Shown here: in pieces, positions 1-63,443 of the stretch
Position numbering within the stretch: the first letter of the stretch is position 1
How the letters are laid out: every line of letters begins with the position of its first letter
Origin: Candidatus Pacebacteria bacterium CG_4_10_14_0_8_um_filter_42_14
GTDB taxonomy: Bacteria; Patescibacteriota; Microgenomatia; UBA1400; PJMF01
Reading direction: 5' to 3'
DNA length: 63,443 bases
NCBI GenBank assembly: GCA_002784625.1
Contig: PFLP01000005.1
Location: forward strand, 1 to 63,443
Notes under the pieces: generated by a model
The model's input: the letters and a program-made list of their open reading frames with translations, nothing else
Database searches by the model: none
Told to the model about the DNA's origin: nothing
Translations under genes and position numbers: made by a program

Positions 1-627
<627 letters not shown>

Positions 628-743
628 CTAAGGAGTAAGGGTTTAGAGAATCACGCCTCTTTTCTCCCATAACTGGCAACGGTTATGAAAACTACCAAAT
701 CCTATGGACATATGTGCCTAGGTCGGTGGCTCTACCACCATGT

Positions 744-772
744 TTGATTCAGTAAAAATTGTTCTATATAAT
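744..772 (+). promoter_or_regulatory. sigma-70-type promoter upstream of clpB
   Basis: TTGATT (744-749), 17-nt spacer, TATAAT (767-772). ATG at 780 lies 7 nt after the -10. Confidence 0.5.
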
Positions 773-779
773 GAGCCTT

Positions 780-3338
780 ATGAACCTCGATAAGCTGACT
801 AACAAGTCCGCCGAGAGCCTTCAAGGCACAATCCAACTCGTCGGAGAACTCAAACAAAGCGAAGCTACTCCTTCGCATCTTGCGTTAGTTTTAACAAAAC
901 AAGCTGGAGGTATCGTTCCATCTTTACTTAGAGCCCTAGATAAAGACCCTGACGCCATCGCCAAAGAGCTTCAAGATGAGATTACTAAGCTTCCAACTGT
1001 CAGTGAGCCCACCCAGGCCAAAATTTCTTCTGATTTACAGAAAGTTTTAGCTGATAGTGAAACTGAAGCCGGTAAACTTCGCGATGAATTTGTTAGTACT
1101 GAGCATCTTTTCTTAGCACTTCTAGATTTGAAAGATATTGCAGAAATATTTGATATTACTAAAAAAGATATCCTTGAAGCTCTAAAATCAGTCCGAGGCT
1201 CTCAGAAAGTTACTGATCGTGATCCAGAGGGAAAATATCAAGCTCTTGAGAAATACACGCTTGATTTCACTGCTCTAGCCCGTGAAGGAAAAATTGATCC
1301 TGTTATTGGTAGAGACGAAGAAATCAGACGTGTCTTACAAATACTGTCGCGGCGCACTAAGAACAATCCTGTTCTAGTTGGCGAACCGGGCACTGGTAAG
1401 ACTGCAATCGTTGAGGGTCTCGCAAAAAAAATTATTGATAACGATGTTCCAGACATGTTACGCAATAAGCGAATCCTCTCGCTTGATCTCGGGGCTCTGA
1501 TAGCAGGTGCCAAATACAGAGGCGAGTTCGAAGATAGACTCAAAGCAGTTATCAAGGAGATCGAGTCCTCTGATGGCGAAATTATTCTATTCATTGATGA
1601 ATTACACACCATTGTCGGTGCTGGCGCTCAAGAAGGGTCAACTGACGCTGGAAACCTTCTAAAACCAGCTTTAGCGAGAGGTGGTCTTCGCACCATTGGG
1701 GCTACTACTCTCAAAGAGTACCGCAAGTATGTCGAAAAAGATGCCGCTCTAGAGAGAAGGTTCCAGCCAGTCATGGTCGAAGAGCCATCCGCAGAAGACG
1801 CCCTATCTATTCTTAGGGGCATAAAAGAAAAGTACGAAGTTCATCACGGAGTCAAAATTAGAGATGCGGCACTTGTTGCCGCTGTGCAACTTTCCAAAAG
1901 ATATATAGCTGATCGATTTTTACCTGACAAAGCCATTGATCTTATCGATGAGGCAGCTTCTGTTCTCAAGATTGAAAATGAAAGTAAGCCAACGGCATTG
2001 GATCAACTTGAGCGAAAAATCAGACAACTGGAAATTGAAAAACAAGCTCTTAAAAAAGAGAAGGATGACGCTTCAAAAAAGCGTCTCCAGGAGCTTGAAA
2101 AACAACTAGCTGAGTTCCAGGGAAGATATAAAGAATTAGAGTTTCATTGGAAAAATGAAAAAGAAGTAATTGATACTATTAAAGCCTCTAGCAAGGAACT
2201 TGATCAGCTCAGAGAGTCTGCCATCCAAGCTGAGCGCAACTACGACTTACAAAAGGTTGCTGAAATAAAATACGGCGAGATACCCAAGATTGAGAAAACG
2301 ATTAAAGAAGCCCAAAAAAAACTCGCCTCTATTCAGAAAGACACAAAGATCTTGAAAGAGGAGGTGACTGAAGAAGATATCGCGGCGATTGTTTCTCGCT
2401 GGACTGGCATTCCTGTCTCGAAAATGCTTTCGTCAGAGACCACGAGACTGCAACACATGGAAGAAGAACTGCAGAAGCGGGTCATAGGTCAAACACAAGC
2501 CATTGAAGCCCTCTCTAATGCAGTACGCAGGTCCCGCGCTGGTATATCCGACGAGAACCGCCCCATGGGATCTTTCATGTTCCTTGGCCCAACTGGCGTT
2601 GGCAAAACAGAAGTCGCCAAAGCCGTAGCTGAATTTCTCTTCGCTGACGAAAGCCGCTTGGTTCGCATTGATATGAGTGAGTACATGGAAAAACATTCTG
2701 TCGCTCGTCTCATTGGCTCTCCTCCCGGTTATGTTGGTTATGAAGAAGGCGGACAACTTACCGAAGCGGTTCGACAGCGCCCTTATACAGTGGTTCTTTT
2801 TGATGAAATAGAAAAAGCAAATCCAGAAGTTTTTAATGTTTTGCTACAACTGCTTGACGACGGAAGATTGACTGATAGTAAAAGTAGGACAGTTGATTTT
2901 AAAAACACCCTAATAATTATGACTTCCAATCTTGGTAGTTCTTTGATTAGCGAATACGCCAATGATCTAGAAAAGCAAGAACAAACTGTACAAGAACTCT
3001 TGAACCAAAACTTTAGACCTGAATTTTTAAATCGTCTCGATGACATCATCATCTTTCAACCACTAACTGAGAAAGAAATTGAGCAAATCGTGGTCTTACA
3101 ACTAGAGCTCGTTCGAAAAAGGCTGGCTAAAAAAGACTTCACAATCTCATTTGACAATTCATTAGTCAATTACCTGGCGAAAACAGGATATGATCCCGTC
3201 TTTGGCGCACGGCCACTGAAGCGGTTAATTCAGTCAAGCGTCCTGGACAAGCTCTCAATGAGTATCATCGACGGCAAACTGAAGTCAGGACAAGCTATCT
3301 CTGTCGGCTACAAAGACAACCAAGTTCAAATCAAGTAG
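780..3338 (+). CDS. clpB: ClpB disaggregase (AAA+ chaperone)
   Basis: ORF-track frame 759-3338 starts at TTG 759. I prefer ATG 780 (MNLDKLT, typical ClpB N-terminus). Two AAA+ modules ([16 protein letters not shown]) are separated by a long coiled-coil middle domain. Confidence 0.95.
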
Positions 3339-3373
3339 TTAATTAAATCGTGGTAGAATAAACGTCTTAACTT

Positions 3374-3447
3374 GGGTCGCTAGCTCAGTTGGTTAGAGCG
3401 CAGTCCTGATAAGACTGAGGTCCATGGTTCGAATCCATGGCGACCCA
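3374..3447 (+). tRNA. tRNA-Ile (anticodon GAT)
   Basis: Cloverleaf by hand: acceptor gggtcgc/gcgaccc, D arm gctc-agttggtta-gagc, anticodon arm cagtc-ctGATaa-gactg, T arm catgg-ttcgaat-ccatg. CCA is not encoded. Confidence 0.95.
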
Positions 3448-3460
3448 CCCCATTTCATAC

Positions 3461-3489
3461 TTGCCAATTAGCAGTCTGACAATTAGAAT
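3461..3489 (+). promoter_or_regulatory. sigma-70-type promoter upstream of lon
   Basis: TTGCCA (3461-3466), 17-nt spacer, TAGAAT (3484-3489). ATG at 3498 lies 8 nt after the -10, with no SD between. Confidence 0.5.
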
Positions 3490-3497
3490 GCTAATCC

Positions 3498-5894
3498 ATG
3501 GCTGAAAACCCAAGAACCCCCGGCATAAGCTCAAAGAAAAAGCTACTCGCTAGAGATGCTTCTTCTGTTATGCAGCTACCAGCAATTCCGATTCGAGAAG
3601 GCGTTTTATTTCCAAACACAGAATCAGTTCTTAGTTTTGGAAGACCAATTTCCCTGAAAGCTATCAAGGGAGCTGATAAAGAATCCAAGCTGGTGATTCT
3701 TCTAACTCAGAAAGATAACAAGATCGAGACTCCAAAGCCAAATGACTTATTTGAAGTTGGGACATTAGCAGTCATCGAGCGTTCTCTCGGAGGCGGCGGA
3801 AGTGTTAATGCTCTTGTCAGAGGCATCGGTCGAGTTAAAATCTTAAAGTTTGATCAGGTCGAGCCATTCTTCAAAGTTTCAGCCGTAAAACTTCATGATA
3901 TTGAAGAGGATGATGAGGAAACAAAAGCACTTGTTTCTCATCTACAAAAAGAATTCAGAAAGTCTGTTCTTATGGGCAAGCCTGTTGAGTTTCTGAACTT
4001 CATGAAACTGATGGGCGGGGTAAAGAATGGAGAACTAGTCGATCAAATTGCCAGTACTTTAAATATTTCCTCAAATGAAAAGCAGGAGTTACTTGAAATT
4101 GTCTCAGTGAAACAGCGAATAAAGATGGTTATCCAGCATTTGGCACACGAAATGAAGGTCATGGAGATTGAAAAAGATGTTGTTCACAAAACTCAAAAGA
4201 AATTTGACAAGCACATGAGAGAAAATGTGCTCAGAGAAAGACTTAGAACTATTCAAAAAGAACTTGGAGAAATTGACGAAGAAGAGGAGATGGCAACTGA
4301 GTATGCCTCAAAACTTAAGAAGCTTAAACTTTCGCCGGAAATCAAGAAAAAAGTAACAAAAGAAATTCAGCGACTCAAACAAATGTCTCCACACAATCCA
4401 GAGTCTGGATACGTTCGCTCATGGCTTGAAACTTTTTTTGAATTACCTTGGGGCAAAAAATCAAAAAGCTCAGCTGATATTAAAAAAGCTAAAGCGATAC
4501 TCGAAAAGAATCATTACGGCTTAGAGAAAGTTAAAGACAGAATTCTTGAATACATCGCAGTTTTAACATTGAAGCAAAAGTTATCAAGAACAAAAGATAC
4601 TCAGCTTCCAACTATTTTATGTTTTGTTGGACCACCGGGAGTGGGGAAAACCAGCATCGGAAAATCAATCGCCGAAAGCTTGGGTCGCAAATTCACCAAA
4701 ATTTCTCTTGGAGGAATTCGAGATGAGGCAGAAATTCGAGGTCACCGAAGAACATACGTCGGCGCTCTTCCTGGAAAAATAATCACTGGTATAAAGCAAG
4801 CTGGAAGCTGCAATCCAGTTTTCATGCTCGACGAAATTGATAAAATTGGCAATGATTTTCGTGGCGATCCGTCTGCAGCTCTCCTTGAAGCTCTCGACCC
4901 AGAACAAAATTTTTCTTTTGAAGATCACTACTTGGACGTTCCCTTTGATTTGTCTGACGTAATTTTCATTACCACTGCCAACACCTTAGACACCATTCCT
5001 CCAGCATTGCGTGATCGCTTGGAAATCATTAGATATACAGGCTACACTCAAGAAGAAAAATTCCAAATCGCCAAAAAACATTTGCTAAAGAAAGTTCTAA
5101 AAGCAAATGGCATGACTGAAAAACAACTATCGCTTTCAGACTCAGTAATCAAGATGCTTATTTCTCGCTACACCAGGGAAGCTGGAGTTAGAGAGTTAGA
5201 ACGCACCATGAGTGCCGTCTCACGAAAAGCTGCGAGAAAAATTGTTGAAACTGCAAAAAAAATCACCAAGGCTTTAGAACTATCGCCGAAAATTATCAAA
5301 GACTTTTTAGGTCCTGAAATGTTCGATGAAACCATTACCGAGAAAGAAGACCAGGTTGGCTTAGCAACTGGATTAGCCTGGACTAGTGTTGGTGGCGACA
5401 TGTTATTTATTGAAGTGGTTTTAACACCTGGCAAGGGCAAAGTTCAGCTGACTGGCAAGCTTGGGGACGTCATGAAAGAATCAGCCCAAGCAGCCCTAAC
5501 TTATGTAAAGTCTCAAGCCAAATCACTTCATATCGACCAACAAGTCATTGAAGCCACTGACGTCCACATTCACGTTCCAGAGGGGGCAATTCCTAAGGAT
5601 GGACCTTCGGCTGGCGTTACGATGGTAACTGCAATTGTTTCAGCCTTTACCAAAGTCCCCGTCAAAAGAAGCGTGGCTATGACAGGAGAAGTCACCTTGC
5701 GCGGCCGTGTGCTCCGCATTGGTGGTTTGAAAGAAAAAAGCATCGCCGCTCATCGAGCCGGCAGCACTGACGTTATCATTCCTGCGGAAAACGAGCGCGA
5801 TCTTATTGATATGCCGGAAAGCGTTAAAAAAACCATTACCTTTCATCCCGTCGCTACCGTTGATCAGGTGCTTAAGCTCGCCTTAGCCAAGTAG
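3498..5894 (+). CDS. lon: Lon protease (LonA type)
   Basis: N-terminal LON domain, Walker [10 protein letters not shown], and protease domain with [11 protein letters not shown] catalytic Ser and a downstream Lys ([14 protein letters not shown]). Confidence 0.95.
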
Positions 5895-5914
5895 TTGCAT
5901 GCTACACTACAGTA

Positions 5915-6811
5915 ATGAAACGGTTTCTTATTGTTATTGTGGCCAGCCTATTCCTAAGTGGCTGCTCCATTTTAGACAAAAACACCACCGCCGGCTTACA
6001 AGTCATCACCAATGACAAACCTAGCTCTGTTTTCTTAGATGGTCAATTTCTAGAAAAAGCTCCTCTCATAGAAAAAAATATTAAACCAGGCACGTATGGA
6101 GTCAGAATTGAGCCCGATGATCCAACCCTGGTACCTTACGAAACCTCTGTGACTTTGCGAAAGGGTCTACTGACCGTTATTACTTGGAAACCAGACACCA
6201 GGCCAGAACTTAGCGGTGGCGTAATCTATGAGATGGAACCATTAAAAAATAAACAGCAGTCTGAAGTTTCCTTCATTACTATTCCCGATGGAGCCATTGT
6301 GGCTCTAGACGGTCACGAAAAAGAATTTGCGCCAGTCATAGTTCCCGGTGTGGATCCTGGTCAGCATGAATTCGAAATAACTCTACCGTCTTACGAATCT
6401 CAGCAGCACACAATTAATGTTGTCCAGGGATATAGAATGATAGTCAGAGTGAAACTTGCTAAACTGGAAGCTATACCTGAATCAGAAATGGAGCCTCCCG
6501 TCAGTGAAGTTGAAGCAGCGACTCAACCACCAGCAGACACAACTGAACCTCTTGACATTAAACAAGCCAGTCCTAGCGCGGAAGCTAGCCCGAGCGGACA
6601 GTTGGTTCGAATCTTGCCAACCAACTTCTTCCAGGACGATAGAGAAGTACTCAGAGTCAGGAGTCAACCTAGCACTGAAAGCGCTACCGCTGGGTTTGTA
6701 GAAGCTAACTCTACTCATACTCCGGGCGGAGAAGCCAAGCTTGGCTGGAATAGCATCATCTACAACGGCGCTCTAGGCTGGGTTAGCAGTGATTACTCCA
6801 GACTCGAGTGA
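5915..6811 (+). CDS. lipoprotein with PEGA-type beta-sandwich repeats and a C-terminal SH3b-like domain
   Basis: Lipobox LFLSGC. Two PEGA-like segments (VFLDGQFLEKAP..GTYGVRIE and IVALDGHEKEFAP..GQHEFEITLP). C-terminus LRVRSQPS...GWVSSDYSRLE resembles bacterial SH3. Confidence 0.65.
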   Translation: MKRFLIVIVASLFLSGCSILDKNTTAGLQVITNDKPSSVFLDGQFLEKAPLIEKNIKPGTYGVRIEPDDPTLVPYETSVTLRKGLLTVITWKPDTRPELSGGVIYEMEPLKNKQQSEVSFITIPDGAIVALDGHEKEFAPVIVPGVDPGQHEFEITLPSYESQQHTINVVQGYRMIVRVKLAKLEAIPESEMEPPVSEVEAATQPPADTTEPLDIKQASPSAEASPSGQLVRILPTNFFQDDREVLRVRSQPSTESATAGFVEANSTHTPGGEAKLGWNSIIYNGALGWVSSDYSRLE

Positions 6812-8526
6812 TGAGAAACAAGCTGCTCCTGCTGCCGGCTTCAACCTGGGTTTTCTTTCTTTTTTGGATTTTATATTTTGGTTTTTTTTGGTCGTATGTG
6901 GTTGTCGAAAAACCAGACGGAGCAGTATTTGCCCAAAACATCAATGTTTGGGGAGACTGGGCAGTTCACTATACAATTGGCTCAGCATTTGCTTTCAGAA
7001 CACTTTCACCGGTAAATGGACCATTACTGATTGGCGAACCCCTGCAATACCCATTCTTAGCTGACTGGATATCTGGAATTTTAATCAGATTTGGGATGCC
7101 ATTTTTTCAGGCATTCATCACACCAAGCTTTATTTTTTCACTACTCACTGTAGCCAGCCTCTATTATTTTTACTACGTACTCAGTAAATCTCATCTTCTT
7201 GCCAAGCTTGCAAGCTTGATATTTTTATTAAATGGTGGTCTTGGATTTCTGTATTTTTTCGTTGATGCTTGGCAAAGCAATTCATTTTTAAAATTTCTAA
7301 TAAATTTGCCTAGAGAATACACCAGAATGCCGGAGCTTGGAATTCAGTGGATTTCTGTAATTCAAAGTATGATCATTCCTCAACGATCTTTTACTTTTGG
7401 ATTTCCAATCGCATTATTGTTGCTCAGTTTATTTTATAAATCTTTTTTAACTGCAAAAAAAACTCCCTCACTAGTTGCTACATTGACTCTAGTATTTGGT
7501 CTTAGCCTCCAGCCTCTTTTGCACACTCATAGCTACATTGCCGCTGGTCTCATTATGAGCAGCTGGAGTTTGCTTCATCTTTCAAAACAAAAAACACGCA
7601 CTGCAATATGGCGAGCAGTATTAAGATTGGGGTTACTCGGGGGAGTAGTTTCAATCTTTGCAAACTTGATTCTAGTATTTTTTCTGGACGCTCAATCAAA
7701 ATTCAGTTTTATTAAATGGTTCCCTGGCTGGTACGCAAGTGATCTTGGAGTTTCTCCAATCAATTTTTGGATTCAGAACTGGGGGCCAACTCTGGTCGTC
7801 GGCTTGCTTTTATTTATCTTAACTTTTTTCATCAGCAAAAAAGAAAGATTAACTCACTTGCTCACTTTTGGACCATTTATTTTGTTGTTCATTCTCCCAA
7901 ACTTGTTTTTATTCCAGCCCTGGATTTGGGACAACACAAAACAATTTATATGGTCATCTGTTGGCATATCTTTGCTTGCAGCAAATGGAATAATGGTTCT
8001 CTGGAAACAAAATCGCATAAAAATGCTTGCTAAATTTTCAGCTGCCATCTTACTTATTTGCATGACTCTTTCTGGAGGAATTGACACTCTTAGAATTATT
8101 GAATTCTCGACCCACAGCTATCAAGAGTACTCAGCCGAAGAAATGGTCTTAGCCGACTGGGTTAATAGTAACACTCCAGCCTCATCAATTTGGATTACGG
8201 GCGACCCTCACAATCACTGGCTTTACAATCTCACTGGCAGACAATCGTTTTTGACATTTAGAGGCTGGCTCTGGTCACACGGCTATGACTACTACTCTAA
8301 GGAAACAGAGCTACGTAACTTCTTCCACGATCCTGGATCAAATAATTTACAAGAAAAATATGGGGTTACTAACGCTGTAGTTGGACCAAATGCCATTCGC
8401 GTCTGGGACGCCAATGTCGCTGATTTTGAGAAATATTACAAAGTAATTTATAAAACTGAAAACTATGCGCTTTTCGATCTTACCCATCGACTCGCGCCGC
8501 CTCCAGAACCTTGGAAAACTGAGTAG
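6808..8526 (+). CDS. polytopic membrane protein, possibly a GT-C-fold (ArnT/PMT-like) glycosyltransferase
   Basis: 572-aa ORF with about 12 hydrophobic helices and a soluble C-terminal part. ATGA overlap with the upstream lipoprotein gene. The function call is weak. Confidence 0.55.
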   Translation: MMRNKLLLLPASTWVFFLFWILYFGFFWSYVVVEKPDGAVFAQNINVWGDWAVHYTIGSAFAFRTLSPVNGPLLIGEPLQYPFLADWISGILIRFGMPFFQAFITPSFIFSLLTVASLYYFYYVLSKSHLLAKLASLIFLLNGGLGFLYFFVDAWQSNSFLKFLINLPREYTRMPELGIQWISVIQSMIIPQRSFTFGFPIALLLLSLFYKSFLTAKKTPSLVATLTLVFGLSLQPLLHTHSYIAAGLIMSSWSLLHLSKQKTRTAIWRAVLRLGLLGGVVSIFANLILVFFLDAQSKFSFIKWFPGWYASDLGVSPINFWIQNWGPTLVVGLLLFILTFFISKKERLTHLLTFGPFILLFILPNLFLFQPWIWDNTKQFIWSSVGISLLAANGIMVLWKQNRIKMLAKFSAAILLICMTLSGGIDTLRIIEFSTHSYQEYSAEEMVLADWVNSNTPASSIWITGDPHNHWLYNLTGRQSFLTFRGWLWSHGYDYYSKETELRNFFHDPGSNNLQEKYGVTNAVVGPNAIRVWDANVADFEKYYKVIYKTENYALFDLTHRLAPPPEPWKTE

Positions 8527-9163
8527 CGTCTAGACTTGCAGTTCCGACTAATACACCGTCGGTGACCAAGAGATACTCATTAACGTCCAATTCATTTACA
8601 CTGCCACCATAAATAACAGGAGAATTAGCAAACATCAACCTAACTTTTTTGACAAAAGCGGAAACAATGTCTACTGATTGATTTTTGCCTGTTCCAATCG
8701 AGCCAACAGGCTCGTAAGCAACAATTAGTGCTTCACTCGAATTGGTCAATAAGGATAGCTGCGAGTCAACAGATTCTTCAGAGACACACAAAATAGGAGT
8801 AATTCCAGTTATTCCAAGCATTTCTATCTTCTTCAGCACTAACTCGTCAGTTTCTCCCAAATATCGACGGCGCTCTGAGTGACCAACAATGCAGTATTTC
8901 ACCCCAAATTCTTTAAGTTGGTCGGCGGCTACTTCGCCAGTGTAAGCCCCCATTGGAAATGGACTTACATCCTGCGCAGCTAATTCGATTGGCAAATTAC
9001 GGCGCGTAATTTCTTCGCGAGCAACAGCGAGAAGATGATAGGGAACCGCTACAATAACTTTCTCAATCGAGCTTGTGGTTAGCTCTCCCAGGTCATCAAA
9101 CCAGGATCTAAGCGATTCTCGCGTCTTATTTGATTTTAGGTTAGCTATGATAAATCTGTTCAT
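8480..9163 (-). CDS. tpiA: triosephosphate isomerase
   Basis: Motifs NLKSN, IVGHSERR, YEPVGSIGTG and YGGSV. Short form of 227 aa. Confidence 0.9.
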   Translation of the reverse strand: MNRFIIANLKSNKTRESLRSWFDDLGELTTSSIEKVIVAVPYHLLAVAREEITRRNLPIELAAQDVSPFPMGAYTGEVAADQLKEFGVKYCIVGHSERRRYLGETDELVLKKIEMLGITGITPILCVSEESVDSQLSLLTNSSEALIVAYEPVGSIGTGKNQSVDIVSAFVKKVRLMFANSPVIYGGSVNELDVNEYLLVTDGVLVGTASLDATQFSKVLEAARVDG

Positions 9164-9200
9164 AGAAACACTATACCACTGGTAATCTCAACATGTTAGG

Positions 9201-11135
9201 ATGGTGGCCGTGCCTTTGTCACTGGAAAAACTCAACGCTGAACAAAAGAAAGCTGTCATACACACAGACGGACCAGCGATTGTGTTGGCTGGAGCTGGTT
9301 CGGGAAAAACAACGGCTTTAACTTACCGCGCAGCCTGGCTTCTAGAGCAAGGCGAGGAAATCTATCCAGAAAATTTGCTGATCGTTACTTTCACTAATAA
9401 AGCTGCTCACGAAATTCGCGATCGCATCGAAGCTCTCACTGGCCTAACTCTGCCATTATGCGGAACTTTTCACAGCATCTGCGCCAAATTACTTCGCTTT
9501 CACGGCAAATCGATTGGCATTCATCCCTCGTTCACTATTTACGATGCCAACGATCAGCTTTCCCTGATTAAAAGTATCTACAAAAAACACGGATTCGACA
9601 CGAGTGCAACCAATCCCCAGTCGGTAAAGGCAGCGATTTCCAAGGCTAAAAATGAGCTCGAAGGCCCTTCAGATTTTGAGAGAAAAGCCGTCAGCCAATT
9701 TCAACAATTTGCAGCTACGATTTATCGAGCCTACGAACTGGAACTAAAAAAGGCGAGAGCACTAGATTTTGATGATCTGTTATTAAAAGCAATTGCGCTG
9801 CTGAGAACAGATGAAGCTGTCAGAACTAGCTGGCAGCAAAGAGTTAAACATGTACTGATTGACGAATATCAAGATACCAATGCTGCTCAGTATGAATTAT
9901 CGAAACTACTCACCCATCCTCAGAACAATTTGTTCGTAGTTGGTGACTTTTCTCAAAGCATTTACTCATGGAGAGGGGCAGACTATAGAAACATGCTGGC
10001 GCTAAAAACAGACTACCCAGACTGCAAGGAGTATCGCCTAGAACAAAATTATCGTTCCACTCAAGTTATTCTCGATGCCGCTACCAATATTGTTTCAAAA
10101 AATACCCAGCATCCAATTTTGGCACTCTGGACTGAAAACACTGATCAAACAAAAATAACAAAATATACAGCTCAGACGGGTGAGGGTGAAGCGGCTTATG
10201 TCTTGAGGTGCATTGATTCAATTCAAACAAAATATGAACTGCATGATATTGCTATTCTTTATCGCACTAATGCTCAATCACGTCTTTTTGAGGATGCTCT
10301 TTTGAACGCCGGACTTCCATACCAGCTCATCGGAGGAACCAAGTTTTATGATCGAAAGGAAATCAAAGATGTTCTAGCTTATGCTCGGATCATTGCCAAC
10401 TCAGATGATACCGTCGGGAAAAGCCGAGCCAGCAAGCTTGGAAAAAGAAGACTGGCCGCAGTTGAGGAACATCGAGAGATGTTGGAAAAACTCCAGGAAA
10501 CTGAACATCCTGGCAATGTCATCAAAAAGATTCTGGAAATATCTGAGTATTTGAAAAAATATAAATCCGAGCAAGAAGAGGATAAAAGTAGGCTGGAAAA
10601 TATCCAAGAACTTCTTAACGTCGCTTCGCAGTTCACTTCGCTGACCCAGTTTTTAGAGAATATTTCCCTTGTTCAAGATAACCAATTTGCTGACTCTGCT
10701 GGAAAAAAGACTCATCGTGGCGTCAACCTATTAAGCTTACACGGTGCTAAAGGCTTGGAATTTAAAATTGTCTTCCTAGTCGGTTTAGAAGAGGAGTTAT
10801 TACCACATAGTCGCTCTCTCTTAGATCCTGATCAAATGGAGGAAGAGCGCCGTCTTTGTTATGTCGGTATGACAAGAGCGCGAGAAAAACTTTATCTTAC
10901 TCTAGCGATGTCGCGATATATGTTTGGTAGTAGAGGCAATAAACTGCCAAGTCGATTTTTGCGTGACGTTCCAAGCGAGCTAGTTGAAGTGATTGAAGAA
11001 CCAGGTGAATATACTTTACAACCGTTCATGACTTCCAAGCCAATTGGAAATAGACGAACTCTCATCGTTGATGATGACATGTTAGAAGACGTTCTAAGTG
11101 GCAAATTATCTATCGATGCATTCATAGATAGCTAA
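9201..11135 (+). CDS. uvrD: UvrD/PcrA-family ATP-dependent DNA helicase
   Basis: LNAEQKKAV, Walker A AGAGSGKT, DEYQDTN, VGDFSQSIYSWRGA, QNYRS, and C-terminal LSLHGAKGLEF..VGMTRAR. The start could be GTG 9210. Confidence 0.9.
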   Translation: MVAVPLSLEKLNAEQKKAVIHTDGPAIVLAGAGSGKTTALTYRAAWLLEQGEEIYPENLLIVTFTNKAAHEIRDRIEALTGLTLPLCGTFHSICAKLLRFHGKSIGIHPSFTIYDANDQLSLIKSIYKKHGFDTSATNPQSVKAAISKAKNELEGPSDFERKAVSQFQQFAATIYRAYELELKKARALDFDDLLLKAIALLRTDEAVRTSWQQRVKHVLIDEYQDTNAAQYELSKLLTHPQNNLFVVGDFSQSIYSWRGADYRNMLALKTDYPDCKEYRLEQNYRSTQVILDAATNIVSKNTQHPILALWTENTDQTKITKYTAQTGEGEAAYVLRCIDSIQTKYELHDIAILYRTNAQSRLFEDALLNAGLPYQLIGGTKFYDRKEIKDVLAYARIIANSDDTVGKSRASKLGKRRLAAVEEHREMLEKLQETEHPGNVIKKILEISEYLKKYKSEQEEDKSRLENIQELLNVASQFTSLTQFLENISLVQDNQFADSAGKKTHRGVNLLSLHGAKGLEFKIVFLVGLEEELLPHSRSLLDPDQMEEERRLCYVGMTRAREKLYLTLAMSRYMFGSRGNKLPSRFLRDVPSELVEVIEEPGEYTLQPFMTSKPIGNRRTLIVDDDMLEDVLSGKLSIDAFIDS

Positions 11136-11155
11136 CGACCCAGTAAGCCTCTATA

Positions 11156-12199
11156 ATGGACACCGCTATGCTTTTACGTAAACTCAGACAAGACGAACGA
11201 GAGATTTACAATAAAGTCATTGAGCATCCATTACAAACGTGGGAATGGGGAGAGTTTCGCAAAAATACTGGAGTCGAGATAGAGCGTGTCGGTTTATTCG
11301 ACAATGGCAAACTGCAACGAGCTTTTCAAGTCAGTTTTCACACCATTCCGTTCATCAACCGCACGATTGGCTATCTCCCAAAAAGCTACCTTCCTGACGA
11401 TTTACAACTTAGCAGTTTGCAACAAATCGCTAAAGAACATAATGCTGTTGCTATAAAGCTTGAGCCCAATGTTGCTCAACCTATTTCTGACAAAAGCGCT
11501 CACTGGAAAATAGCCGAGTTTCTCTTAAAGCATGGAGCAGTTGCGGGCAGACCCTTGTTCACGAAGTACTCATTCAGCATCGACCTCACCAGAACCGATG
11601 ACGAGCTTTTTGCCAAATTATCAAATAAAACTAGATACAATGTTAATCTAGCCGTAAAAAAAGGTGTCAAAATCGAGGAGAGAACCTCTGAGGCAGGCAT
11701 GCAAGAATATCTTGAAATACTCGCCGAAACAACAAAGCGCCAAGGCTTTTACGCCCACTCACCCAGTTACTTTTCAAAGATGTGGGAGGCCCTAAAAGAT
11801 TCCGGAATGATTAGAATTTTTGCCGCAGTTTATGAAGGCAAAACACTAGCTTCCTGGATTATGTTCGTACAAAACAAGGTTCTTTACTATCCATACGGAG
11901 CTTCAAGGAGTATTCACAGAGATGTCATGGCTAGCAACCTCATGCTTTGGGAGATGATTCTCTTTGGAAAATCCGTTGGTTGCACTTCCTTTGACCTTTG
12001 GGGCTCACTTGGACCCGATCCAGACAAAAAACATCCTTGGTATGGTTTTCACCGATTTAAAAAGGGCTATGGCGGCACCCTGGTTGAGTTCGTCGGCACC
12101 TATGACCTCGTCATCGATCCACTCTGGTATAAAATCTTTCGCACAGGTGATACTATCAGATGGAAATTATTGCGAATGAAAGCAAAGTTAGGAATATAA
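11156..12199 (+). CDS. FemAB-family peptidoglycan interpeptide-bridge aminoacyltransferase
   Basis: 347 aa, with QTWEWGEFR near the N-terminus and overall FemAB-like length and pattern. An alternative in-frame ATG is at 11168. Confidence 0.7.
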   Translation: MDTAMLLRKLRQDEREIYNKVIEHPLQTWEWGEFRKNTGVEIERVGLFDNGKLQRAFQVSFHTIPFINRTIGYLPKSYLPDDLQLSSLQQIAKEHNAVAIKLEPNVAQPISDKSAHWKIAEFLLKHGAVAGRPLFTKYSFSIDLTRTDDELFAKLSNKTRYNVNLAVKKGVKIEERTSEAGMQEYLEILAETTKRQGFYAHSPSYFSKMWEALKDSGMIRIFAAVYEGKTLASWIMFVQNKVLYYPYGASRSIHRDVMASNLMLWEMILFGKSVGCTSFDLWGSLGPDPDKKHPWYGFHRFKKGYGGTLVEFVGTYDLVIDPLWYKIFRTGDTIRWKLLRMKAKLGI

Positions 12200-12213
12200 A
12201 CAAGAAAGGGCCT

Positions 12214-12957
12214 ATGTCTGCGACACGTTTTAAGAGGATTTTACTTAAAGTAGGTGGAGAATCCCTAATAGGTGATCGCTCTTACGGCATCGACCCCGTC
12301 TCCGCTTTAAACGTCGCCGAACAAATCAAAGAGGTTTACATAAAGCATGTCCAGATCGCCATCGTCATCGGCGGAGGAAATATTTTCAGAGGCATTGCTG
12401 GATCTCAGAATGGTATTGAGAGAGCAACTGCTGATTACATGGGCATGTTGGCTACAGTCATGAACGCCCTCGCACTTCAAGATGCATTGGAAAAAACAGG
12501 AGTACCTTGTCGAGTACAATCAGCACTTCAAATGCCGGCAGTGGCAGAAAGCTTCATTCGTAGGAAAGCCATTCGCCACATGGAAAAAGGCAGAGTTGTC
12601 ATTCTTGCAGCGGGTACAGGTGTTCCTTACGTCACCACTGACACTGGTGCAGCCCTTCATGCCCTCGAGCTCAAGTGCGATGTTCTCATGAAAGCAACTA
12701 AGGTCGACGGCATCTACGAAAACGATCCTGAAAAAAACCCATCTGCAAGAAGATATAGCAAAATGAATTTCACCGAAGTTATCATGCGAGATGGAATAGA
12801 TATTATGGATACAGCTGCTCTTGCCATGGCCAAAGATAACGACATGCCAATAATGGTCTTTGAGCTTTTCAAAAAACATAATCTTGTCAAAGCAGTCGAT
12901 GGAGAAGACATCGGCACATTTGTTAGTAATGATGTAAAAACTGAATTTTCAAAATAA
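12214..12957 (+). CDS. pyrH: UMP kinase
   Basis: KRILLKVGGE, IVIGGGNIFRG, MLATVMNALALQDAL and ILAAGTG. I prefer ATG 12214 over the ORF-track start at 12160. Confidence 0.92.
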   Translation: MSATRFKRILLKVGGESLIGDRSYGIDPVSALNVAEQIKEVYIKHVQIAIVIGGGNIFRGIAGSQNGIERATADYMGMLATVMNALALQDALEKTGVPCRVQSALQMPAVAESFIRRKAIRHMEKGRVVILAAGTGVPYVTTDTGAALHALELKCDVLMKATKVDGIYENDPEKNPSARRYSKMNFTEVIMRDGIDIMDTAALAMAKDNDMPIMVFELFKKHNLVKAVDGEDIGTFVSNDVKTEFSK

Positions 12958-12966
12958 GGAGAAAAT

Positions 12967-14016
12967 ATGCCTGCTCAAAAAACATTCGGTATAAACGGCT
13001 TCGGTCGAATTGGTAGAACCGCCTTTCGTGTTTGGTGGCTGTATCATCGCCAAGAAATGGACCTTAAAGTCATCAATACTTCCGGATCCATGCCACTTGC
13101 CGACTGGGTGCATTTAATTAAATATGACTCGAACTATGGTCAATTTTTAGAGCAAATCGACATCGAGGTTCATCAATCTAATAAAGAAACCAGCGATGAA
13201 GATCCAGTGCTTGGAACCATAATCATTGGAGGACGATCTATCGTTGTTACAGCCCAACGAAATCCAGAAAAAATTCCTTGGGGGGTTAATGACGTTCATA
13301 CCGTGATTGAATCAACTGGTGTCTTTACTTCAGAAGAAAAGGCTATGACTCATATTAGCGGTGGCGCAAAATCAGTTGTTATTTCTGCTCCTGGAAAAGG
13401 AGGAAATATTGGCACCAGTGTGATCGGAGTCAACAAATTCAATACTGAGCAAAAAATTCATTCTAATGCCTCGTGCACGACAAACTGTGTCGCCCCTATC
13501 GCACAAATAATGCATGAGAAATTTATTGTCAAACAGGCTTTGCTGACGACGATTCATTCTTACACAGATGATCAGAACACTCAGGATAACTCTCACAAAG
13601 ATCTTCGTAGAGCCAGAACGGCAGCTCAAAACATTATTCCTACGACAACGGGAGCAGCTATCGCCACCACGGAAATTATTCCCGAATTGGCCGGTCTTTT
13701 TGATGGTCTTGCAGTTCGAGTGCCGACGCCAGTTGGCTCGCTTTCTGACATAACTTTCTTAGTCGAAAAAGCTACAAGTAAAGAAGAAGTCAATGAAGTT
13801 TTCCTTCAAGCCAGCCAAGCTGATCGCTGGCGTGGAATTTTAGCTGTCACCATGGAACCACTGGTATCTTCAGACATCGTTGGCCGCAGAGAATCTTCAA
13901 TTGTCGATCTCGACCTAACTTACGTCGTCGGTGGCACCTTGATAAAAGTCATCAGCTGGTATGACAACGAGTTCGGTTACTGCAATCGATTAGTCGAGCA
14001 AGTTATGAATACCTAG
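12967..14016 (+). CDS. gap: glyceraldehyde-3-phosphate dehydrogenase
   Basis: INGFGRIGR, catalytic SNASCTTNC and WYDNEFGY. AAGGAG SD 7 nt upstream. Confidence 0.95.
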   Translation: MPAQKTFGINGFGRIGRTAFRVWWLYHRQEMDLKVINTSGSMPLADWVHLIKYDSNYGQFLEQIDIEVHQSNKETSDEDPVLGTIIIGGRSIVVTAQRNPEKIPWGVNDVHTVIESTGVFTSEEKAMTHISGGAKSVVISAPGKGGNIGTSVIGVNKFNTEQKIHSNASCTTNCVAPIAQIMHEKFIVKQALLTTIHSYTDDQNTQDNSHKDLRRARTAAQNIIPTTTGAAIATTEIIPELAGLFDGLAVRVPTPVGSLSDITFLVEKATSKEEVNEVFLQASQADRWRGILAVTMEPLVSSDIVGRRESSIVDLDLTYVVGGTLIKVISWYDNEFGYCNRLVEQVMNT

Positions 14017-14040
14017 CGTTCTACGCTTCATGTAAGTTTA

Positions 14041-14059
14041 GACCCCTAAAATAGGGGTC
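14041..14059 (+). terminator. hairpin after gap (gacccct-aaaat-aggggtc), no U tract
   Basis: Perfect 7-bp stem seen directly. It abuts the GTG start of the next gene, so a terminator role is uncertain. Confidence 0.3.
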
Positions 14060-15571
14060 GTGCTCTCACGTGTTTTCAGCGCTACTCTCGTTGGTTTAGA
14101 ACCAGTTCTCATCGAAGTCGAGGTCGATACCACTCAGGGAGTACCAAATTTCGTGCTCATTGGCTTACCCAGCAAAGCAGTTGATGAAGCTAAGGAAAGG
14201 GTTACCGCGGCCTTGGTCAATTGTGGAATCAGAATCAGATCAAAAAGAACGGTGGTGAATCTGGCACCAGCTGATCTCCAAAAAAAGGGCAGTGGTTTAG
14301 AGCTAGCAATCGCCGTTGGTTTACTAAAAATGTATGGCGAGATTGTTGAAGAAACTGATAAGACTCTCTTCTTTGGGGAACTCTCACTAGATGGCCAGCT
14401 CAAACCAATTAGAGGCGCATTGACTCTGGTTCTTTCCGCCCAAAAATTTGGATTCACAAGGGTGGTTTTGCCGAGTGCAAATTCGGAAGAAGTCTCATTC
14501 ATAAGTGGAATTGAGATTATTGCCATAGATTCGTTAGCTGAATACATTTTACTGTCAAAAGAAAAACGACCATGGCCGAAACTTGAGTTTAAAAAAATAA
14601 ATCTTCTCAACCAAAAAAACAATATTTCACCACAGTGGCAAGCTATTTTAGGGCAGGAACAAGCTAAAAGAGCTCTAACAATTGCTATCGCTGGAGGGCA
14701 CAATATTCACCTAGTTGGTCCACCTGGAGCTGGAAAAAGTATGCTTGCTAAGGCGGCTGCAGAACTGCAGCCGCCACTCTCAGAAGCTGAAGCGATAGCC
14801 ATCACCCAAATTCATTCAGTTGCTGGTCTGGTAAATAACAAAATTATCTCAAGAAGACCTTTTCGCTCTCCTCACCACTCCAGCTCTACTGTGGGATTAA
14901 TAGGTGGAAGCTCAAGTTTGCTTCCTGGTGAAATTTCTTTAGCCCATTCAGGCATTTTGTTCCTAGATGAACTTCCAGAATTTTCGCGCTCAGCTCTCGA
15001 GTCACTACGCCAACCACTTGAGTCGGGTGAAGTGACAATCACTAGGGCAGTGGGAACGGCTACTTATCCGGCCAACTTCACCCTTATCGCTGCTTCTAAT
15101 CCTTGCCCGTGTGGGTTTTGGGGAACTCATAAACAGTGTACTTGCACCCCACCAGTCAGACAAAGGTATATTCGAAAGTTATCAGGACCACTTTTAGATC
15201 GAATTGACCTACATGTTAGAGTTGAGGCAGTAAAAACTCGGGCGCTTGCCAAAGAAGTCACAGCTGAAGACAATTCGATTGAATTAGTTAGAAACTCAAT
15301 TATTAAGGCAAGACAATGGCAATCTGACCGATTAGCTGGCACCAACTTCAGAACAAACGGTGATCTAGATGGCACCTCTGCTCGAAAGACCTGCCAGACA
15401 ACAAGTGAAGCTGGAGCACTTTTGACCAAAGCGGCTGAATCGTTAAGACTCTCAGCTCGCGGTTATTTTAAAACACTTAAAGTCGCTCGCACCATCGCTG
15501 ATTTAGACGAAAGTGAAATTGTCGAATCCAAACACATCACTGAAGCCCTTCAATACCGAGCGGAGATCTAG
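14060..15571 (+). CDS. YifB/ComM-family Mg-chelatase-like AAA+ protein
   Basis: N-terminal Lon-like domain, Walker A GPPGAGKSM, GILFLDELPEF, and Cys cluster CPCGFWGTHKQCTC. GTG start. Confidence 0.9.
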   Translation: MLSRVFSATLVGLEPVLIEVEVDTTQGVPNFVLIGLPSKAVDEAKERVTAALVNCGIRIRSKRTVVNLAPADLQKKGSGLELAIAVGLLKMYGEIVEETDKTLFFGELSLDGQLKPIRGALTLVLSAQKFGFTRVVLPSANSEEVSFISGIEIIAIDSLAEYILLSKEKRPWPKLEFKKINLLNQKNNISPQWQAILGQEQAKRALTIAIAGGHNIHLVGPPGAGKSMLAKAAAELQPPLSEAEAIAITQIHSVAGLVNNKIISRRPFRSPHHSSSTVGLIGGSSSLLPGEISLAHSGILFLDELPEFSRSALESLRQPLESGEVTITRAVGTATYPANFTLIAASNPCPCGFWGTHKQCTCTPPVRQRYIRKLSGPLLDRIDLHVRVEAVKTRALAKEVTAEDNSIELVRNSIIKARQWQSDRLAGTNFRTNGDLDGTSARKTCQTTSEAGALLTKAAESLRLSARGYFKTLKVARTIADLDESEIVESKHITEALQYRAEI

Positions 15572-15593
15572 GTAAGTGCTACACTTATAAAGA

Positions 15594-16160
15594 ATGATTG
15601 ATTATAAAGTTATTGCTGTGGTTGGTTTTATTGTCGTAGTTACGGGAGGTGTGACCATCTCTTCTTTTCTACTTTCTACCCGACCAACAAAAAATGAAGC
15701 TCTGTCAGCAACTCCTATTACAAATAATACTCAGGTTCTTGGTACTAAAAGCACGCCAGAAATTGAGGCTGACAAACTATACGGCTTGATTAACGGCTAC
15801 AGACGAGAACAGGGCAAGACAGTCCTCAAAGCGCACAAATCCTTGGAAATGAGCGCTCAATTTAAACTCTCTGACATGATCGCGAAAAAATATTGGCGCC
15901 ATGAAAATGCGGATAATCAAGAACCCTGGCCATTCTTTACCCAGGCTGGATATGCATATAGTAGAGCTGGAGAAAATCTGGCCTTTGGAACTACTTCTGC
16001 TTGGGCTACTTTACAGAAATGGCAGGAAAGCCCTTCACATAATGCTCAGCTTTTGGAAGAAGCTTACCGCGACATGGGACTTGCCATAGACTGCAACTCC
16101 TATGAAAATTATGCCGACAACACTTGCGTTGTAGTTCTACACTTAGCTACAAGTAGATAG
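15594..16160 (+). CDS. secreted or membrane-anchored CAP/SCP (YkwD-like) domain protein
   Basis: N-terminal TM helix followed by a CAP-like pattern (NGYRREQG...GENLAFG...W..SPSHNAQLL). Confidence 0.7.
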   Translation: MIDYKVIAVVGFIVVVTGGVTISSFLLSTRPTKNEALSATPITNNTQVLGTKSTPEIEADKLYGLINGYRREQGKTVLKAHKSLEMSAQFKLSDMIAKKYWRHENADNQEPWPFFTQAGYAYSRAGENLAFGTTSAWATLQKWQESPSHNAQLLEEAYRDMGLAIDCNSYENYADNTCVVVLHLATSR

Positions 16161-16161
16161 C

Positions 16162-16872
16162 CTATTTTTTACTGGTAATATCTGCGTGCCAGCTCTTAAG
16201 GAGTTTGCCAACTAAATCCTTACCACCGAGGCCGAGAGCTAGGCCTAAGCCAAGCGAAAGAGTGGAAACAAATCCAACAAATAGAATAAAGATAAATTCT
16301 TGTGCAATTCCAAGCTCAGAGAGAGCGATCAGAGCCACTAGGGTTACGACGGAATAACTAGCAACTTTACCCAAAGCCCTTGCACTTTTCGCATCGAGAC
16401 TCTTGAGAGTGCCTTTTACCAAGCTTTCAACCAATCCTGAGATAAGTACTCCAATAAACAAGACTAGAACTGCTGAAAAAACATGTGGTAAATACCCGAG
16501 AATTCTCTCAAGTAAAACAGACAGAGAAGTCAAACCCATGACACTAACCGATGTTTGGGCTACTACCAACATCACCAACCAATAGAGGATACTGCCTAGA
16601 ACGTCTTCGACTCTTTGACCAAGTTCAGCATTCTGCACAAAATGCTCTACAGGTGTATTTTTTAGAGCTGCAGAAAAACGTACTTTATCAAGAATCTTAA
16701 CCACCAATTTTCTAAGAGCACTAGCCAAAGCAATACCAACTAAGAAAATAACAATAGCCGCAACAAGCCGGGGTAAAAACATGGCGATGTCCGAAAACGA
16801 TTGAGATATAAATTGGCTGAGTGTGGTGTACATAGACCTCCTTATATTTTCATTATACCCATAAATGAACAA
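16162..16872 (-). CDS. membrane protein with conserved-TM-helix repeats (mechanosensitive-channel N-terminal type)
   Basis: Repeated segments of the type P+LVAAIVIFLVG..LA and LPHVFSAVLVLFIGVLISGLV. No MscS beta-domain is present. Confidence 0.55.
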   Translation of the reverse strand: MFIYGYNENIRRSMYTTLSQFISQSFSDIAMFLPRLVAAIVIFLVGIALASALRKLVVKILDKVRFSAALKNTPVEHFVQNAELGQRVEDVLGSILYWLVMLVVAQTSVSVMGLTSLSVLLERILGYLPHVFSAVLVLFIGVLISGLVESLVKGTLKSLDAKSARALGKVASYSVVTLVALIALSELGIAQEFIFILFVGFVSTLSLGLGLALGLGGKDLVGKLLKSWHADITSKK

Positions 16873-16880
16873 AAATGTAG

Positions 16881-17164
16881 ACTGTGCGACTCATAAGCCG
16901 GATTCTGTTTGAAACGATGATCTATCTATGCCCATGTCATTATCACCGAAAAAGGAAATGTGTCCATTATGGTGAAGGTCGTTGGTTGCAGCGGGGAGGA
17001 TTGCCCGTTTCACCCCCTCCAAAGGCGGGACTCGTCTCTGTTGCTCTAACTGTCGTTGTCACAAGTGACAACTCCCCTGCTTTCACAAGGCACCCTACAT
17101 TTTGCTGTCCGGACTTTCCTCTCTGAAACGTAAACGCCTCAGAGCCATCGCTCGGTCGCACAGT
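16881..17164 (-). ncRNA. rnpB: RNase P RNA (bacterial type, strongly reduced, ~284 nt)
   Basis: The minus strand reads ...cagaGAGGAAAGTCCGGACagc... (CR-I) and ...ACAGAATCCGGCTTATGAgtcgcacagt (CR-V). A 10-bp P1 pairs 17164-17155 with 16890-16881. Confidence 0.9.
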
Positions 17165-17172
17165 CTGGGGTA

Positions 17173-17181
17173 ATTATAGCA
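17173..17181 (-). promoter_or_regulatory. extended -10 promoter (TGcTATAAT) for rnpB
   Basis: The minus strand reads TGCTATAAT at 17181-17173. The P1 5' end at 17164 lies 8 nt after the -10. Confidence 0.5.
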
Positions 17182-17182
17182 T

Positions 17183-18190
17183 TTATGTTCGAAAGAAGGA
17201 TCCGTATACCGTCCTGATCACAATATAAAGTGGGATTGCCAACAGCGCTCCAACGACTCCGGCAAGCTGCAAGCCAATTAAGATAGAAATGATCGCAATT
17301 AAAGGATTAACATTAGCATTTTCTCTCATCACCTTAGGAACAATAACATTATTCTCTAGTTGCTGTACAAGAATGCAAAACAGCAAAGTAATGAGTGCCA
17401 AGACTGGACCAGATGTTATATATGCAATGGCTATAGCAGGCACGGCGGCAATAGTAGGGCCAATATTCGGCAAGATTTCTAAAAATCCGGCTAAAATGGC
17501 TAAAGGCAGAGCGTAAGGAATGCCAATAAGTAAGAAGCCCACGTAAGTAAAAGCCGCAATAACAAGCATTAAAACTACTTGGCCACGAACCCAGCCTCCA
17601 AGTTGCATCTCTATTGTATTTAAAAATTGTTCCGCCTTTTCAAAGTATTTTTTCTCAGACGTAAACCAGGCAATTTTTTTGTGTAACACTGGTCTTTCTA
17701 TCAGCATGAAGAAGGACAACACGAACAGCGTGAAGGTTGTAAAGATTCCAGCAAAAGTCGAGAGCACAACTCCCATCACGGTAAAAATAGAACTTCCAAC
17801 TTGATCTGCAATGTTAGAAATATCAGAGGCGGATAGACTAAAGTTAAGACGCGTCACATATTCCTGTAGCAACGGAATGTCAATCGCTTTTAGGAGGGCG
17901 TACAACTGAATAAGAAGAGGTGGTAGCACAAGCCCCACTAGCAAACTCAGAATAGTTATCATCAGAATGTAGGTAAAAACTATACTCAGCATTCTCGGCA
18001 ACTTAAGATATTTATGAAGTTTTTGCGCAACGGGGTTCAAAGCCACCATCAGAATAAATGCCAAAAACACCAATATCAAGATTGACTTAATCGAGAAAAG
18101 AAAATAGATACCAATAAGCATTCCGAAGATGAGAAAAACAGTGCTCCTGGCAACGGCTACTTCAGTTCGTTTAGAAAAAAGACTTAACAT
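17183..18190 (-). CDS. AI-2E family (PerM/YhhT-like) transporter
   Basis: 335 aa with about 8 TM helices and the family-typical C-terminal motif LEILPNIGPTIA...P. Confidence 0.8.
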   Translation of the reverse strand: MLSLFSKRTEVAVARSTVFLIFGMLIGIYFLFSIKSILILVFLAFILMVALNPVAQKLHKYLKLPRMLSIVFTYILMITILSLLVGLVLPPLLIQLYALLKAIDIPLLQEYVTRLNFSLSASDISNIADQVGSSIFTVMGVVLSTFAGIFTTFTLFVLSFFMLIERPVLHKKIAWFTSEKKYFEKAEQFLNTIEMQLGGWVRGQVVLMLVIAAFTYVGFLLIGIPYALPLAILAGFLEILPNIGPTIAAVPAIAIAYITSGPVLALITLLFCILVQQLENNVIVPKVMRENANVNPLIAIISILIGLQLAGVVGALLAIPLYIVIRTVYGSFFRT

Positions 18191-19140
18191 ATGGGTTCAG
18201 TATACATATTGAGAGCCTTTACGTCATCTGCCCACTCAACCTTGTCAATAGGCCTCCACCAAGTTCTCTGTCTTTTGGCATACTGCAGTTCGTTAACTGT
18301 CCAACTCCTAACGCACTCATCTGCAGTAATTTCTCCATCTAAGAAATTTCCTATATTCTCAAACCCTAGCGTGGTCTCAATTCCTGAAGCTAGAGATGGC
18401 TCTTTTCTGAGTTTTTCAACTTCTTCTATTGCTCCATTTTCAAAACGTCTTCTGACCCGATCTCCAATGTTTTGTTGCAGCTGCGATGACTCCCGACGAA
18501 TACCAATGATTTTATGGTTGTAGCTTTTGATTTTGGCAGCATCAGGTTTTTCACTATCTTTAGCGAAACCTTGTTCGATAGCTCTAACCAATCGTCGTGG
18601 ATTAGCTCTGTCCGACTCATTCATTCTCTCGAATCGCGCTGGGTCAACCTGGGAAAGCCAAACTTGTAATTCCTCCACTGATAATTCCTCAGCTTTTTCT
18701 CGCAACTCAGTGTTTGGCGGCACTCTCAGCCTATCTTCTGTTTGAAATAATTGCGTGTGATACAAACCAGTCCCACCCACAATAATCACAGAACGGTTTT
18801 TAATCTCAGAGCGATCGATCAATTTCAGAGCGAACTCTTGAAATTGACCCAAAGACCATTCTTCGCTGGCCGCTAAAATACCAACTCCATGAAGTCGAAC
18901 TAAGCCTTTTTCGAGAAATGGTAAATAACCGGGGAGATTTTTTTTGACAAATCCATCAGGAACATCTGCGCCTGAAAGAATAGGAATATCAGCGTAGACC
19001 TGGCGCGAATCAGCTGAAATAATATCTACTCCCGCACAAGCTTTTTTCTCAATCAAGCTCTCAGCCAGCTGAAACGCTGCCTCAGTCTTGCCCGTGGCTG
19101 TCTCACCAACTATTGAAATGATTGTCTTCTTCTTTTTCAT
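18184..19140 (-). CDS. miaA: tRNA dimethylallyltransferase
   Basis: P-loop GETATGKTE, DSRQVY and IVGGTGLY motifs. Confidence 0.9.
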   Translation of the reverse strand: MKKKKTIISIVGETATGKTEAAFQLAESLIEKKACAGVDIISADSRQVYADIPILSGADVPDGFVKKNLPGYLPFLEKGLVRLHGVGILAASEEWSLGQFQEFALKLIDRSEIKNRSVIIVGGTGLYHTQLFQTEDRLRVPPNTELREKAEELSVEELQVWLSQVDPARFERMNESDRANPRRLVRAIEQGFAKDSEKPDAAKIKSYNHKIIGIRRESSQLQQNIGDRVRRRFENGAIEEVEKLRKEPSLASGIETTLGFENIGNFLDGEITADECVRSWTVNELQYAKRQRTWWRPIDKVEWADDVKALNMYTEPIC

Positions 19141-20321
19141 TAGACTACGATTGGGCGGGTCGACAAGTTTCTTTTATTAATTAATTCATCAAGCAAATCC
19201 CAGCGCTGTTTTTTCACTTTATGAGGAATGTCGTCAGGGTAGATTCTCCAACTGGCCGTGCCGGGGCGGGGAGAGTACATGGCCACAAAGCCAATCAGCC
19301 AAGAAACCTCTTCCGCTAACTTCACGGTTTCCTGAAATTCTTCCTCCGTCTCTCCCGGAAACCCAACAATAATGTCTGTACCAATCACAATCTCACTATC
19401 TACAGCCCGAAGCTTTTTCACAATTTCCACGTATCTTTCGCGAGTATAGCCACGATTCATCCGATACAAAACGTCATTGCTGCCAGACTGAACTGGCAGA
19501 TGGACGTAGCGATCAATCTTCTTATTCCTGCCAATTTCTTCAATAAGTTCATCATGAAAATCCCAGGGGTTACTGGTCATAAAACGAATCATTTTTATCT
19601 CTTCAAAAGCTGAAATAGCCTGAAGTAGCTTTACGAAGGGAGGAGTCTCTTTTGGCTTTAAGTACTGCGATTGATTATCGGGGAGATCAGAGCGAGTAAA
19701 GCTCTCCCTCTCCATCATCAGCTTTCTAAAGCCAATGCCAACTTTCTCCAGCCCCCATGAGTTCACATTCATTCCTAATAAAGTAATCTCGGTAAATCCA
19801 CGCCAAACCAGATCTTTAACTTCATTCATAATTTCGTCAAATGATCGTGATTGCTCACGACCTCTGGAGTAGGGGACAATGCAAAAAGTACAAAAAGAAT
19901 TGCAGCCAGTGGAAATCGGCACCCAAGCATGTTTTTTATCCTTGCGAATGGCAGCACTGTTAAAACCAACTTCATTGATTGGTAAGATTTCATCCACTTG
20001 CGGCATCATTTCGTAAAGCTTGGTATTGCCGTAATGCGTCATGCAGCCAGTGAGAATAATCTTTGGTCGCTTCAAACCCAACTCACTGAAGTGCGTCACT
20101 ACGTTATACATGAAGCCCCGTGCCCTATCTTCAGCTCTCTGGCGAATAGCACAAGTATTCACGATCAGCTCATCGCAACTCTGCCAGGATTCGGCTTCTG
20201 TGTAACCACGAGCCTGGTAATCACCTGCAATGCGCTCGCTGTCTGACTTGTTGGACTGACAACCGAATGTGTGGATAAAGTATGTTTTTGGTTTCTGCAT
20301 GCTACTTGCGAAACCGAACAA
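19140..20321 (-). CDS. miaB: radical-SAM methylthiotransferase (MiaB-like), apparently without a TRAM domain
   Basis: MTTase N-domain FGCQSNKSDSE and radical SAM CNSFCTFCIVPYSRG. The ORF ends about 25 aa after the radical-SAM core. TAATG overlap with miaA. Confidence 0.8.
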   Translation of the reverse strand: MFGFASSMQKPKTYFIHTFGCQSNKSDSERIAGDYQARGYTEAESWQSCDELIVNTCAIRQRAEDRARGFMYNVVTHFSELGLKRPKIILTGCMTHYGNTKLYEMMPQVDEILPINEVGFNSAAIRKDKKHAWVPISTGCNSFCTFCIVPYSRGREQSRSFDEIMNEVKDLVWRGFTEITLLGMNVNSWGLEKVGIGFRKLMMERESFTRSDLPDNQSQYLKPKETPPFVKLLQAISAFEEIKMIRFMTSNPWDFHDELIEEIGRNKKIDRYVHLPVQSGSNDVLYRMNRGYTRERYVEIVKKLRAVDSEIVIGTDIIVGFPGETEEEFQETVKLAEEVSWLIGFVAMYSPRPGTASWRIYPDDIPHKVKKQRWDLLDELINKRNLSTRPIVV

Positions 20322-20946
20322 TTATTTCAAGAATAGCAATCATGCCCAAGGTTATAGCATAAAGTGGTTCACCAACGAGTGCCACGTGGACCATAATAAA
20401 AAACATGGCCAAATAGGTAAAGCGATGTAACACCTTCCACCACTTGCCCATGCGCTTAACTGAAAAATCATTAGATGTTAGCCAAAGTGGGAATAAAATC
20501 CCAAGTGCCACGTAACCTACAATATGATGGGATAGAAGATTTGGAGCAAATTGACTAAAATTAAACTTAGCAATGACTAGGGCGATCAGAGTAGTTGTAA
20601 AAAACTGGTGCAGATAAATACTGAGAAACATTAAGATTCCCAAGTGACGACGGAAAACCATTAAAACTACTCCTATGGGCTGGAGGAGGGGAATTTTTAA
20701 TCGTCTTATCAGGCTTGGCGCTAAAGTCGAAACATATAAGAGAAAGCCCAGGGTGCCAAATTTTTTGCCAACTTCATCAAGAAGAATCAGTGAGGGACCA
20801 TTGCCAGATTTATAGACAAGAACTGCCAACACGACTAAGGCAAAAATAAACCACTCCGCCATAGCAAAAAGAAGGGTAAATTGCGCCCTATGTTGTAAGA
20901 CATATTTTTGAACCGGCTGGATAAAAGTGGTTTTAATATCTGCCAT
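20302..20946 (-). CDS. ferric-reductase-like transmembrane protein (MsrQ/YedZ family)
   Basis: Six TM helices. FRRHLGILMF..LH and LTSNDFSVKRMGKWWKVLHRFTYLAMFFIMVH match the heme-binding His pattern of the family. Confidence 0.6.
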   Translation of the reverse strand: MADIKTTFIQPVQKYVLQHRAQFTLLFAMAEWFIFALVVLAVLVYKSGNGPSLILLDEVGKKFGTLGFLLYVSTLAPSLIRRLKIPLLQPIGVVLMVFRRHLGILMFLSIYLHQFFTTTLIALVIAKFNFSQFAPNLLSHHIVGYVALGILFPLWLTSNDFSVKRMGKWWKVLHRFTYLAMFFIMVHVALVGEPLYAITLGMIAILEIIVRFRK

Positions 20947-22930
20947 TGATCAATCCGTCAATCTCGTTCACTCGACCATACATTGGTTTTTCGTTGGAAA
21001 GTTCTTGCGCAGAGTAACGCAAGTTTATCGTAATAAATGGATACTCAAACTCAGTCAATAAGCGCTGCTCATGCTTATATAAATCAACCTTTCGAGAAAC
21101 TTGGTATTCTTGAATCTGACGATATAGTGCGTCCACTTCGTCAAAAAACAGTTTTTGATTTTCAACAATAGTTGAGTAAGCCATTTTTTCTGATGAGTTG
21201 TAGAAACGCCAGCCACGAGACTTAGACAAACCTTCTGGTAAATTTTCTGGCGTAGCTTTGGCTTGGTCACCATTCACGGGAATCACTCCATATTCTTGGT
21301 AATTATTAAAGTCAGTCTGGTAGACTTTTTCAACATTTAATAAATCATAATTTTCTAGCACCCAACTTACCTTCGCATTACGCATATAAAGACTTTCTCT
21401 TTTCTCCATTACTGCGACAAGCGAAAGTTTCAAACCTGCTAGCTCCGCCATTTCCACATCACTCAGTGAATCTTTCGTAAGTAATCTTTGGGTGTCAGTA
21501 TCAATGTTTTTAATCATTTCTGGCCAAAGACTGGCGGCATCTTCGGACAGATTGGTGATGTAGTAGTAATCCGTGTATTCATGATGCTCCGGACTTCCCA
21601 AAGCAACAATCTTGTCGACGTTCATTATATTAAGCGTCAACCAAACTATTAAAGAAAGCCCCCAAACCACTTTGATTAAGTCAAGCTCCCTCACTCTTTT
21701 CCAGATAGCAAACAGCAAAAGCATGAGGAGAAGACCAGCCAGCCAAAATAAGAAAAGTCCTCCGACTACCCTGACCCGTGTTAATCCATACGTGTCTACA
21801 TATAGGAGATCCCGTTTTAGAGCGGAGCCTAATAGCAAGAAAAGTTCAATCACCAAGGCAGAACTTGCGAACCTGACTAACGTAGCCTGCGATACTTCCA
21901 GCACTCGTTGTTTTAAAGTTGCCAAATATACCAAAACGCCTCCAGCGAATGTAGCGATGAGAAGCTCAACAAAACCCTTGCGTACATATTCGCTAAATGT
22001 TAAGTCCAAAGTGACAAGCAGCTCTCTCGACCCTGCAAAAAGATATTGGAACTGCACAAAAAGAAACAAACCAATGACCGAAAATGTTGCAATTAGAACC
22101 GCCAATACGTCTCTGTATGAAATGATCTTAAGTCTCCACGGTTCATCTGATTGATCCGGCAGCGCTATCGAAAGTACGGCTCCAGAAATCATCAAAATCA
22201 GCAGAGACCAGAGAGTTCTACCAAAGAGCTGTTCACGAAAGTCTTTCACCATTTCATTAAAAACTGGGTCGCTTTGCGAAAGCAAAGTAATAAAAAATAG
22301 CAATACAACAGTGGTAATTCCAATCGTTTTTAGCCAATCAAATATCTTCGATTGCTTATTTGATCTCGCTTGAAAAACACTACCTATCATCAGCAAACCC
22401 TGCGTAAAAAACGCTGGTATTGATGCAAGCAAACTTTGAATCAAATCCAAAAAACTCCATCTTGAGTAACTTCTCACATATAAAGCCAGAAGTGCAAAAG
22501 TGCTTATCATCCAAACACCAGCATTAAAGGACTGAACAAAGCCATTTGCCCGGAAAGGCAAAAGGACCCCACTGAGAATGGCACTGGCCACAAGCAGCCA
22601 AACAGCAGAAGTAAGTTTTCTCTTTGAAAATAAAAGAAGCCAACCAATACCCATCGAGATTTGAAAAATAGCTAACCCCATAGTCGGAACTTTGTTGGCT
22701 GGCATTGTGTCATATAAACCAATGTTAAAACCAACGAGCAGAGTTAGAACGGCAAAACCAAACATGGACGGAAGAACAAATGGATTATTGAGTGTTTGGA
22801 CTTGCAGAGTCGCGTCCAAAGTTGGCTCAGTTTTTCCAAATTTTGTTCTAACGAACTGCACAGCAACATACAGACCGTAAACTGAAGCAAAAAGTAAGCC
22901 CAGGGGGATAAGTGCAAATAAAAATGACAT
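20933..22930 (-). CDS. large polytopic membrane protein of unknown function
   Basis: 665 aa with about 12 N-terminal TM helices and a ~230-aa hydrophilic C-terminal domain. Overlaps the downstream gene by 14 nt. Confidence 0.6.
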   Translation of the reverse strand: MSFLFALIPLGLLFASVYGLYVAVQFVRTKFGKTEPTLDATLQVQTLNNPFVLPSMFGFAVLTLLVGFNIGLYDTMPANKVPTMGLAIFQISMGIGWLLLFSKRKLTSAVWLLVASAILSGVLLPFRANGFVQSFNAGVWMISTFALLALYVRSYSRWSFLDLIQSLLASIPAFFTQGLLMIGSVFQARSNKQSKIFDWLKTIGITTVVLLFFITLLSQSDPVFNEMVKDFREQLFGRTLWSLLILMISGAVLSIALPDQSDEPWRLKIISYRDVLAVLIATFSVIGLFLFVQFQYLFAGSRELLVTLDLTFSEYVRKGFVELLIATFAGGVLVYLATLKQRVLEVSQATLVRFASSALVIELFLLLGSALKRDLLYVDTYGLTRVRVVGGLFLFWLAGLLLMLLLFAIWKRVRELDLIKVVWGLSLIVWLTLNIMNVDKIVALGSPEHHEYTDYYYITNLSEDAASLWPEMIKNIDTDTQRLLTKDSLSDVEMAELAGLKLSLVAVMEKRESLYMRNAKVSWVLENYDLLNVEKVYQTDFNNYQEYGVIPVNGDQAKATPENLPEGLSKSRGWRFYNSSEKMAYSTIVENQKLFFDEVDALYRQIQEYQVSRKVDLYKHEQRLLTEFEYPFITINLRYSAQELSNEKPMYGRVNEIDGLINGRY

Positions 22931-22945
22931 ATAAAAACCTCCCAG

Positions 22946-23020
22946 AGGCGCGGGCGGGATTTGAACCCGCGAATCGAAGGATTTGCAGTCCTCGCCATTA
23001 GACCACTCTGGTACCGCGCC
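22946..23020 (-). tRNA. tRNA-Cys (anticodon GCA)
   Basis: The reverse complement gives acceptor ggcgcgg/ccgcgcc, anticodon loop ctGCAaa and T arm gcggg-ttcaaat-cccgc. The D stem is short. Confidence 0.85.
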
Positions 23021-23056
23021 ACTTCCTGTCTATTATACTGGCAATTTCCTATTCAG

Positions 23057-23887
23057 TTAAAGGGGCTTGATTTCAAACTCTGAGCCACCCTCTGGATAAT
23101 CAAATCTAACGGCCGCAGTTTTTTCACTCATGTGGTGCACACGAAGGAATAACTCGACAAAAGGATTGTCATAGCCACTTGAGCCAGCATTAACAGCCAG
23201 AACACCTCGATCAACAGTGAAACCACCAGTGGAAATTACCCCCAGCATACTGACGCCATTGAGAATTACTTGGACGTTATCTCCAGGTTTCAGCTTCATC
23301 TTGTTCAAATCATCCTTACGCATGGTGGTTTTAATATTGCCAAAACCATCTGTCCAAGCAATTAAGTTGGATGGAATTTCAGGAATATCTGCAACATTTA
23401 GCTCTTTACCTAATGAAGACTTGTCCCCATTGACTAACTCCGCCACTTTTTCTGGGAAAAAATCTCTTGAACGAAACTGAGAACCGCTGTTAGGACAATT
23501 AATATCTCGAAACTCAACAATGTCTTTTTTGACAAAGCCAAAGGCAAACTCTGACCTGACATTAACAATCTCAACACCATTCTTTAGGCGAGCATACTTA
23601 ATTCCGTGATCTATATTGCTTTTCATCGCTTTACTACTGTCGCGACGGGGAGCGGCATTTCCATAGATAAACATTTTGCCCTTGTTTTGGGCATATGCAT
23701 ACTGGGCTGTCACAAAACCAATGGCCATGGTGTCTAATGAAGGAACTTCAGTTGGGTGAATGCGAACAGAGTGAGGAGCACGTAAATGGAATTGGAGTCG
23801 ATTGGTAATTTCTCCAAATTCCATGCCCCCAGCAACGTAATCGCAGATAACATGTAGCAGCGTTGTCGACTTATTTTCTCCACTCAT
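23057..23887 (-). CDS. DUF62-family SAM hydroxide adenosyltransferase (SAM hydrolase/halogenase-like)
   Basis: Family-like motifs SQFRSRDFF, TDGFGNIKT, and C-terminal GVLAVNAGSSGY..FVEL. AAAGGAG SD upstream. Confidence 0.6.
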   Translation of the reverse strand: MSGENKSTTLLHVICDYVAGGMEFGEITNRLQFHLRAPHSVRIHPTEVPSLDTMAIGFVTAQYAYAQNKGKMFIYGNAAPRRDSSKAMKSNIDHGIKYARLKNGVEIVNVRSEFAFGFVKKDIVEFRDINCPNSGSQFRSRDFFPEKVAELVNGDKSSLGKELNVADIPEIPSNLIAWTDGFGNIKTTMRKDDLNKMKLKPGDNVQVILNGVSMLGVISTGGFTVDRGVLAVNAGSSGYDNPFVELFLRVHHMSEKTAAVRFDYPEGGSEFEIKPL

Positions 23888-23945
23888 AAAGCTCCTTTAG
23901 CAAATAACCAATCACTTATACCATACTTGAGTACATCACGGTATA

Positions 23946-24875
23946 ATGCCGCCCATGACAGATCAAAAAACCACCAAAAAAACTGAAAAGAAGCAGCCGG
24001 ATATTATCACCGCAAACACTGTTTTAACAATAAAAATCCCTGCCAAAGATGTCGCCTCCGCCTACTCACAAGCAGTCAATAAACTCAAGAAAAAACTCAA
24101 GCTGCCAGGATTTCGAGCTGGGAAGGTTCCCACCAATGTAGCCGAGCAGCACTTAGATTTTGAACAGGTGGCACAGGAAGCCTTACAAGAACTCTTACCA
24201 GAGCTATACACCAAGGCCGTCGCTGCTGGAAAACACAAGCCTCTTACAAATCCAGAGTTCCGACCCGTCAAAATCGAAAAGGGCACAGATTGGGAGATCG
24301 AAGCTCACATCGCCGAGAAACCAGAACTAACATTGCCTAAATATGCGGCAGTAGTCAAAAAAGCTATCCAGCATGTAAAAAAAGAGCAAGCAGAGGCTGA
24401 AAAGAAAGCATCCAAAGATAAAGATGCCAAGACCCCAGCAGTTCCAAATGCTGAAGAAAGCAAAACTCACCTACTCCAGCATATCTACGCTGACCTGGCC
24501 GAAGAGTTTCGCCCGCAGGTCCCAGAGCTTTTAGTCAAGAGAGAAATTGAGGCAGATGTCAGAGAGATGGAACGCCAGCTTCAAGGCATGAAGCTCACCA
24601 TCGCTGAGTATCTTTCAAGAAGTGGCCAGACTGAAGAGGCTTTTTCCCAGCAAATAACAGTCCGCGCTGTCACTAAGTTGCAATCTGTTCTTATTACCGA
24701 CGCCATTGCCAAAGAAGCCAAAATTACCATCACCGATAAAGACATTGACGCCAAGTTGGACACCCTAGAAGATAAAGATTTCGTGAAAAAAGAGAGAAAT
24801 AATCCTGAATACCGTTCTGTCGTCCATCAATCACTCTTTAACGAGCACGTTCACGAACATTTGCTTTCGCTTTAA
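23946..24875 (+). CDS. tig: trigger factor, short form lacking the PPIase domain
   Basis: Ribosome-binding signature LPGFRAGKVP in the N-domain, which joins directly to a C-domain-like helical region. 309 aa versus about 430 typical. The start could be ATG 23955. Confidence 0.8.
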   Translation: MPPMTDQKTTKKTEKKQPDIITANTVLTIKIPAKDVASAYSQAVNKLKKKLKLPGFRAGKVPTNVAEQHLDFEQVAQEALQELLPELYTKAVAAGKHKPLTNPEFRPVKIEKGTDWEIEAHIAEKPELTLPKYAAVVKKAIQHVKKEQAEAEKKASKDKDAKTPAVPNAEESKTHLLQHIYADLAEEFRPQVPELLVKREIEADVREMERQLQGMKLTIAEYLSRSGQTEEAFSQQITVRAVTKLQSVLITDAIAKEAKITITDKDIDAKLDTLEDKDFVKKERNNPEYRSVVHQSLFNEHVHEHLLSL

Positions 24876-24876
24876 T

Positions 24877-24904
24877 GATACACTACGAAGGATACACTAC
24901 GAAG
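24877..24904 (+). repeat. tandem 14-mer gatacactacgaag x2, with a third partial copy running into the -35
   Basis: Exact copies at 24877-24890 and 24891-24904, followed by gatTGACAcc. Confidence 0.85.
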
Positions 24905-24906
24905 GA

Positions 24907-24935
24907 TTGACACCAGACAAAGACAGGCCTATAAT
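24907..24935 (+). promoter_or_regulatory. full-consensus sigma-70 promoter
   Basis: TTGACA (24907-24912), 17-nt spacer, TATAAT (24930-24935). A leader hairpin cgtatc-cta-gatacg follows. Confidence 0.6.
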
Positions 24936-24972
24936 CTGCAAACTAAAGTGCGTATCCTAGATACGACCAAAA

Positions 24973-25638
24973 ATGCAAACAGGAACAAATAAACAATCAT
25001 TGCCCAGTGCACGCGGAAGCTCTCAAGCTAATCCGTTTGCTCGCGCGCTGGCAGAAATAGAAAAGTCTGCCCTTAGCTCTCGACCTCAACAAACTCCAGG
25101 TGAAACTCTTAGCGAAGCCTTAGCCAGAACTGGTGGTTCTTTTCCAGATAGTAGACAGTCTCAACCAAGTCCAGATGCGCTCAAAGAGCAACAAGAGCTA
25201 GCTGCCCAAAAAGAGAAAAGAGAAGCCCTGCGTCGCAAGCTTCATGATCAAGTAAACCCAGTCAATGCTAAAGATATTTTTGATGCCAGAGCTGAACAAG
25301 TCTCTAAAGAAATTGATGAAATCCGCAGAGAACTCCAGCTTCTCGCCAAAGATGTTGGCGCATTCCAAAAAGACGTAGAGATTACGCTCATGACAGAGGT
25401 CGTTGACGTAGGAGAAAGAGGCGCTTACTTCAAGAATTTTTTCGCTCAACTACGCGCTTTCATCATGCTTCTAAGACAAAAAATCAAAAGTGCCAGAACT
25501 TGGGCTAATGCCTCGGCGCAAAAGGCAAAAAAGAAAAAGAGACGAGGCGGCGCCATCGAAGGCAGCGGTTATGAAAAAACCAGCCAAGTCCAAGAAATGA
25601 TGAATCACGAGAAATCTAGTTCAATTAGTGCGGGGTAA
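24973..25638 (+). CDS. hypothetical protein (disordered N-terminus, coiled coil, amphipathic helix, Lys/Arg patch)
   Basis: 221-aa ORF behind a consensus promoter. I recognise no domain. Confidence 0.65.
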   Translation: MQTGTNKQSLPSARGSSQANPFARALAEIEKSALSSRPQQTPGETLSEALARTGGSFPDSRQSQPSPDALKEQQELAAQKEKREALRRKLHDQVNPVNAKDIFDARAEQVSKEIDEIRRELQLLAKDVGAFQKDVEITLMTEVVDVGERGAYFKNFFAQLRAFIMLLRQKIKSARTWANASAQKAKKKKRRGGAIEGSGYEKTSQVQEMMNHEKSSSISAG

Positions 25639-25653
25639 AATATATTCTGCGTG

Positions 25654-25727
25654 TGAACTCGAGAGGACTTGAACCTCTGGCCTCCACAATGTCAATGTGG
25701 CGCTCTAACCAACTGAGCTACGAGTTC
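25654..25727 (-). tRNA. tRNA-Val (anticodon GAC)
   Basis: The reverse complement gives acceptor gaactcg/cgagttc, D arm gctc-agttggtta-gagc, anticodon arm ccaca-ttGACat-tgtgg and T arm agagg-ttcaagt-cctct. Confidence 0.9.
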
Positions 25728-25818
25728 GCAAGAAATCCAATTATACCACTCCATTATTGTTTTCCGAAAAGACTCGTGTACAATACCAACATTGTGTGCA
25801 CATCTGGAAAAATAGTAG

Positions 25819-26415
25819 TTGCACAGGACGAAGGGTTATTCACAAACAGTGATAAGAAAAGGTAGAGTCAAACGGCGAGAGCCACGAATCCGCTTGGTTG
25901 CGAACGAAAAAATTCGTGCCACCGACGTCAGAGCAATAGCTGAAGATGGTGCGATGATAGGCACTATCACGCTTAGCGAAGCTATTCAAAGAGCTCGCGA
26001 AGAAAATAAAGATGTGGTGCTTGTTAATGAACTCGCGACGCCACCAATTGTTAAGCTAATTGAACTGAGTAAGTTTAAGTTTCAGCAACAACAAAAGGCA
26101 GCGGCTGGAAGAAAAAGAGCAAAAACACAAGAACTAAAAGAGGTGCGGTTCACCCCTTTTATGAGTGACGGAGACTTTGAAGCTAGACTGAAGAAAGTGT
26201 CTACCTTTCTAAAAAGAGGAGACAAGGTTAGACTAAGTCTGCAGTACAAAGGTCGACAAATCACTAAGCAAGAATTTGGCCAACAAGTTTTTGCCCGAGT
26301 GATTGAGAGAACGTCTGAGTACTCAACTGTAGAACTAGAACCAAAAATGCTGGGGAAAAAACTGATAGCACAACTACTACCAGTGAAAAAAATAAAACAA
26401 AATGACAAAAAATAA
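25819..26415 (+). CDS. infC: translation initiation factor IF-3
   Basis: NEKIRATDVRAIAEDGAMIG...PPIVKLIELSKFKF and the C-domain pattern. The true start is probably a non-ATG codon further in, such as GTG 25849 or ATA 25852. Confidence 0.88.
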   Translation: MHRTKGYSQTVIRKGRVKRREPRIRLVANEKIRATDVRAIAEDGAMIGTITLSEAIQRAREENKDVVLVNELATPPIVKLIELSKFKFQQQQKAAAGRKRAKTQELKEVRFTPFMSDGDFEARLKKVSTFLKRGDKVRLSLQYKGRQITKQEFGQQVFARVIERTSEYSTVELEPKMLGKKLIAQLLPVKKIKQNDKK

Positions 26416-26605
26416 ACAAAAAACACGATCTGGAGTTTCTAAACGCTTCAAAGTTACAAAAACTGGAAAAGTGATGCGTCGCTCCCAAAACATGCGCCAT
26501 CTTCGTAGAAACAAAAGCAAAAGAACTTTACGAAAATATAGAACACCACAACAAGTAACTGGTAAAATAGCACGCAAAATCAAGCGAATGCTTGGACTAG
26601 CTTAA
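26402..26605 (+). CDS. rpmI: ribosomal protein bL35
   Basis: Highly basic 67-aa protein directly after infC with a 14-nt overlap, in the conserved infC-rpmI-rplT order. Confidence 0.9.
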   Translation: MTKNKQKTRSGVSKRFKVTKTGKVMRRSQNMRHLRRNKSKRTLRKYRTPQQVTGKIARKIKRMLGLA

Positions 26606-26620
26606 GATCGGAAAATTTAT

Positions 26621-26974
26621 ATGCCAAGAGCAAAAACAGGAATTACCAGAAGACGTAGACACAATAAGGTCCTCAAGGCCACTAAGGGTTTCCGCGGTGC
26701 GAATAGTAGACTTTATAAACGCGCTCATGAAGCCTTACTTCACGCTGGCCAATACGCCTATGTTGGTCGAAGACTCAGGAAACGCGATATGCGTAAGCTC
26801 TGGATTTTGAGAATAAACGCTGCTTTGAGAGAATTTGATAGTGCTTTAAAGTACTCATGGTTCATCGCCGCCTTAAAAAAAGCCAATATTTCTATTAATC
26901 GCAAAATGCTAGCTGACTTAGCAGTCAAAGACTTTAGTGCTTTTGGAGAAGTAATAAAACAGGCACGCGGGTAA
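26621..26974 (+). CDS. rplT: ribosomal protein bL20
   Basis: MPRAKTGITRRRRHNKVLK...GFRG N-terminus typical of L20. Confidence 0.95.
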   Translation: MPRAKTGITRRRRHNKVLKATKGFRGANSRLYKRAHEALLHAGQYAYVGRRLRKRDMRKLWILRINAALREFDSALKYSWFIAALKKANISINRKMLADLAVKDFSAFGEVIKQARG

Positions 26975-27000
26975 GCCGAACAAATAATCGAAAATGAAGA

Positions 27001-27022
27001 CCCCGCAACCGCGGGGTTTTTT
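27001..27022 (+). terminator. rho-independent terminator after rplT
   Basis: ccccgc-aac-cgcgggg stem-loop followed by tttttt. Confidence 0.7.
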
Positions 27023-27024
27023 AC

Positions 27025-27033
27025 TGGTAGAAT
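27025..27033 (+). promoter_or_regulatory. extended -10 promoter (TGgTAGAAT) for pheS
   Basis: TGGTAGAAT at 27025-27033. ATG at 27042 lies 8 nt downstream, with no SD. Confidence 0.45.
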
Positions 27034-27041
27034 AAACAAGC

Positions 27042-28094
27042 ATGATCATTTCGTCATTTTTAGAAGAACTAGCAAAAATTGAAGAACAACTCAGTAAGCA
27101 AGCAAACTCCAGCCGAGATGATCTCGAAAAAATGTTTTTATCAAGCAATGGTTTGTTTACCCTTATTTCAAAACAGATTACCGAGCTTGACCCAAACGAC
27201 CGCAAAACAGCTGGTCGGTCTCTAAATCAGCTGAAAACGGCCATTGAAGCAGCTTTGGCAGCAAGTACGAGTACTAATGCCAAGGACAAGCGCTGGATTG
27301 ATCTGACCATGCCTGGAGAACAACCAACAGTTGGACACATTCATCCCATTTCTCAAGCTATGGCAGAAATCACAGGTATTTTTGAACGGGTTGGTTTCAC
27401 CAGAGTAAGATATCCAGAGGTTGACTGGGACTGGTACGCATTCGAAAGTCTAAACATGTCGCCATCACACCCAGCGAGAGATGAGTGGGAGACTTTTTTT
27501 GTCGATCAAAAAGCTGACCTAGAAAAAGGGCAAGTCGTGCTGACTCCTCACACATCAAACGGTCAAGTCAGAGAGATGGAAAGACTCGGCGAGCCTCAAA
27601 TTCGAATGATTAACATTGCCCGATGCTATAGAAGGCAACAGGATGTCACTCACACTCAAATGTTCCACCAATTCGAAGGGCTAGTTGTCGATAAAGGCAT
27701 TAATATTCAGCATCTTAAAGGTACCCTTGACTACTTTGCCGAGCAGTTTTATGGTCCAGGAACCAAGAATCGCATTCGCCCCTTTCATTTTCAATTCACA
27801 GAACCTTCTTTTGAGGTAGATTTTAGTTGCCATATTTGTTCTGGAACAGGCGAAATCACTAAAGATGGCAGAGTAGAGAAATGCCGTTTTTGTAAATCTG
27901 GTTGGCACGAAGTTGGTGGCTGTGGAATGGTCCACCCAAATGTTCTAAAAGCTGGAGGCATTGATCCAGATGTTTATACTGGCTTTGCTTTTGGCTGGGG
28001 GATAGAACGAACTTACACCCTTAAAAAGGGCCTAGAAATAGACGACATTAGACTGCTTTACAGCGGAGACTTTAAATTTTTGGAGCAATTTTAG
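27042..28094 (+). CDS. pheS: phenylalanine-tRNA ligase alpha subunit
   Basis: Class II motifs (HPARDEWETFF, FRPFHFQFTEPSFEVD, GFAFGWGIERT). A CxxC..CxxC knuckle insertion as in Bacillus-type PheS. Confidence 0.95.
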   Translation: MIISSFLEELAKIEEQLSKQANSSRDDLEKMFLSSNGLFTLISKQITELDPNDRKTAGRSLNQLKTAIEAALAASTSTNAKDKRWIDLTMPGEQPTVGHIHPISQAMAEITGIFERVGFTRVRYPEVDWDWYAFESLNMSPSHPARDEWETFFVDQKADLEKGQVVLTPHTSNGQVREMERLGEPQIRMINIARCYRRQQDVTHTQMFHQFEGLVVDKGINIQHLKGTLDYFAEQFYGPGTKNRIRPFHFQFTEPSFEVDFSCHICSGTGEITKDGRVEKCRFCKSGWHEVGGCGMVHPNVLKAGGIDPDVYTGFAFGWGIERTYTLKKGLEIDDIRLLYSGDFKFLEQF

Positions 28095-28095
28095 T

Positions 28096-30072
28096 ATGAA
28101 CATTCTTATCCCAAACTCCTGGCTTCTTGAACATTTAGAGACTGATGCAACCCCAAAGCAGCTCCAAGATTTCTTGTCGCTCTCGGGCCCATCCGTAGAA
28201 AGAATTAATGAGCATAACGGCGAACCAGTCTTTGATATTGAAGTCACGACAAATAGAGTTGACTCAATGTCTATCCGCGGCATTGCTAGGGAAGCAGCGG
28301 CTATTTTGCCACAATTTGGTATTCCCGCAGAGCTCAAACCGTTGAACTTACCCGATGTTTCAAAGACAAATAACCCCTTGCCCCTGCCAAAGATTCTAGA
28401 AAATGATTACCTTAATCACAGAACCATCTGCGTAATTTTAAGCTCAGTAAATCGAGCAGAAACTCCAAAGTGGATGGCAGATCGCTTAGAACAAATCGAG
28501 ATGAATGTCCACGATGCTGTCATCGACATCACCAACTACATTACCCATGAGCTTGGCTATCCCTGCCATGCCTTTGACTACGACAAGTTAGTCGCTACCG
28601 GCAATGAAATTCGCATTGTTGAGGCTGAAGCAGGTGAAACTTTCACCACCCTCGACGGTGAGTCTTTCACAACAGTTGGTGGAGAGGTAGTCTTCAAAAA
28701 CGGCGAAGGCACAATCATTGATTTGCCATCTATTAAGGGAACGAAAAATACTTCTATCGATGAAAGTACTAAAAACGTGCTTCTCTTAATGGAGTCGATC
28801 GATGCCAACAAAGTCCGCTTTGCTAGCATGACGCATGCCATTAGAACTACAGCGGCCCAACTCATGGAGAAAAACGTCGATCCAAATCTCGCCTCCGACG
28901 TAATGAAAATGGGAGTAAAACTCTACCAAGAACTTTGCCAGGCAAAAGTAGCCAGCGAGGTCTATGACCATTTTCCAAATCAAGCCGCATCGTCAACAAT
29001 AGACATTACCTCGAAAAAACTTGCCGAGTATCTTGGTTTCGAACTACCGCTAAATGACTCAGTAAAAATGCTTGAAAAGCTTGAGTGTCAAACCAGCATT
29101 GCGGGCGATATCCTAACTGTAACTCCTCCAAGCTTCAGACCAGACTTAGTTATCCCAGCGGACATTATCGAGGAGGTTGCCAGACTTTATGGCTATCACA
29201 ACATACCCAGTATCCTAATGCCAACGGCGATTCCTCTCAATCGCCCAGCAGAAACCAACTTTGGTCTTGAGCATCAAGCCAAAGAATTCTTGAGCGCAAT
29301 TGGCTGGCAAGAGGTTTATACCTACTCGATGGTCAGTGAATCTGAAGCACTGGAAAGTGGTTTTAACATAGAAGATCATCTGAAAATTTCAAACCCCCTG
29401 ACAGAAGATAAGGTCTATTTGCGTCGTTCTCTAATACCGTCCCTGGAAGCCGTAATTTCACACAACGCTGATAGGGGTTCTGTTTCTGTATTTGAACTAG
29501 CCAATACATATCAACCTCAGGACCAATCTCTGCCAGAAGAGATGCTCACTCTGGCCATGATCTCAACCAGAGATTATCGAACCGTACGTGGAGATCTTGA
29601 GTCTCTGCTTACTAAGCTCCATATTTATCATTGTGTGATTACGCCATTAGACACGAATGATCAAATTGGCATAATCCAAGTTGGCGACTCGGCTGAGGAA
29701 ATTGGCCAAATTGCGGTTGGTAATAAACACGTACATGTCCAACTAAAAATGGCAGCATTGGTAAAATTAAGCTCATCTCATCCAACCTACAAGGCGCTAC
29801 TGAAGACAGCAGCCTTAATCGAGGACCTGACCTTCACCCTGCAAGAGAAAACAAAGGTAGGTTCTCTGCTTGCGGCCTTGAGTCAAGCTGATCCCATGAT
29901 CGAGTCGGTCAATTTAAAAACAATCTATAACCGTAATTTCACTTTCACCATAATCTATCGTCATCCAGATCAACCAATCTCGTCAGAGATGGTCGCCCCC
30001 GTAAGAAAACAACTTGTCACCCTAGTAGAGAGTGACTGGCAGGGACATCTTGTCGGAGAACTCTCGAACTAA
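28096..30072 (+). CDS. pheT: phenylalanine-tRNA ligase beta subunit (short form without the OB/EMAP tRNA-binding domain)
   Basis: B1-like N-terminus joined directly to FDIEVTTNRVDSMS, then B3/4 and B5 regions and a FDX-ACB-like C-terminus. 658 aa. Confidence 0.9.
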   Translation: MNILIPNSWLLEHLETDATPKQLQDFLSLSGPSVERINEHNGEPVFDIEVTTNRVDSMSIRGIAREAAAILPQFGIPAELKPLNLPDVSKTNNPLPLPKILENDYLNHRTICVILSSVNRAETPKWMADRLEQIEMNVHDAVIDITNYITHELGYPCHAFDYDKLVATGNEIRIVEAEAGETFTTLDGESFTTVGGEVVFKNGEGTIIDLPSIKGTKNTSIDESTKNVLLLMESIDANKVRFASMTHAIRTTAAQLMEKNVDPNLASDVMKMGVKLYQELCQAKVASEVYDHFPNQAASSTIDITSKKLAEYLGFELPLNDSVKMLEKLECQTSIAGDILTVTPPSFRPDLVIPADIIEEVARLYGYHNIPSILMPTAIPLNRPAETNFGLEHQAKEFLSAIGWQEVYTYSMVSESEALESGFNIEDHLKISNPLTEDKVYLRRSLIPSLEAVISHNADRGSVSVFELANTYQPQDQSLPEEMLTLAMISTRDYRTVRGDLESLLTKLHIYHCVITPLDTNDQIGIIQVGDSAEEIGQIAVGNKHVHVQLKMAALVKLSSSHPTYKALLKTAALIEDLTFTLQEKTKVGSLLAALSQADPMIESVNLKTIYNRNFTFTIIYRHPDQPISSEMVAPVRKQLVTLVESDWQGHLVGELSN

Positions 30073-31288
30073 TCAGCTTTCTTTCAAACTAGCTTCAGTT
30101 TTACTGGGACTGCTGATTTTCTTAATCCCAAGCAACCTTTTTTATGTTTTGGAGCATCAACTTGGCTACTTTGGGGGGCTACGGATTGATTATCTGATTC
30201 CTAAGCTCTATGCAAGTGAACTAATTGGAGTACTACTAATTTGTGTTGCTCTAATTTCACGAATGGCAAGCTTTCGACTTCACTGGAAGCCAGTAGTTTT
30301 TGTTCTAGCTTTAGCCATTTTTCAAGTATTTTCTCCAGTCCCAGCTAGTAGCCTTTGGTTTTTGCTAGAGCTCCTGATTACAGTAGCAGTTACAGCCATA
30401 ATTTTGCAATTGCCAAAGATTGTTACTCACGACAAATTGGTAACTTACAGCTTAATTGGTACCATAATTTTCCAATCTTCATTAGCAATTTATCAATTCA
30501 TTTATCAGCAATCTCTTGGTGGCTATTGGCTGCTAGGTCAGGGCAATCTACTCAAGTATGCTGGTATTGCCAACCAAACTCTCTTTGGAGTTCAGTACAT
30601 TCTGCCGAGCGGAACAACTCCTCACCCCAATATCCTGGCAGGGGTTCTAGTTGGATTAATGACTTTAGTTTGGTTGCGAAAAAAGCAAGTTGGCAAGCTC
30701 GTCTTGATAGCGACTCTTTTCATGGGAATAATTGCTGTCATCCTGACTTTTTCGATCTCAGCTTGGCTAAGCGCTGGACTCGTTTGCCTTGCGCTTATTG
30801 GTAAAAACCGCTGGCAACAAGTTACGAAAATACTAATTATCAAAACTCTCTGGGTACTTTTTCTCTTGGCACCAACAGTTCTTGTTCTCACTCAAATCGT
30901 TTCAACTTCCCCAAGTATTGTGCGAAGAATTGCCCTAAACAAAGAGGCCACAAATATGATTATCCAACACCCCTTAGCTGGAGTGGGCTTAAATGGCTTC
31001 GTGCCAGCCTTAGTTTCTTCAACTCATGAATCATCTCTTTTGCAGTTCGCTCAGCCAGCCCATCACGTTGGTTGGTTACTGCTTTCGGAAATTGGGTTAC
31101 TTGGAGTACTAGGCCTTTTATTAATTTTGCCAAAAAAAATAAAATCCATAAACGCTGACTCGCTGCTTCTTTTTTCAGCTCTCCTCATACCTCTGCTTAG
31201 CCTAGACCATTATCTCTACACCTTGCCTCAGGGAAGACTTTTGCTAGGAGTTTGTTTTGCGATTCTCTTAAGTCGGAAGCGGACTTGA
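30032..31288 (+). CDS. O-antigen ligase / Wzy_C-family polytopic membrane protein
   Basis: About 11 TM helices and the family-typical periplasmic loop (HPLAGVGLNGF...H). The start codon is uncertain; there is a 41-nt overlap with pheT. Confidence 0.6.
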   Translation: MTGRDILSENSRTNQLSFKLASVLLGLLIFLIPSNLFYVLEHQLGYFGGLRIDYLIPKLYASELIGVLLICVALISRMASFRLHWKPVVFVLALAIFQVFSPVPASSLWFLLELLITVAVTAIILQLPKIVTHDKLVTYSLIGTIIFQSSLAIYQFIYQQSLGGYWLLGQGNLLKYAGIANQTLFGVQYILPSGTTPHPNILAGVLVGLMTLVWLRKKQVGKLVLIATLFMGIIAVILTFSISAWLSAGLVCLALIGKNRWQQVTKILIIKTLWVLFLLAPTVLVLTQIVSTSPSIVRRIALNKEATNMIIQHPLAGVGLNGFVPALVSSTHESSLLQFAQPAHHVGWLLLSEIGLLGVLGLLLILPKKIKSINADSLLLFSALLIPLLSLDHYLYTLPQGRLLLGVCFAILLSRKRT

Positions 31289-33958
31289 GGTTGGAGTTGG
31301 AATTAAAGTAGGACTCGGCGAAGGACTTGCAGAAGGGCTCGGTGAAGGACTCGGTGTCGGAGTTGGATCTGGAGTTTTCCAATCAACACCTCCAGTGCCA
31401 ATTTTTTTCTTATCGGATTCTTTTGTTTTGCCAGACCTGGTGTAAGCTTTTGCCCAAATTTCATATCGCCCTGAACTAAGTTTTATTTTCCCTGTATAGC
31501 TACGGTCATTTATCGTTTCTCGCACCGAGCCATTTACTAAGAGCTCTATCTTTTCGATGCCATCACCAGAATCTGACTGAATTTCAACCTCGATGTTTTC
31601 GTCAGAGTAAGTTTTCTCGTTCTCCGGCTTTTTCAGATCAATATATATTTCACTTTGATCACCACAGTACTCGGTCGGGACTTTGTAACGACCATCTTCT
31701 TGAGCGGCAATCCAAGAATTAATACCTTCCTGCCAGCGATTAATTCCATCTAAAGAGAGTGGATCACTTTCTTTCAAAACAATAAACTCCTTTTCCTCAT
31801 AATCTCCAGACGCCATCCTGGCCTCTGGAGCCAGCTTATTCTCACCTTTGCAGAGTTTTAGTTTTGTATGAATTAGATCGGGGAGTGCGGGCAAAGTATT
31901 GGCCAAAGCATATTCACTCTTACTGGCGTAACCATCATGTTCTGGATATCCAGAAATACTATCAACCATAACTTTCTCAACTGACTCGGGAATTTCCCAA
32001 GCTGGATCGGAGTAGCCAGAATCGAGAGCAGCCAAGACAATGCGCCTCCAAATTGGCGTTGCTCCAGAAACACCAGATGCCACTGTCTTCATCTGACTGT
32101 TATCATTATTTCCAACCCAAGCACCTACAATAATTTCTCTGGACCAACCAATCGCCCAGTTATCGCGCTGGTCATTAGTGGTTCCTGTTTTGACAGCAAT
32201 GTTGGGACTAATATTAAGTAAAGAACGCGTACCGAAAGCAATAGCGCGGGCGGCATTATCTGACAAAATATGATTAATCAGGAACGCCTCCGCTTCTGAA
32301 AAAAGTCGTCGCCCCTCCACCGGCTTGTGCTCAAAGATTGTCTTACCATTTTTATCTTCAATCTTAAGAATAGCCACTGGCTCCGTCTTAATTCCTCCTG
32401 TTGCGAACGAACTATAGGCGGTGACTGTGTCGATTAGATGAACCTCAGCGCCTCCGAGGGTGACGGCCAAACCAAATCTTTGTTTGTTTTCTGCAGTCGG
32501 CTGAAGAGTTACAAATCCCATGTCATAGGCTTGCTGTAAAAATGAATCAATACCAACTAGCGCTAGAGCTTTAACAGCCGGAATATTTAGAGAACTAGCC
32601 AAGCTATCACGCACGGAAACTGGACCATGAAATTTGCCATCATAATTACCGGGTTCGTAAGCATCGGCTCCCTCGTTACTGACAAATTTTGTTGGAGTAT
32701 CATCCAAAACTGAGGCCGGCGTATAGCCTCGTTGTAAAAGGGTTAGATACGTCACTGGCTTAATCGAAGATCCGGGTTGACGAAGACCATCAACAACCAC
32801 ATTAAACTGGCCATCGATGTCTTCGCTGGCAAAATCCTTGCTACCAACCATACTAAGAATCTCACCTGATCGTGGGTCCATAACTAGGACCGCGCCATTG
32901 GTAATGTTGAGACCTTCAACTTGCGAAACTTCATCCAGAACAATCTCTTCGGCTTGCTCCTGAAGCTTCAGGTCCAAACTGGTTGTGACCTTAAAACCCG
33001 AGTTAGTCACCACCTCTTCACCGTATAGATCATCCAGCAGATTTCTGACATAAAACACAAAGTGAGGGGCCTTGATCAAAAGCTGTTTTTTAGAGAACTC
33101 AACCGTGTCGAGATCTGAGAGGGCTTGATCGTAAGCAAGCTCGGTAATGTGATTATCCTCTCGCATTCTTCTAAGTACGCCTTTGGCGCGAACCTTCCAG
33201 AGAGGCTCACCGTCATCATCAACTTGACCGCTAAATGGTGAGTATGCAGAGGGTCGCTGCGGCAGTCCCGCAAGAATTGCTGACTGGACCAAATTTAGCT
33301 CACTCACTGGTTTGTCAAAATAAACCTCAGCTGCCGTACCAACCCCCCAGGCTGTACCACCATAAGGGGCTTCATTTAAATACATCTCCAGAATTTGATC
33401 TTTAGAAAAAGTTCTCTCTAATTGTAGTGACAAAACCAGCTCTTTAAATTTACGAGTGATTGTTCTTTCGTTGGTAAGCAAGACATTCTTTACCAATTGC
33501 TGCGTTAGAGTTGAGCCACCGATTAGCCTCTGTCTCGCCACAAAATTATAGGGAATGCGCAAGATCGTCATCGCGTCGAAACCGCCGTGCTTATAAAAGT
33601 CTTTGTCTTCTACTGCGATGGTGGCATTTTTTAGATCTTCTGGAAGTTCCGCGAGGGTGGCTGGCGTTCGCCTTTCTTGATCATATAGATCAAACAACAA
33701 CTCGCCATTGCGATCTAAAATTTTGGTACTAAAACCTGATCGCCTGACCACTTCTCCTGGAGCGGGTAAGTCTTTAGAGAACCAAGCAAATAGACCAAAA
33801 AAGAGAAGAATCGCTAAAACAACGCCGATGGCTCCACCTATGGCCAAAAAACGAATGATTTTAAACTTTAATAAATTGCGCTTATTTTGAGTGACGAGTC
33901 CCATGCTTCTTCGAGAGCGAGCCACAGATTTTTGACGCCTTCGTAGTTTTCTAAGCAT
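31268..33958 (-). CDS. class A penicillin-binding protein (PBP1A: transglycosylase + transpeptidase) with a C-terminal Ig-like/PT-rich extension
   Basis: GT51 motifs EDKDFYKHGGFD and GGSTLTQQL. TP motifs SSIKP, SLN and KTGTT. The ORF-track frame extends to GTG 34060, but I prefer ATG 33958 (MLRKLRRRQK, then a TM helix). Confidence 0.9.
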   Translation of the reverse strand: MLRKLRRRQKSVARSRRSMGLVTQNKRNLLKFKIIRFLAIGGAIGVVLAILLFFGLFAWFSKDLPAPGEVVRRSGFSTKILDRNGELLFDLYDQERRTPATLAELPEDLKNATIAVEDKDFYKHGGFDAMTILRIPYNFVARQRLIGGSTLTQQLVKNVLLTNERTITRKFKELVLSLQLERTFSKDQILEMYLNEAPYGGTAWGVGTAAEVYFDKPVSELNLVQSAILAGLPQRPSAYSPFSGQVDDDGEPLWKVRAKGVLRRMREDNHITELAYDQALSDLDTVEFSKKQLLIKAPHFVFYVRNLLDDLYGEEVVTNSGFKVTTSLDLKLQEQAEEIVLDEVSQVEGLNITNGAVLVMDPRSGEILSMVGSKDFASEDIDGQFNVVVDGLRQPGSSIKPVTYLTLLQRGYTPASVLDDTPTKFVSNEGADAYEPGNYDGKFHGPVSVRDSLASSLNIPAVKALALVGIDSFLQQAYDMGFVTLQPTAENKQRFGLAVTLGGAEVHLIDTVTAYSSFATGGIKTEPVAILKIEDKNGKTIFEHKPVEGRRLFSEAEAFLINHILSDNAARAIAFGTRSLLNISPNIAVKTGTTNDQRDNWAIGWSREIIVGAWVGNNDNSQMKTVASGVSGATPIWRRIVLAALDSGYSDPAWEIPESVEKVMVDSISGYPEHDGYASKSEYALANTLPALPDLIHTKLKLCKGENKLAPEARMASGDYEEKEFIVLKESDPLSLDGINRWQEGINSWIAAQEDGRYKVPTEYCGDQSEIYIDLKKPENEKTYSDENIEVEIQSDSGDGIEKIELLVNGSVRETINDRSYTGKIKLSSGRYEIWAKAYTRSGKTKESDKKKIGTGGVDWKTPDPTPTPSPSPSPSASPSPSPTLIPTPTSSPLPT

Positions 33959-34113
33959 GACGTACCAATAGTACCGCAGCTTGTTGTTGAAAACCAGAAG
34001 CCAGAAGCCAAGACGAGATAAAAATGACACACACCTATTGTAACAAGTTACTGGCACCACTGCAGGACTGTCGTTGCTTTTTATAAAATATGTAAGATAT
34101 AGTACTACGAGAT

Positions 34114-35985
34114 ATGTCCAAAGGCGTTTTATTACTTCTGTCTCTAATCTCGTTGCTAGCTTTTACTACCAACTCCGCCTCAGCTCAAGAAAACTATCCC
34201 GCAGCAATACAATCGATTGCAAACGAACCCATTACTATCAAAACCTATATTGTAGCAAAGGCAGGCATTAACTCTGCTGACAATTCAAATTGGCCAAAAT
34301 ACGCCTTATACATCAATAACGGCACAAATTACGACGGCCCTCGTGATTATGGCAGCTGCGAAACAGCGGGCAACGGTTGTGGCACCCCCAATCTCTATAG
34401 TGACAAAATTCAAGCTGGAAACTGTGGATCATATTTTTGTCCAAGTACAGCGGCTCAGGTCATCGAAACTCAAGTGACTGTTGGCAAATTAATTATTCAA
34501 CCAAACACAGGAGAAAGTGACTTTTTGGTTAGTAAACTATCTTACGTATTTTTCAACGACTACTGGAACCCAAATACGTCACCTGTCACTGATCGAGATT
34601 TTGGTATCACAAAAATTGAGTTCTTTGGCCCAAATGGTAAATTGCTAGAAACACTTACTCCGGCATCGCCAACTCATGGTGTGGAGACGAGTTCAACCCC
34701 AGATCTAAACGGTATCTACTTTGACCTTGGTCTAGTCAATGCCGAGGGAGTTTCAAACACAGAACAGAATGGAATGGTAGCCGCCTTTGATAAAAAAGAA
34801 GTCGAGACAATTATTCAAAACCAATCAAGAGAAAAAGGCATGTGGCAACTCACCAAAGAAGGTTCTATCAACATAATCTCAGTCTCGGTTGCAAAGAAAA
34901 TTATCGCGGGACTCTCTGTAAGTTCAACACCCACTCCAACACCTTCACCTTCACCAACACTTACACCTTCACCTACTCCTTCTCCGGTTGTTAAGGCAGC
35001 TGCGGATGGAACACTCCCATGGAGCACAAATGCTGGACAACAGCGACTTGGTCCAACCACAGCATGGACTGACCCCACCACGCATGTAGGCTCGATATGT
35101 AACGGTATTTGGTGTTGGCAGTACAATTTTTCAACTAATAAATTAGAAAATAATGGCAATCCAGTCAACCTAAATTCAGGATCAGGTAGCGTTAGATCTC
35201 CTGATTGGGGTGGATTCTGGGCTGACGGCGGCCCCGCAGCCGCTTGGGAAGAATATAAAAATTCATTTATTTCAATAAGTAACAACAAGTACATGTGGCT
35301 TTGGACCAAAACTGGCTTAGTGAACTACCAACCATTCGACCTAAGTGTGCAAGAGTACTGGAGAGACACTGTCGCAGCCTCTGACGGCACAACTCTTTTC
35401 TCTGGCAAAAGCATCACTACCAGCTGGACTGACAAACTCAATAGCCGAGAATATTTCTGCAATGGAAAATGGTGCTGGGTATTTAATTACGAAGAAATGC
35501 GTTGGCACAATCAAGACGATGCGAGCAAGGGCAGACCTTTTGACATTGCTTCACTTTTTAAAATTGTTCCCTCGAGTACGAGTATCTCAATCACTTCAAA
35601 TGCAGGACCAACTGTGGGCTGGACAAATGATGTTTCAAATATCAGCACCGTCTGTAACGAAGGGATTTGTTGGAGCTACAAAAATAAAGCCGGGAGCAGG
35701 CCCGACCTACTAGATATCGTATGGGAAAGAACAAATAATCAGGGACTTGGAGAGCCTATTTCGGCCTGCGAAGCTGTCGGTGAATCTGCAAGTGTCTGCG
35801 GAAGTGGAGGAATACAGCCATTGCCAGGAGACCTCGACAAGAATAATCGTGTTGATATTTTTGATTACAACTTACTACTGGATAAATATGGAACAGATTT
35901 TTGCGACTTTAACTTGGCGGGAACATGCGTCATTGGCAACGATGACATCGGGGCATTCAAAGCAGTTTTTGGCACACATAGATAA
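34114..35985 (+). CDS. secreted protein A: unknown N-domain, PT linker, three Cys/Trp repeat modules, C-terminal dockerin-like module
   Basis: Signal peptide ...TNSASA/QE. Linker STPTPTPSPSPTLTPSPTPSP. Motifs CNGIWCWQYN, CNGKWCWVFN and CNEGICWSYKN. C-terminus GDLDKNNRVDIFDYNLLLDKYG. Confidence 0.7.
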   Translation: MSKGVLLLLSLISLLAFTTNSASAQENYPAAIQSIANEPITIKTYIVAKAGINSADNSNWPKYALYINNGTNYDGPRDYGSCETAGNGCGTPNLYSDKIQAGNCGSYFCPSTAAQVIETQVTVGKLIIQPNTGESDFLVSKLSYVFFNDYWNPNTSPVTDRDFGITKIEFFGPNGKLLETLTPASPTHGVETSSTPDLNGIYFDLGLVNAEGVSNTEQNGMVAAFDKKEVETIIQNQSREKGMWQLTKEGSINIISVSVAKKIIAGLSVSSTPTPTPSPSPTLTPSPTPSPVVKAAADGTLPWSTNAGQQRLGPTTAWTDPTTHVGSICNGIWCWQYNFSTNKLENNGNPVNLNSGSGSVRSPDWGGFWADGGPAAAWEEYKNSFISISNNKYMWLWTKTGLVNYQPFDLSVQEYWRDTVAASDGTTLFSGKSITTSWTDKLNSREYFCNGKWCWVFNYEEMRWHNQDDASKGRPFDIASLFKIVPSSTSISITSNAGPTVGWTNDVSNISTVCNEGICWSYKNKAGSRPDLLDIVWERTNNQGLGEPISACEAVGESASVCGSGGIQPLPGDLDKNNRVDIFDYNLLLDKYGTDFCDFNLAGTCVIGNDDIGAFKAVFGTHR

Positions 35986-35992
35986 AGTAGAT

Positions 35993-37189
35993 ATGACAAA
36001 ACAAAATAGGATATTTAAAGAAATTAGAAGGAGAAAAGCTTTTTCACTAATACTCATTTTTATCCTCGCAACTGGCTTGATCGCGACAGTCATGCTTTTG
36101 AAGAACGCGCAAGATTTGCGACAAAATGCTTCGGGAGAATCGGTGCAGCTAAAGCTTTCAACAAACTCAATCGATGTCTCCTCCCCTCACGCGTTTAAGC
36201 CAAACGAAACAGTAAGTGTTCTTGTCGAAGTTGTTCCAGGAGAAGCGCGTGTCTCTGCAGCTGACTTTATCCTCACATATGACTCCAGTTCTTATGATTA
36301 CGTCGCTACTGAGTTGTTTGAGAGTACATTTGGTGTACTTCTTCAGAAAGAAATAAACCCTACTGATGGAAAAGTTCATCTGGCTCTCGGTAGAAAACCA
36401 CCATCTGCCCAATATGGCAATCAAAAAATGGTGAGAGTTACCTTCCGTGCCAAGAATAAAGTTGGTACCACCCAAATTGGAATCGAGGCTCAGACTGCCA
36501 AGATCGCAGCGCTTGGAAGTGCCATTAATGTATACCAAGGTCCCACTTCGCCAATCGACATGAAGATAGTGGGAGGCGACTCGGGACCAAAAACCTCAAT
36601 ACAATTAAAATTCAAATTAGCGGGCATCCCTGTCGAAAACAATCCTAGCTTTTTGCCAGAGTCTGCCCGAATCCAGCCAGTAAAAATCTCACTACAAAAC
36701 ATGGAGACAGGCGCAGCTACCATACCGACCTCGCTCTCAAGCATCTTCATAAAAGAACAAACAACACCCTCTCTAATCAGCTATTTTTCTTTCATAAATC
36801 CGTTTACAGTGACCGATCTTTCCACGGGAAAATACAACATTTTACTCAAGGGACCGAAACATCAGCAAATACGCTTCTGCAAGAATGATCAAGACGCAGA
36901 CTATCGCTGTCAAATCACCGACAGCATCGAGATTACCAAAGATGCCTCTCACACTTTTGACTTTACAAAACGACCACTTTCTTGTGGCGATCTGCCAATA
37001 TCTGGCACCAATCATGACCAGCAGGATGGGGCCGTGAGGGTTACAGACTACTCATTCATGGTTAGTTGCCTCAGCAAACGAACTGACGCAGCTTGTGTCA
37101 CTCGTGCGGACTGCAATGAGGATGGTTCTGTTACAAATCTAGACATGGACCTCTTGCTCGAAACACTTAGCACCGCGTATGATCAATAA
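35993..37189 (+). CDS. membrane-anchored protein B: cohesin-like module, beta-rich middle domain, dockerin-like C-terminus
   Basis: ATG 35993 with N-terminal anchor FSLILIFILATGLIATVMLL. AADFILTYDSSSYDYV...MVRVTFRAKNKVGTT. C-terminus DGAVRVTDYSFMVSCL and NEDGSVTNLDMDLLLETL. The ORF-track start at 35747 overlaps gene A and is rejected. Confidence 0.65.
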   Translation: MTKQNRIFKEIRRRKAFSLILIFILATGLIATVMLLKNAQDLRQNASGESVQLKLSTNSIDVSSPHAFKPNETVSVLVEVVPGEARVSAADFILTYDSSSYDYVATELFESTFGVLLQKEINPTDGKVHLALGRKPPSAQYGNQKMVRVTFRAKNKVGTTQIGIEAQTAKIAALGSAINVYQGPTSPIDMKIVGGDSGPKTSIQLKFKLAGIPVENNPSFLPESARIQPVKISLQNMETGAATIPTSLSSIFIKEQTTPSLISYFSFINPFTVTDLSTGKYNILLKGPKHQQIRFCKNDQDADYRCQITDSIEITKDASHTFDFTKRPLSCGDLPISGTNHDQQDGAVRVTDYSFMVSCLSKRTDAACVTRADCNEDGSVTNLDMDLLLETLSTAYDQ

Positions 37190-37871
37190 CATTAGACCAG
37201 AAATGCCTATGCCTACGCCAGAACTTATACTAGGAAATCCAACACCAACTCCACCGCTGAACCCAATCAGGAAACATATTCAGATTGGCATTTCAATTGT
37301 TATTTTTTTGAGTGTTGTTTCTCTTCTCTATAGCAGAAACAAATCTCAGCAGATCATTCCCGATCAAGTTCATGAAAACACAGAGCAGACAAGTGCCGTT
37401 AGCGAGTTGCCTGCTATAAATAAAAAGCAGAGTACTCCAAGCATAGTGCTTGCCATAAAAAGTACACTACAAGCAGAGGAATTAAATACTTTTCAAGTTG
37501 GCAAAAAAAGCACAGCCTATATCACTATCAAATCAACCGACTTAGAACAATTTGCCGATGGAGCAGAGTTAAGTCTTCGTTTCGACCCAAGTGTTCTTGC
37601 AGGCGTTTCTGTGCTTCCAAACAAGCTTTTCAGCACTGTTATTCGTAACACTGTCTCTCAAGACTTGGGCAACATAGACATAGCGTTGATTCGCCAGCCA
37701 GATGAAGAAGTTGTTATCAGTGACGAAGTCGTGCTTGCAACCCTGTCTTTCACGCCAATGTTAAAAGGATCAACTTTCCTGAGTTTTGAGAATGACAAAA
37801 CCATCGTTGCAGGAAACCAGGGAGATAATATTCTCGAAAGTACTACGAGCCTGACAATAGAGAGCGAATAG
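37179..37871 (+). CDS. membrane-anchored protein C with a cohesin-like module
   Basis: TM IGISIVIFLSVVSLLY, then AELSLRFDPSVLAGVSV...VVLATLSFTPMLKGSTFLSF. Confidence 0.6.
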   Translation: MINNIRPEMPMPTPELILGNPTPTPPLNPIRKHIQIGISIVIFLSVVSLLYSRNKSQQIIPDQVHENTEQTSAVSELPAINKKQSTPSIVLAIKSTLQAEELNTFQVGKKSTAYITIKSTDLEQFADGAELSLRFDPSVLAGVSVLPNKLFSTVIRNTVSQDLGNIDIALIRQPDEEVVISDEVVLATLSFTPMLKGSTFLSFENDKTIVAGNQGDNILESTTSLTIESE

Positions 37872-37879
37872 ATAGGCAC

Positions 37880-38707
37880 ATGCCCAAACAAATTTTATTA
37901 TTTCTCCAACGACTTCTTCTTTTTACCGGGATATTTTTATTTGCTGGCCAGCTTAGTTATTCTAAAGCCCAGGCGGCAGCTCATTTCGAACTCAGTCCTA
38001 CCACTGGAGTAATTCAAACTGCAGGAACAAGCGTTGCGGTCATCGTCAACGCAGACGCAAATCAACTCAAATCTGCTAGCGCAGTCATTACCTACGATGC
38101 TGCAAAAGTCACAGTTACTAGTGTAAACGGCACCTACTTCCCAACCGTAACTACAGACACCACAAAGTCGGGAGAGATCGTCATCTCCGGAACACTCCCT
38201 ATTGGAAACACTGTAGGCGTAACGGGCACCGGCACACTTGCAACTCTCACGCTCAAACCAGTTTCTGGAGCCACTGGCTCAGTATCGCTGGGGTTTCGCT
38301 GTTCTGAGTCAAGTTCTGATGATTCAAATCTAATCACTATGACAAGTACTAATTTGTTGGCAGCCACATCCCAATGTAGCGCCAACAGCACTGGCAGCTA
38401 TACCCTGGTAACAAGCAGCAGCACAACAACAACGACAACTTCTCAATGCAACCAAGATTGCTCCGCTAGCGCTGTGTGTGCATCTGGACTCACTTGTGTA
38501 ACCGGAAAGTGTCGCAATGCCTCTTGTCACACATCTACAACATGCAGCTGCACTGGAGCCGATATTGCCGCAGCTCAGGGGACTAGCACTTTGCCTAAAA
38601 CGGCCTCAATTAACCAGACAACCTTGCTTATTGGTACCGGAATAATCTACCTGATCAGTGGCGGCTTCCTCGTGACTCAGGCAAAAAAATACTTTCGCAG
38701 CCATTGA
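37880..38707 (+). CDS. wall-anchored protein D: signal peptide, cohesin-like module, Thr-rich linker, Cys-rich knot, LPKTA sorting signal
   Basis: ASAVITYDAAKVTVTSV...GTLATLTLKPVSGATG. SSSTTTTTTS. Eleven Cys in about 50 aa. LPKTA (38591-38605) followed by a hydrophobic helix and KKYFRSH. Confidence 0.7.
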   Translation: MPKQILLFLQRLLLFTGIFLFAGQLSYSKAQAAAHFELSPTTGVIQTAGTSVAVIVNADANQLKSASAVITYDAAKVTVTSVNGTYFPTVTTDTTKSGEIVISGTLPIGNTVGVTGTGTLATLTLKPVSGATGSVSLGFRCSESSSDDSNLITMTSTNLLAATSQCSANSTGSYTLVTSSSTTTTTTSQCNQDCSASAVCASGLTCVTGKCRNASCHTSTTCSCTGADIAAAQGTSTLPKTASINQTTLLIGTGIIYLISGGFLVTQAKKYFRSH

Positions 38708-38721
38708 GGTACAATAGTTCA

Positions 38722-39912
38722 ATGACCGAACAACTACCGGAGCTACTAACCAGAGGTGTTGAGCAAGTGCTTCCAGACTCATTCTCATTGAATAAGCTGA
38801 TGTCAGAGAAAAAAATCAGACTCTACTTAGGCATTGATCCAACGGGCTCACTACTTACCCTTGGTCACTCGGTAGTTCTCAGAAAACTCCAACAATTTGC
38901 AGACGCTGGCCATCAGGTCATTTTGCTCATTGGCAACGGGACAGTCCGCATTGGCGATCCAACAGGTCGTGATAGCACCAGGCCAGTTCTGACTGACCAA
39001 GTAATTGAAGAAAACTTTAAAACTTGGAAATCTCAAGCCAGCAAAATTCTTGATTTTGACAAAATCGAAATTCGCTACAACGGAGATTGGCTCGATAAGC
39101 TTACGTACGCAGATATGATTAAGCTTCTTGCCAAAACTACTGTCCAGCAGCTAACAGAGCGAGACATGTTTCAGGAGCGGATCAAGAATGAACAACCAAT
39201 TTTTGGTCATGAAATTTTATACCCACTTCTTCAAGGATATGACAGCGTGGCCATGGATGTTGACCTTGAGATTGGTGGCTCCGATCAGCTCTTTAACATG
39301 ATGATGGGCAGACAGTTGCAGAACAGCTACAACAACCATGATAAATGGGTTTTAACTTCTCCAATTATCAACGGCACTGATGGCAGAAAAATGAGCAAGT
39401 CGTACAACAACTTTGTGGCACTGACAGAAGAACCAAACCAGATGTATGGCAAGCTCATGAGCATTGCAGATGAGCAAATTATTGAGTACTTTACGCTTCT
39501 CACCAACACACCAGTGACGGATATTGAAGCTATGAGTCAAGCCATGGCTTCGGGCGAAAACCCAATGCAGTTTAAGCATCTTCTAGCCAAAGAAATCACC
39601 AAGTTCTATCACGACGATGAGGCAGCCAGACTTGCGGAGGAACATTTCCGAGTTACAGTTCAGGAGGGTTCCATCCCTGCCGAAATTCCCAGTGTAAATT
39701 TCGAAGAAGCAGAGCTTAGTTTGCTAGATCTCCTTCACCGCTTGGAACCAAATGAAAGCCGTAGCAATCTTCGTCGCCTGGTCGAGCAGGGTGGGGTAAC
39801 CATCTATCCAGAAGAAACGAAACCATCTGAGCCTACGCAGCTAATTTCACTCAAAGTTACAGAGGTAATTAAAGTTGGCAAACGCAAGTTCTACAGGATA
39901 ACTCATGACTAG
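38722..39912 (+). CDS. tyrS: tyrosine-tRNA ligase
   Basis: The HIGH-region equivalent is LTLGH; KMSKS is present (RKMSKSYNN). C-terminal S4-like domain. I prefer ATG 38722 over TTG 38704. Confidence 0.93.
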   Translation: MTEQLPELLTRGVEQVLPDSFSLNKLMSEKKIRLYLGIDPTGSLLTLGHSVVLRKLQQFADAGHQVILLIGNGTVRIGDPTGRDSTRPVLTDQVIEENFKTWKSQASKILDFDKIEIRYNGDWLDKLTYADMIKLLAKTTVQQLTERDMFQERIKNEQPIFGHEILYPLLQGYDSVAMDVDLEIGGSDQLFNMMMGRQLQNSYNNHDKWVLTSPIINGTDGRKMSKSYNNFVALTEEPNQMYGKLMSIADEQIIEYFTLLTNTPVTDIEAMSQAMASGENPMQFKHLLAKEITKFYHDDEAARLAEEHFRVTVQEGSIPAEIPSVNFEEAELSLLDLLHRLEPNESRSNLRRLVEQGGVTIYPEETKPSEPTQLISLKVTEVIKVGKRKFYRITHD

Positions 39913-40009
39913 AAAACAACGACAAAAACTCGTTAAAGCCTTTGCCATTTTGGCCATCCTGGCAATGGTTCTCAGCACAATCGGTGGTGGTTTATTAGCC
40001 CTTCTCTAA
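39905..40009 (+). CDS. 34-aa single-pass membrane peptide (not in the ORF track)
   Basis: ATGACTAG overlap with the tyrS stop. MTRKQRQKLVKAFAILAILAMVLSTIGGGLLALL has a basic N-terminus plus one hydrophobic helix. It fills the only gap between tyrS and recG. Confidence 0.35.
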   Translation: MTRKQRQKLVKAFAILAILAMVLSTIGGGLLALL

Positions 40010-40011
40010 AA

Positions 40012-41982
40012 ATGTACAAAATCGGCACACCACTGGGAGCCGTCACCGGAATCGGACCAGCACTTCTCAGTATTTTTCATGAGAAAAATATTAGAACAGT
40101 TGGCGAGCTACTTTTAAGCGTCCCTAATCGATATCTCGATAACTCTATTAGAACCACAATTGCCAATCTTGTCCCGGGAGAACGAGCAACAATTCTTGCC
40201 CAAGTTTTGAAGAAATCAGGTTTCCGCAAAGGCAAAAGATCAATTACCAAAGTCGCGGTCCAAGACGAAACCGGTTCTCTTCAATTAATGTGGTTTAACG
40301 CTCGTTTCGTTCAGGACGCCCTTCAGACAGAGCACGAATACTTTTTCAGCGGCGTAGTTGGAAAAAATGGTGTCATGATTCAGCCGAGTTTCGAGCGTGT
40401 CAGTGACAATACGATTCATACCAATAGAATTGTTCCTATTTACTCCAGTACTTTAGGGATTATGCAGGGCAGACTGCGGAGAGTACTCAAGGAAATAGTC
40501 GACAACCTGGAGGAAACTCCTGACAGTTTAGATGCAATTCTAAAAGAAGAAAACGATCTCACCCTCGTAGCTGCCTGCACCGAGCTTCACTTTCCTTCTG
40601 AGGCAGAAACCGCTGTAACTGCCAGAGAGCGCCTGGCGCTTGAAGAGCTTGTGGAGTTAATTCGCATCGCCAAGACTAAAAAAGAAGAGTGGTCGGAGAA
40701 AAAAACAGCTCAAGCTATTTCCATAAACGAAGAACTTATTCCCGCTTCAATCCCATTCACTCTTACCGCGTCTCAGCAAGCTTGCTGCAAAGAAATTGTC
40801 GCCGATCTTACCCAGACCACACCTATGAATCGCCTCCTGACCGGGGACGTTGGCTCGGGCAAAACTGTCGTCGCCGGCATTGCCTGTTATCACATGATTA
40901 AGAATGGCCATAGCGCTTTCATCATTGCTCCAACCCAAGTACTTGCTGCCCAACACTTCCAAACCCTACAGAACCTCTTTCCCGACCTTAACGTAGAGCT
41001 AGTCACCAGCAACAAAAAGGCAAGCAGTTTCATAGGCCCTCGACTTTACGTAGGCACTCACTCATTAAACAACTTACTTGACCAAGTTAAACCTGGAATA
41101 GTTATCTATGACGAACAGCATCGTTTTGGCGTAGGACAACGCTCTAAAACAACTGCCGACTTTGAACACCACCGTTTAACTATGACCGCCACACCGATTC
41201 CAAGATCATTGACATTAACCTTGTTTGCTGACTTGTCCCACTCAAGCATTAATGAACTACCCGAGAACAGACTGCCCACAAAAACCTGGACTATACCAGA
41301 GAGAAAACGCGAGAAGCTATATAAATGGATAGACAAACAACGCGCTGAGAACTCAAACTTTCTCACCTTGATAGTTTGCCCATTTATAAATAAATCGAAG
41401 CAAGAAGGCGCCATGCATATTGTCGACGCGAGCTCAAGATTCAAGGAACTAAAAAAAGAATTTGGCAAAAAACTGAAAATTGCCTTACTCCATAGCCGGC
41501 TACCCGTTGCAGAGAAGGAAGCAACTCTAGATAGCCTCTTTGCTGGAGAGATTGATGTCTTGGTAAGTACACCAATCATAGAGGTTGGAGTCGACATTCC
41601 CCAAGCTTCTGCCATCGTTATCGAATCAGCCCAACAGTATGGGCTGGCCAGCTTACATCAATTGCGTGGGCGTGTAGGTAGGGCCGGGCAACAAGGCTAC
41701 TGCTATTTGTTTTCTCAAAGTAACCAACCAAAAACTCAAAAACGACTTGAACAATTTATTAGCACGACTGATGGCAAAAAACTCGCCGAGTTTGATTTAA
41801 ATAATCGCGGAGCGGGAGATTTGTTTGGACTTAAACAACACGGCTTTTCATTTCTTCAGTTTGCCTCTTGGACCAATTTTGACCTGATCACAAAAGCGCA
41901 GCGTCTCGAGAAAATGCTTCCAAAAAATTGGCACTCTCCACTCCTGCATCGCGAGCAGTCGCAAACAATTTCGGCAAACTAG
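40012..41982 (+). CDS. recG: ATP-dependent DNA helicase RecG
   Basis: Wedge/OB N-domain, Walker A GDVGSGKT, DEQHRFGV, TATPIPR and QLRGRVGR. Confidence 0.9.
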   Translation: MYKIGTPLGAVTGIGPALLSIFHEKNIRTVGELLLSVPNRYLDNSIRTTIANLVPGERATILAQVLKKSGFRKGKRSITKVAVQDETGSLQLMWFNARFVQDALQTEHEYFFSGVVGKNGVMIQPSFERVSDNTIHTNRIVPIYSSTLGIMQGRLRRVLKEIVDNLEETPDSLDAILKEENDLTLVAACTELHFPSEAETAVTARERLALEELVELIRIAKTKKEEWSEKKTAQAISINEELIPASIPFTLTASQQACCKEIVADLTQTTPMNRLLTGDVGSGKTVVAGIACYHMIKNGHSAFIIAPTQVLAAQHFQTLQNLFPDLNVELVTSNKKASSFIGPRLYVGTHSLNNLLDQVKPGIVIYDEQHRFGVGQRSKTTADFEHHRLTMTATPIPRSLTLTLFADLSHSSINELPENRLPTKTWTIPERKREKLYKWIDKQRAENSNFLTLIVCPFINKSKQEGAMHIVDASSRFKELKKEFGKKLKIALLHSRLPVAEKEATLDSLFAGEIDVLVSTPIIEVGVDIPQASAIVIESAQQYGLASLHQLRGRVGRAGQQGYCYLFSQSNQPKTQKRLEQFISTTDGKKLAEFDLNNRGAGDLFGLKQHGFSFLQFASWTNFDLITKAQRLEKMLPKNWHSPLLHREQSQTISAN

Positions 41983-41989
41983 CCTCCTC

Positions 41990-42018
41990 TTGTCATACAC
42001 CAGAGGTAGCGGTACAAT
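41990..42018 (+). promoter_or_regulatory. sigma-70-type promoter upstream of rpmF
   Basis: TTGTCA (41990-41995), 17-nt spacer, TACAAT (42013-42018). Confidence 0.4.
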
Positions 42019-42064
42019 CGTCTCTCTTCAGATGCTATACTGGTGAAACAGAAAAAAGGAAATC

Positions 42065-42367
42065 ATGGGAGCACTACCTAAAAATAAAATTACTAGAGTC
42101 GAACGTGGTAAAAGACGCGCCGGCAATACTCCTAAACTCAAAAAAGACACAAAGATTAGTTCTATTCCTTTTCACAAAAGAGGCTTGGTTGCTAGCATGT
42201 TGAGAAGCATCGGCTTAAGCGCTGCTCAGACAACAGAGAAGACAAGTAAAAAAAAGGTGCAAACAAAATCTGTTTCACAAAAACCCTTGCCAACTCAGCC
42301 AAAAATAAAACAGCCTGTTGTAGAAATCAAAACTGCAGCTAAACGTCAAACCCAGCACAAAGGCTAA
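42065..42367 (+). CDS. rpmF: ribosomal protein bL32-like (Zn-free type) with a long Lys/Gln-rich C-terminal extension
   Basis: The N-terminus MGALPKNKITRVERGKRRAGN parallels the E. coli L32 segment QNKPTRSKRGMRRSH. 100 aa versus about 57 typical. Confidence 0.55.
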   Translation: MGALPKNKITRVERGKRRAGNTPKLKKDTKISSIPFHKRGLVASMLRSIGLSAAQTTEKTSKKKVQTKSVSQKPLPTQPKIKQPVVEIKTAAKRQTQHKG

Positions 42368-42723
42368 TGTCAGACCAGCGACATGAACACCGAGAAGAAC
42401 TCCTTAGAGATCTTTTTGCTTGTACTTTCAATGGACTTCATACAGAACGAATCGAGAACGTAAAAAATCTTGAGCATATAAAAGAAATCCTGACGGAACT
42501 AACAGATCTGGACCTTATCATTCAGGCCTCTGCACCTGAGAGATCGCTGACAGAAATCAACAAAGTGGATCTTGCAATTATGCGACTAATTATGTTTGAA
42601 TCAAAGCACGCCGACACACCTCCCAAGGTGCTCGTCGACGAAGGAATTGAATTAGCTAAAGAATTTGGAAGCGACAGCTCACCAAGATTTATCAATGGGG
42701 TTCTTGCCCAAATACTGCTATAA
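42367..42723 (+). CDS. nusB: transcription antitermination factor NusB (short)
   Basis: Helical 118-aa protein with the family C-terminal signature ...SPRFINGVLAQI. Confidence 0.75.
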   Translation: MSDQRHEHREELLRDLFACTFNGLHTERIENVKNLEHIKEILTELTDLDLIIQASAPERSLTEINKVDLAIMRLIMFESKHADTPPKVLVDEGIELAKEFGSDSSPRFINGVLAQILL

Positions 42724-42742
42724 CTAAGCTAGAACGGAAATA

Positions 42743-42991
42743 ATGCCAAACTTGTTACAACAAATTAGTGAGATCGTGTCTGAAACTACAGGAAATGACC
42801 CCGCTGAAATGAATGCTGATTCAGATCTAATTGAAGATCTTAATTTTAGCGAAGTCGAATTTAAGAGGGTGGTAGCTGCAGTTAATAAGCATTTTCACAT
42901 AACTCTGAATTTACACGAAGTTTCTCTAGAAGAAATTCAGACCCTTGGCGAATTCGCTGATATAGTCGCAGAAGAAACTGAACTTGGATAA
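42743..42991 (+). CDS. acyl-carrier-protein-like small acidic protein
   Basis: 82 aa and acidic. The EDLNFSEVEF segment aligns with the ACP segment EDLGADSLDTVEL, but the Asp-Ser-Leu motif is degenerate. Confidence 0.5.
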   Translation: MPNLLQQISEIVSETTGNDPAEMNADSDLIEDLNFSEVEFKRVVAAVNKHFHITLNLHEVSLEEIQTLGEFADIVAEETELG

Positions 42992-42994
42992 GCC

Positions 42995-43651
42995 ATGATT
43001 CCAGCATTTACAGACAAGAAACTACTTGAAAGAGCATTTACCCATCGGAGTGCTCTTGGGACTTCAAGAGCGCGCTCTGACTCCAATGAACGACTTGAGT
43101 TCCTTGGTGACGCCGTGCTGGAGCTTGCCACCACTGAATTCTTGTTTGCTCAATATCCAAACGAGCCTGAGGGTGTTCTTACCACCTACCGTAGCTCACT
43201 GGTAAAAACGACAACTCTGGCAGAGGTGGCTCAGAAACTAGGCATTGGCGACAAAATCATCATGAGCAGGGGAGAAGCAACTTCCGGAGGTCGAGAGAAT
43301 GAGGGCATACTTGCTGATACATTTGAAGCTATTGTTGGAGCCTTATACCTTGATCAAGGCTACAAAGCTGTCACCGCTTTTTTACAAAAAGAATTGTTTA
43401 TTGAATTTGAAGACATCTTGCGCGAAGGGCGCTATCGCGATGCCAAAAGCGAGCTCCAAGAGCTAGTTCAAGCCAAAGGCTTACCTGCTCCACATTATCG
43501 AGTGAAGAGCGCTGTGGGACCTGACCATGACAAAGAATTTACTGTTGCTGTTCGCATCAGCGGTGAAGATCAAGCCCTGGGCACTGGCAAAAGTAAACAA
43601 CAAGCGCAACAGCGCGCGGCTGAGAAAGCACTAGAAAGCTACTCCGCTTGA
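42995..43651 (+). CDS. rnc: ribonuclease III
   Basis: Signature ERLEFLGDAVLEL and a C-terminal dsRBD (GPDHDKEFTV...GKSKQQAQQRAAEKAL). Confidence 0.93.
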   Translation: MIPAFTDKKLLERAFTHRSALGTSRARSDSNERLEFLGDAVLELATTEFLFAQYPNEPEGVLTTYRSSLVKTTTLAEVAQKLGIGDKIIMSRGEATSGGRENEGILADTFEAIVGALYLDQGYKAVTAFLQKELFIEFEDILREGRYRDAKSELQELVQAKGLPAPHYRVKSAVGPDHDKEFTVAVRISGEDQALGTGKSKQQAQQRAAEKALESYSA

Positions 43652-43676
43652 GAAACTCTCGAAGCTACAGTATAAT
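43648..43676 (+). promoter_or_regulatory. sigma-70-type promoter upstream of rpsP
   Basis: TTGAGA (43648-43653), 17-nt spacer, TATAAT (43671-43676). Confidence 0.45.
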
Positions 43677-43694
43677 CCACGAATCTAACAACCT

Positions 43695-44045
43695 ATGCTA
43701 AAAATTAAACTCGCCCGATTTGGGAAACGTAATCAACCTCACTATCGAATTATCGTGAATGAGGCTCGCTCTAAACGAGACGGTCAATACATGGCTGAAC
43801 TTGGTCACTACGCACCAACTGATACCCCGAAACTTTTAAAGGTCGATTTTGAGGCTTACAAATACTGGATCTCAAAGGGAGCTATCCCAACAGATACAGT
43901 CGCCGCCATTGTCAAAAGATCCCAGATTGCAGTGCCATTTCCTGAGAAAAAACCAAAACCATCTAAGAAAAGTGTTGCTAAGAAGCTAGTAGCTGACGAA
44001 GACGCAAAAGCTCCAAAGCCTGTGGTCGAAGAAACAAAGGAATAA
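43695..44045 (+). CDS. rpsP: ribosomal protein bS16 with a Lys-rich C-terminal tail
   Basis: MLKIKLARFGKRNQPHYRIIV is the canonical S16 N-terminus. Confidence 0.93.
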   Translation: MLKIKLARFGKRNQPHYRIIVNEARSKRDGQYMAELGHYAPTDTPKLLKVDFEAYKYWISKGAIPTDTVAAIVKRSQIAVPFPEKKPKPSKKSVAKKLVADEDAKAPKPVVEETKE

Positions 44046-44047
44046 AC

Positions 44048-44326
44048 ATGAAAAATCTGCTTGAATTCATCCTCATCCATTTAGTTGAACATCCAGAGGA
44101 TGTTACCATTGAAGAGCGAGAAAATGGCGATACTACTGAATTCATCATCCACGTTCACGCTGAAGACATGGGTCGCGTCATTGGCAAAGGTGGCTCAGTT
44201 ATCCATGCAATTCGAAACATAAGTCGCATCAGGGCAGTAAAAGAAGGCATTCGTGCCCGAGTTATTGTCGAAGATCAAGAACCAGCTCAAGTTCAGAGTT
44301 CTGAAACCGTCTCTGACGAAACCTGA
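44048..44326 (+). CDS. KH-domain RNA-binding protein (YlqC/UPF0109 type)
   Basis: GRVIGKGGSVIHAIRNI GXXG motif, in the conserved position after rpsP. Confidence 0.75.
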   Translation: MKNLLEFILIHLVEHPEDVTIEERENGDTTEFIIHVHAEDMGRVIGKGGSVIHAIRNISRIRAVKEGIRARVIVEDQEPAQVQSSETVSDET

Positions 44327-45111
44327 GCTCCAGGAAATCTCAATTTAGCAACTCGGAAGATATCTTCCGACCCACCACCAAGAATAGTGTTTTGCTCTGG
44401 TAAATCAATCTTCTCGAAAGAGGCTAGCTCGTTTAGAACAATTTGATCTGTTGTAGTGAGCTTTGGCAAAGGCTGCTCAAGAGAAACAGAAATTGGCTGA
44501 GTGAAAAAGAAAGTGGTCGTCACTAGGCTTGCTGATGAGGCTTTCGACTGATCAACGGTCGCTGATTCATTATCAAACGTGGCATTCAATGACAATTCTG
44601 AGATAGTGGTAAAGGGGGTAACTGTCTCTGTCAGCAACATGAATTGTTGTAGCTGATCATAAGTACCACCAACCGAGAGTTTTAACTCCAATGAGTCATA
44701 AGCACCCTTACCAGTATTCACATACTCCGCCGATGAAGTTGAGACAAGACCTGGAGAAATTTCAAAGTTACTAACTACAACTCCAGACTTCTGCGTGACG
44801 GCATAAAGACTAGTTATAAGCTCTAAAAGCGGTTTATGAGAGGGAAGAGTAGCGGAAACGAAATCAATTTGTTCATACTCTGGCTGATAAGTTATGTTTG
44901 AGAGCTCGCTAAATTTTTGCTTAAGCTTTGTCAGCCTTTCATTCTCTTTGGCAATGGTGGTATTTACTTCCAAGGAGGCTTTAATTTGGGGGATACAAAC
45001 AGCTACCAATAAAATCACACTTGCCAAAACCAAACCAATGGCAATAGCCAGAGAGCGCCTGGTGTGAAGAAACAACTGTAGATTAAATGGTTGCTTGGCT
45101 TTTTTGTTCAC
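44293..45111 (-). CDS. pilO: PilO-like type IV pilus assembly protein (extended C-terminus)
   Basis: Single N-terminal TM helix followed by a coiled coil (ENERLTKLKQKFSEL). Positioned after pilM-pilN with a start/stop overlap. Confidence 0.5.
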   Translation of the reverse strand: MNKKAKQPFNLQLFLHTRRSLAIAIGLVLASVILLVAVCIPQIKASLEVNTTIAKENERLTKLKQKFSELSNITYQPEYEQIDFVSATLPSHKPLLELITSLYAVTQKSGVVVSNFEISPGLVSTSSAEYVNTGKGAYDSLELKLSVGGTYDQLQQFMLLTETVTPFTTISELSLNATFDNESATVDQSKASSASLVTTTFFFTQPISVSLEQPLPKLTTTDQIVLNELASFEKIDLPEQNTILGGGSEDIFRVAKLRFPGAQVSSETVSEL

Positions 45112-45680
45112 TAAGATTCCTTCTCAAGTACAATGTCTGGCAAGACGACGGTAAGTTTTAGACTATAAACTCCAGAGTCATTTCTACTCAATCCACCTCT
45201 GGTTATGTCTGGGTATGCCGCTAATAACTCAGGACTTTTTAATTGTTTAAAGACTCTTTCCATTGTAAAAATATCTTGAGCACTCAATGAAAAAGTTAGA
45301 ATCTCATTATTTTCTCCTGAGTACGAAAGTTGACTAATTATTACTCCAGGACCAAAAAACTTGCTAAAGAATGTCAACGCTTCCTGCTTATTTTTTCGGT
45401 TACCAAAAAGATCAGTTAAAACCCTAAGCTTGTGTGCAAAAATAGTATACGACTCTTCAATCGGTTGTTCGGCTAAAATTGCGGACTTGGTTGACTTTTG
45501 TTCTGACAAAATAGAGTCGAGATTTCTACTCAGCAACCAATGAGAAACACCAGCAACAATTCCTATAACTGCAATTATTCCTAAAGCAATGCTGCTAAAA
45601 AGCAATATCTTCTGATCCTGGGCCTGTGCTTTTTCAACCCACCTCTGCCGATCTCGAACAAAGTTAATGTTTTTCGGCAT
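45111..45680 (-). CDS. pilN: PilN-like type IV pilus assembly protein
   Basis: Short cytoplasmic N-terminus (NINFV), one TM helix and a periplasmic-type domain. It lies immediately downstream of pilM. Confidence 0.55.
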   Translation of the reverse strand: MPKNINFVRDRQRWVEKAQAQDQKILLFSSIALGIIAVIGIVAGVSHWLLSRNLDSILSEQKSTKSAILAEQPIEESYTIFAHKLRVLTDLFGNRKNKQEALTFFSKFFGPGVIISQLSYSGENNEILTFSLSAQDIFTMERVFKQLKSPELLAAYPDITRGGLSRNDSGVYSLKLTVVLPDIVLEKES

Positions 45681-45685
45681 GAACT

Positions 45686-46693
45686 TTACGACTCCTGTGC
45701 TAATAGTCCCATACAGACAGCCATGCTTGGTTGATTAATTTTCTCTGGTACGTCTCCTGAAGCAGAAGCAAAAGGGGCGGCAATTAGCACCTCACTTCCG
45801 AATTCCGTAGCGACCTGACCAACTAATTCTGGCAGCATCGCCGAACCACCCGAAAGAACTACTCTATCGACCGAGTTCTGTGGATGCTGACTCACAAAAA
45901 ATTGTACTGCTTTTTTAGCCTCAGTAAGCAGAACTTGAACCGCAGGAAGAAGTGCCGCGGCGACTTTACCTTCGAACTGTCTTTGATCAAGACCATAGGT
46001 TCGCTTATATTGTTCAGCCTGGGCTCCATCTAAGCCCACCTTCTGTTCCAGTGTTTTGGTCAAGAGCTGGCCTCCGTTCAAGTGAGTTAAAACAAATTGA
46101 AGTTCTCCCTGATGCATGATCGCCATATTCATAGTTGAAGCACCAATATGAAGGATCAAAGTCGTTGGATCATTGGAAACAAATCTAAGTGATCGCAAAA
46201 TCGAGAGCATTTGCGTTTCAACCAATTCTGGCTCAATTCCCACTTGGTTAAAAACTGAAACATACTGCTCTATAACCTTTTTGCGAACTCCAACAAGGAG
46301 CACCCTCATCAAACCATCTTCTTTTTTTCCGGGCCTATATAAAACCTGGTACTCAAGAGAAAGTTCCTCGGGAGGAATAGGAATATGTTGTTCTGCTTGC
46401 CAGCCAATGGCCGATGCCAGCTCAGCATCTGAAAGCCGGGGAATGGCGATAACTTTGGTGGAAACAACGGTCTCCGGAAGTGAAAGGCGCACTGGCTCAT
46501 TAACAAAGCCATAATCAGTCATTAAAGCCTGAATAATTCCCGCAAGCTTCGTGCTTGCCGCATCATCAGTAGGCACAGAGATGCCTGTAGAGTTAAAGAC
46601 TTCAGCAACGCGCTTAATATGCACCGCACTGCCAGTAGAACCAGCAATGGCTTTAATACTATATGTACCGATATCGATGGCCAGGGCAGGCAT
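45686..46693 (-). CDS. pilM: type IV pilus assembly ATPase-fold protein PilM
   Basis: Actin/HSP70-like fold motifs (LAIDIGTYSIKA, HIGASTMN, LSGGSAMLPEL). Confidence 0.85.
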   Translation of the reverse strand: MPALAIDIGTYSIKAIAGSTGSAVHIKRVAEVFNSTGISVPTDDAASTKLAGIIQALMTDYGFVNEPVRLSLPETVVSTKVIAIPRLSDAELASAIGWQAEQHIPIPPEELSLEYQVLYRPGKKEDGLMRVLLVGVRKKVIEQYVSVFNQVGIEPELVETQMLSILRSLRFVSNDPTTLILHIGASTMNMAIMHQGELQFVLTHLNGGQLLTKTLEQKVGLDGAQAEQYKRTYGLDQRQFEGKVAAALLPAVQVLLTEAKKAVQFFVSQHPQNSVDRVVLSGGSAMLPELVGQVATEFGSEVLIAAPFASASGDVPEKINQPSMAVCMGLLAQES

Positions 46694-46707
46694 TATAAAA
46701 TCTCCTC

Positions 46708-47502
46708 TTAGTTCGCTTTCACAATACTACCTCCACTATACAGGGCGTAATCAAAAATAGCAGGGGCTGCGGGAATGGATCTAGTGCCTTGGATGACACT
46801 AGTCACACCATCGGTATCACCAGTTGCCATTGCCTGAGCAGTGTGCTGTTGAATGCCGGCACCAGAGACACTCAGGTCTGTGTTTTTTAGCAAAACCTTA
46901 ATTCTCATTAGCTTATCCCCACTGAGAACACCAAATTCATAAAAGTTCTTGTAATCGGTGACAATTCTCTGATTTGCCTTAATAAAACCAGAAGGACCAT
47001 CTGAGGAAGTTGCGCACGACTCAGGCTTAATTCCAGAATATCTAACGCTGTAATTTCCTGAGCCGTCATCCGAGTATATTGCGACAAGTAAAGAGGCTAC
47101 ACTATTGCAGTCAGTGTTAGTTTTTTCCCAATCTATAGTGATAGTTCCCGGAGTACTAGACGATAAATCAATAGTTGCCGTAGAGCCTTGGGGAAAATAT
47201 GAAGTAAGATCTCCAGAGGTGACCTCAGAACCAATAATGGTCTCATTAACGCCATTTGATGACAATGTCAATGGATCTGGGGCTCCCGCAACATACGAAG
47301 CAGGATCCGCCAAAAGCGTATCAAGCGCAGCCTCCGCCGCATTAAAAACTCGAACCTGTTCTGACTCATTTCCAGCCAGACTAATTTCTTGAGTAGCCTG
47401 ATTTGCCAAAGAAAGACCGAGGCTTAGGAGTACAACCATCACCAGCAAAGTAATAACCGCTACGTATCCTGATTGTGATGATTTTTTAGAAGGAAAAAAC
47501 AT
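46708..47502 (-). CDS. PilX-N-domain minor pilin-like protein
   Basis: Basic N-terminus, then the hydrophobic helix SGYVAVITLLVMVVLLSLGLSLA, then the PilX_N-like FNAAEAALD. Confidence 0.6.
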   Translation of the reverse strand: MFFPSKKSSQSGYVAVITLLVMVVLLSLGLSLANQATQEISLAGNESEQVRVFNAAEAALDTLLADPASYVAGAPDPLTLSSNGVNETIIGSEVTSGDLTSYFPQGSTATIDLSSSTPGTITIDWEKTNTDCNSVASLLVAIYSDDGSGNYSVRYSGIKPESCATSSDGPSGFIKANQRIVTDYKNFYEFGVLSGDKLMRIKVLLKNTDLSVSGAGIQQHTAQAMATGDTDGVTSVIQGTRSIPAAPAIFDYALYSGGSIVKAN

Positions 47503-47559
47503 ATGATGAGTACTATATTAGCAAACAACTCTCATCATAACGCAAAAAGCCTCTGAGTA

Positions 47560-48738
47560 TCAAGAGAGAACAGCTATTCTCCTTTTTCCTCTTAGGAGCT
47601 TGAGAAGTAAGAAAACCGCTATAAACAAGGCGGCCACGAATCGCAAAGCCCACAGAATACCAAAAACATCACTAACGATCCCAACAACCGGAGCTAGAAC
47701 AGCCAAGACCACTCGTCGGCTCATGTTCAGGAAAGACAAAACTGTTGCACTTCTATTGCTTGGAATAATCGCCAGAACTTGTCGATTGATAAGAATTCTA
47801 CTGACAGACATGGCTGTGAAAATGACTGCCCACAGGGGAATAGCCACAGGACTAAGAATGCTCCCCAAACCGACGAGTGCCACGCTGGTAATCGCAATCA
47901 GATACATATTCTGTTTACTTCCGAATAACTTCTGAAGTGAATCAACACGAAAAAGCACTATGGCGCTCAGAAGATTGCATCCCGCAAAAACTACTCCGAA
48001 AAACTCAGTGGGAACACCTGAAGCCAGCATATATGGCTGAATTAAGAAAATAATTGAAAATAATATTGCTTGAAAAAATGCATATAGAACCGTAATCCAG
48101 ACTAGCGACTTGTTGTTTTTAATTAAGCTGAGACTCTCAGAGATTATCTGGATATAATTCGTGTTTTCATTTCTGTCGAGATTCTCACTCGTTTTTGTAA
48201 AAGTTAAAGCGACTGCCGAACCAGCAATGCTAGCAATTCCTGTAGCGATCAACGAAAAACCCAGTGAAACTGATCCTATGAAACCTCCAACAACACTTGA
48301 AATCATCCTGCCAACTTGCATAAAGCTACTGGCCTTACCTTCAACCGCATTGAATTGATTTTCCTTATCATTTTCTTTCAGGTGCTCGTGAATAAAGGCT
48401 GAATCCACACCAGAAATTAACGACATACCAAGTGCCACAACCAGCTCTCCAATGGCGAATTGAAGGAACGAAGAACCAAATCCATATAAAATGAATCCAA
48501 GACCAAAGATGAATGAGCCAATGATGAGACTGATGCGTTTGCCAAAATAATCAGCAACTGCTCCTGAGGGAATCTCGAGAATCAAAACTCCAATCGAGTA
48601 GATTGACTGAAGTAACATCACCTGAGTCATGTTCAGACCATGTGACAGCCAAAAGAGCACTATAACTGGACTGAAAAATTCTAGCGAGCGCACCGACTGG
48701 AAAAGAAGATACTTGTTTGTTTGAGTACTATTTGACAC
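47560..48738 (-). CDS. MFS transporter
   Basis: 392 aa with about 12 TM helices and an MFS loop motif (GAVADYFGKRISL). Confidence 0.8.
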   Translation of the reverse strand: MSNSTQTNKYLLFQSVRSLEFFSPVIVLFWLSHGLNMTQVMLLQSIYSIGVLILEIPSGAVADYFGKRISLIIGSFIFGLGFILYGFGSSFLQFAIGELVVALGMSLISGVDSAFIHEHLKENDKENQFNAVEGKASSFMQVGRMISSVVGGFIGSVSLGFSLIATGIASIAGSAVALTFTKTSENLDRNENTNYIQIISESLSLIKNNKSLVWITVLYAFFQAILFSIIFLIQPYMLASGVPTEFFGVVFAGCNLLSAIVLFRVDSLQKLFGSKQNMYLIAITSVALVGLGSILSPVAIPLWAVIFTAMSVSRILINRQVLAIIPSNRSATVLSFLNMSRRVVLAVLAPVVGIVSDVFGILWALRFVAALFIAVFLLLKLLRGKRRIAVLS

Positions 48739-48793
48739 AGAGTAGATTGTAGCTTAATAAGCTTACAATCATATGATTGAGATGTACTATAAT

Positions 48794-48822
48794 TTGACAA
48801 GGGATAAATGCTAGAGGATAAT
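48794..48822 (+). promoter_or_regulatory. sigma-70-type promoter for the 126-aa ORF
   Basis: TTGACA (48794-48799), 17-nt spacer, GATAAT (48817-48822). AGGAG SD at 48853-48857. Confidence 0.45.
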
Positions 48823-48865
48823 TAATTTCTAGTAAAAACGACTAGTTAATTAGGAGAAATAGATA

Positions 48866-49246
48866 ATGATTGAAGAACTAACAAATAACGATCAAGCAGA
48901 AAGCCTTGCTAATGAACAATCTACCTTTGCCGTCGCAGAGCAAAGAATTGAAAAATATCTAGACACATTGCCACTTAGCCCAGAAGATGTTGCTGCAATT
49001 AATACCAAGTTAGGTTCTCTTGGAGGAGATAGATTTACATGGGGCATAAGAAGCAATGGAGGGACGGGTAACCCAACTTATCAACTGGTGGCAGCTATTG
49101 ATGGAGGTCAGGAGTTCGTCGTTCCGGCTGTTTTTGATGTTCAAACAGCTCGATCTATTCTTAACCCTGAAGCCGATGTTGGCAATATTTTAGAAACTCA
49201 AATTTCACAGATTGCCTCATTTTCCGATGAAGAAATTAGACATTAG
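48866..49246 (+). CDS. hypothetical protein, 126 aa, acidic
   Basis: ORF with its own promoter and a strong SD. I recognise no domain. Confidence 0.6.
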   Translation: MIEELTNNDQAESLANEQSTFAVAEQRIEKYLDTLPLSPEDVAAINTKLGSLGGDRFTWGIRSNGGTGNPTYQLVAAIDGGQEFVVPAVFDVQTARSILNPEADVGNILETQISQIASFSDEEIRH

Positions 49247-49317
49247 TAATCAGAAGAACTCAGTCTGCCACCAATAACCCAAAGCCCGTAGGGGGAATTC
49301 CTCCTCTAGAATAATTG

Positions 49318-49728
49318 TGGAGATGAGGGGTTATGAACCCCTGTCCGCCCAGGAACAAAAACATCGTCTACAGACATAGGGTATCTTTAAGTGATGACGA
49401 GGCTGATAAAACCCAAACACTTCCTCGTCACTTTCCACCGAAAGTCTTTCACGAGTTCTGGTAGAAACAAGCTCGCTGACACAGTGACTGGGTTTTCACC
49501 TAACACTCACCGCCACTGAGAATGGTGTGTTAAATGCCTACTTATGCAAAATTTACGTTTGCGTAAGCTGGAGTTCCAAATGAAAAAGAATCGTTGATGA
49601 AACTTCTTACAGATGCAACTATACTGTTCATTTTATTGACAGTTGTTTTTTTGATCTTTGTTTATATCTGTGATCAAAGATAATCTGCAGATGTTAATGA
49701 GCGCTGAACGTCGAAGCAATACATCCCC
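49318..49728 (-). ncRNA. ssrA: tmRNA (SsrA)
   Basis: The minus strand starts GGGGATGTATTGCTTCGACG and ends GGACAGGGGTTCATAACCCCTCATCTCCA. The acceptor stem has G3:U70. The internal tag frame ends ...GTPAYANVNFA-TAA, with the stop at 49544-49542. Confidence 0.9.
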
Positions 49729-49741
49729 AACGACATAGTTA

Positions 49742-49770
49742 ATTATAGGATTTTACTCGGGAAAATTCAA
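49742..49770 (-). promoter_or_regulatory. sigma-70-type promoter for ssrA
   Basis: On the minus strand: TTGAAT (49770-49765), 17-nt spacer, TATAAT (49747-49742), then 13 nt to the mature 5' GGGG. Confidence 0.5.
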
Positions 49771-49771
49771 G

Positions 49772-50413
49772 CTACGATTTGCTGGTAGCAACTACTATCG
49801 CAGAAACAGATTTTGCTCCTGATTCTTTGAGCACCAAAGCGCATTGCTGTAAGGTCATACCAGTGGTGGCGACGTCGTCGACAATGAGAACTTTCTTGTC
49901 AATTATTCTGTTTTTTAATCTAGAGTCAACTTCGAAGTGTCCCTGAAGATTGTGAAGTCTCTCAGACTTTGAAGAGGTCGAAGCTTGTGACTTAGATGCA
50001 ACCGTTCTAGTTAACGCCATCACCAAGGGGGATCTCAGGTTACTAGCCAAGGAATTAGCAATCAACTCTGCCTGATTGTAGCCACGAACCCTCAGACGAG
50101 TCGGGTGAATAGGCACGGGCACAATGACTTCGTGATCAGGAATTTTCCCTGAGTGATACATCAGCTCTCCTAGAAAAGTGCCAGCGTCTTTTATCCCACC
50201 ATACTTAAGTCGATGAAGAAGGCTGCGGACGGAATTGCTATAGCCAAGGCAAGCGTGAATGCTGTCGATCGTTGTGTCTTCTAAATCCTGATGTAATGGT
50301 AAATTGCGAAACTCTAAATCGTTATAGCATCGCGGACAAAGCAGAGTAAACCAGTCTCCGCAGCCAGCGCATGTGTGAGGGAATAATAAATCAAGAAGAA
50401 AGGAGAAAAGCAC
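49772..50413 (-). CDS. comFC: ComF-family phosphoribosyltransferase-fold protein
   Basis: N-terminal Cys4 (CAGCGDW..CPRC) and a PRTase motif VLIVDDVATTGMT. Confidence 0.8.
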   Translation of the reverse strand: MLFSFLLDLLFPHTCAGCGDWFTLLCPRCYNDLEFRNLPLHQDLEDTTIDSIHACLGYSNSVRSLLHRLKYGGIKDAGTFLGELMYHSGKIPDHEVIVPVPIHPTRLRVRGYNQAELIANSLASNLRSPLVMALTRTVASKSQASTSSKSERLHNLQGHFEVDSRLKNRIIDKKVLIVDDVATTGMTLQQCALVLKESGAKSVSAIVVATSKS

Positions 50414-50431
50414 TTTCTAAGCTTAACAATT

Positions 50432-52072
50432 CTAGATTTCAAGAAACGTAGCGATTCTTTGAGCAAGTGGGGCCGGAACTTCACCGGAGTGCTCACGGAA
50501 TAAATCAAGTTGTAACTGGAGATTTTCTCGATCTTTTTTCTGCAAATAGATTTCCAGTAGTTTGTAACGCGCCAACACAAAAGAAGGCTGGAGTTCCAGC
50601 GATCTTTTGTATGACAGAATAGCCTCGTCGGTTTTGCCTAAAGAAAGCTGGGTGTTGCCCTTGTTGTAGTGAACTTGTGGATAGACGTCGGCTAAAGCTA
50701 TGGCGGCGTCATACTGTTCGATGGATTTTTCAAGCTGCTTATCATCCGCATAGGCCATGGCTAAATTATTGTGCGTTCGCGCCGACTCTGTGTACCTCAA
50801 GAGGTGTTCATAGAAACGAATAGGTGTACCCCAGAGATAATTTTGTCGCAAAGTCAACAAAATAAAGATTGTCACGATGATTCCAAAAACATTTCGAGTA
50901 ATTTCGTAATGGTTTTTCAAGAAACGTTCAAAAAACAACTTAAACACACCAATAACTGTAATAAAGAAACCCATCATGGGTAAATACAGCCAATGCTCAT
51001 AAAGAACGCCATTAATAGGAATAATTCCCGAGACAGGCGAGATCGTGACAAAGAACCAACCTAATCCGAACCAAATCCAGAGTGTTTTTTTGCGTTTAAA
51101 CTCTAGCCAACCAAAATATGCCAAACTCGCAAGAAAAATCACTGTCATCGCAGTCCAAATAGACGCGAAGCTAGTAACTAGCTCTGTGTCGCGCTCCATA
51201 TGAAGGGGGAAAGGCGCTAGAAGCAGGCGTGCATAGATCCACAGGACTTTTGTGAAGGTCGCTAAACGAATGACGAGGCTCGAAGCATAAGAAGATCCCT
51301 CCCCATAGAAATTAAAGGTGTTATTAAAGTTTAAAACAGTCGAGCGCAGTAGCATATAAACAGAGGCAACAAGAGCAGAGCCGAGCATGGTGCTTATGAC
51401 CCATTTTTTACCTGATTTCAACTTGCCTAGAATAAGTGGTCTCAACGCAATAAGTACCTGTAAACCAACGAAAGTGATACCAATTTCCTTGCTGAGGATG
51501 CTAAAAAGATAACTAGCTATTGTTAGCAGAGTCATCGTAAGACTGCCAATCTGAGTTTTTATATTATATATTGATATATGGATGTTTTTTCCACCCAAAA
51601 TTCTAGAAAATCCCAAAAGACTTAAAAATCCAAAAAAAGTGAAGAGGGAGTCTCCTCTAGAGTTTGCATAGACAACCGCCTCGGTCTGGATTGGGTGAAT
51701 GGCGAATAACACTCCTAGCCAAAAAGAACCTCTTTTCCCCAAGCCAAGAAAGCGTAATAGAAAATAAAGCAAAACCGCATTTGAAGAATGCAACAAGGTG
51801 TTTACTAAATGAAAACCAATTGGATTTAAACCCCAAACCTGATAATCAAAAGCAAAACTAAGCGTAGTCAGGGGACGGTAGTAGTTACTGATCTCTCCAG
51901 CGCCTGCGATGGTGTTAGTAGTGAAGATTTTTGCGACATTAAAGTCTCGAACAAAGACATTCCTATAAATGAACTGCTCGTCATCCCAGACAAACTGATT
52001 GCCGAGTGAGGGCAGATAAACCAAGAAACTGATAAGAAAAATTAGCAGGGCGGAGCGGTAACGAATTAACAT
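50432..52072 (-). CDS. GT-C-type membrane protein with C-terminal TPR repeats (TMTC/PMT-like O-glycosyltransferase)
   Basis: The N-terminus LVYLPSLGNQFVWDDEQFI is typical of the family. About 11 TM helices, then TPR repeats (AMAYADDKQLEKSIEQYDAAIAL...). Confidence 0.7.
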   Translation of the reverse strand: MLIRYRSALLIFLISFLVYLPSLGNQFVWDDEQFIYRNVFVRDFNVAKIFTTNTIAGAGEISNYYRPLTTLSFAFDYQVWGLNPIGFHLVNTLLHSSNAVLLYFLLRFLGLGKRGSFWLGVLFAIHPIQTEAVVYANSRGDSLFTFFGFLSLLGFSRILGGKNIHISIYNIKTQIGSLTMTLLTIASYLFSILSKEIGITFVGLQVLIALRPLILGKLKSGKKWVISTMLGSALVASVYMLLRSTVLNFNNTFNFYGEGSSYASSLVIRLATFTKVLWIYARLLLAPFPLHMERDTELVTSFASIWTAMTVIFLASLAYFGWLEFKRKKTLWIWFGLGWFFVTISPVSGIIPINGVLYEHWLYLPMMGFFITVIGVFKLFFERFLKNHYEITRNVFGIIVTIFILLTLRQNYLWGTPIRFYEHLLRYTESARTHNNLAMAYADDKQLEKSIEQYDAAIALADVYPQVHYNKGNTQLSLGKTDEAILSYKRSLELQPSFVLARYKLLEIYLQKKDRENLQLQLDLFREHSGEVPAPLAQRIATFLEI

Positions 52073-52096
52073 TGATTCAGCCTATCATGGAGGATG

Positions 52097-52170
52097 TGGT
52101 CGCACTAGGACTCGAACCAAGGACCTCACGAATGTGAATCGTGCGCTCTAACCAACTGAGCTATGCGACC
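52097..52170 (-). tRNA. tRNA-Val (anticodon CAC)
   Basis: The reverse complement gives acceptor ggtcgca/tgcgacc, anticodon arm cacga-ttCACat-tcgtg and T arm cttgg-ttcgagt-cctag. Confidence 0.9.
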
Positions 52171-52193
52171 TCAAGACTAGAGTAGTATACCAT

Positions 52194-53252
52194 TCAGAGG
52201 AGACCATTCTCTTCAAGAACTGACCGAACTTCTTGGCTGGAATTTGTTTGAAAAAGAGCTGCCCTGATCGAAGCTGCTTCTGGAACCCCCCTCACATACC
52301 AACCTAAATGCTTTCTCATCGGCAAAAAACTGTATTTTTCTCTCGAAGAGTAGGTTTTCTCAAAAACTTCAGCGTGCTCAACGGCAATCTCATAAATCGT
52401 TGGCGAAACGTGGACACTTTCCCTAAACACAAAAGGATTACCGAATGAAGCTCGACCAATTAAGATGCCATCAAGTTTGTAGGTACTTGCTCGCTCATGG
52501 GCAATTTCTAAAGAAGTGACATCGCCATTCCCCAGAATCAACGTTTCTGACTTAGAAGCTATCTCAGCTGCAATGCCTATTTGTTCCCAATCAGCCGAAC
52601 CACCGTACTGTTGTTTCAAGGTTCTTCCATGAAGAGCAATAGCCACTGGTTCCATCTCTAAAAGCGTTTCCATCCAGTCACGAATGACAGGCTTATCAAA
52701 CCCAATTCTAGTTTTCACACTGACTGGAATGCTTTGTCTCTGTTGATACGCAATTGGCAATAACTCATGGCGGCGCTCAACTTCGCGAGTAATTTCATCA
52801 GAAACGTTGGCGCAGTCCGCTGCAGATTTACCATTAACCCAATCCTCTATGCCCAATTTTGTTTCCTTAATAATTTCTTGAGCTAACTTTGGAGTTGTGA
52901 TTAGTTTGGCGCCTGCTCCTGAGTGAGCGACGTTTTTGGCCGGACAACCCATGTTGATATCAATGCCATCAAATCCTAACTGGCAGAGTAGAGTGGCCGT
53001 TTGGCGAAAAGAATCAGGAGTGGTGCCATAAACCTGTGCGATGACTGGTCTCTGGGTTTCGTCATATAGAAAATCTTTCAGCATGCTGGTGGCGCCATGG
53101 CAGACGCCCTCGACGCTGGCAAACTCCGTATAAACAATGTCGGGCTGACCATATTTTTTTTGGATATAGCGAAATGGTTGATCAGTAACACCATCCATAG
53201 GCGAGAGGCCAATGATTGGTTTTTTCAGTTGTTGCCAAAAGTTAGTTTTCAT
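52194..53252 (-). CDS. dus: tRNA-dihydrouridine synthase
   Basis: LSPMDGVTDQPFR, IDINMGCP and a TIM-barrel FMN pattern. Confidence 0.9.
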   Translation of the reverse strand: MKTNFWQQLKKPIIGLSPMDGVTDQPFRYIQKKYGQPDIVYTEFASVEGVCHGATSMLKDFLYDETQRPVIAQVYGTTPDSFRQTATLLCQLGFDGIDINMGCPAKNVAHSGAGAKLITTPKLAQEIIKETKLGIEDWVNGKSAADCANVSDEITREVERRHELLPIAYQQRQSIPVSVKTRIGFDKPVIRDWMETLLEMEPVAIALHGRTLKQQYGGSADWEQIGIAAEIASKSETLILGNGDVTSLEIAHERASTYKLDGILIGRASFGNPFVFRESVHVSPTIYEIAVEHAEVFEKTYSSREKYSFLPMRKHLGWYVRGVPEAASIRAALFQTNSSQEVRSVLEENGLL

Positions 53253-53297
53253 AATCTCGAGAGATTATACCAATAAGACTGCTACAATAACGCCAAG

Positions 53298-54050
53298 ATG
53301 GCGACGACGACTAAACACATCATATTAGAGAAGTTACGAAACAAGCTGGCAATCGCTGGTCGGCTTAAAGAGTTAAGCCATCTGTATAGTCAAAAGTACA
53401 CCTTTCTTACAGATGAAAACTCCCCATCATTCTGGGATAAGAGATTCCACGAATTTCCAATTGAGCATCCAATGGCCCGCATGCGCGAACGATTCGTGGC
53501 AGAGCACGTCAGTAAAACCCAAAAGCTACTTCACCTTGGAGTTGGCATTGGCACGCTAGAGCAATTACTTTTCCCCGAAATGGCACCAGAAAATTACCTT
53601 GGTACTGATATTACAGCCGATACACTAAAGGCAATCCAAAAAAAATTCCCCAATTATTCTTTTCGCAAAGCATCGCTTTACGCTCTACCATTTGCAGATA
53701 GTTCTTACGAACAAATTGCGCTTTTAGAAGTGCTTGAACACATCCAGCCCCACTTCACTTTTGTTGTCTTGTCAGAAATACATCGGGTGCTAAGAAAGAA
53801 TGGTACTTTTATCGTCAGCATTCCTGTTAACGAAAAACTAGAGTATGTTTTGCCACACAATCCCAACTCTCATCAACGCCTTTATACCAAGGAATTGCTA
53901 ACCTCTGAATTGGGAATTATCGGCTTCAAAGTCATGCATGTAGAACCGTTTTACGCTTTCGGAACGCATTATAAAATTAAGCAAATTCTTAGTAACACTT
54001 TCCATATTAGAAAACCAAATAATCTAGTTTTTGTATGCAAAAAACTGTAG
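53298..54050 (+). CDS. class I SAM-dependent methyltransferase
   Basis: Motif I LLHLGVGIGT, then LLEVLEHI and post-I acidic residues. Confidence 0.75.
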   Translation: MATTTKHIILEKLRNKLAIAGRLKELSHLYSQKYTFLTDENSPSFWDKRFHEFPIEHPMARMRERFVAEHVSKTQKLLHLGVGIGTLEQLLFPEMAPENYLGTDITADTLKAIQKKFPNYSFRKASLYALPFADSSYEQIALLEVLEHIQPHFTFVVLSEIHRVLRKNGTFIVSIPVNEKLEYVLPHNPNSHQRLYTKELLTSELGIIGFKVMHVEPFYAFGTHYKIKQILSNTFHIRKPNNLVFVCKKL

Positions 54051-55057
54051 TCCATCTCTCAAGATTAGCCTATCCTCATCCAGGGGGTGTCGAGCGGCAT
54101 CTCGATGAACTCCTTCCAGAACTAGACAGGCTAGGATTCAAAAATACTGTCCTGACTATTCAAGACGAAAAAAACCAAAAACTAAGTGAGAGTCGCAAGA
54201 CCTACTCAATCATCCGGATCCGAGCTAATAAGCGAACTAAGCTTGGCTACAAGATCTCGATTTGGAAGCAAATAATTAAATACCTTGGATTACTGAGAAC
54301 AGCAGACATAATTCACATCCATGATGTTTTCTGGTGGCCCCTTCCAATCCTGCCATTTATTTCCTGGAAAAAAATATTCATCACCTTTCATGGTTACGAA
54401 AAAGACGACGGCCCTTCCTTTACAGATATTTTTTGGCATCAGCTGGCTGCTAAAGTCTGCCAGGCCAACCTCTGTATTGGAGACTTTCATGCAAAGTGGT
54501 ACAAAATAAAACCAAGTCTGGTCTCGTTCGGCGCAGTTAAATCTTATAAAATTCCAAAAACAACAAAAAAAGCAGGAGCTGTTTTCATTGGTCAACTAAA
54601 AGAGCAAGCTGGCATTATGCAGTATTTAGAGGCGATGAGTTTGCTCAGGAAAAATAAAGATCACCTTTCATTAGATATATTTGGAAATGGACCCCTGGAA
54701 AACATTGCAAGGTCTTACGCTAAGAAACACGATCTTTCTGTTCGTTTTCTTGGCTGGGATGAGAATGCTTATAAAAAAATAGGCCAATACAAGATTGCTT
54801 TTGTATCAAGATACTTAAGTATTATTGAAAGCCTTGCGACGGGAACCTCAGTAATTGCAGTCTCATCAAATGAAATAAAATTTGACTACCTTTCTATGAC
54901 TCCATATTCTAAAGATATTTCCATTGCTGAGTCTGCAGAACAGATTATGAGCTATGCTAAAAAACCAGTTCCTGTCGATAAAAAAATGCAGTCTTGGGCA
55001 AGAGAACAAACATGGGAAAAGCTAGCAAGAAACTATATTGAATTATGGCAAAAGTAA
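54035..55057 (+). CDS. GT-B glycosyltransferase (family 4/1-like)
   Basis: N-terminus PHPGGVERHL and a C-terminal E..(A)TG.(S)VIA motif. Confidence 0.7.
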   Translation: MQKTVVHLSRLAYPHPGGVERHLDELLPELDRLGFKNTVLTIQDEKNQKLSESRKTYSIIRIRANKRTKLGYKISIWKQIIKYLGLLRTADIIHIHDVFWWPLPILPFISWKKIFITFHGYEKDDGPSFTDIFWHQLAAKVCQANLCIGDFHAKWYKIKPSLVSFGAVKSYKIPKTTKKAGAVFIGQLKEQAGIMQYLEAMSLLRKNKDHLSLDIFGNGPLENIARSYAKKHDLSVRFLGWDENAYKKIGQYKIAFVSRYLSIIESLATGTSVIAVSSNEIKFDYLSMTPYSKDISIAESAEQIMSYAKKPVPVDKKMQSWAREQTWEKLARNYIELWQK

Positions 55058-55965
55058 CTGTCATCATCACCGTTCTCAATGAAGAATCAACCATCCCGGA
55101 GCTGCTCACTGGATTAGAAAAGCAATCACTTCAACCAAGTGAAGTGATTATTGTTGATGGGGGCTCAAATGACAAAACAAAGACAATGATCAACAGCCTC
55201 AACAGCAAGTCAACCTTAAACATTAAGCTGCTCCATAAAAAAGGCAATCGCAGCATGGGAAGAAACCTAGCAATTGCTAGAAACAAAACAGATCTAATCG
55301 CCATTACTGACGCAGGCTGTGTGCCAAAGAAAAATTGGCTACAAGAGCTTGTAAAAATACAAGTTGAAACCAAGGCTCCAGTTGTTTCCGGCTACTATGC
55401 TGGTAAGGCAACCACAAGATTCGAAGAAGCAGTCATTCCTTACGCCTTGGTCATGCCTGATAAAGTCGACTCTAATAACTTTTTACCAGCAACTCGCTCA
55501 ATGCTTTTATCAAAGAAAGTATGGGAAAAAATTGGCGGCTTCGATGAAAAACTCTCAGATAATGAAGACTATGCTTTTGCAAGAAAAATCAAGAGAAGTG
55601 ACATAAAAATTGCCTTCGCAGAAAAAGCTATTGTATTTTGGAAACCAAGAAGTAACATTTCAAGTTTTTTTAAAATGATATTTAGATTCGCTCGCGGGGA
55701 TATAAAGGCTGGAATATTAAGACCAAAAGTTATCTTAATTTTTGTTCGCTATCTACTGCTACTTTTGGCAACAATTTTTATATTGAAGTTCAGCGATTTG
55801 AAATCCGTAATACAACTCTGGACGCCACTTTTCGTCCTTTACTCACTTTGGGCCATTGATAAAAATGTTAAATACACACCTAAGGGCTGGTACTTCTTGC
55901 CACTTCTACAGATCACTTCAGATATTGCGGTAATGTCGGGTAGTATTGCCGGACTTATTCTGTAG
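55045..55965 (+). CDS. family 2 glycosyltransferase with C-terminal TM helices
   Basis: VTVIITVLNEE...VIIVDGGSNDKT, DAG and NEDYAF (DxD/ED) motifs. Confidence 0.85.
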   Translation: MAKVTVIITVLNEESTIPELLTGLEKQSLQPSEVIIVDGGSNDKTKTMINSLNSKSTLNIKLLHKKGNRSMGRNLAIARNKTDLIAITDAGCVPKKNWLQELVKIQVETKAPVVSGYYAGKATTRFEEAVIPYALVMPDKVDSNNFLPATRSMLLSKKVWEKIGGFDEKLSDNEDYAFARKIKRSDIKIAFAEKAIVFWKPRSNISSFFKMIFRFARGDIKAGILRPKVILIFVRYLLLLLATIFILKFSDLKSVIQLWTPLFVLYSLWAIDKNVKYTPKGWYFLPLLQITSDIAVMSGSIAGLIL

Positions 55966-56353
55966 TCACGCCATCAAACTCAACATCATTTTCTGCGGCA
56001 ATTTGTTTGGTGGCTCCGATAATGCCATCTTTATGATTAGCGGGAGAGTAAATCGTGTACATCTTTAGGTCATCAGTTTCTGAAACATTAATTATGTTGT
56101 GCTGGGCACCGGCGGGGACTACTAAACAAGAACCGTCAGTCACCAGATATTCATTGTCATCCACAATGCATTTTCCTTGACCTTTCTCGAAGCGGAAGAA
56201 TTGGTCATTAGCAGCGTGAGTCTCGAGGCCGATGTCTTCGCCAGGCTTTAAACTCATCAGCACTAGTTGGGCATGTTTAGAAGTATAAAGAACTTTGCGA
56301 AAATTACTGTTCTGAACAGTCATTTCTTCTAAGTTAGTTGTAAAACCTTTCAT
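55955..56353 (-). CDS. cupin-domain protein
   Basis: G.E.H..NDQFFRF..G and VPAGAQHN cupin motifs. Confidence 0.7.
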   Translation of the reverse strand: MKGFTTNLEEMTVQNSNFRKVLYTSKHAQLVLMSLKPGEDIGLETHAANDQFFRFEKGQGKCIVDDNEYLVTDGSCLVVPAGAQHNIINVSETDDLKMYTIYSPANHKDGIIGATKQIAAENDVEFDGVTTE

Positions 56354-56378
56354 AAAATTCCTTCCGCACTTAAGCCGG

Positions 56379-56690
56379 TTATCTAATTATCTTTATACCC
56401 CTAATTCCTAGAACAAGCGAGACTAGAACGATCGCTTTAAGCACAAAATGACCATTTATATCCAAGAAAGCAGCCGCAAAAGGCGTAATAGTTCCTACCG
56501 AAATGTGAACAATAATACTAACCGGCAACACGAAAAACAACCAATTCTTTTTTGGAATATCTAATCTTAGCAAACGGAAAAATTTCGAAAGCAAAGGTGA
56601 CAGCAAGGCTACTCCAATGTAGGAGACAGTAAAATCAAAAATTGCGTAGCCGCCAATGCGGAAAGACCTAAGATATTCAATTGAGGACAT
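56379..56690 (-). CDS. small membrane protein (3 TM), unknown function
   Basis: 103-aa hydrophobic ORF whose start abuts the stop of the upstream ABC-F gene. Confidence 0.5.
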   Translation of the reverse strand: MSSIEYLRSFRIGGYAIFDFTVSYIGVALLSPLLSKFFRLLRLDIPKKNWLFFVLPVSIIVHISVGTITPFAAAFLDINGHFVLKAIVLVSLVLGIRGIKIIR

Positions 56691-58153
56691 TATTTTTCCA
56701 AGTTGAGCACGTCATCAATGCGAATTTGAGCAACAAATTCCGGAACGTGCGATACCAAGATCATAGCACCTTCGTAAGCATCAAGAGCTTGCGCAATGAC
56801 TGGTAGATGGCGGAAATTAATGTGATTGGTTGGCTCATCAAGTATGAGAAGACCTGGCTGCAGCAAAGTCAAACAAGAGAAAGCCACCATGGCTTTTTGA
56901 CCTTCAGATAAACTGCCAATTTCAGCCTTCAAAAGTTCTGATGTTAACAAAAACCCTGAAGCCACCGCTCTGAGGCGAGCCTCAGTCATCTCAGTTTTTG
57001 AAGCGGCGAGCGCAATCGACAAGGCTTGGTAGGCAGTATCATCAAAATTTAGCGTAGTGAAATCTTGTCGGTAGTAACCAACGCGAAGAGTAGATGGCAA
57101 GATTAGTCCAGGATGAGTGCCACGCGCCATCGATTCTATCAAAGTACTTTTGCCAATCCCATTAGGACCAATTATTCTTAGGTGGCGACCTTTCATGAGA
57201 ATAAGATCTGCCTTCTTAGTCACATGCTCGTGATTTTCAATGATTTCATATGAAGTCAATCTCATGGTGTCGTGCGGCATATCTGCTTGCACAGGAATGG
57301 TAAAACGGCGAATGGTCTTATCTTCCTTGCGCACCTCAACCTTCTCGCTCTCGAGAACTTCGATTTTTTCCCTCATTTTTTTGGCCACGTTACGCATCTT
57401 GCCACCCTTATGGGCAAAGAAGTTAGCTTTATCTTTGTTCTCTTGAATGCCACGGGCCTTCTGGGCATTGAGGCGATTTTCTTTATCGATGCGAATTGTT
57501 ATCTCCTCAACCACGTCGAGGTAATTTCCGGCGTACTGTTCGATTTTATGAGTATGGCTATCTAGATAGAGAACTCCTTCGGTGAAACAGTTTAGAAAAT
57601 CGGCATCATGGGAAATGACAATGACACTTTTTGAGTATGACATTAGAAAAGCAGTCAAGTGAGCGATTCCAGCAGCATCAAGATTATTGGTTGGCTCATC
57701 TAGGAGAAGTAGATCTGGATTCTGAATAAGAGCTGCTGCCAATAAAAGACGTGCTTGCTGACCACCAGAAAAACCACTAATTGGCTTGTTCTCTGGAGCG
57801 TGAAGATTCACAGCCTTCAGAACCGCGGCCATACGACGACTCAGCTCGTGTGGCACAAGAGGGCAGTGCTGTTGAAAGAACTCTGTGATCGTAAGCTTCA
57901 TGTCAGCTGGTGAGATAACCTGATATGCCGTGGCAATAGTCATCTTCTTATCTACTGAGATCTCACCCACGTCAGGCTGCAGCGCGCCAGTGAGAAGCTT
58001 AAATAAAGTACTCTTGCCGGCTCCGTTCTGTCCCATGAGCGCCACCTTCATGCCCTTGCGGACCGAAAAACTGACCTCATCAAGAATCGGCCGATCATGA
58101 CCAAACATGAAAGAGACCTTCTCGAATCGAATAATTGTTTCTGATGTTGCCAT
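56690..58153 (-). CDS. ABC-F family ATPase (two ABC domains, no TM domain)
   Basis: GQNGAGKST / FSGGQQARL / LLLDEPTN, then GPNGIGKST / LSEGQKAMV / LILDEPTN. Confidence 0.9.
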   Translation of the reverse strand: MATSETIIRFEKVSFMFGHDRPILDEVSFSVRKGMKVALMGQNGAGKSTLFKLLTGALQPDVGEISVDKKMTIATAYQVISPADMKLTITEFFQQHCPLVPHELSRRMAAVLKAVNLHAPENKPISGFSGGQQARLLLAAALIQNPDLLLLDEPTNNLDAAGIAHLTAFLMSYSKSVIVISHDADFLNCFTEGVLYLDSHTHKIEQYAGNYLDVVEEITIRIDKENRLNAQKARGIQENKDKANFFAHKGGKMRNVAKKMREKIEVLESEKVEVRKEDKTIRRFTIPVQADMPHDTMRLTSYEIIENHEHVTKKADLILMKGRHLRIIGPNGIGKSTLIESMARGTHPGLILPSTLRVGYYRQDFTTLNFDDTAYQALSIALAASKTEMTEARLRAVASGFLLTSELLKAEIGSLSEGQKAMVAFSCLTLLQPGLLILDEPTNHINFRHLPVIAQALDAYEGAMILVSHVPEFVAQIRIDDVLNLEK

Positions 58154-58201
58154 AAATTATCTCTGCCTAAAGAGTGAAGGGAAGATTATACCTTGAATTT
58201 G

Positions 58202-58285
58202 CGGAAGGGGAGGGATTCGAACCCACGGGACCATAAAAGTCACGGTTTTCAAGACCGTTGCAATTGACCACTCTGCCACCCTTCC
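58202..58285 (-). tRNA. tRNA-Ser (anticodon TGA)
   Basis: The reverse complement gives ggaaggg..gcagagtggtcaa.., anticodon arm acggt-ctTGAaa-accgt, a long variable arm, and T arm gtggg-ttcgaat-ccctc. Confidence 0.9.
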
Positions 58286-58347
58286 TTGAGGCGTGAAAGT
58301 AAAAAGATTATACCATCTGACTCTGGTAAATATGCTACACTGAATGC

Positions 58348-59079
58348 ATGTACAGTCCTGACCCAGGCACAACACCAGCCAGCATCCCAGTACCGTCAAA
58401 AGCTACGGAGATGGCTCGATCTAGCCAACCTGTCGAGATACCAGTCAGAGAAGAACCAAGGAAACCAGAGCCTGTTCAAAGACCCCCAGAGCCAGCTCCA
58501 CAACCAGCCAAACCGCGAATTACTGACTTTGGCGTCCAGCAGCCCCAACGCAAACCACGCGAAAGCGAGCTCGTCCCTGGCATGCAGAGACCAATGCCTG
58601 AGGAAGAACTTTTTGAGTGGACCTCAGCAGAGCGCCCATACAAAAAACATAATCGCCAGTTCTTCACGACTATTTTCATGATCGCCTTGTTCCTTTCCTT
58701 GATCTTCTTCTTTGCCGGCCAACTCCTGACGATCGCGGTTGTCCTCGCCGTTGCTTTTCTCATCTATGTCTTATTTACCATCCCGCCTGGAGAGGTAACC
58801 CACAAGCTCTCTACCTACGGCATTAAAGTCGAGAAGAATATGTACTACTGGGAAGAGATGGGTAGATTTTGGTTCACCGATAAATATGGCCAGGAACTGG
58901 TGAATATTGAGATTGGTCGCTTTCCCTTCCACCTTTCACTCCTACTCGGAGACATTCCCAAAGACACCATGAGACTCATTCTCAGAGAAGTTCTTCTTGA
59001 ACAAAAACCAGAGGCCACTCCGTACGAAAAAATGGCTGCCTGGCTCCACAAAAAGATTCCCATCGATATTGAGAGTTAA
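58348..59079 (+). CDS. hypothetical membrane protein (Pro-rich N-terminus, 2 TM, C-terminal globular domain)
   Basis: 243-aa ORF. A Pro/Glu/Gln-rich first ~95 aa is followed by two adjacent TM helices. Confidence 0.6.
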   Translation: MYSPDPGTTPASIPVPSKATEMARSSQPVEIPVREEPRKPEPVQRPPEPAPQPAKPRITDFGVQQPQRKPRESELVPGMQRPMPEEELFEWTSAERPYKKHNRQFFTTIFMIALFLSLIFFFAGQLLTIAVVLAVAFLIYVLFTIPPGEVTHKLSTYGIKVEKNMYYWEEMGRFWFTDKYGQELVNIEIGRFPFHLSLLLGDIPKDTMRLILREVLLEQKPEATPYEKMAAWLHKKIPIDIES

Positions 59080-59118
59080 AAGACCAGAAGTTTGGTACAA
59101 TAGACGCCCTGGTAACAT

Positions 59119-59192
59119 GCGCCAATAGCTCAGTTGGATAGAGCATCAGTTTGCGGAATTGAAGGTCGCTGGTTCGAATCCAGCTTGGCGCA
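59119..59192 (+). tRNA. tRNA-Arg (anticodon GCG)
   Basis: Acceptor gcgccaa/ttggcgc, D loop agttggata, anticodon arm tcagt-ttGCGga-attga and T arm gctgg-ttcgaat-ccagc. Confidence 0.85.
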
Positions 59193-59213
59193 CAATATTT
59201 TCAAGAAAAATTA

Positions 59214-59302
59214 GGAGAGGTGGCAGAGTGGCCAATTGCAACGGTTTCGAAAACCGTGACTTTTTTCAAGTCCCGGGGGTTCGAATCCCCCCCTCTCCGC
59301 CA
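59214..59302 (+). tRNA. tRNA-Ser (anticodon CGA), CCA encoded
   Basis: ggagagg..gcagagtggccaa.., anticodon arm acggt-ttCGAaa-accgt, a long variable arm, T arm ggggg-ttcgaat-ccccc, and the end ...cctctccgCCA. Confidence 0.9.
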
Positions 59303-59338
59303 ACTAAATTGACAATAATTCTATGCTAAAATATTTTC

Positions 59339-59821
59339 ATGACAGTTCGGAAAGCCAATAGCAAGGATAAGAAAGAGGTTCTCAGCCTTCTTGATGAATT
59401 TAGAGCTGACTGCATCACTCAAATATCCGGAGAGCAAGGCTATTCTGACTCAGCAATAACCAAAGGAGTAAAAATTTACGAACAACTTCTTCAAAGAGAT
59501 GACTATTGCATTTTACTTGCAGAGAATTCAGAAAATCAACTTGTTGGGATTATTACTGGTTACCTTTGCCCAATGCTCAGGAGCGGTGAGTTGAGAGCTG
59601 AAGTTGAAGAATTTTTTATTAAAAAAAATAGTAGAGGGAGTGGTGCTGCAAAACTACTCATGGATTCATTTTTTTCATGGTGCCAATTAAATAAAGTCAC
59701 AAAAGTTAATTTAGAATCAGATAATGACTTAAGCCGCGCGCATGGGTTTTATAAAAAATATGGCTTTGAAACGACTGCGCAGAGGTTTGTTAAAAAATTG
59801 GGTGAAAGCGAGAAGAAATAA
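59339..59821 (+). CDS. GNAT-family N-acetyltransferase
   Basis: Acetyl-CoA motif (RGSGAAKLLMD) and C-terminus AHGFYKKYGFE. Confidence 0.8.
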   Translation: MTVRKANSKDKKEVLSLLDEFRADCITQISGEQGYSDSAITKGVKIYEQLLQRDDYCILLAENSENQLVGIITGYLCPMLRSGELRAEVEEFFIKKNSRGSGAAKLLMDSFFSWCQLNKVTKVNLESDNDLSRAHGFYKKYGFETTAQRFVKKLGESEKK

Positions 59822-59823
59822 TA

Positions 59824-60018
59824 ATGACAAAATATCAAGTTAAAAAATACTTCAGTTGGGGATCGCTTAAACTGGAGCCATTACAATACTTGCTTGTTAA
59901 AGAATCCGACTATCCAGATTCATACACTGTCATTCAAGAAAATAGTAATGAAGCTATTGAAGTAAATAAAAAATCATTTCAGAATTATTTAACAAGTGGA
60001 TTTATTGAGAAAGTATAG
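59824..60018 (+). CDS. hypothetical 64-aa protein
   Basis: ORF 2 nt after the GNAT stop. No recognisable motif. Confidence 0.4.
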   Translation: MTKYQVKKYFSWGSLKLEPLQYLLVKESDYPDSYTVIQENSNEAIEVNKKSFQNYLTSGFIEKV

Positions 60019-60053
60019 TTAATTGTTATAACGACACTTAATAAATCAGTAGC

Positions 60054-60341
60054 ATGAGCTCAAAAACTCCATACAGAAAAACCATCCAAATTCTAAACCT
60101 ACCCTTCATGTCGAGTTACATCTATCACATGCTGCCTGGTGGCATAGAAAAGAGGCATTTTCATGATGGGATCGAATTAGAATATGTTATTAGAGGAAAT
60201 TCGAGCACCCACAAAAAAGGTCGATTATATTTTCGTAAAAAAGGAGAAGTCCATGAAGGAATTAATGACTCAAAAAATGATTTGGTTTTTCTATGTCTTA
60301 CAATTCCTGCAGAAACAAAGGGAAACACTCATTATTTATAA
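60054..60341 (+). CDS. small cupin-like protein
   Basis: HFHDGIELEYVIRG...GEVHEGIN resembles the two cupin motifs. Confidence 0.5.
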   Translation: MSSKTPYRKTIQILNLPFMSSYIYHMLPGGIEKRHFHDGIELEYVIRGNSSTHKKGRLYFRKKGEVHEGINDSKNDLVFLCLTIPAETKGNTHYL

Positions 60342-60399
60342 TCATCGAATGATTCCTAATGTCCGAATGATATTTAAAGTTGGTCTATAATTCCCATAC

Positions 60400-60846
60400 A
60401 TGCCAAAAAAACGCCATCACAATATCCCCGCTTCATACCTAGTTTTATTTGATGGAAATAAAACCTTACTTTCTCTTAGGAAAAATACTGGCTATGAAGA
60501 TGGCAATTATTCATTAGTAGCTGGACATGTTGACCCTGGAGAGACATTCACTGATTGCGTCATCAGAGAGGTGAGGGAAGAATCGGGAATTGAGTTAAAA
60601 AGAAAAGATCTTAAAGTAGCTCACGTTATGCACCGAGCGGCCACCGATGAGAACTACGAGCGCGTCGACGTCTTTTTTGTAGCAAGGAAGTGGTCGGGGA
60701 AGATAATCAACTTGGAGCCAGAAAAATGTGCTGAGATAGCTTGGTTTGATATTGATAATTTGCCAAAAAAAACAATCCCATATGTCGCTCAAGCAATCAG
60801 GTCAATTCTCGATGGAGAATACTATAGCGAGTATGGGTGGGAGTAG
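60400..60846 (+). CDS. NUDIX hydrolase
   Basis: Nudix box GHVDPGETFTDCVIREVREESGIE. Confidence 0.85.
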   Translation: MPKKRHHNIPASYLVLFDGNKTLLSLRKNTGYEDGNYSLVAGHVDPGETFTDCVIREVREESGIELKRKDLKVAHVMHRAATDENYERVDVFFVARKWSGKIINLEPEKCAEIAWFDIDNLPKKTIPYVAQAIRSILDGEYYSEYGWE

Positions 60847-60853
60847 AACAAAA

Positions 60854-61228
60854 ATGTCGAGAAAGAAATTCTTAAGTCTCGTTTTTTTCACAATTATTTT
60901 GACCAGAATAGTTTTTTTTGTATCTTGGGATTCCTCAATGATAGCGATGACAATGTATGACAGTTGGCATCATATGTATACCGGCGAAGTAATGATGTTG
61001 GTATCTCTAATTTTGCCAAAAAGAATCTCAAAAATAATATTAGCAGTAGGCTTGGGATTATTCTTAGATGAACTAATTCACTTGTTTCATCTTCTAGGAC
61101 TTGCTACCTCTCATGACTACTGGTCATTCGAAACAATCGCTACGACAGCTGCGGGACTGATTACGACTTCGTTGGTTTGTTTGACAATTCCTGCTGAAAC
61201 TAGAGAAAATGCTCACCAGCTAGAGTAG
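60854..61228 (+). CDS. small membrane protein (about 4 TM) whose last ~17 aa duplicate the tail of the 60054 cupin
   Basis: I prefer ATG 60854 (MSRKKFLSLVFF) because the ORF-track start at 60746 overlaps the NUDIX gene. The tail is LVCLTIPAETRENAHQLE. Confidence 0.45.
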   Translation: MSRKKFLSLVFFTIILTRIVFFVSWDSSMIAMTMYDSWHHMYTGEVMMLVSLILPKRISKIILAVGLGLFLDELIHLFHLLGLATSHDYWSFETIATTAAGLITTSLVCLTIPAETRENAHQLE

Positions 61229-61241
61229 AATCCTTACTACT

Positions 61242-61553
61242 ATGAGCAAGCTCGCATTCATCTATATTACAAACGAAAACCTTGACGAAGCGAAGAAAAT
61301 TGCGAGACATTTACTAGATAAACGAATGATTGGCTGCGCGAATATCTTTCCAATAACATCAATGTATTGGTGGAAAGACAAGATAGTTGACGGTGATGAA
61401 TTTGTCTTGATTGCAAAAACCACTCAAAATAATGTTGAAAAAATCAGAAACGAGGTAGCAAAAATTCATCCATTCGATACGCCCTGCATTATCAAAATTG
61501 ACGTTGATCCAAATGAAAAGTATTTAAAGTGGATCGAGAGTGAACTAAGATAA
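61242..61553 (+). CDS. cutA: CutA1 divalent-cation tolerance protein
   Basis: GCANIFPITSMYWWKDKI...LIAKT...HPFDTPCI...YLKWI matches the CutA1 pattern. Confidence 0.85.
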   Translation: MSKLAFIYITNENLDEAKKIARHLLDKRMIGCANIFPITSMYWWKDKIVDGDEFVLIAKTTQNNVEKIRNEVAKIHPFDTPCIIKIDVDPNEKYLKWIESELR

Positions 61554-61563
61554 AGGAGCACCT

Positions 61564-62259
61564 ATGTACATTCCACTTTTTGATATCGATGGCACCTTAT
61601 TGAAGGGCGGTGGCGGAAATCAAGCGCACAAGAACGGCGGCAGCTATGCCTTTCGCACTGTTTACGGACTAGACGACAAAGCTTGCTGGGACAATATAAT
61701 TACAGACGGGAAAATTGACAAACAGATCATTCTTGAGGTTGTTGAGAAAAATGGCATAAGCCACAAAAAAGCCTTGGCGAAATTAGATGAAGCGATAGAT
61801 GCAACAACGTCTTACTATCTTGAACACAGTAACGAAGGCACATGCATTGCTGCGGACGGAGCCATTGAGTTATTAGAAGAATTACAAAAGCAGAATGTCC
61901 CACTTGGACTATTAACTGGCAATATTGAAGCCATTGGTATTGATAAACTTTCCAAGGCTGGACTCGCAAAATATTTTGAGTTTGGCGCATTTGGAAATTT
62001 AGCACTTAGGAGAGTTGACCTGATTGAGATAGCTAGAGAAAGAGCAATAAAACTCGTTGGTCTACAGATGACTACTTCTAAATTTATGATAATCGGTGAC
62101 TCAACTTTGGACGTTAAGTGTGCAAAAGATGGAAATATTCCGGTTATTGGCGTTAGTACTGCTAAATCATCAAGCCAAGAATTGGCAGAGGCTGGAGCTG
62201 ACTTAGTTGTCGAATCACTATTACAAAAAGATGATATCGTAAAATTTATTCTTGATTAA
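61564..62259 (+). CDS. HAD-superfamily hydrolase
   Basis: Motif I FDIDGTL, motif II LLTGN, motif III/IV K...IGDSTLD. Confidence 0.8.
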   Translation: MYIPLFDIDGTLLKGGGGNQAHKNGGSYAFRTVYGLDDKACWDNIITDGKIDKQIILEVVEKNGISHKKALAKLDEAIDATTSYYLEHSNEGTCIAADGAIELLEELQKQNVPLGLLTGNIEAIGIDKLSKAGLAKYFEFGAFGNLALRRVDLIEIARERAIKLVGLQMTTSKFMIIGDSTLDVKCAKDGNIPVIGVSTAKSSSQELAEAGADLVVESLLQKDDIVKFILD

Positions 62260-62271
62260 CGGGATAAGCTT

Positions 62272-62688
62272 ATGCCACCAATCGTCTCATCAGTAAAAGC
62301 TTTGCTCTCCAATCAAGGGAAATTTCTATTTCTTAAGGCAAAAGTCGATAAGAGCTTCTACTGGGATCTTCCAGGTGGAAAAATAGAGTACGGAGAAACT
62401 CCCGAGGAGGCACTGCGCAGAGAGGTTCTCGAAGAAATTGACGTTAAAATTAAGAACTTAAAGTCAGTTGGAGTTTGGTTTTTCTATTCGCCTCACAGTA
62501 AAAGCCAAGTCATTTGTCATACCTTTTCATGCGAACCATTGGGAAAAATCGCCATCGACACAACTAAGAATCCTGCTAACGAAAGTTTTGCCGGCTTTGA
62601 ATGGTTGACCTTAAAAGAAGTGTTAAATAGAAGTAATATGAATTTGCCAACAAGCCTGATCTCACTAATTGAGAGTATGATATTTTAG
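62272..62688 (+). CDS. NUDIX hydrolase
   Basis: Nudix box GGKIEYGETPEEALRREVLEEIDV. Confidence 0.8.
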   Translation: MPPIVSSVKALLSNQGKFLFLKAKVDKSFYWDLPGGKIEYGETPEEALRREVLEEIDVKIKNLKSVGVWFFYSPHSKSQVICHTFSCEPLGKIAIDTTKNPANESFAGFEWLTLKEVLNRSNMNLPTSLISLIESMIF

Positions 62689-62691
62689 TTC

Positions 62692-63059
62692 ATGCTGACA
62701 TATATACTTTTCATTCTTGGCATTATCTTTCTCATCAAAGGCGCTAGCTATCTTGTTGATGGCACTTCTGCGACCGCAAAAAGATTTAATATTTCTGAGT
62801 TAGTGATTGGATTAACCATCGTTGCATTTGGCACAAGTGCTCCAGGACTTGCCGTCAATTTAATTTCAAGCTTTAGCGGAAACACAGATATAGCTTTAGG
62901 AAATATTGTTGGAAGCAATCTTGCAAATATCTGCTCATTCTAGGTATTGCAGCGATTATCACTCCATTGAAAATTAAAAATTCAACTGTCTGGAAGAAAA
63001 TTCGACTGCCGAGCAGGATTGGAATCAATACGCTAACGATACTGATGATAATTGATTAG
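62692..63059 (+). pseudogene. Ca2+/Na+ antiporter (CaCA, YrbG-like) remnant: frameshifted and 3'-truncated
   Basis: The alpha-1 repeat GLTIVAFGTSAPGLAVN...GNIVGSNLANI stops at 62941-62943. The expected continuation LLILGIAAIITPLKIKNSTVWK is in the -1 frame from about 62930 and ends at 63059. Only about 120 of some 310+ aa remain. Confidence 0.7.
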
Positions 63060-63377
63060 GTTTAATATCTTCCTAGCGGTATAGTCTTCTGTACCATGTT
63101 GACCTCCACTTGCTTCTTTTTCGAACAAGACGAAACTAAATATTGAAAAAATATTTATAATAATAAAAAAGCCAGCCACTATCAGCATATTTTTGTACGA
63201 GTATTTTTTAGATAAGAACACTATAAATTCAGCCAACAATGCCAGAAAAAATGGCAAAGAAGAAATATACATCCTGCCTCCATAAGCAGCCGCCTGCCAA
63301 CCGCCCTGCGTAGAAATAACGACATATTGAAAAAAGAAAAATATAGCCAATAACGCTAGTTTAGGGTTAAGTGACAT
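63033..63377 (-). CDS. hypothetical membrane protein (3-4 TM), possibly a gene fragment
   Basis: 114-aa hydrophobic ORF with an in-frame stop 36 nt upstream of its ATG. Its 3' end overlaps the CaCA remnant. Confidence 0.4.
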   Translation of the reverse strand: MSLNPKLALLAIFFFFQYVVISTQGGWQAAAYGGRMYISSLPFFLALLAEFIVFLSKKYSYKNMLIVAGFFIIINIFSIFSFVLFEKEASGGQHGTEDYTARKILNLINYHQYR

Positions 63378-63443
63378 TTCGCGTTGGTTTTTAGCGTTGT
63401 TTTTGTTTCAGAAATGCAGCAATTATTTGTCTTCTTTGAAAGA

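Follow-up and report, generated by a model that had tools for sequence, protein, structure and literature searches.

Organization of the operon

Our results confirmed the presence of a cohesin/dockerin surface operon in a bacterium whose NCBI record name is Candidatus Pacebacteria, a group in which cohesin-dockerin surface display has apparently not been described. On balance, the operon probably encodes a minimal cell-surface cohesin-dockerin assembly, which is likely to mediate adhesion to a polysaccharide or a glycan-coated surface, possibly that of a host cell. The source organism is a CPR bacterium from groundwater, and its tiny genome agrees with the small-genome bacterium suggested by an initial annotation of this DNA. 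The window, the whole stretch of DNA analyzed, is 63,443 nucleotides long. Its genes A, B, C and D are all located on the + strand from 34114 to 38707 (Table 1). A 7-nt gap separates A from B, B and C overlap by 11 nt and an 8-nt gap separates C from D, so that the four-gene layout annotated initially matched the ORF coordinates exactly. The domains assigned to these genes by the initial annotation, three cohesins, two dockerins and an LPXTG-type anchor, were all recovered by Pfam searches, hhalign, AlphaFold2 (AF2) with Foldseek, and family profiles. The annotated lack of enzymes within the operon also held, as a catalytic domain was absent from all four genes.

Table 1. Positions of the four genes and their domains in the window
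Feature	Position (nt)	Strand	Residues	Remarks
Gene A	34114..35985	+	623 aa	Secreted, non-catalytic cargo protein; orthologue present in each cassette; order: signal peptide, CBM60-like-family domain, Pro/Thr linker, predicted hemopexin-like propeller, dockerin
A signal peptide	34114..34185	+	1-24	Ends in SASA, followed by QE; by eye: short basic n-region, hydrophobic core, A-x-A site
A N-terminal domain	34186..34920	+	25-269	245 aa; rare beta-rich family
A hemopexin-like four-blade beta-propeller	34996..35733	+	about 295-540	Predicted by AF2 and Foldseek
A C-terminal dockerin	35818..35982	+	569-623	
Gene B	35993..37189	+	398 aa	Start ATG is M83 of a longer ORF; order: N-terminal TM helix, cohesin, middle module, dockerin
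B N-terminal hydrophobic helix and motif	36038..36136	+	16-36 (helix); 40-48 (motif)	Helix followed by conserved QDLRQNASG; alignment invariants and motif survey
B cohesin	36131..36562	+	about 47-190	Pfam match 61-168
B middle module	36575..36967	+	195-325	49% mean identity
B dockerin	36971..37186	+	327-398	
Gene C	37179..37871	+	230 aa	Order: TM, cohesin
C TM		+	34-51	
C cohesin	37440..37868	+	about 88-230	
Gene D	37880..38707	+	275 aa	Order: signal peptide, cohesin, Ser/Thr linker, 8-Cys module, LPKTA sorting signal
D cohesin	37979..38413	+	34-178	
D 8-Cys module	38450..38551	+	191-224	Cys pattern conserved
D sorting signal	38591..38704	+	LPKTA 238-242; helix about 247-266	Hydrophobic helix; basic tail KKYFRSH

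The cohesin-bearing proteins B, C and D

The D cohesin of the window had no match in the Pfam search. Pfam Cohesin was matched by 8 of the 20 members of the D family (best 5.7e-11), and BLASTP aligned the D cohesin with P0029, a Pfam-cohesin protein, at 3e-17. The pLDDT of the AF2 model of D ranged from 77 to 91 per 10-residue block over residues 31-140. The fold expected from the initial motif reading was recovered, since the best 50 Foldseek matches listed from the PDB were all cohesins, with 6kgc_A at the top (E 8.6e-9, TM 0.76). The 8-Cys module, which is probably a rigid stalk element, showed weak Dumpy_DPY matches in 7 of 20 family members and a match to 1oig at E 0.96. The LPKTA motif was found by regex, and the D orthologues followed the pattern LPx[TS][GA], of which L238 and P239 were invariant. 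Moreover, 12 of 20 D members matched Pfam Gram_pos_anchor (best 2.2e-5), and the relative P0025 is named 'LPXTG cell wall anchor domain-containing protein' at NCBI. No sortase was found in the window or in roughly 150 kb of related loci; a sortase is encoded in a complete Microgenomates genome (PMC7143001).

The cohesin and the dockerin of B both scored above their Pfam cutoffs (Cohesin, 36.5 vs 24.1 bits; Dockerin_1, 25.8 vs 22.9 bits). The best PDB match of the B cohesin profile was the NagJ cohesin of C. perfringens (2jh2, 1.2e-5). The B dockerin contained a canonical Ca loop 2 (D373-x-N-x-D-G...D384), a degenerate loop 1 and four invariant Cys residues. Pfam and PDB profile searches with the middle module returned no match; judged by its position ahead of the dockerin, this module could be an X-module-like spacer. 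The N-terminal helix of B may either hold the protein in the membrane or be cleaved off as a signal; retention in the membrane would complicate a role of B as an adaptor.

The C cohesin matched Pfam Cohesin just below the cutoff (21.2 bits, E 3.6e-4) and the B cohesin family in hhalign (95.8% probability, E 6.6e-9). Cohesin matches were also on record for C orthologues. C is a single cohesin behind an N-terminal transmembrane helix.

The cargo protein A

The N-terminal domain of A belongs to a rare family, for which just 19 clusters were found in a set of 1.84 billion representatives. The copy in the window had no match in Pfam, CBM60 included, or among PDB sequences, the family profile had no match among PDB sequences, and the AF2 confidence for this domain was low. 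CBM60, a Ca-dependent xylan-binding module, was the sole recurrent Pfam match in the family and was hit by 9 of its 18 members (best 1.4e-6), the best scores being just under the cutoff (27.3 vs 28.2 bits). Similar to CBM60 (Pfam PF16841), family members are fused to partners typical of carbohydrate-binding modules, including GH clan-A catalytic cores, which keep the NEP and TE[YW]G motifs, CBM96 and dockerins, as well as a cohesin. The domain of A is, however, about 245 aa long, whereas the Pfam CBM60 profile covers about 91 aa. The N-terminal domain is probably carbohydrate-binding. These family matches and fusions, together with a GH found in the A slot of a variant cassette (see below), run against the initial statement that no glycoside hydrolase or CBM was visible, if it is taken to describe the system.

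The Cys/Trp repeats of A are predicted to form a hemopexin-like four-blade propeller. The pLDDT of the AF2 model was mostly 71-88 per 10-residue block, with three blocks at 52-61. The top 28 Foldseek matches all had the hemopexin fold (1rtg, E 7.5e-9, TM 0.70), and the match to Pfam Hemopexin was weak (E 0.021). The hemopexin-like fold of MMP, vitronectin and legume albumins binds ligands or proteins. The A propeller resembled these domains (MMP C-terminal domain, vitronectin and legume hemopexin-fold albumins) at TM of about 0.7, but its sequence identity to hemopexin-like structures was just 9-13%. Different from them, it is bacterial, is fused to a dockerin and carries Cys-x-x-x-W-C-W motifs in its blades.

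The A dockerin possessed a canonical Ca loop 1 (D573-x-D-x-N...D581..D584) and a degenerate loop 2 flanked by the Cys pair C597/C605. The copy in the window had no match to Pfam Dockerin_1, and its AF2 confidence was low. The profile of the A-family C-terminus (A9) matched PDB dockerins, best 2y3n_B at 4.3e-8, and that of the window-type subfamily matched 5lxv_B at E 0.026. Proteins with an A-type N-terminal domain bear Dockerin_1 at or above the Pfam cutoff. The similarity between the A and B dockerins in hhalign was weak (53%, E 1.4e-4).

Conservation and proposed wiring of the cassette

Eight related but distinct versions of the cassette, located in two chromosomal contexts, all had the order A-B-C-D, so the four-gene arrangement is not a chance one. 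Genes for a class A PBP and for a Wzy_C-like protein directly adjoin it in about half of the genomes, and the remaining half of the cassettes are located downstream of gyrA, beside an integrase. FemAB and a class A PBP are encoded within the window, consistent with a peptidoglycan wall. A was non-catalytic in 8/8 core cassettes. Its middle module was swapped between lineages, and the A slot of the variant cassette L011 encodes a 1036-aa GH protein with a GH, the N-terminal domain and a dockerin. The cargo slot is exchangeable, as relatives have another module in place of the propeller and one has a GH in this slot.

The most conserved modules were the B dockerin and the D cohesin, with mean pairwise identities of 0.84 and 0.70, respectively; those of the faster-evolving A dockerin, C cohesin and B cohesin were 0.50, 0.41 and 0.33. 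In L011, a change of type had occurred in the B dockerin (7 bits) as well as in the D cohesin (5 bits), whereas the A dockerin (59 bits), the B cohesin (32 bits) and the D knot/anchor (75 bits) were retained. Within the scope of this comparison, which covers seven taxa and one swap of modules, module conservation and the joint swap fit a wiring from A to B to D, from which we tentatively infer the same hierarchy of base D, adaptor B and cargo A that was initially proposed. A crude mirror-tree favored the C cohesin (r 0.81) over the B cohesin (r 0.66) for the A dockerin, which makes it ambiguous which cohesin accepts A.

Proposed function and alternatives

In the proposed assembly, D would be joined to peptidoglycan by a sortase, the B dockerin would plug into the D cohesin and the A dockerin into the B cohesin, and the C cohesin may offer the A dockerin a second, membrane-proximal site. 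A glycan- or ligand-binding head would then be displayed on a stalk at the cell surface.

Alternatively, the operon could be the scaffold of a genuine minimal polysaccharide-degrading cellulosome, in which dockerin-bearing GHs encoded elsewhere in the genome dock on the cohesins of the operon (B, C and D), with A as a CBM subunit for substrate targeting. The fusion of A-type N-terminal domains to GH cores with intact motifs and the enzyme in the A slot of L011 speak for this reading, as do the three cohesins and two dockerins of the operon, which leave one socket free, and the report that Microgenomates are richer in GHs than other CPR lineages (PMC7143001). We nevertheless regard it as unlikely, given that a scan of 48 ORFs of at least 150 aa in the window yielded no further dockerin or GH, that A is non-catalytic in every core cassette, and that with one cohesin per protein at most a few enzymes could assemble.

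Less probable still is a complex that organizes the bacterium's own envelope and serves as a structural layer instead of in adhesion, with A bound to a cell-wall glycopolymer and cohesin-dockerin links tying the membrane (B and C) to the wall (D). The N-terminal membrane helices of B and C, the wall linkage of D and the neighboring PBP and Wzy_C-like genes would suit such a complex, but the linkage to PBP is not conserved, since half of the cassettes follow gyrA beside an integrase, and exchange of the module in the middle of A between lineages is typical of specificity modules that face outward rather than of core parts of the envelope. There is a similarly small chance that the modules do not pair within the operon, and either bind outside partners, such as proteins of other cells (cf. 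the non-cellulosomal toxin complexes of Clostridium perfringens), or, in the case of the degenerate dockerins, are Ca-stabilized structural tails. The closeness of the B cohesin to that of NagJ, the degenerate Ca loop in each dockerin and the weak similarity between the two dockerins point in this direction; strict co-inheritance of the four genes in fixed order, the very high conservation of the B dockerin and the D cohesin and their joint replacement in L011 argue for pairing.

Comparison with known systems

The initial annotation knew of no characterized system of this kind, but the sca cluster of Ruminococcus flavefaciens, scaC-scaA-scaB-cttA-scaE, is such an analogue (PMC5301203, PMC12484212). 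In this cluster, ScaE carries an LPXTG signal and is anchored covalently via sortase, ScaC is an adaptor and CttA is a non-enzymatic CBM protein that docks on ScaE (PMC5301203, PMC12484212). The genes are clustered in both systems. Similar to ScaE, D would be a single-cohesin base with an LPXTG-type signal; similar to ScaC, B possesses one cohesin and one dockerin; and similar to CttA, which binds carbohydrate and mediates adhesion, A is non-enzymatic and bears a dockerin. The logic of the proposed assembly is likely the same as that of the ScaE-CttA substrate-adhesion arm of the R. flavefaciens cellulosome. Different from the sca cluster, however, the operon lacks an equivalent of the multi-cohesin primary scaffoldins ScaA/ScaB and has an additional single cohesin, C, with a membrane anchor. 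A combines a CBM60-like-family domain with a predicted hemopexin-like propeller, whereas CttA has two CBMs. In each dockerin of the operon, Cys pairs are invariant and one Ca loop is degenerate, and its X-module is only putative, by the position of the B middle module. The docking partner of ScaC is ScaA instead of the anchor, whereas B is proposed to dock on the anchor D. Moreover, the operon belongs to a CPR bacterium with a small genome rather than to a Firmicute fibre degrader. By analogy, the operon may be viewed as a stripped-down relative of the attachment system of rumen-bacterial cellulosomes.

Cohesin and dockerin modules outside cellulose degradation also occur in the GH toxin complexes of C. 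perfringens (NagJ cohesin, 2jh2/2o4e/2ozn) and in Archaeoglobus fulgidus (cohesin 2xdh), and 2ozn/2jnk and 2xdh were among the PDB matches listed for modules of the operon. Those systems, however, consist of soluble enzymes linked together or of orphan modules, whereas here an operon is dedicated to the system and encodes a wall anchor, an adaptor and a cargo without catalytic function.

Gene Organization and Genomic Context

The window is a whole contig of 63,443 bp from a CPR bacterium, named by NCBI as Candidatus Pacebacteria bacterium CG_4_10_14_0_8_um_filter. It carries four genes on the + strand, referred to here as A, B, C, and D and together as the cassette (see the table). The junction sequences showed a 7-nt gap between A and B, an 11-nt overlap between B and C, and an 8-nt gap between C and D, in agreement with the initial annotation, which had placed four co-directional genes with this spacing at 34114-38707. 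Scanning of positions 33800-39100 for promoters and terminators returned counts no different from those of shuffled sequences and no internal + strand terminator, which is compatible with a single transcription unit and otherwise uninformative. A gene for a class A penicillin-binding protein (PBP) is found upstream of the cassette on the opposite strand, and the genes for TyrRS and RecG are found downstream. The presence of the class A PBP and of the FemAB-family gene on the same contig fits a cross-bridged peptidoglycan wall. None of the four proteins had a meaningful NCBIfam match, and cassette-type proteins in public records carry only names assigned automatically, for example "cohesin domain-containing protein."

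Features of the contig and of two variant cassettes
Feature	Position	Strand	Description
ClpB-like AAA+ gene	759-3338		
tRNA-Ile	3373-3450		
PEGA + SH3_3 protein	5915-6811		
ORF	6808-8526		572 aa; no Pfam family
FemAB-family gene	11156-12199		
CAP/cysteine-rich secretory family protein	15594-16160		
RNase P RNA	16878-17163	-	115 bits; short 286-nt match to 367-position model
ORF	23057-23887	-	276 aa; no Pfam family
Wzy_C-like gene	30032-31288		adjoins class A PBP
Class A PBP	31268-34060	-	long Pro/Thr/Ser-rich C-terminal tail
Gene A	34114-35985	+	623 aa; locus tag COY80_00515
A dockerin	35818-35982		invariant C597, C605
Gene B	35993-37189	+	398 aa; start ATG is M83 of a longer mechanical ORF; locus tag COY80_00520
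B motif	36110-36136		B residues 40-48; [QT]D-x-R-[QN]-[QNK]-A-[SAQ]-G directly after N-terminal hydrophobic helix
B dockerin	36971-37186		invariant C331, C359, C368, C374
Gene C	37179-37871	+	230 aa
Gene D	37880-38707	+	275 aa
D 8-Cys module	38450-38551		D residues 191-224; CNQDCSASAVCASGLTCVTGKCRNASCHTSTTCSC; between Ser/Thr linker and sorting signal
Type IV pilus-like cluster	44293-47502	-	
Unannotated gene of pilus-like cluster	44293-45111	-	downstream
Unannotated gene of pilus-like cluster	45111-45680	-	downstream
PilM	45686-46693	-	
PilX_N-containing protein	46708-47502	-	
tmRNA	49315-49728	-	84.6 bits
ORF	60746-61228		160 aa; no Pfam family
L011 variant cassette	L011:8001-15912		gyrA/integrase slot; P0056 replaces A, followed by B-like, C-like, and D-like genes
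L010 distant cassette	L010:5756-11421		Candidatus Shapirobacteria, GCA_037142555.1

Other features of the contig were also recorded. The contig begins inside a 16S rRNA gene (model positions 903-1533), and no 23S rRNA was found in positions 1-3450. Given that the 16S rRNA gene is directly followed by a ClpB-like AAA+ gene and tRNA-Ile, the rRNA genes appear to be unlinked. Seven tRNA genes, a tmRNA, and an RNase P RNA were identified. The type IV pilus-like cluster includes two unannotated genes in addition to those for PilM and the PilX_N-containing protein, and three ORFs were without a Pfam family at the thresholds used. Finally, a PEGA + SH3_3 protein and a CAP/cysteine-rich secretory family protein are encoded.

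Cohesin Modules of B, C, and D

B, C, and D possess one cohesin apiece. That of B matched Pfam Cohesin (PF00963) at residues 61-168 with 36.5 bits, above the cutoff of 24.1, while C scored 21.2 bits (E 3.6e-4), just under the same cutoff. In a profile-profile comparison with hhalign, the cohesin regions of the C and B ortholog sets aligned at 95.8% probability (E 6.6e-9).

D of the window had no Pfam match, and the hhalign probabilities of the D profile against B and C (1.3 and 7%) were too weak to decide. A PDB sequence search with the D-family profile returned only noise (PsaK, Dumpy). Among 20 D-family members, however, 8 matched Pfam Cohesin, with a best E-value of 5.7e-11. A phmmer search with D reached four related proteins, P0029-P0032, that have a precomputed Pfam Cohesin domain (E 8.9e-9 to 4.4e-5), and BLASTP between D and P0029 gave 3e-17. 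In the AlphaFold2 model of D, the one cohesin modelled, pLDDT per 10-residue block was 77-91 for residues 31-140; the model has nine to ten strands and shows the nine-stranded beta jelly roll of cohesins. Among the 50 best Foldseek matches listed from the PDB, only cohesins were found, the best being 6kgc_A (E 8.6e-9, TM 0.76). The relatives found with phmmer and BLASTP, the Pfam matches in the family, and the modelled fold together settle the assignment of D as a predicted cohesin. The cohesins that had been proposed for B, C, and D from motifs were borne out by three different routes, Pfam for B, hhalign to B for C, and fold and relatives for D.

Dockerin of B and Predicted Dockerin of A

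The C-terminal part of B matched Pfam Dockerin_1 (PF00404) at residues 344-390 with 25.8 bits, above the cutoff of 22.9. The C-terminal 55 residues of A of the window had no Pfam match. A dockerin was indicated for A by profiles: the best PDB match for a profile of seven orthologous A proteins was a Ruminococcus flavefaciens dockerin (5lxv_B, E 0.026), and a profile of 20 A-family C-termini matched many PDB dockerins, of which the best was 2y3n_B at 4.3e-8, with calmodulins being weaker. Moreover, P0046, P0049, and P0057, which share the N-terminal domain of A, matched Dockerin_1 at or above cutoff. Comparison of the A and B dockerins by hhalign gave 0.7% probability with seven orthologs and 53% only with a wider family profile.

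Two segments are present in each of the A and B dockerins, and the Ca ligands are kept in one segment per protein. In A, the first Ca loop read from the sequence is canonical (D573-x-D-x-N-x-x-V-D-x-x-D584, with ligands D573, D575, N577, D581, and D584), and the second is degenerate and flanked by a conserved Cys pair. In the B dockerin this is reversed: the first loop is the degenerate one, the second is canonical (D373, N375, D377, and D384), and four Cys residues are invariant. The invariant Cys residues and the one canonical Ca loop in each suggest that these dockerins are disulfide-stabilised and may have a single binding mode. Protein engineers who employ cohesin-dockerin pairs as connectors may find such unusual Cys-pair, single-Ca-loop dockerins of interest.

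N-Terminal Domain and Propeller of A

After its signal peptide, A consists of three parts, an N-terminal domain of ~245 residues (N-domain), Cys/Trp repeats, and the predicted C-terminal dockerin. Over the repeats (~residues 295-540), most 10-residue blocks of the model had pLDDT values of 71-88. All of the 28 top-ranking Foldseek matches were hemopexin-fold four-blade propellers (E down to 7.5e-9, TM ~0.7), namely vitronectin, legume albumins, and the C-terminal domains of MMPs. A weak Pfam Hemopexin (PF00045) match of 15.2 bits, against a cutoff of 21.3, agrees with this result. The modelled Cys/Trp repeats are a predicted hemopexin-like four-blade beta-propeller, and these matches rule out a novel fold.

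The N-domain of A in the window had no Pfam match, and its family profile had no PDB sequence match even at E<=10. An exhaustive HMMER search among 1.84 billion representatives found only 19 clusters. The N-domain defines a rare family that is probably carbohydrate-binding. Its architectures include N-domain + dockerin, CBM96 + N-domain + dockerin, and cohesin + N-domain. In addition, two proteins of ~1040 aa contain a glycoside hydrolase (GH) clan-A catalytic core and, after it, the N-domain and a dockerin of the A type; both were above the Glyco_hydro_cc cutoff and retained the NEP and TE[YW]G motifs. Scanned singly, 9 of 18 N-domains matched CBM60 (PF16841), the sole recurrent family, with a best E-value of 1.4e-6. 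The highest score was 27.3 bits and did not exceed the cutoff of 28.2, and the N-domain of the window had no CBM60 match at E<=1. The resemblance to CBM60 is only distant. Because of the CBM60 matches in the family and the fusion partners, we read the N-domain as a putative divergent carbohydrate-binding module with family-level support.

Predicted Surface Anchoring of D and N-Terminal Motif of B

D ends in LPKTA, in which Ala replaces Gly, followed by a hydrophobic helix and the positively charged tail KKYFRSH, which is the layout of LPXTG sortase substrates. The motif of its relatives was LPx[TS][GA] with invariant L and P, and the canonical LPKTG and LPQTG were among its forms. Gram_pos_anchor (PF00746) was matched by 12 of 20 D-family members; D of the window was without a Pfam match. 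These results agree with the sorting signal that the initial annotation had assigned to D. Neither the window nor the related loci contained a TLxTC sortase motif, and no Pfam Sortase was found among the 48 window ORFs of at least 150 aa. A complete Microgenomates genome is reported to encode a sortase (PMC7143001).

The 8-Cys module that precedes the sorting signal was kept in D orthologs as well as in L011, a more distant variant cassette, where the D-like protein carries it. It weakly matched Dumpy DPY, by Pfam in 7 of 20 members and in the PDB by 1oig at E 0.96.

The conserved motif that follows the N-terminal helix of B, QDxRQxA[ST]G, occurred only once in the window. In related CPR bacteria, it was also found after the N-terminal helix of other secreted proteins that bear cohesins or are related to such proteins (P0043, P0044, P0050, P0052, L011:13232-14749, and L010:7594-9369). 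The motif may mark a site of processing or sorting that is specific to this lineage. B would be free if cleaved there and membrane-tethered if not.

Conservation and Variants of the Cassette

The order A-B-C-D was invariant in eight distinct cassettes, which are those of the window and of the related loci L001 (=L013), L003 (=L004), L005, L007, L008, L009 (=L006=L014), and L012. They were found in two contexts, PheRS-Wzy-PBP/cassette/TyrRS-RecG and gyrB-PPase-gyrA/cassette/integrase. With the patterns used, a B ortholog was found in only 3 of 185,579 GTDB species representatives, all three being Pacebacteria-like or unclassified MAGs. Thus, the cassette is clade-specific.

The middle module of A was swapped between sub-clades. 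It is the propeller in the window, L001, L007, L009, and L012, versus a "KYILRIDQ" Cys module of ~130 aa without a Pfam match in L003, L005, and L008. A related protein, P0036 (764 aa), has both modules. In L011, the slot of A is occupied by P0056 (1036 aa), which contains a GH clan-A core, an N-domain of the A type, a region of WRxxQ repeats, and a dockerin that is likewise A-type. In the D-like protein of L011 (505 aa), additional Ig-like repeats come before the same 8-Cys module and an LPQSG signal. The distantly related cassette of L010 encodes a Cys-rich protein of 609 aa, a protein of 591 aa in which two cohesin-like repeats are combined with a dockerin-like end, two cohesins of 200 and 225 aa, the latter with LPKTG, and an FN3 + dockerin protein of 248 aa.

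Predicted Pairing of Cohesins and Dockerins

Mean pairwise identities in the seven ortholog sets were highest for the B dockerin (0.84) and the D cohesin (0.70), followed by the A dockerin (0.50), the C cohesin (0.41), and the B cohesin (0.33). When L011 was scored with domain-specific profiles, the A dockerin (58.8 bits), the B cohesin (31.9 bits), and the D knot/anchor (74.5 bits) were recovered, and the B dockerin (7.3 bits) and the D cohesin (5.2 bits) were barely detected. The two most constrained modules have thus been replaced jointly in L011, as a cognate pair would be. This joint replacement supports two putative pairs, the B dockerin with the D cohesin and the A dockerin with the B cohesin, on evidence that is thin, comprising seven taxa and one swap event.

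The module swap in L011 does not favor a direct contact between A and D but points to B as a probable intermediate. A crude mirror-tree comparison correlated the A dockerin best with the C cohesin (r 0.81, versus 0.66 with the B cohesin, in seven taxa with a strong shared phylogenetic signal), and the C cohesin may hence be an alternative acceptor of A. The architecture and probable hierarchy of the initial annotation are retained.

Implications and Comparison with Known Systems

The cassette is real, conserved, and relevant to surface attachment of CPR bacteria, and the underlying principle is already known. Beyond type IV pili, little is known of how CPR/Patescibacteria recognize and hold hosts or surfaces. 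Our literature search turned up no account of cohesin-dockerin systems from CPR, Patescibacteria, or Microgenomates. The cassette is a small, conserved, and tractable candidate for CPR attachment, with four soluble-domain proteins whose pairings are testable in vitro. It also carries the range of operon-encoded cohesin-dockerin assemblies with a sortase-type anchor beyond Firmicutes, into a CPR lineage. A more far-reaching reading, which we regard as unlikely, is that of a plug-in adhesin platform. Here ultra-small CPR bacteria would bind glycans in the cell wall of their bacterial host by means of the fixed, wall-anchored D socket and the B adaptor. These would accept exchangeable heads that set host or substrate specificity (a glycoside hydrolase, the "KYILRIDQ" module, or the hemopexin-like propeller), and in some lineages the heads would digest the host surface. 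If it were true, cohesin-dockerin pairing would be a mechanism of episymbiotic host recognition.

The initial annotation had favored an attachment scaffold over a cellulosome, and by the defining features the cassette is not a cellulosome. B, C, and D have single cohesins, a multi-cohesin scaffoldin and enzymes are absent from the cassette, and no dockerin-bearing GH was found in the operon or among the 48 window ORFs of at least 150 aa; one is encoded in L011 (P0056). Two other parts of that interpretation had to be given up. A lack of any CBM or GH connection is contradicted by the CBM60 matches and the GH and CBM96 fusions of the N-domain family as well as by the GH protein in the A slot of L011, and a lack of characterised precedent by the sca cluster of R. 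flavefaciens (PMC5301203; PMC12484212).

The sca cluster is the closest characterised system to the Pacebacteria cassette. In R. flavefaciens, the single-cohesin protein ScaE is attached to the wall via LPXTG and sortase, ScaC serves as an adaptor with one cohesin, and CttA is a non-enzymatic CBM protein whose dockerin binds ScaE and which mediates substrate adhesion (PMC5301203; PMC12484212). Different from the sca cluster, the Pacebacteria cassette has neither a multi-cohesin scaffoldin nor enzymes, possesses an additional membrane-anchored cohesin, carries a different binding head, has dockerins in which Cys pairs are conserved and a single Ca loop is intact, and comes from a CPR lineage. 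The architecture of A and D matches that of the ScaE/CttA adhesion arm, with the putative carbohydrate binding of A deduced from the CBM60 matches and fusions of its family. By analogy, the Pacebacteria cassette would work like the ScaE/CttA adhesion arm.
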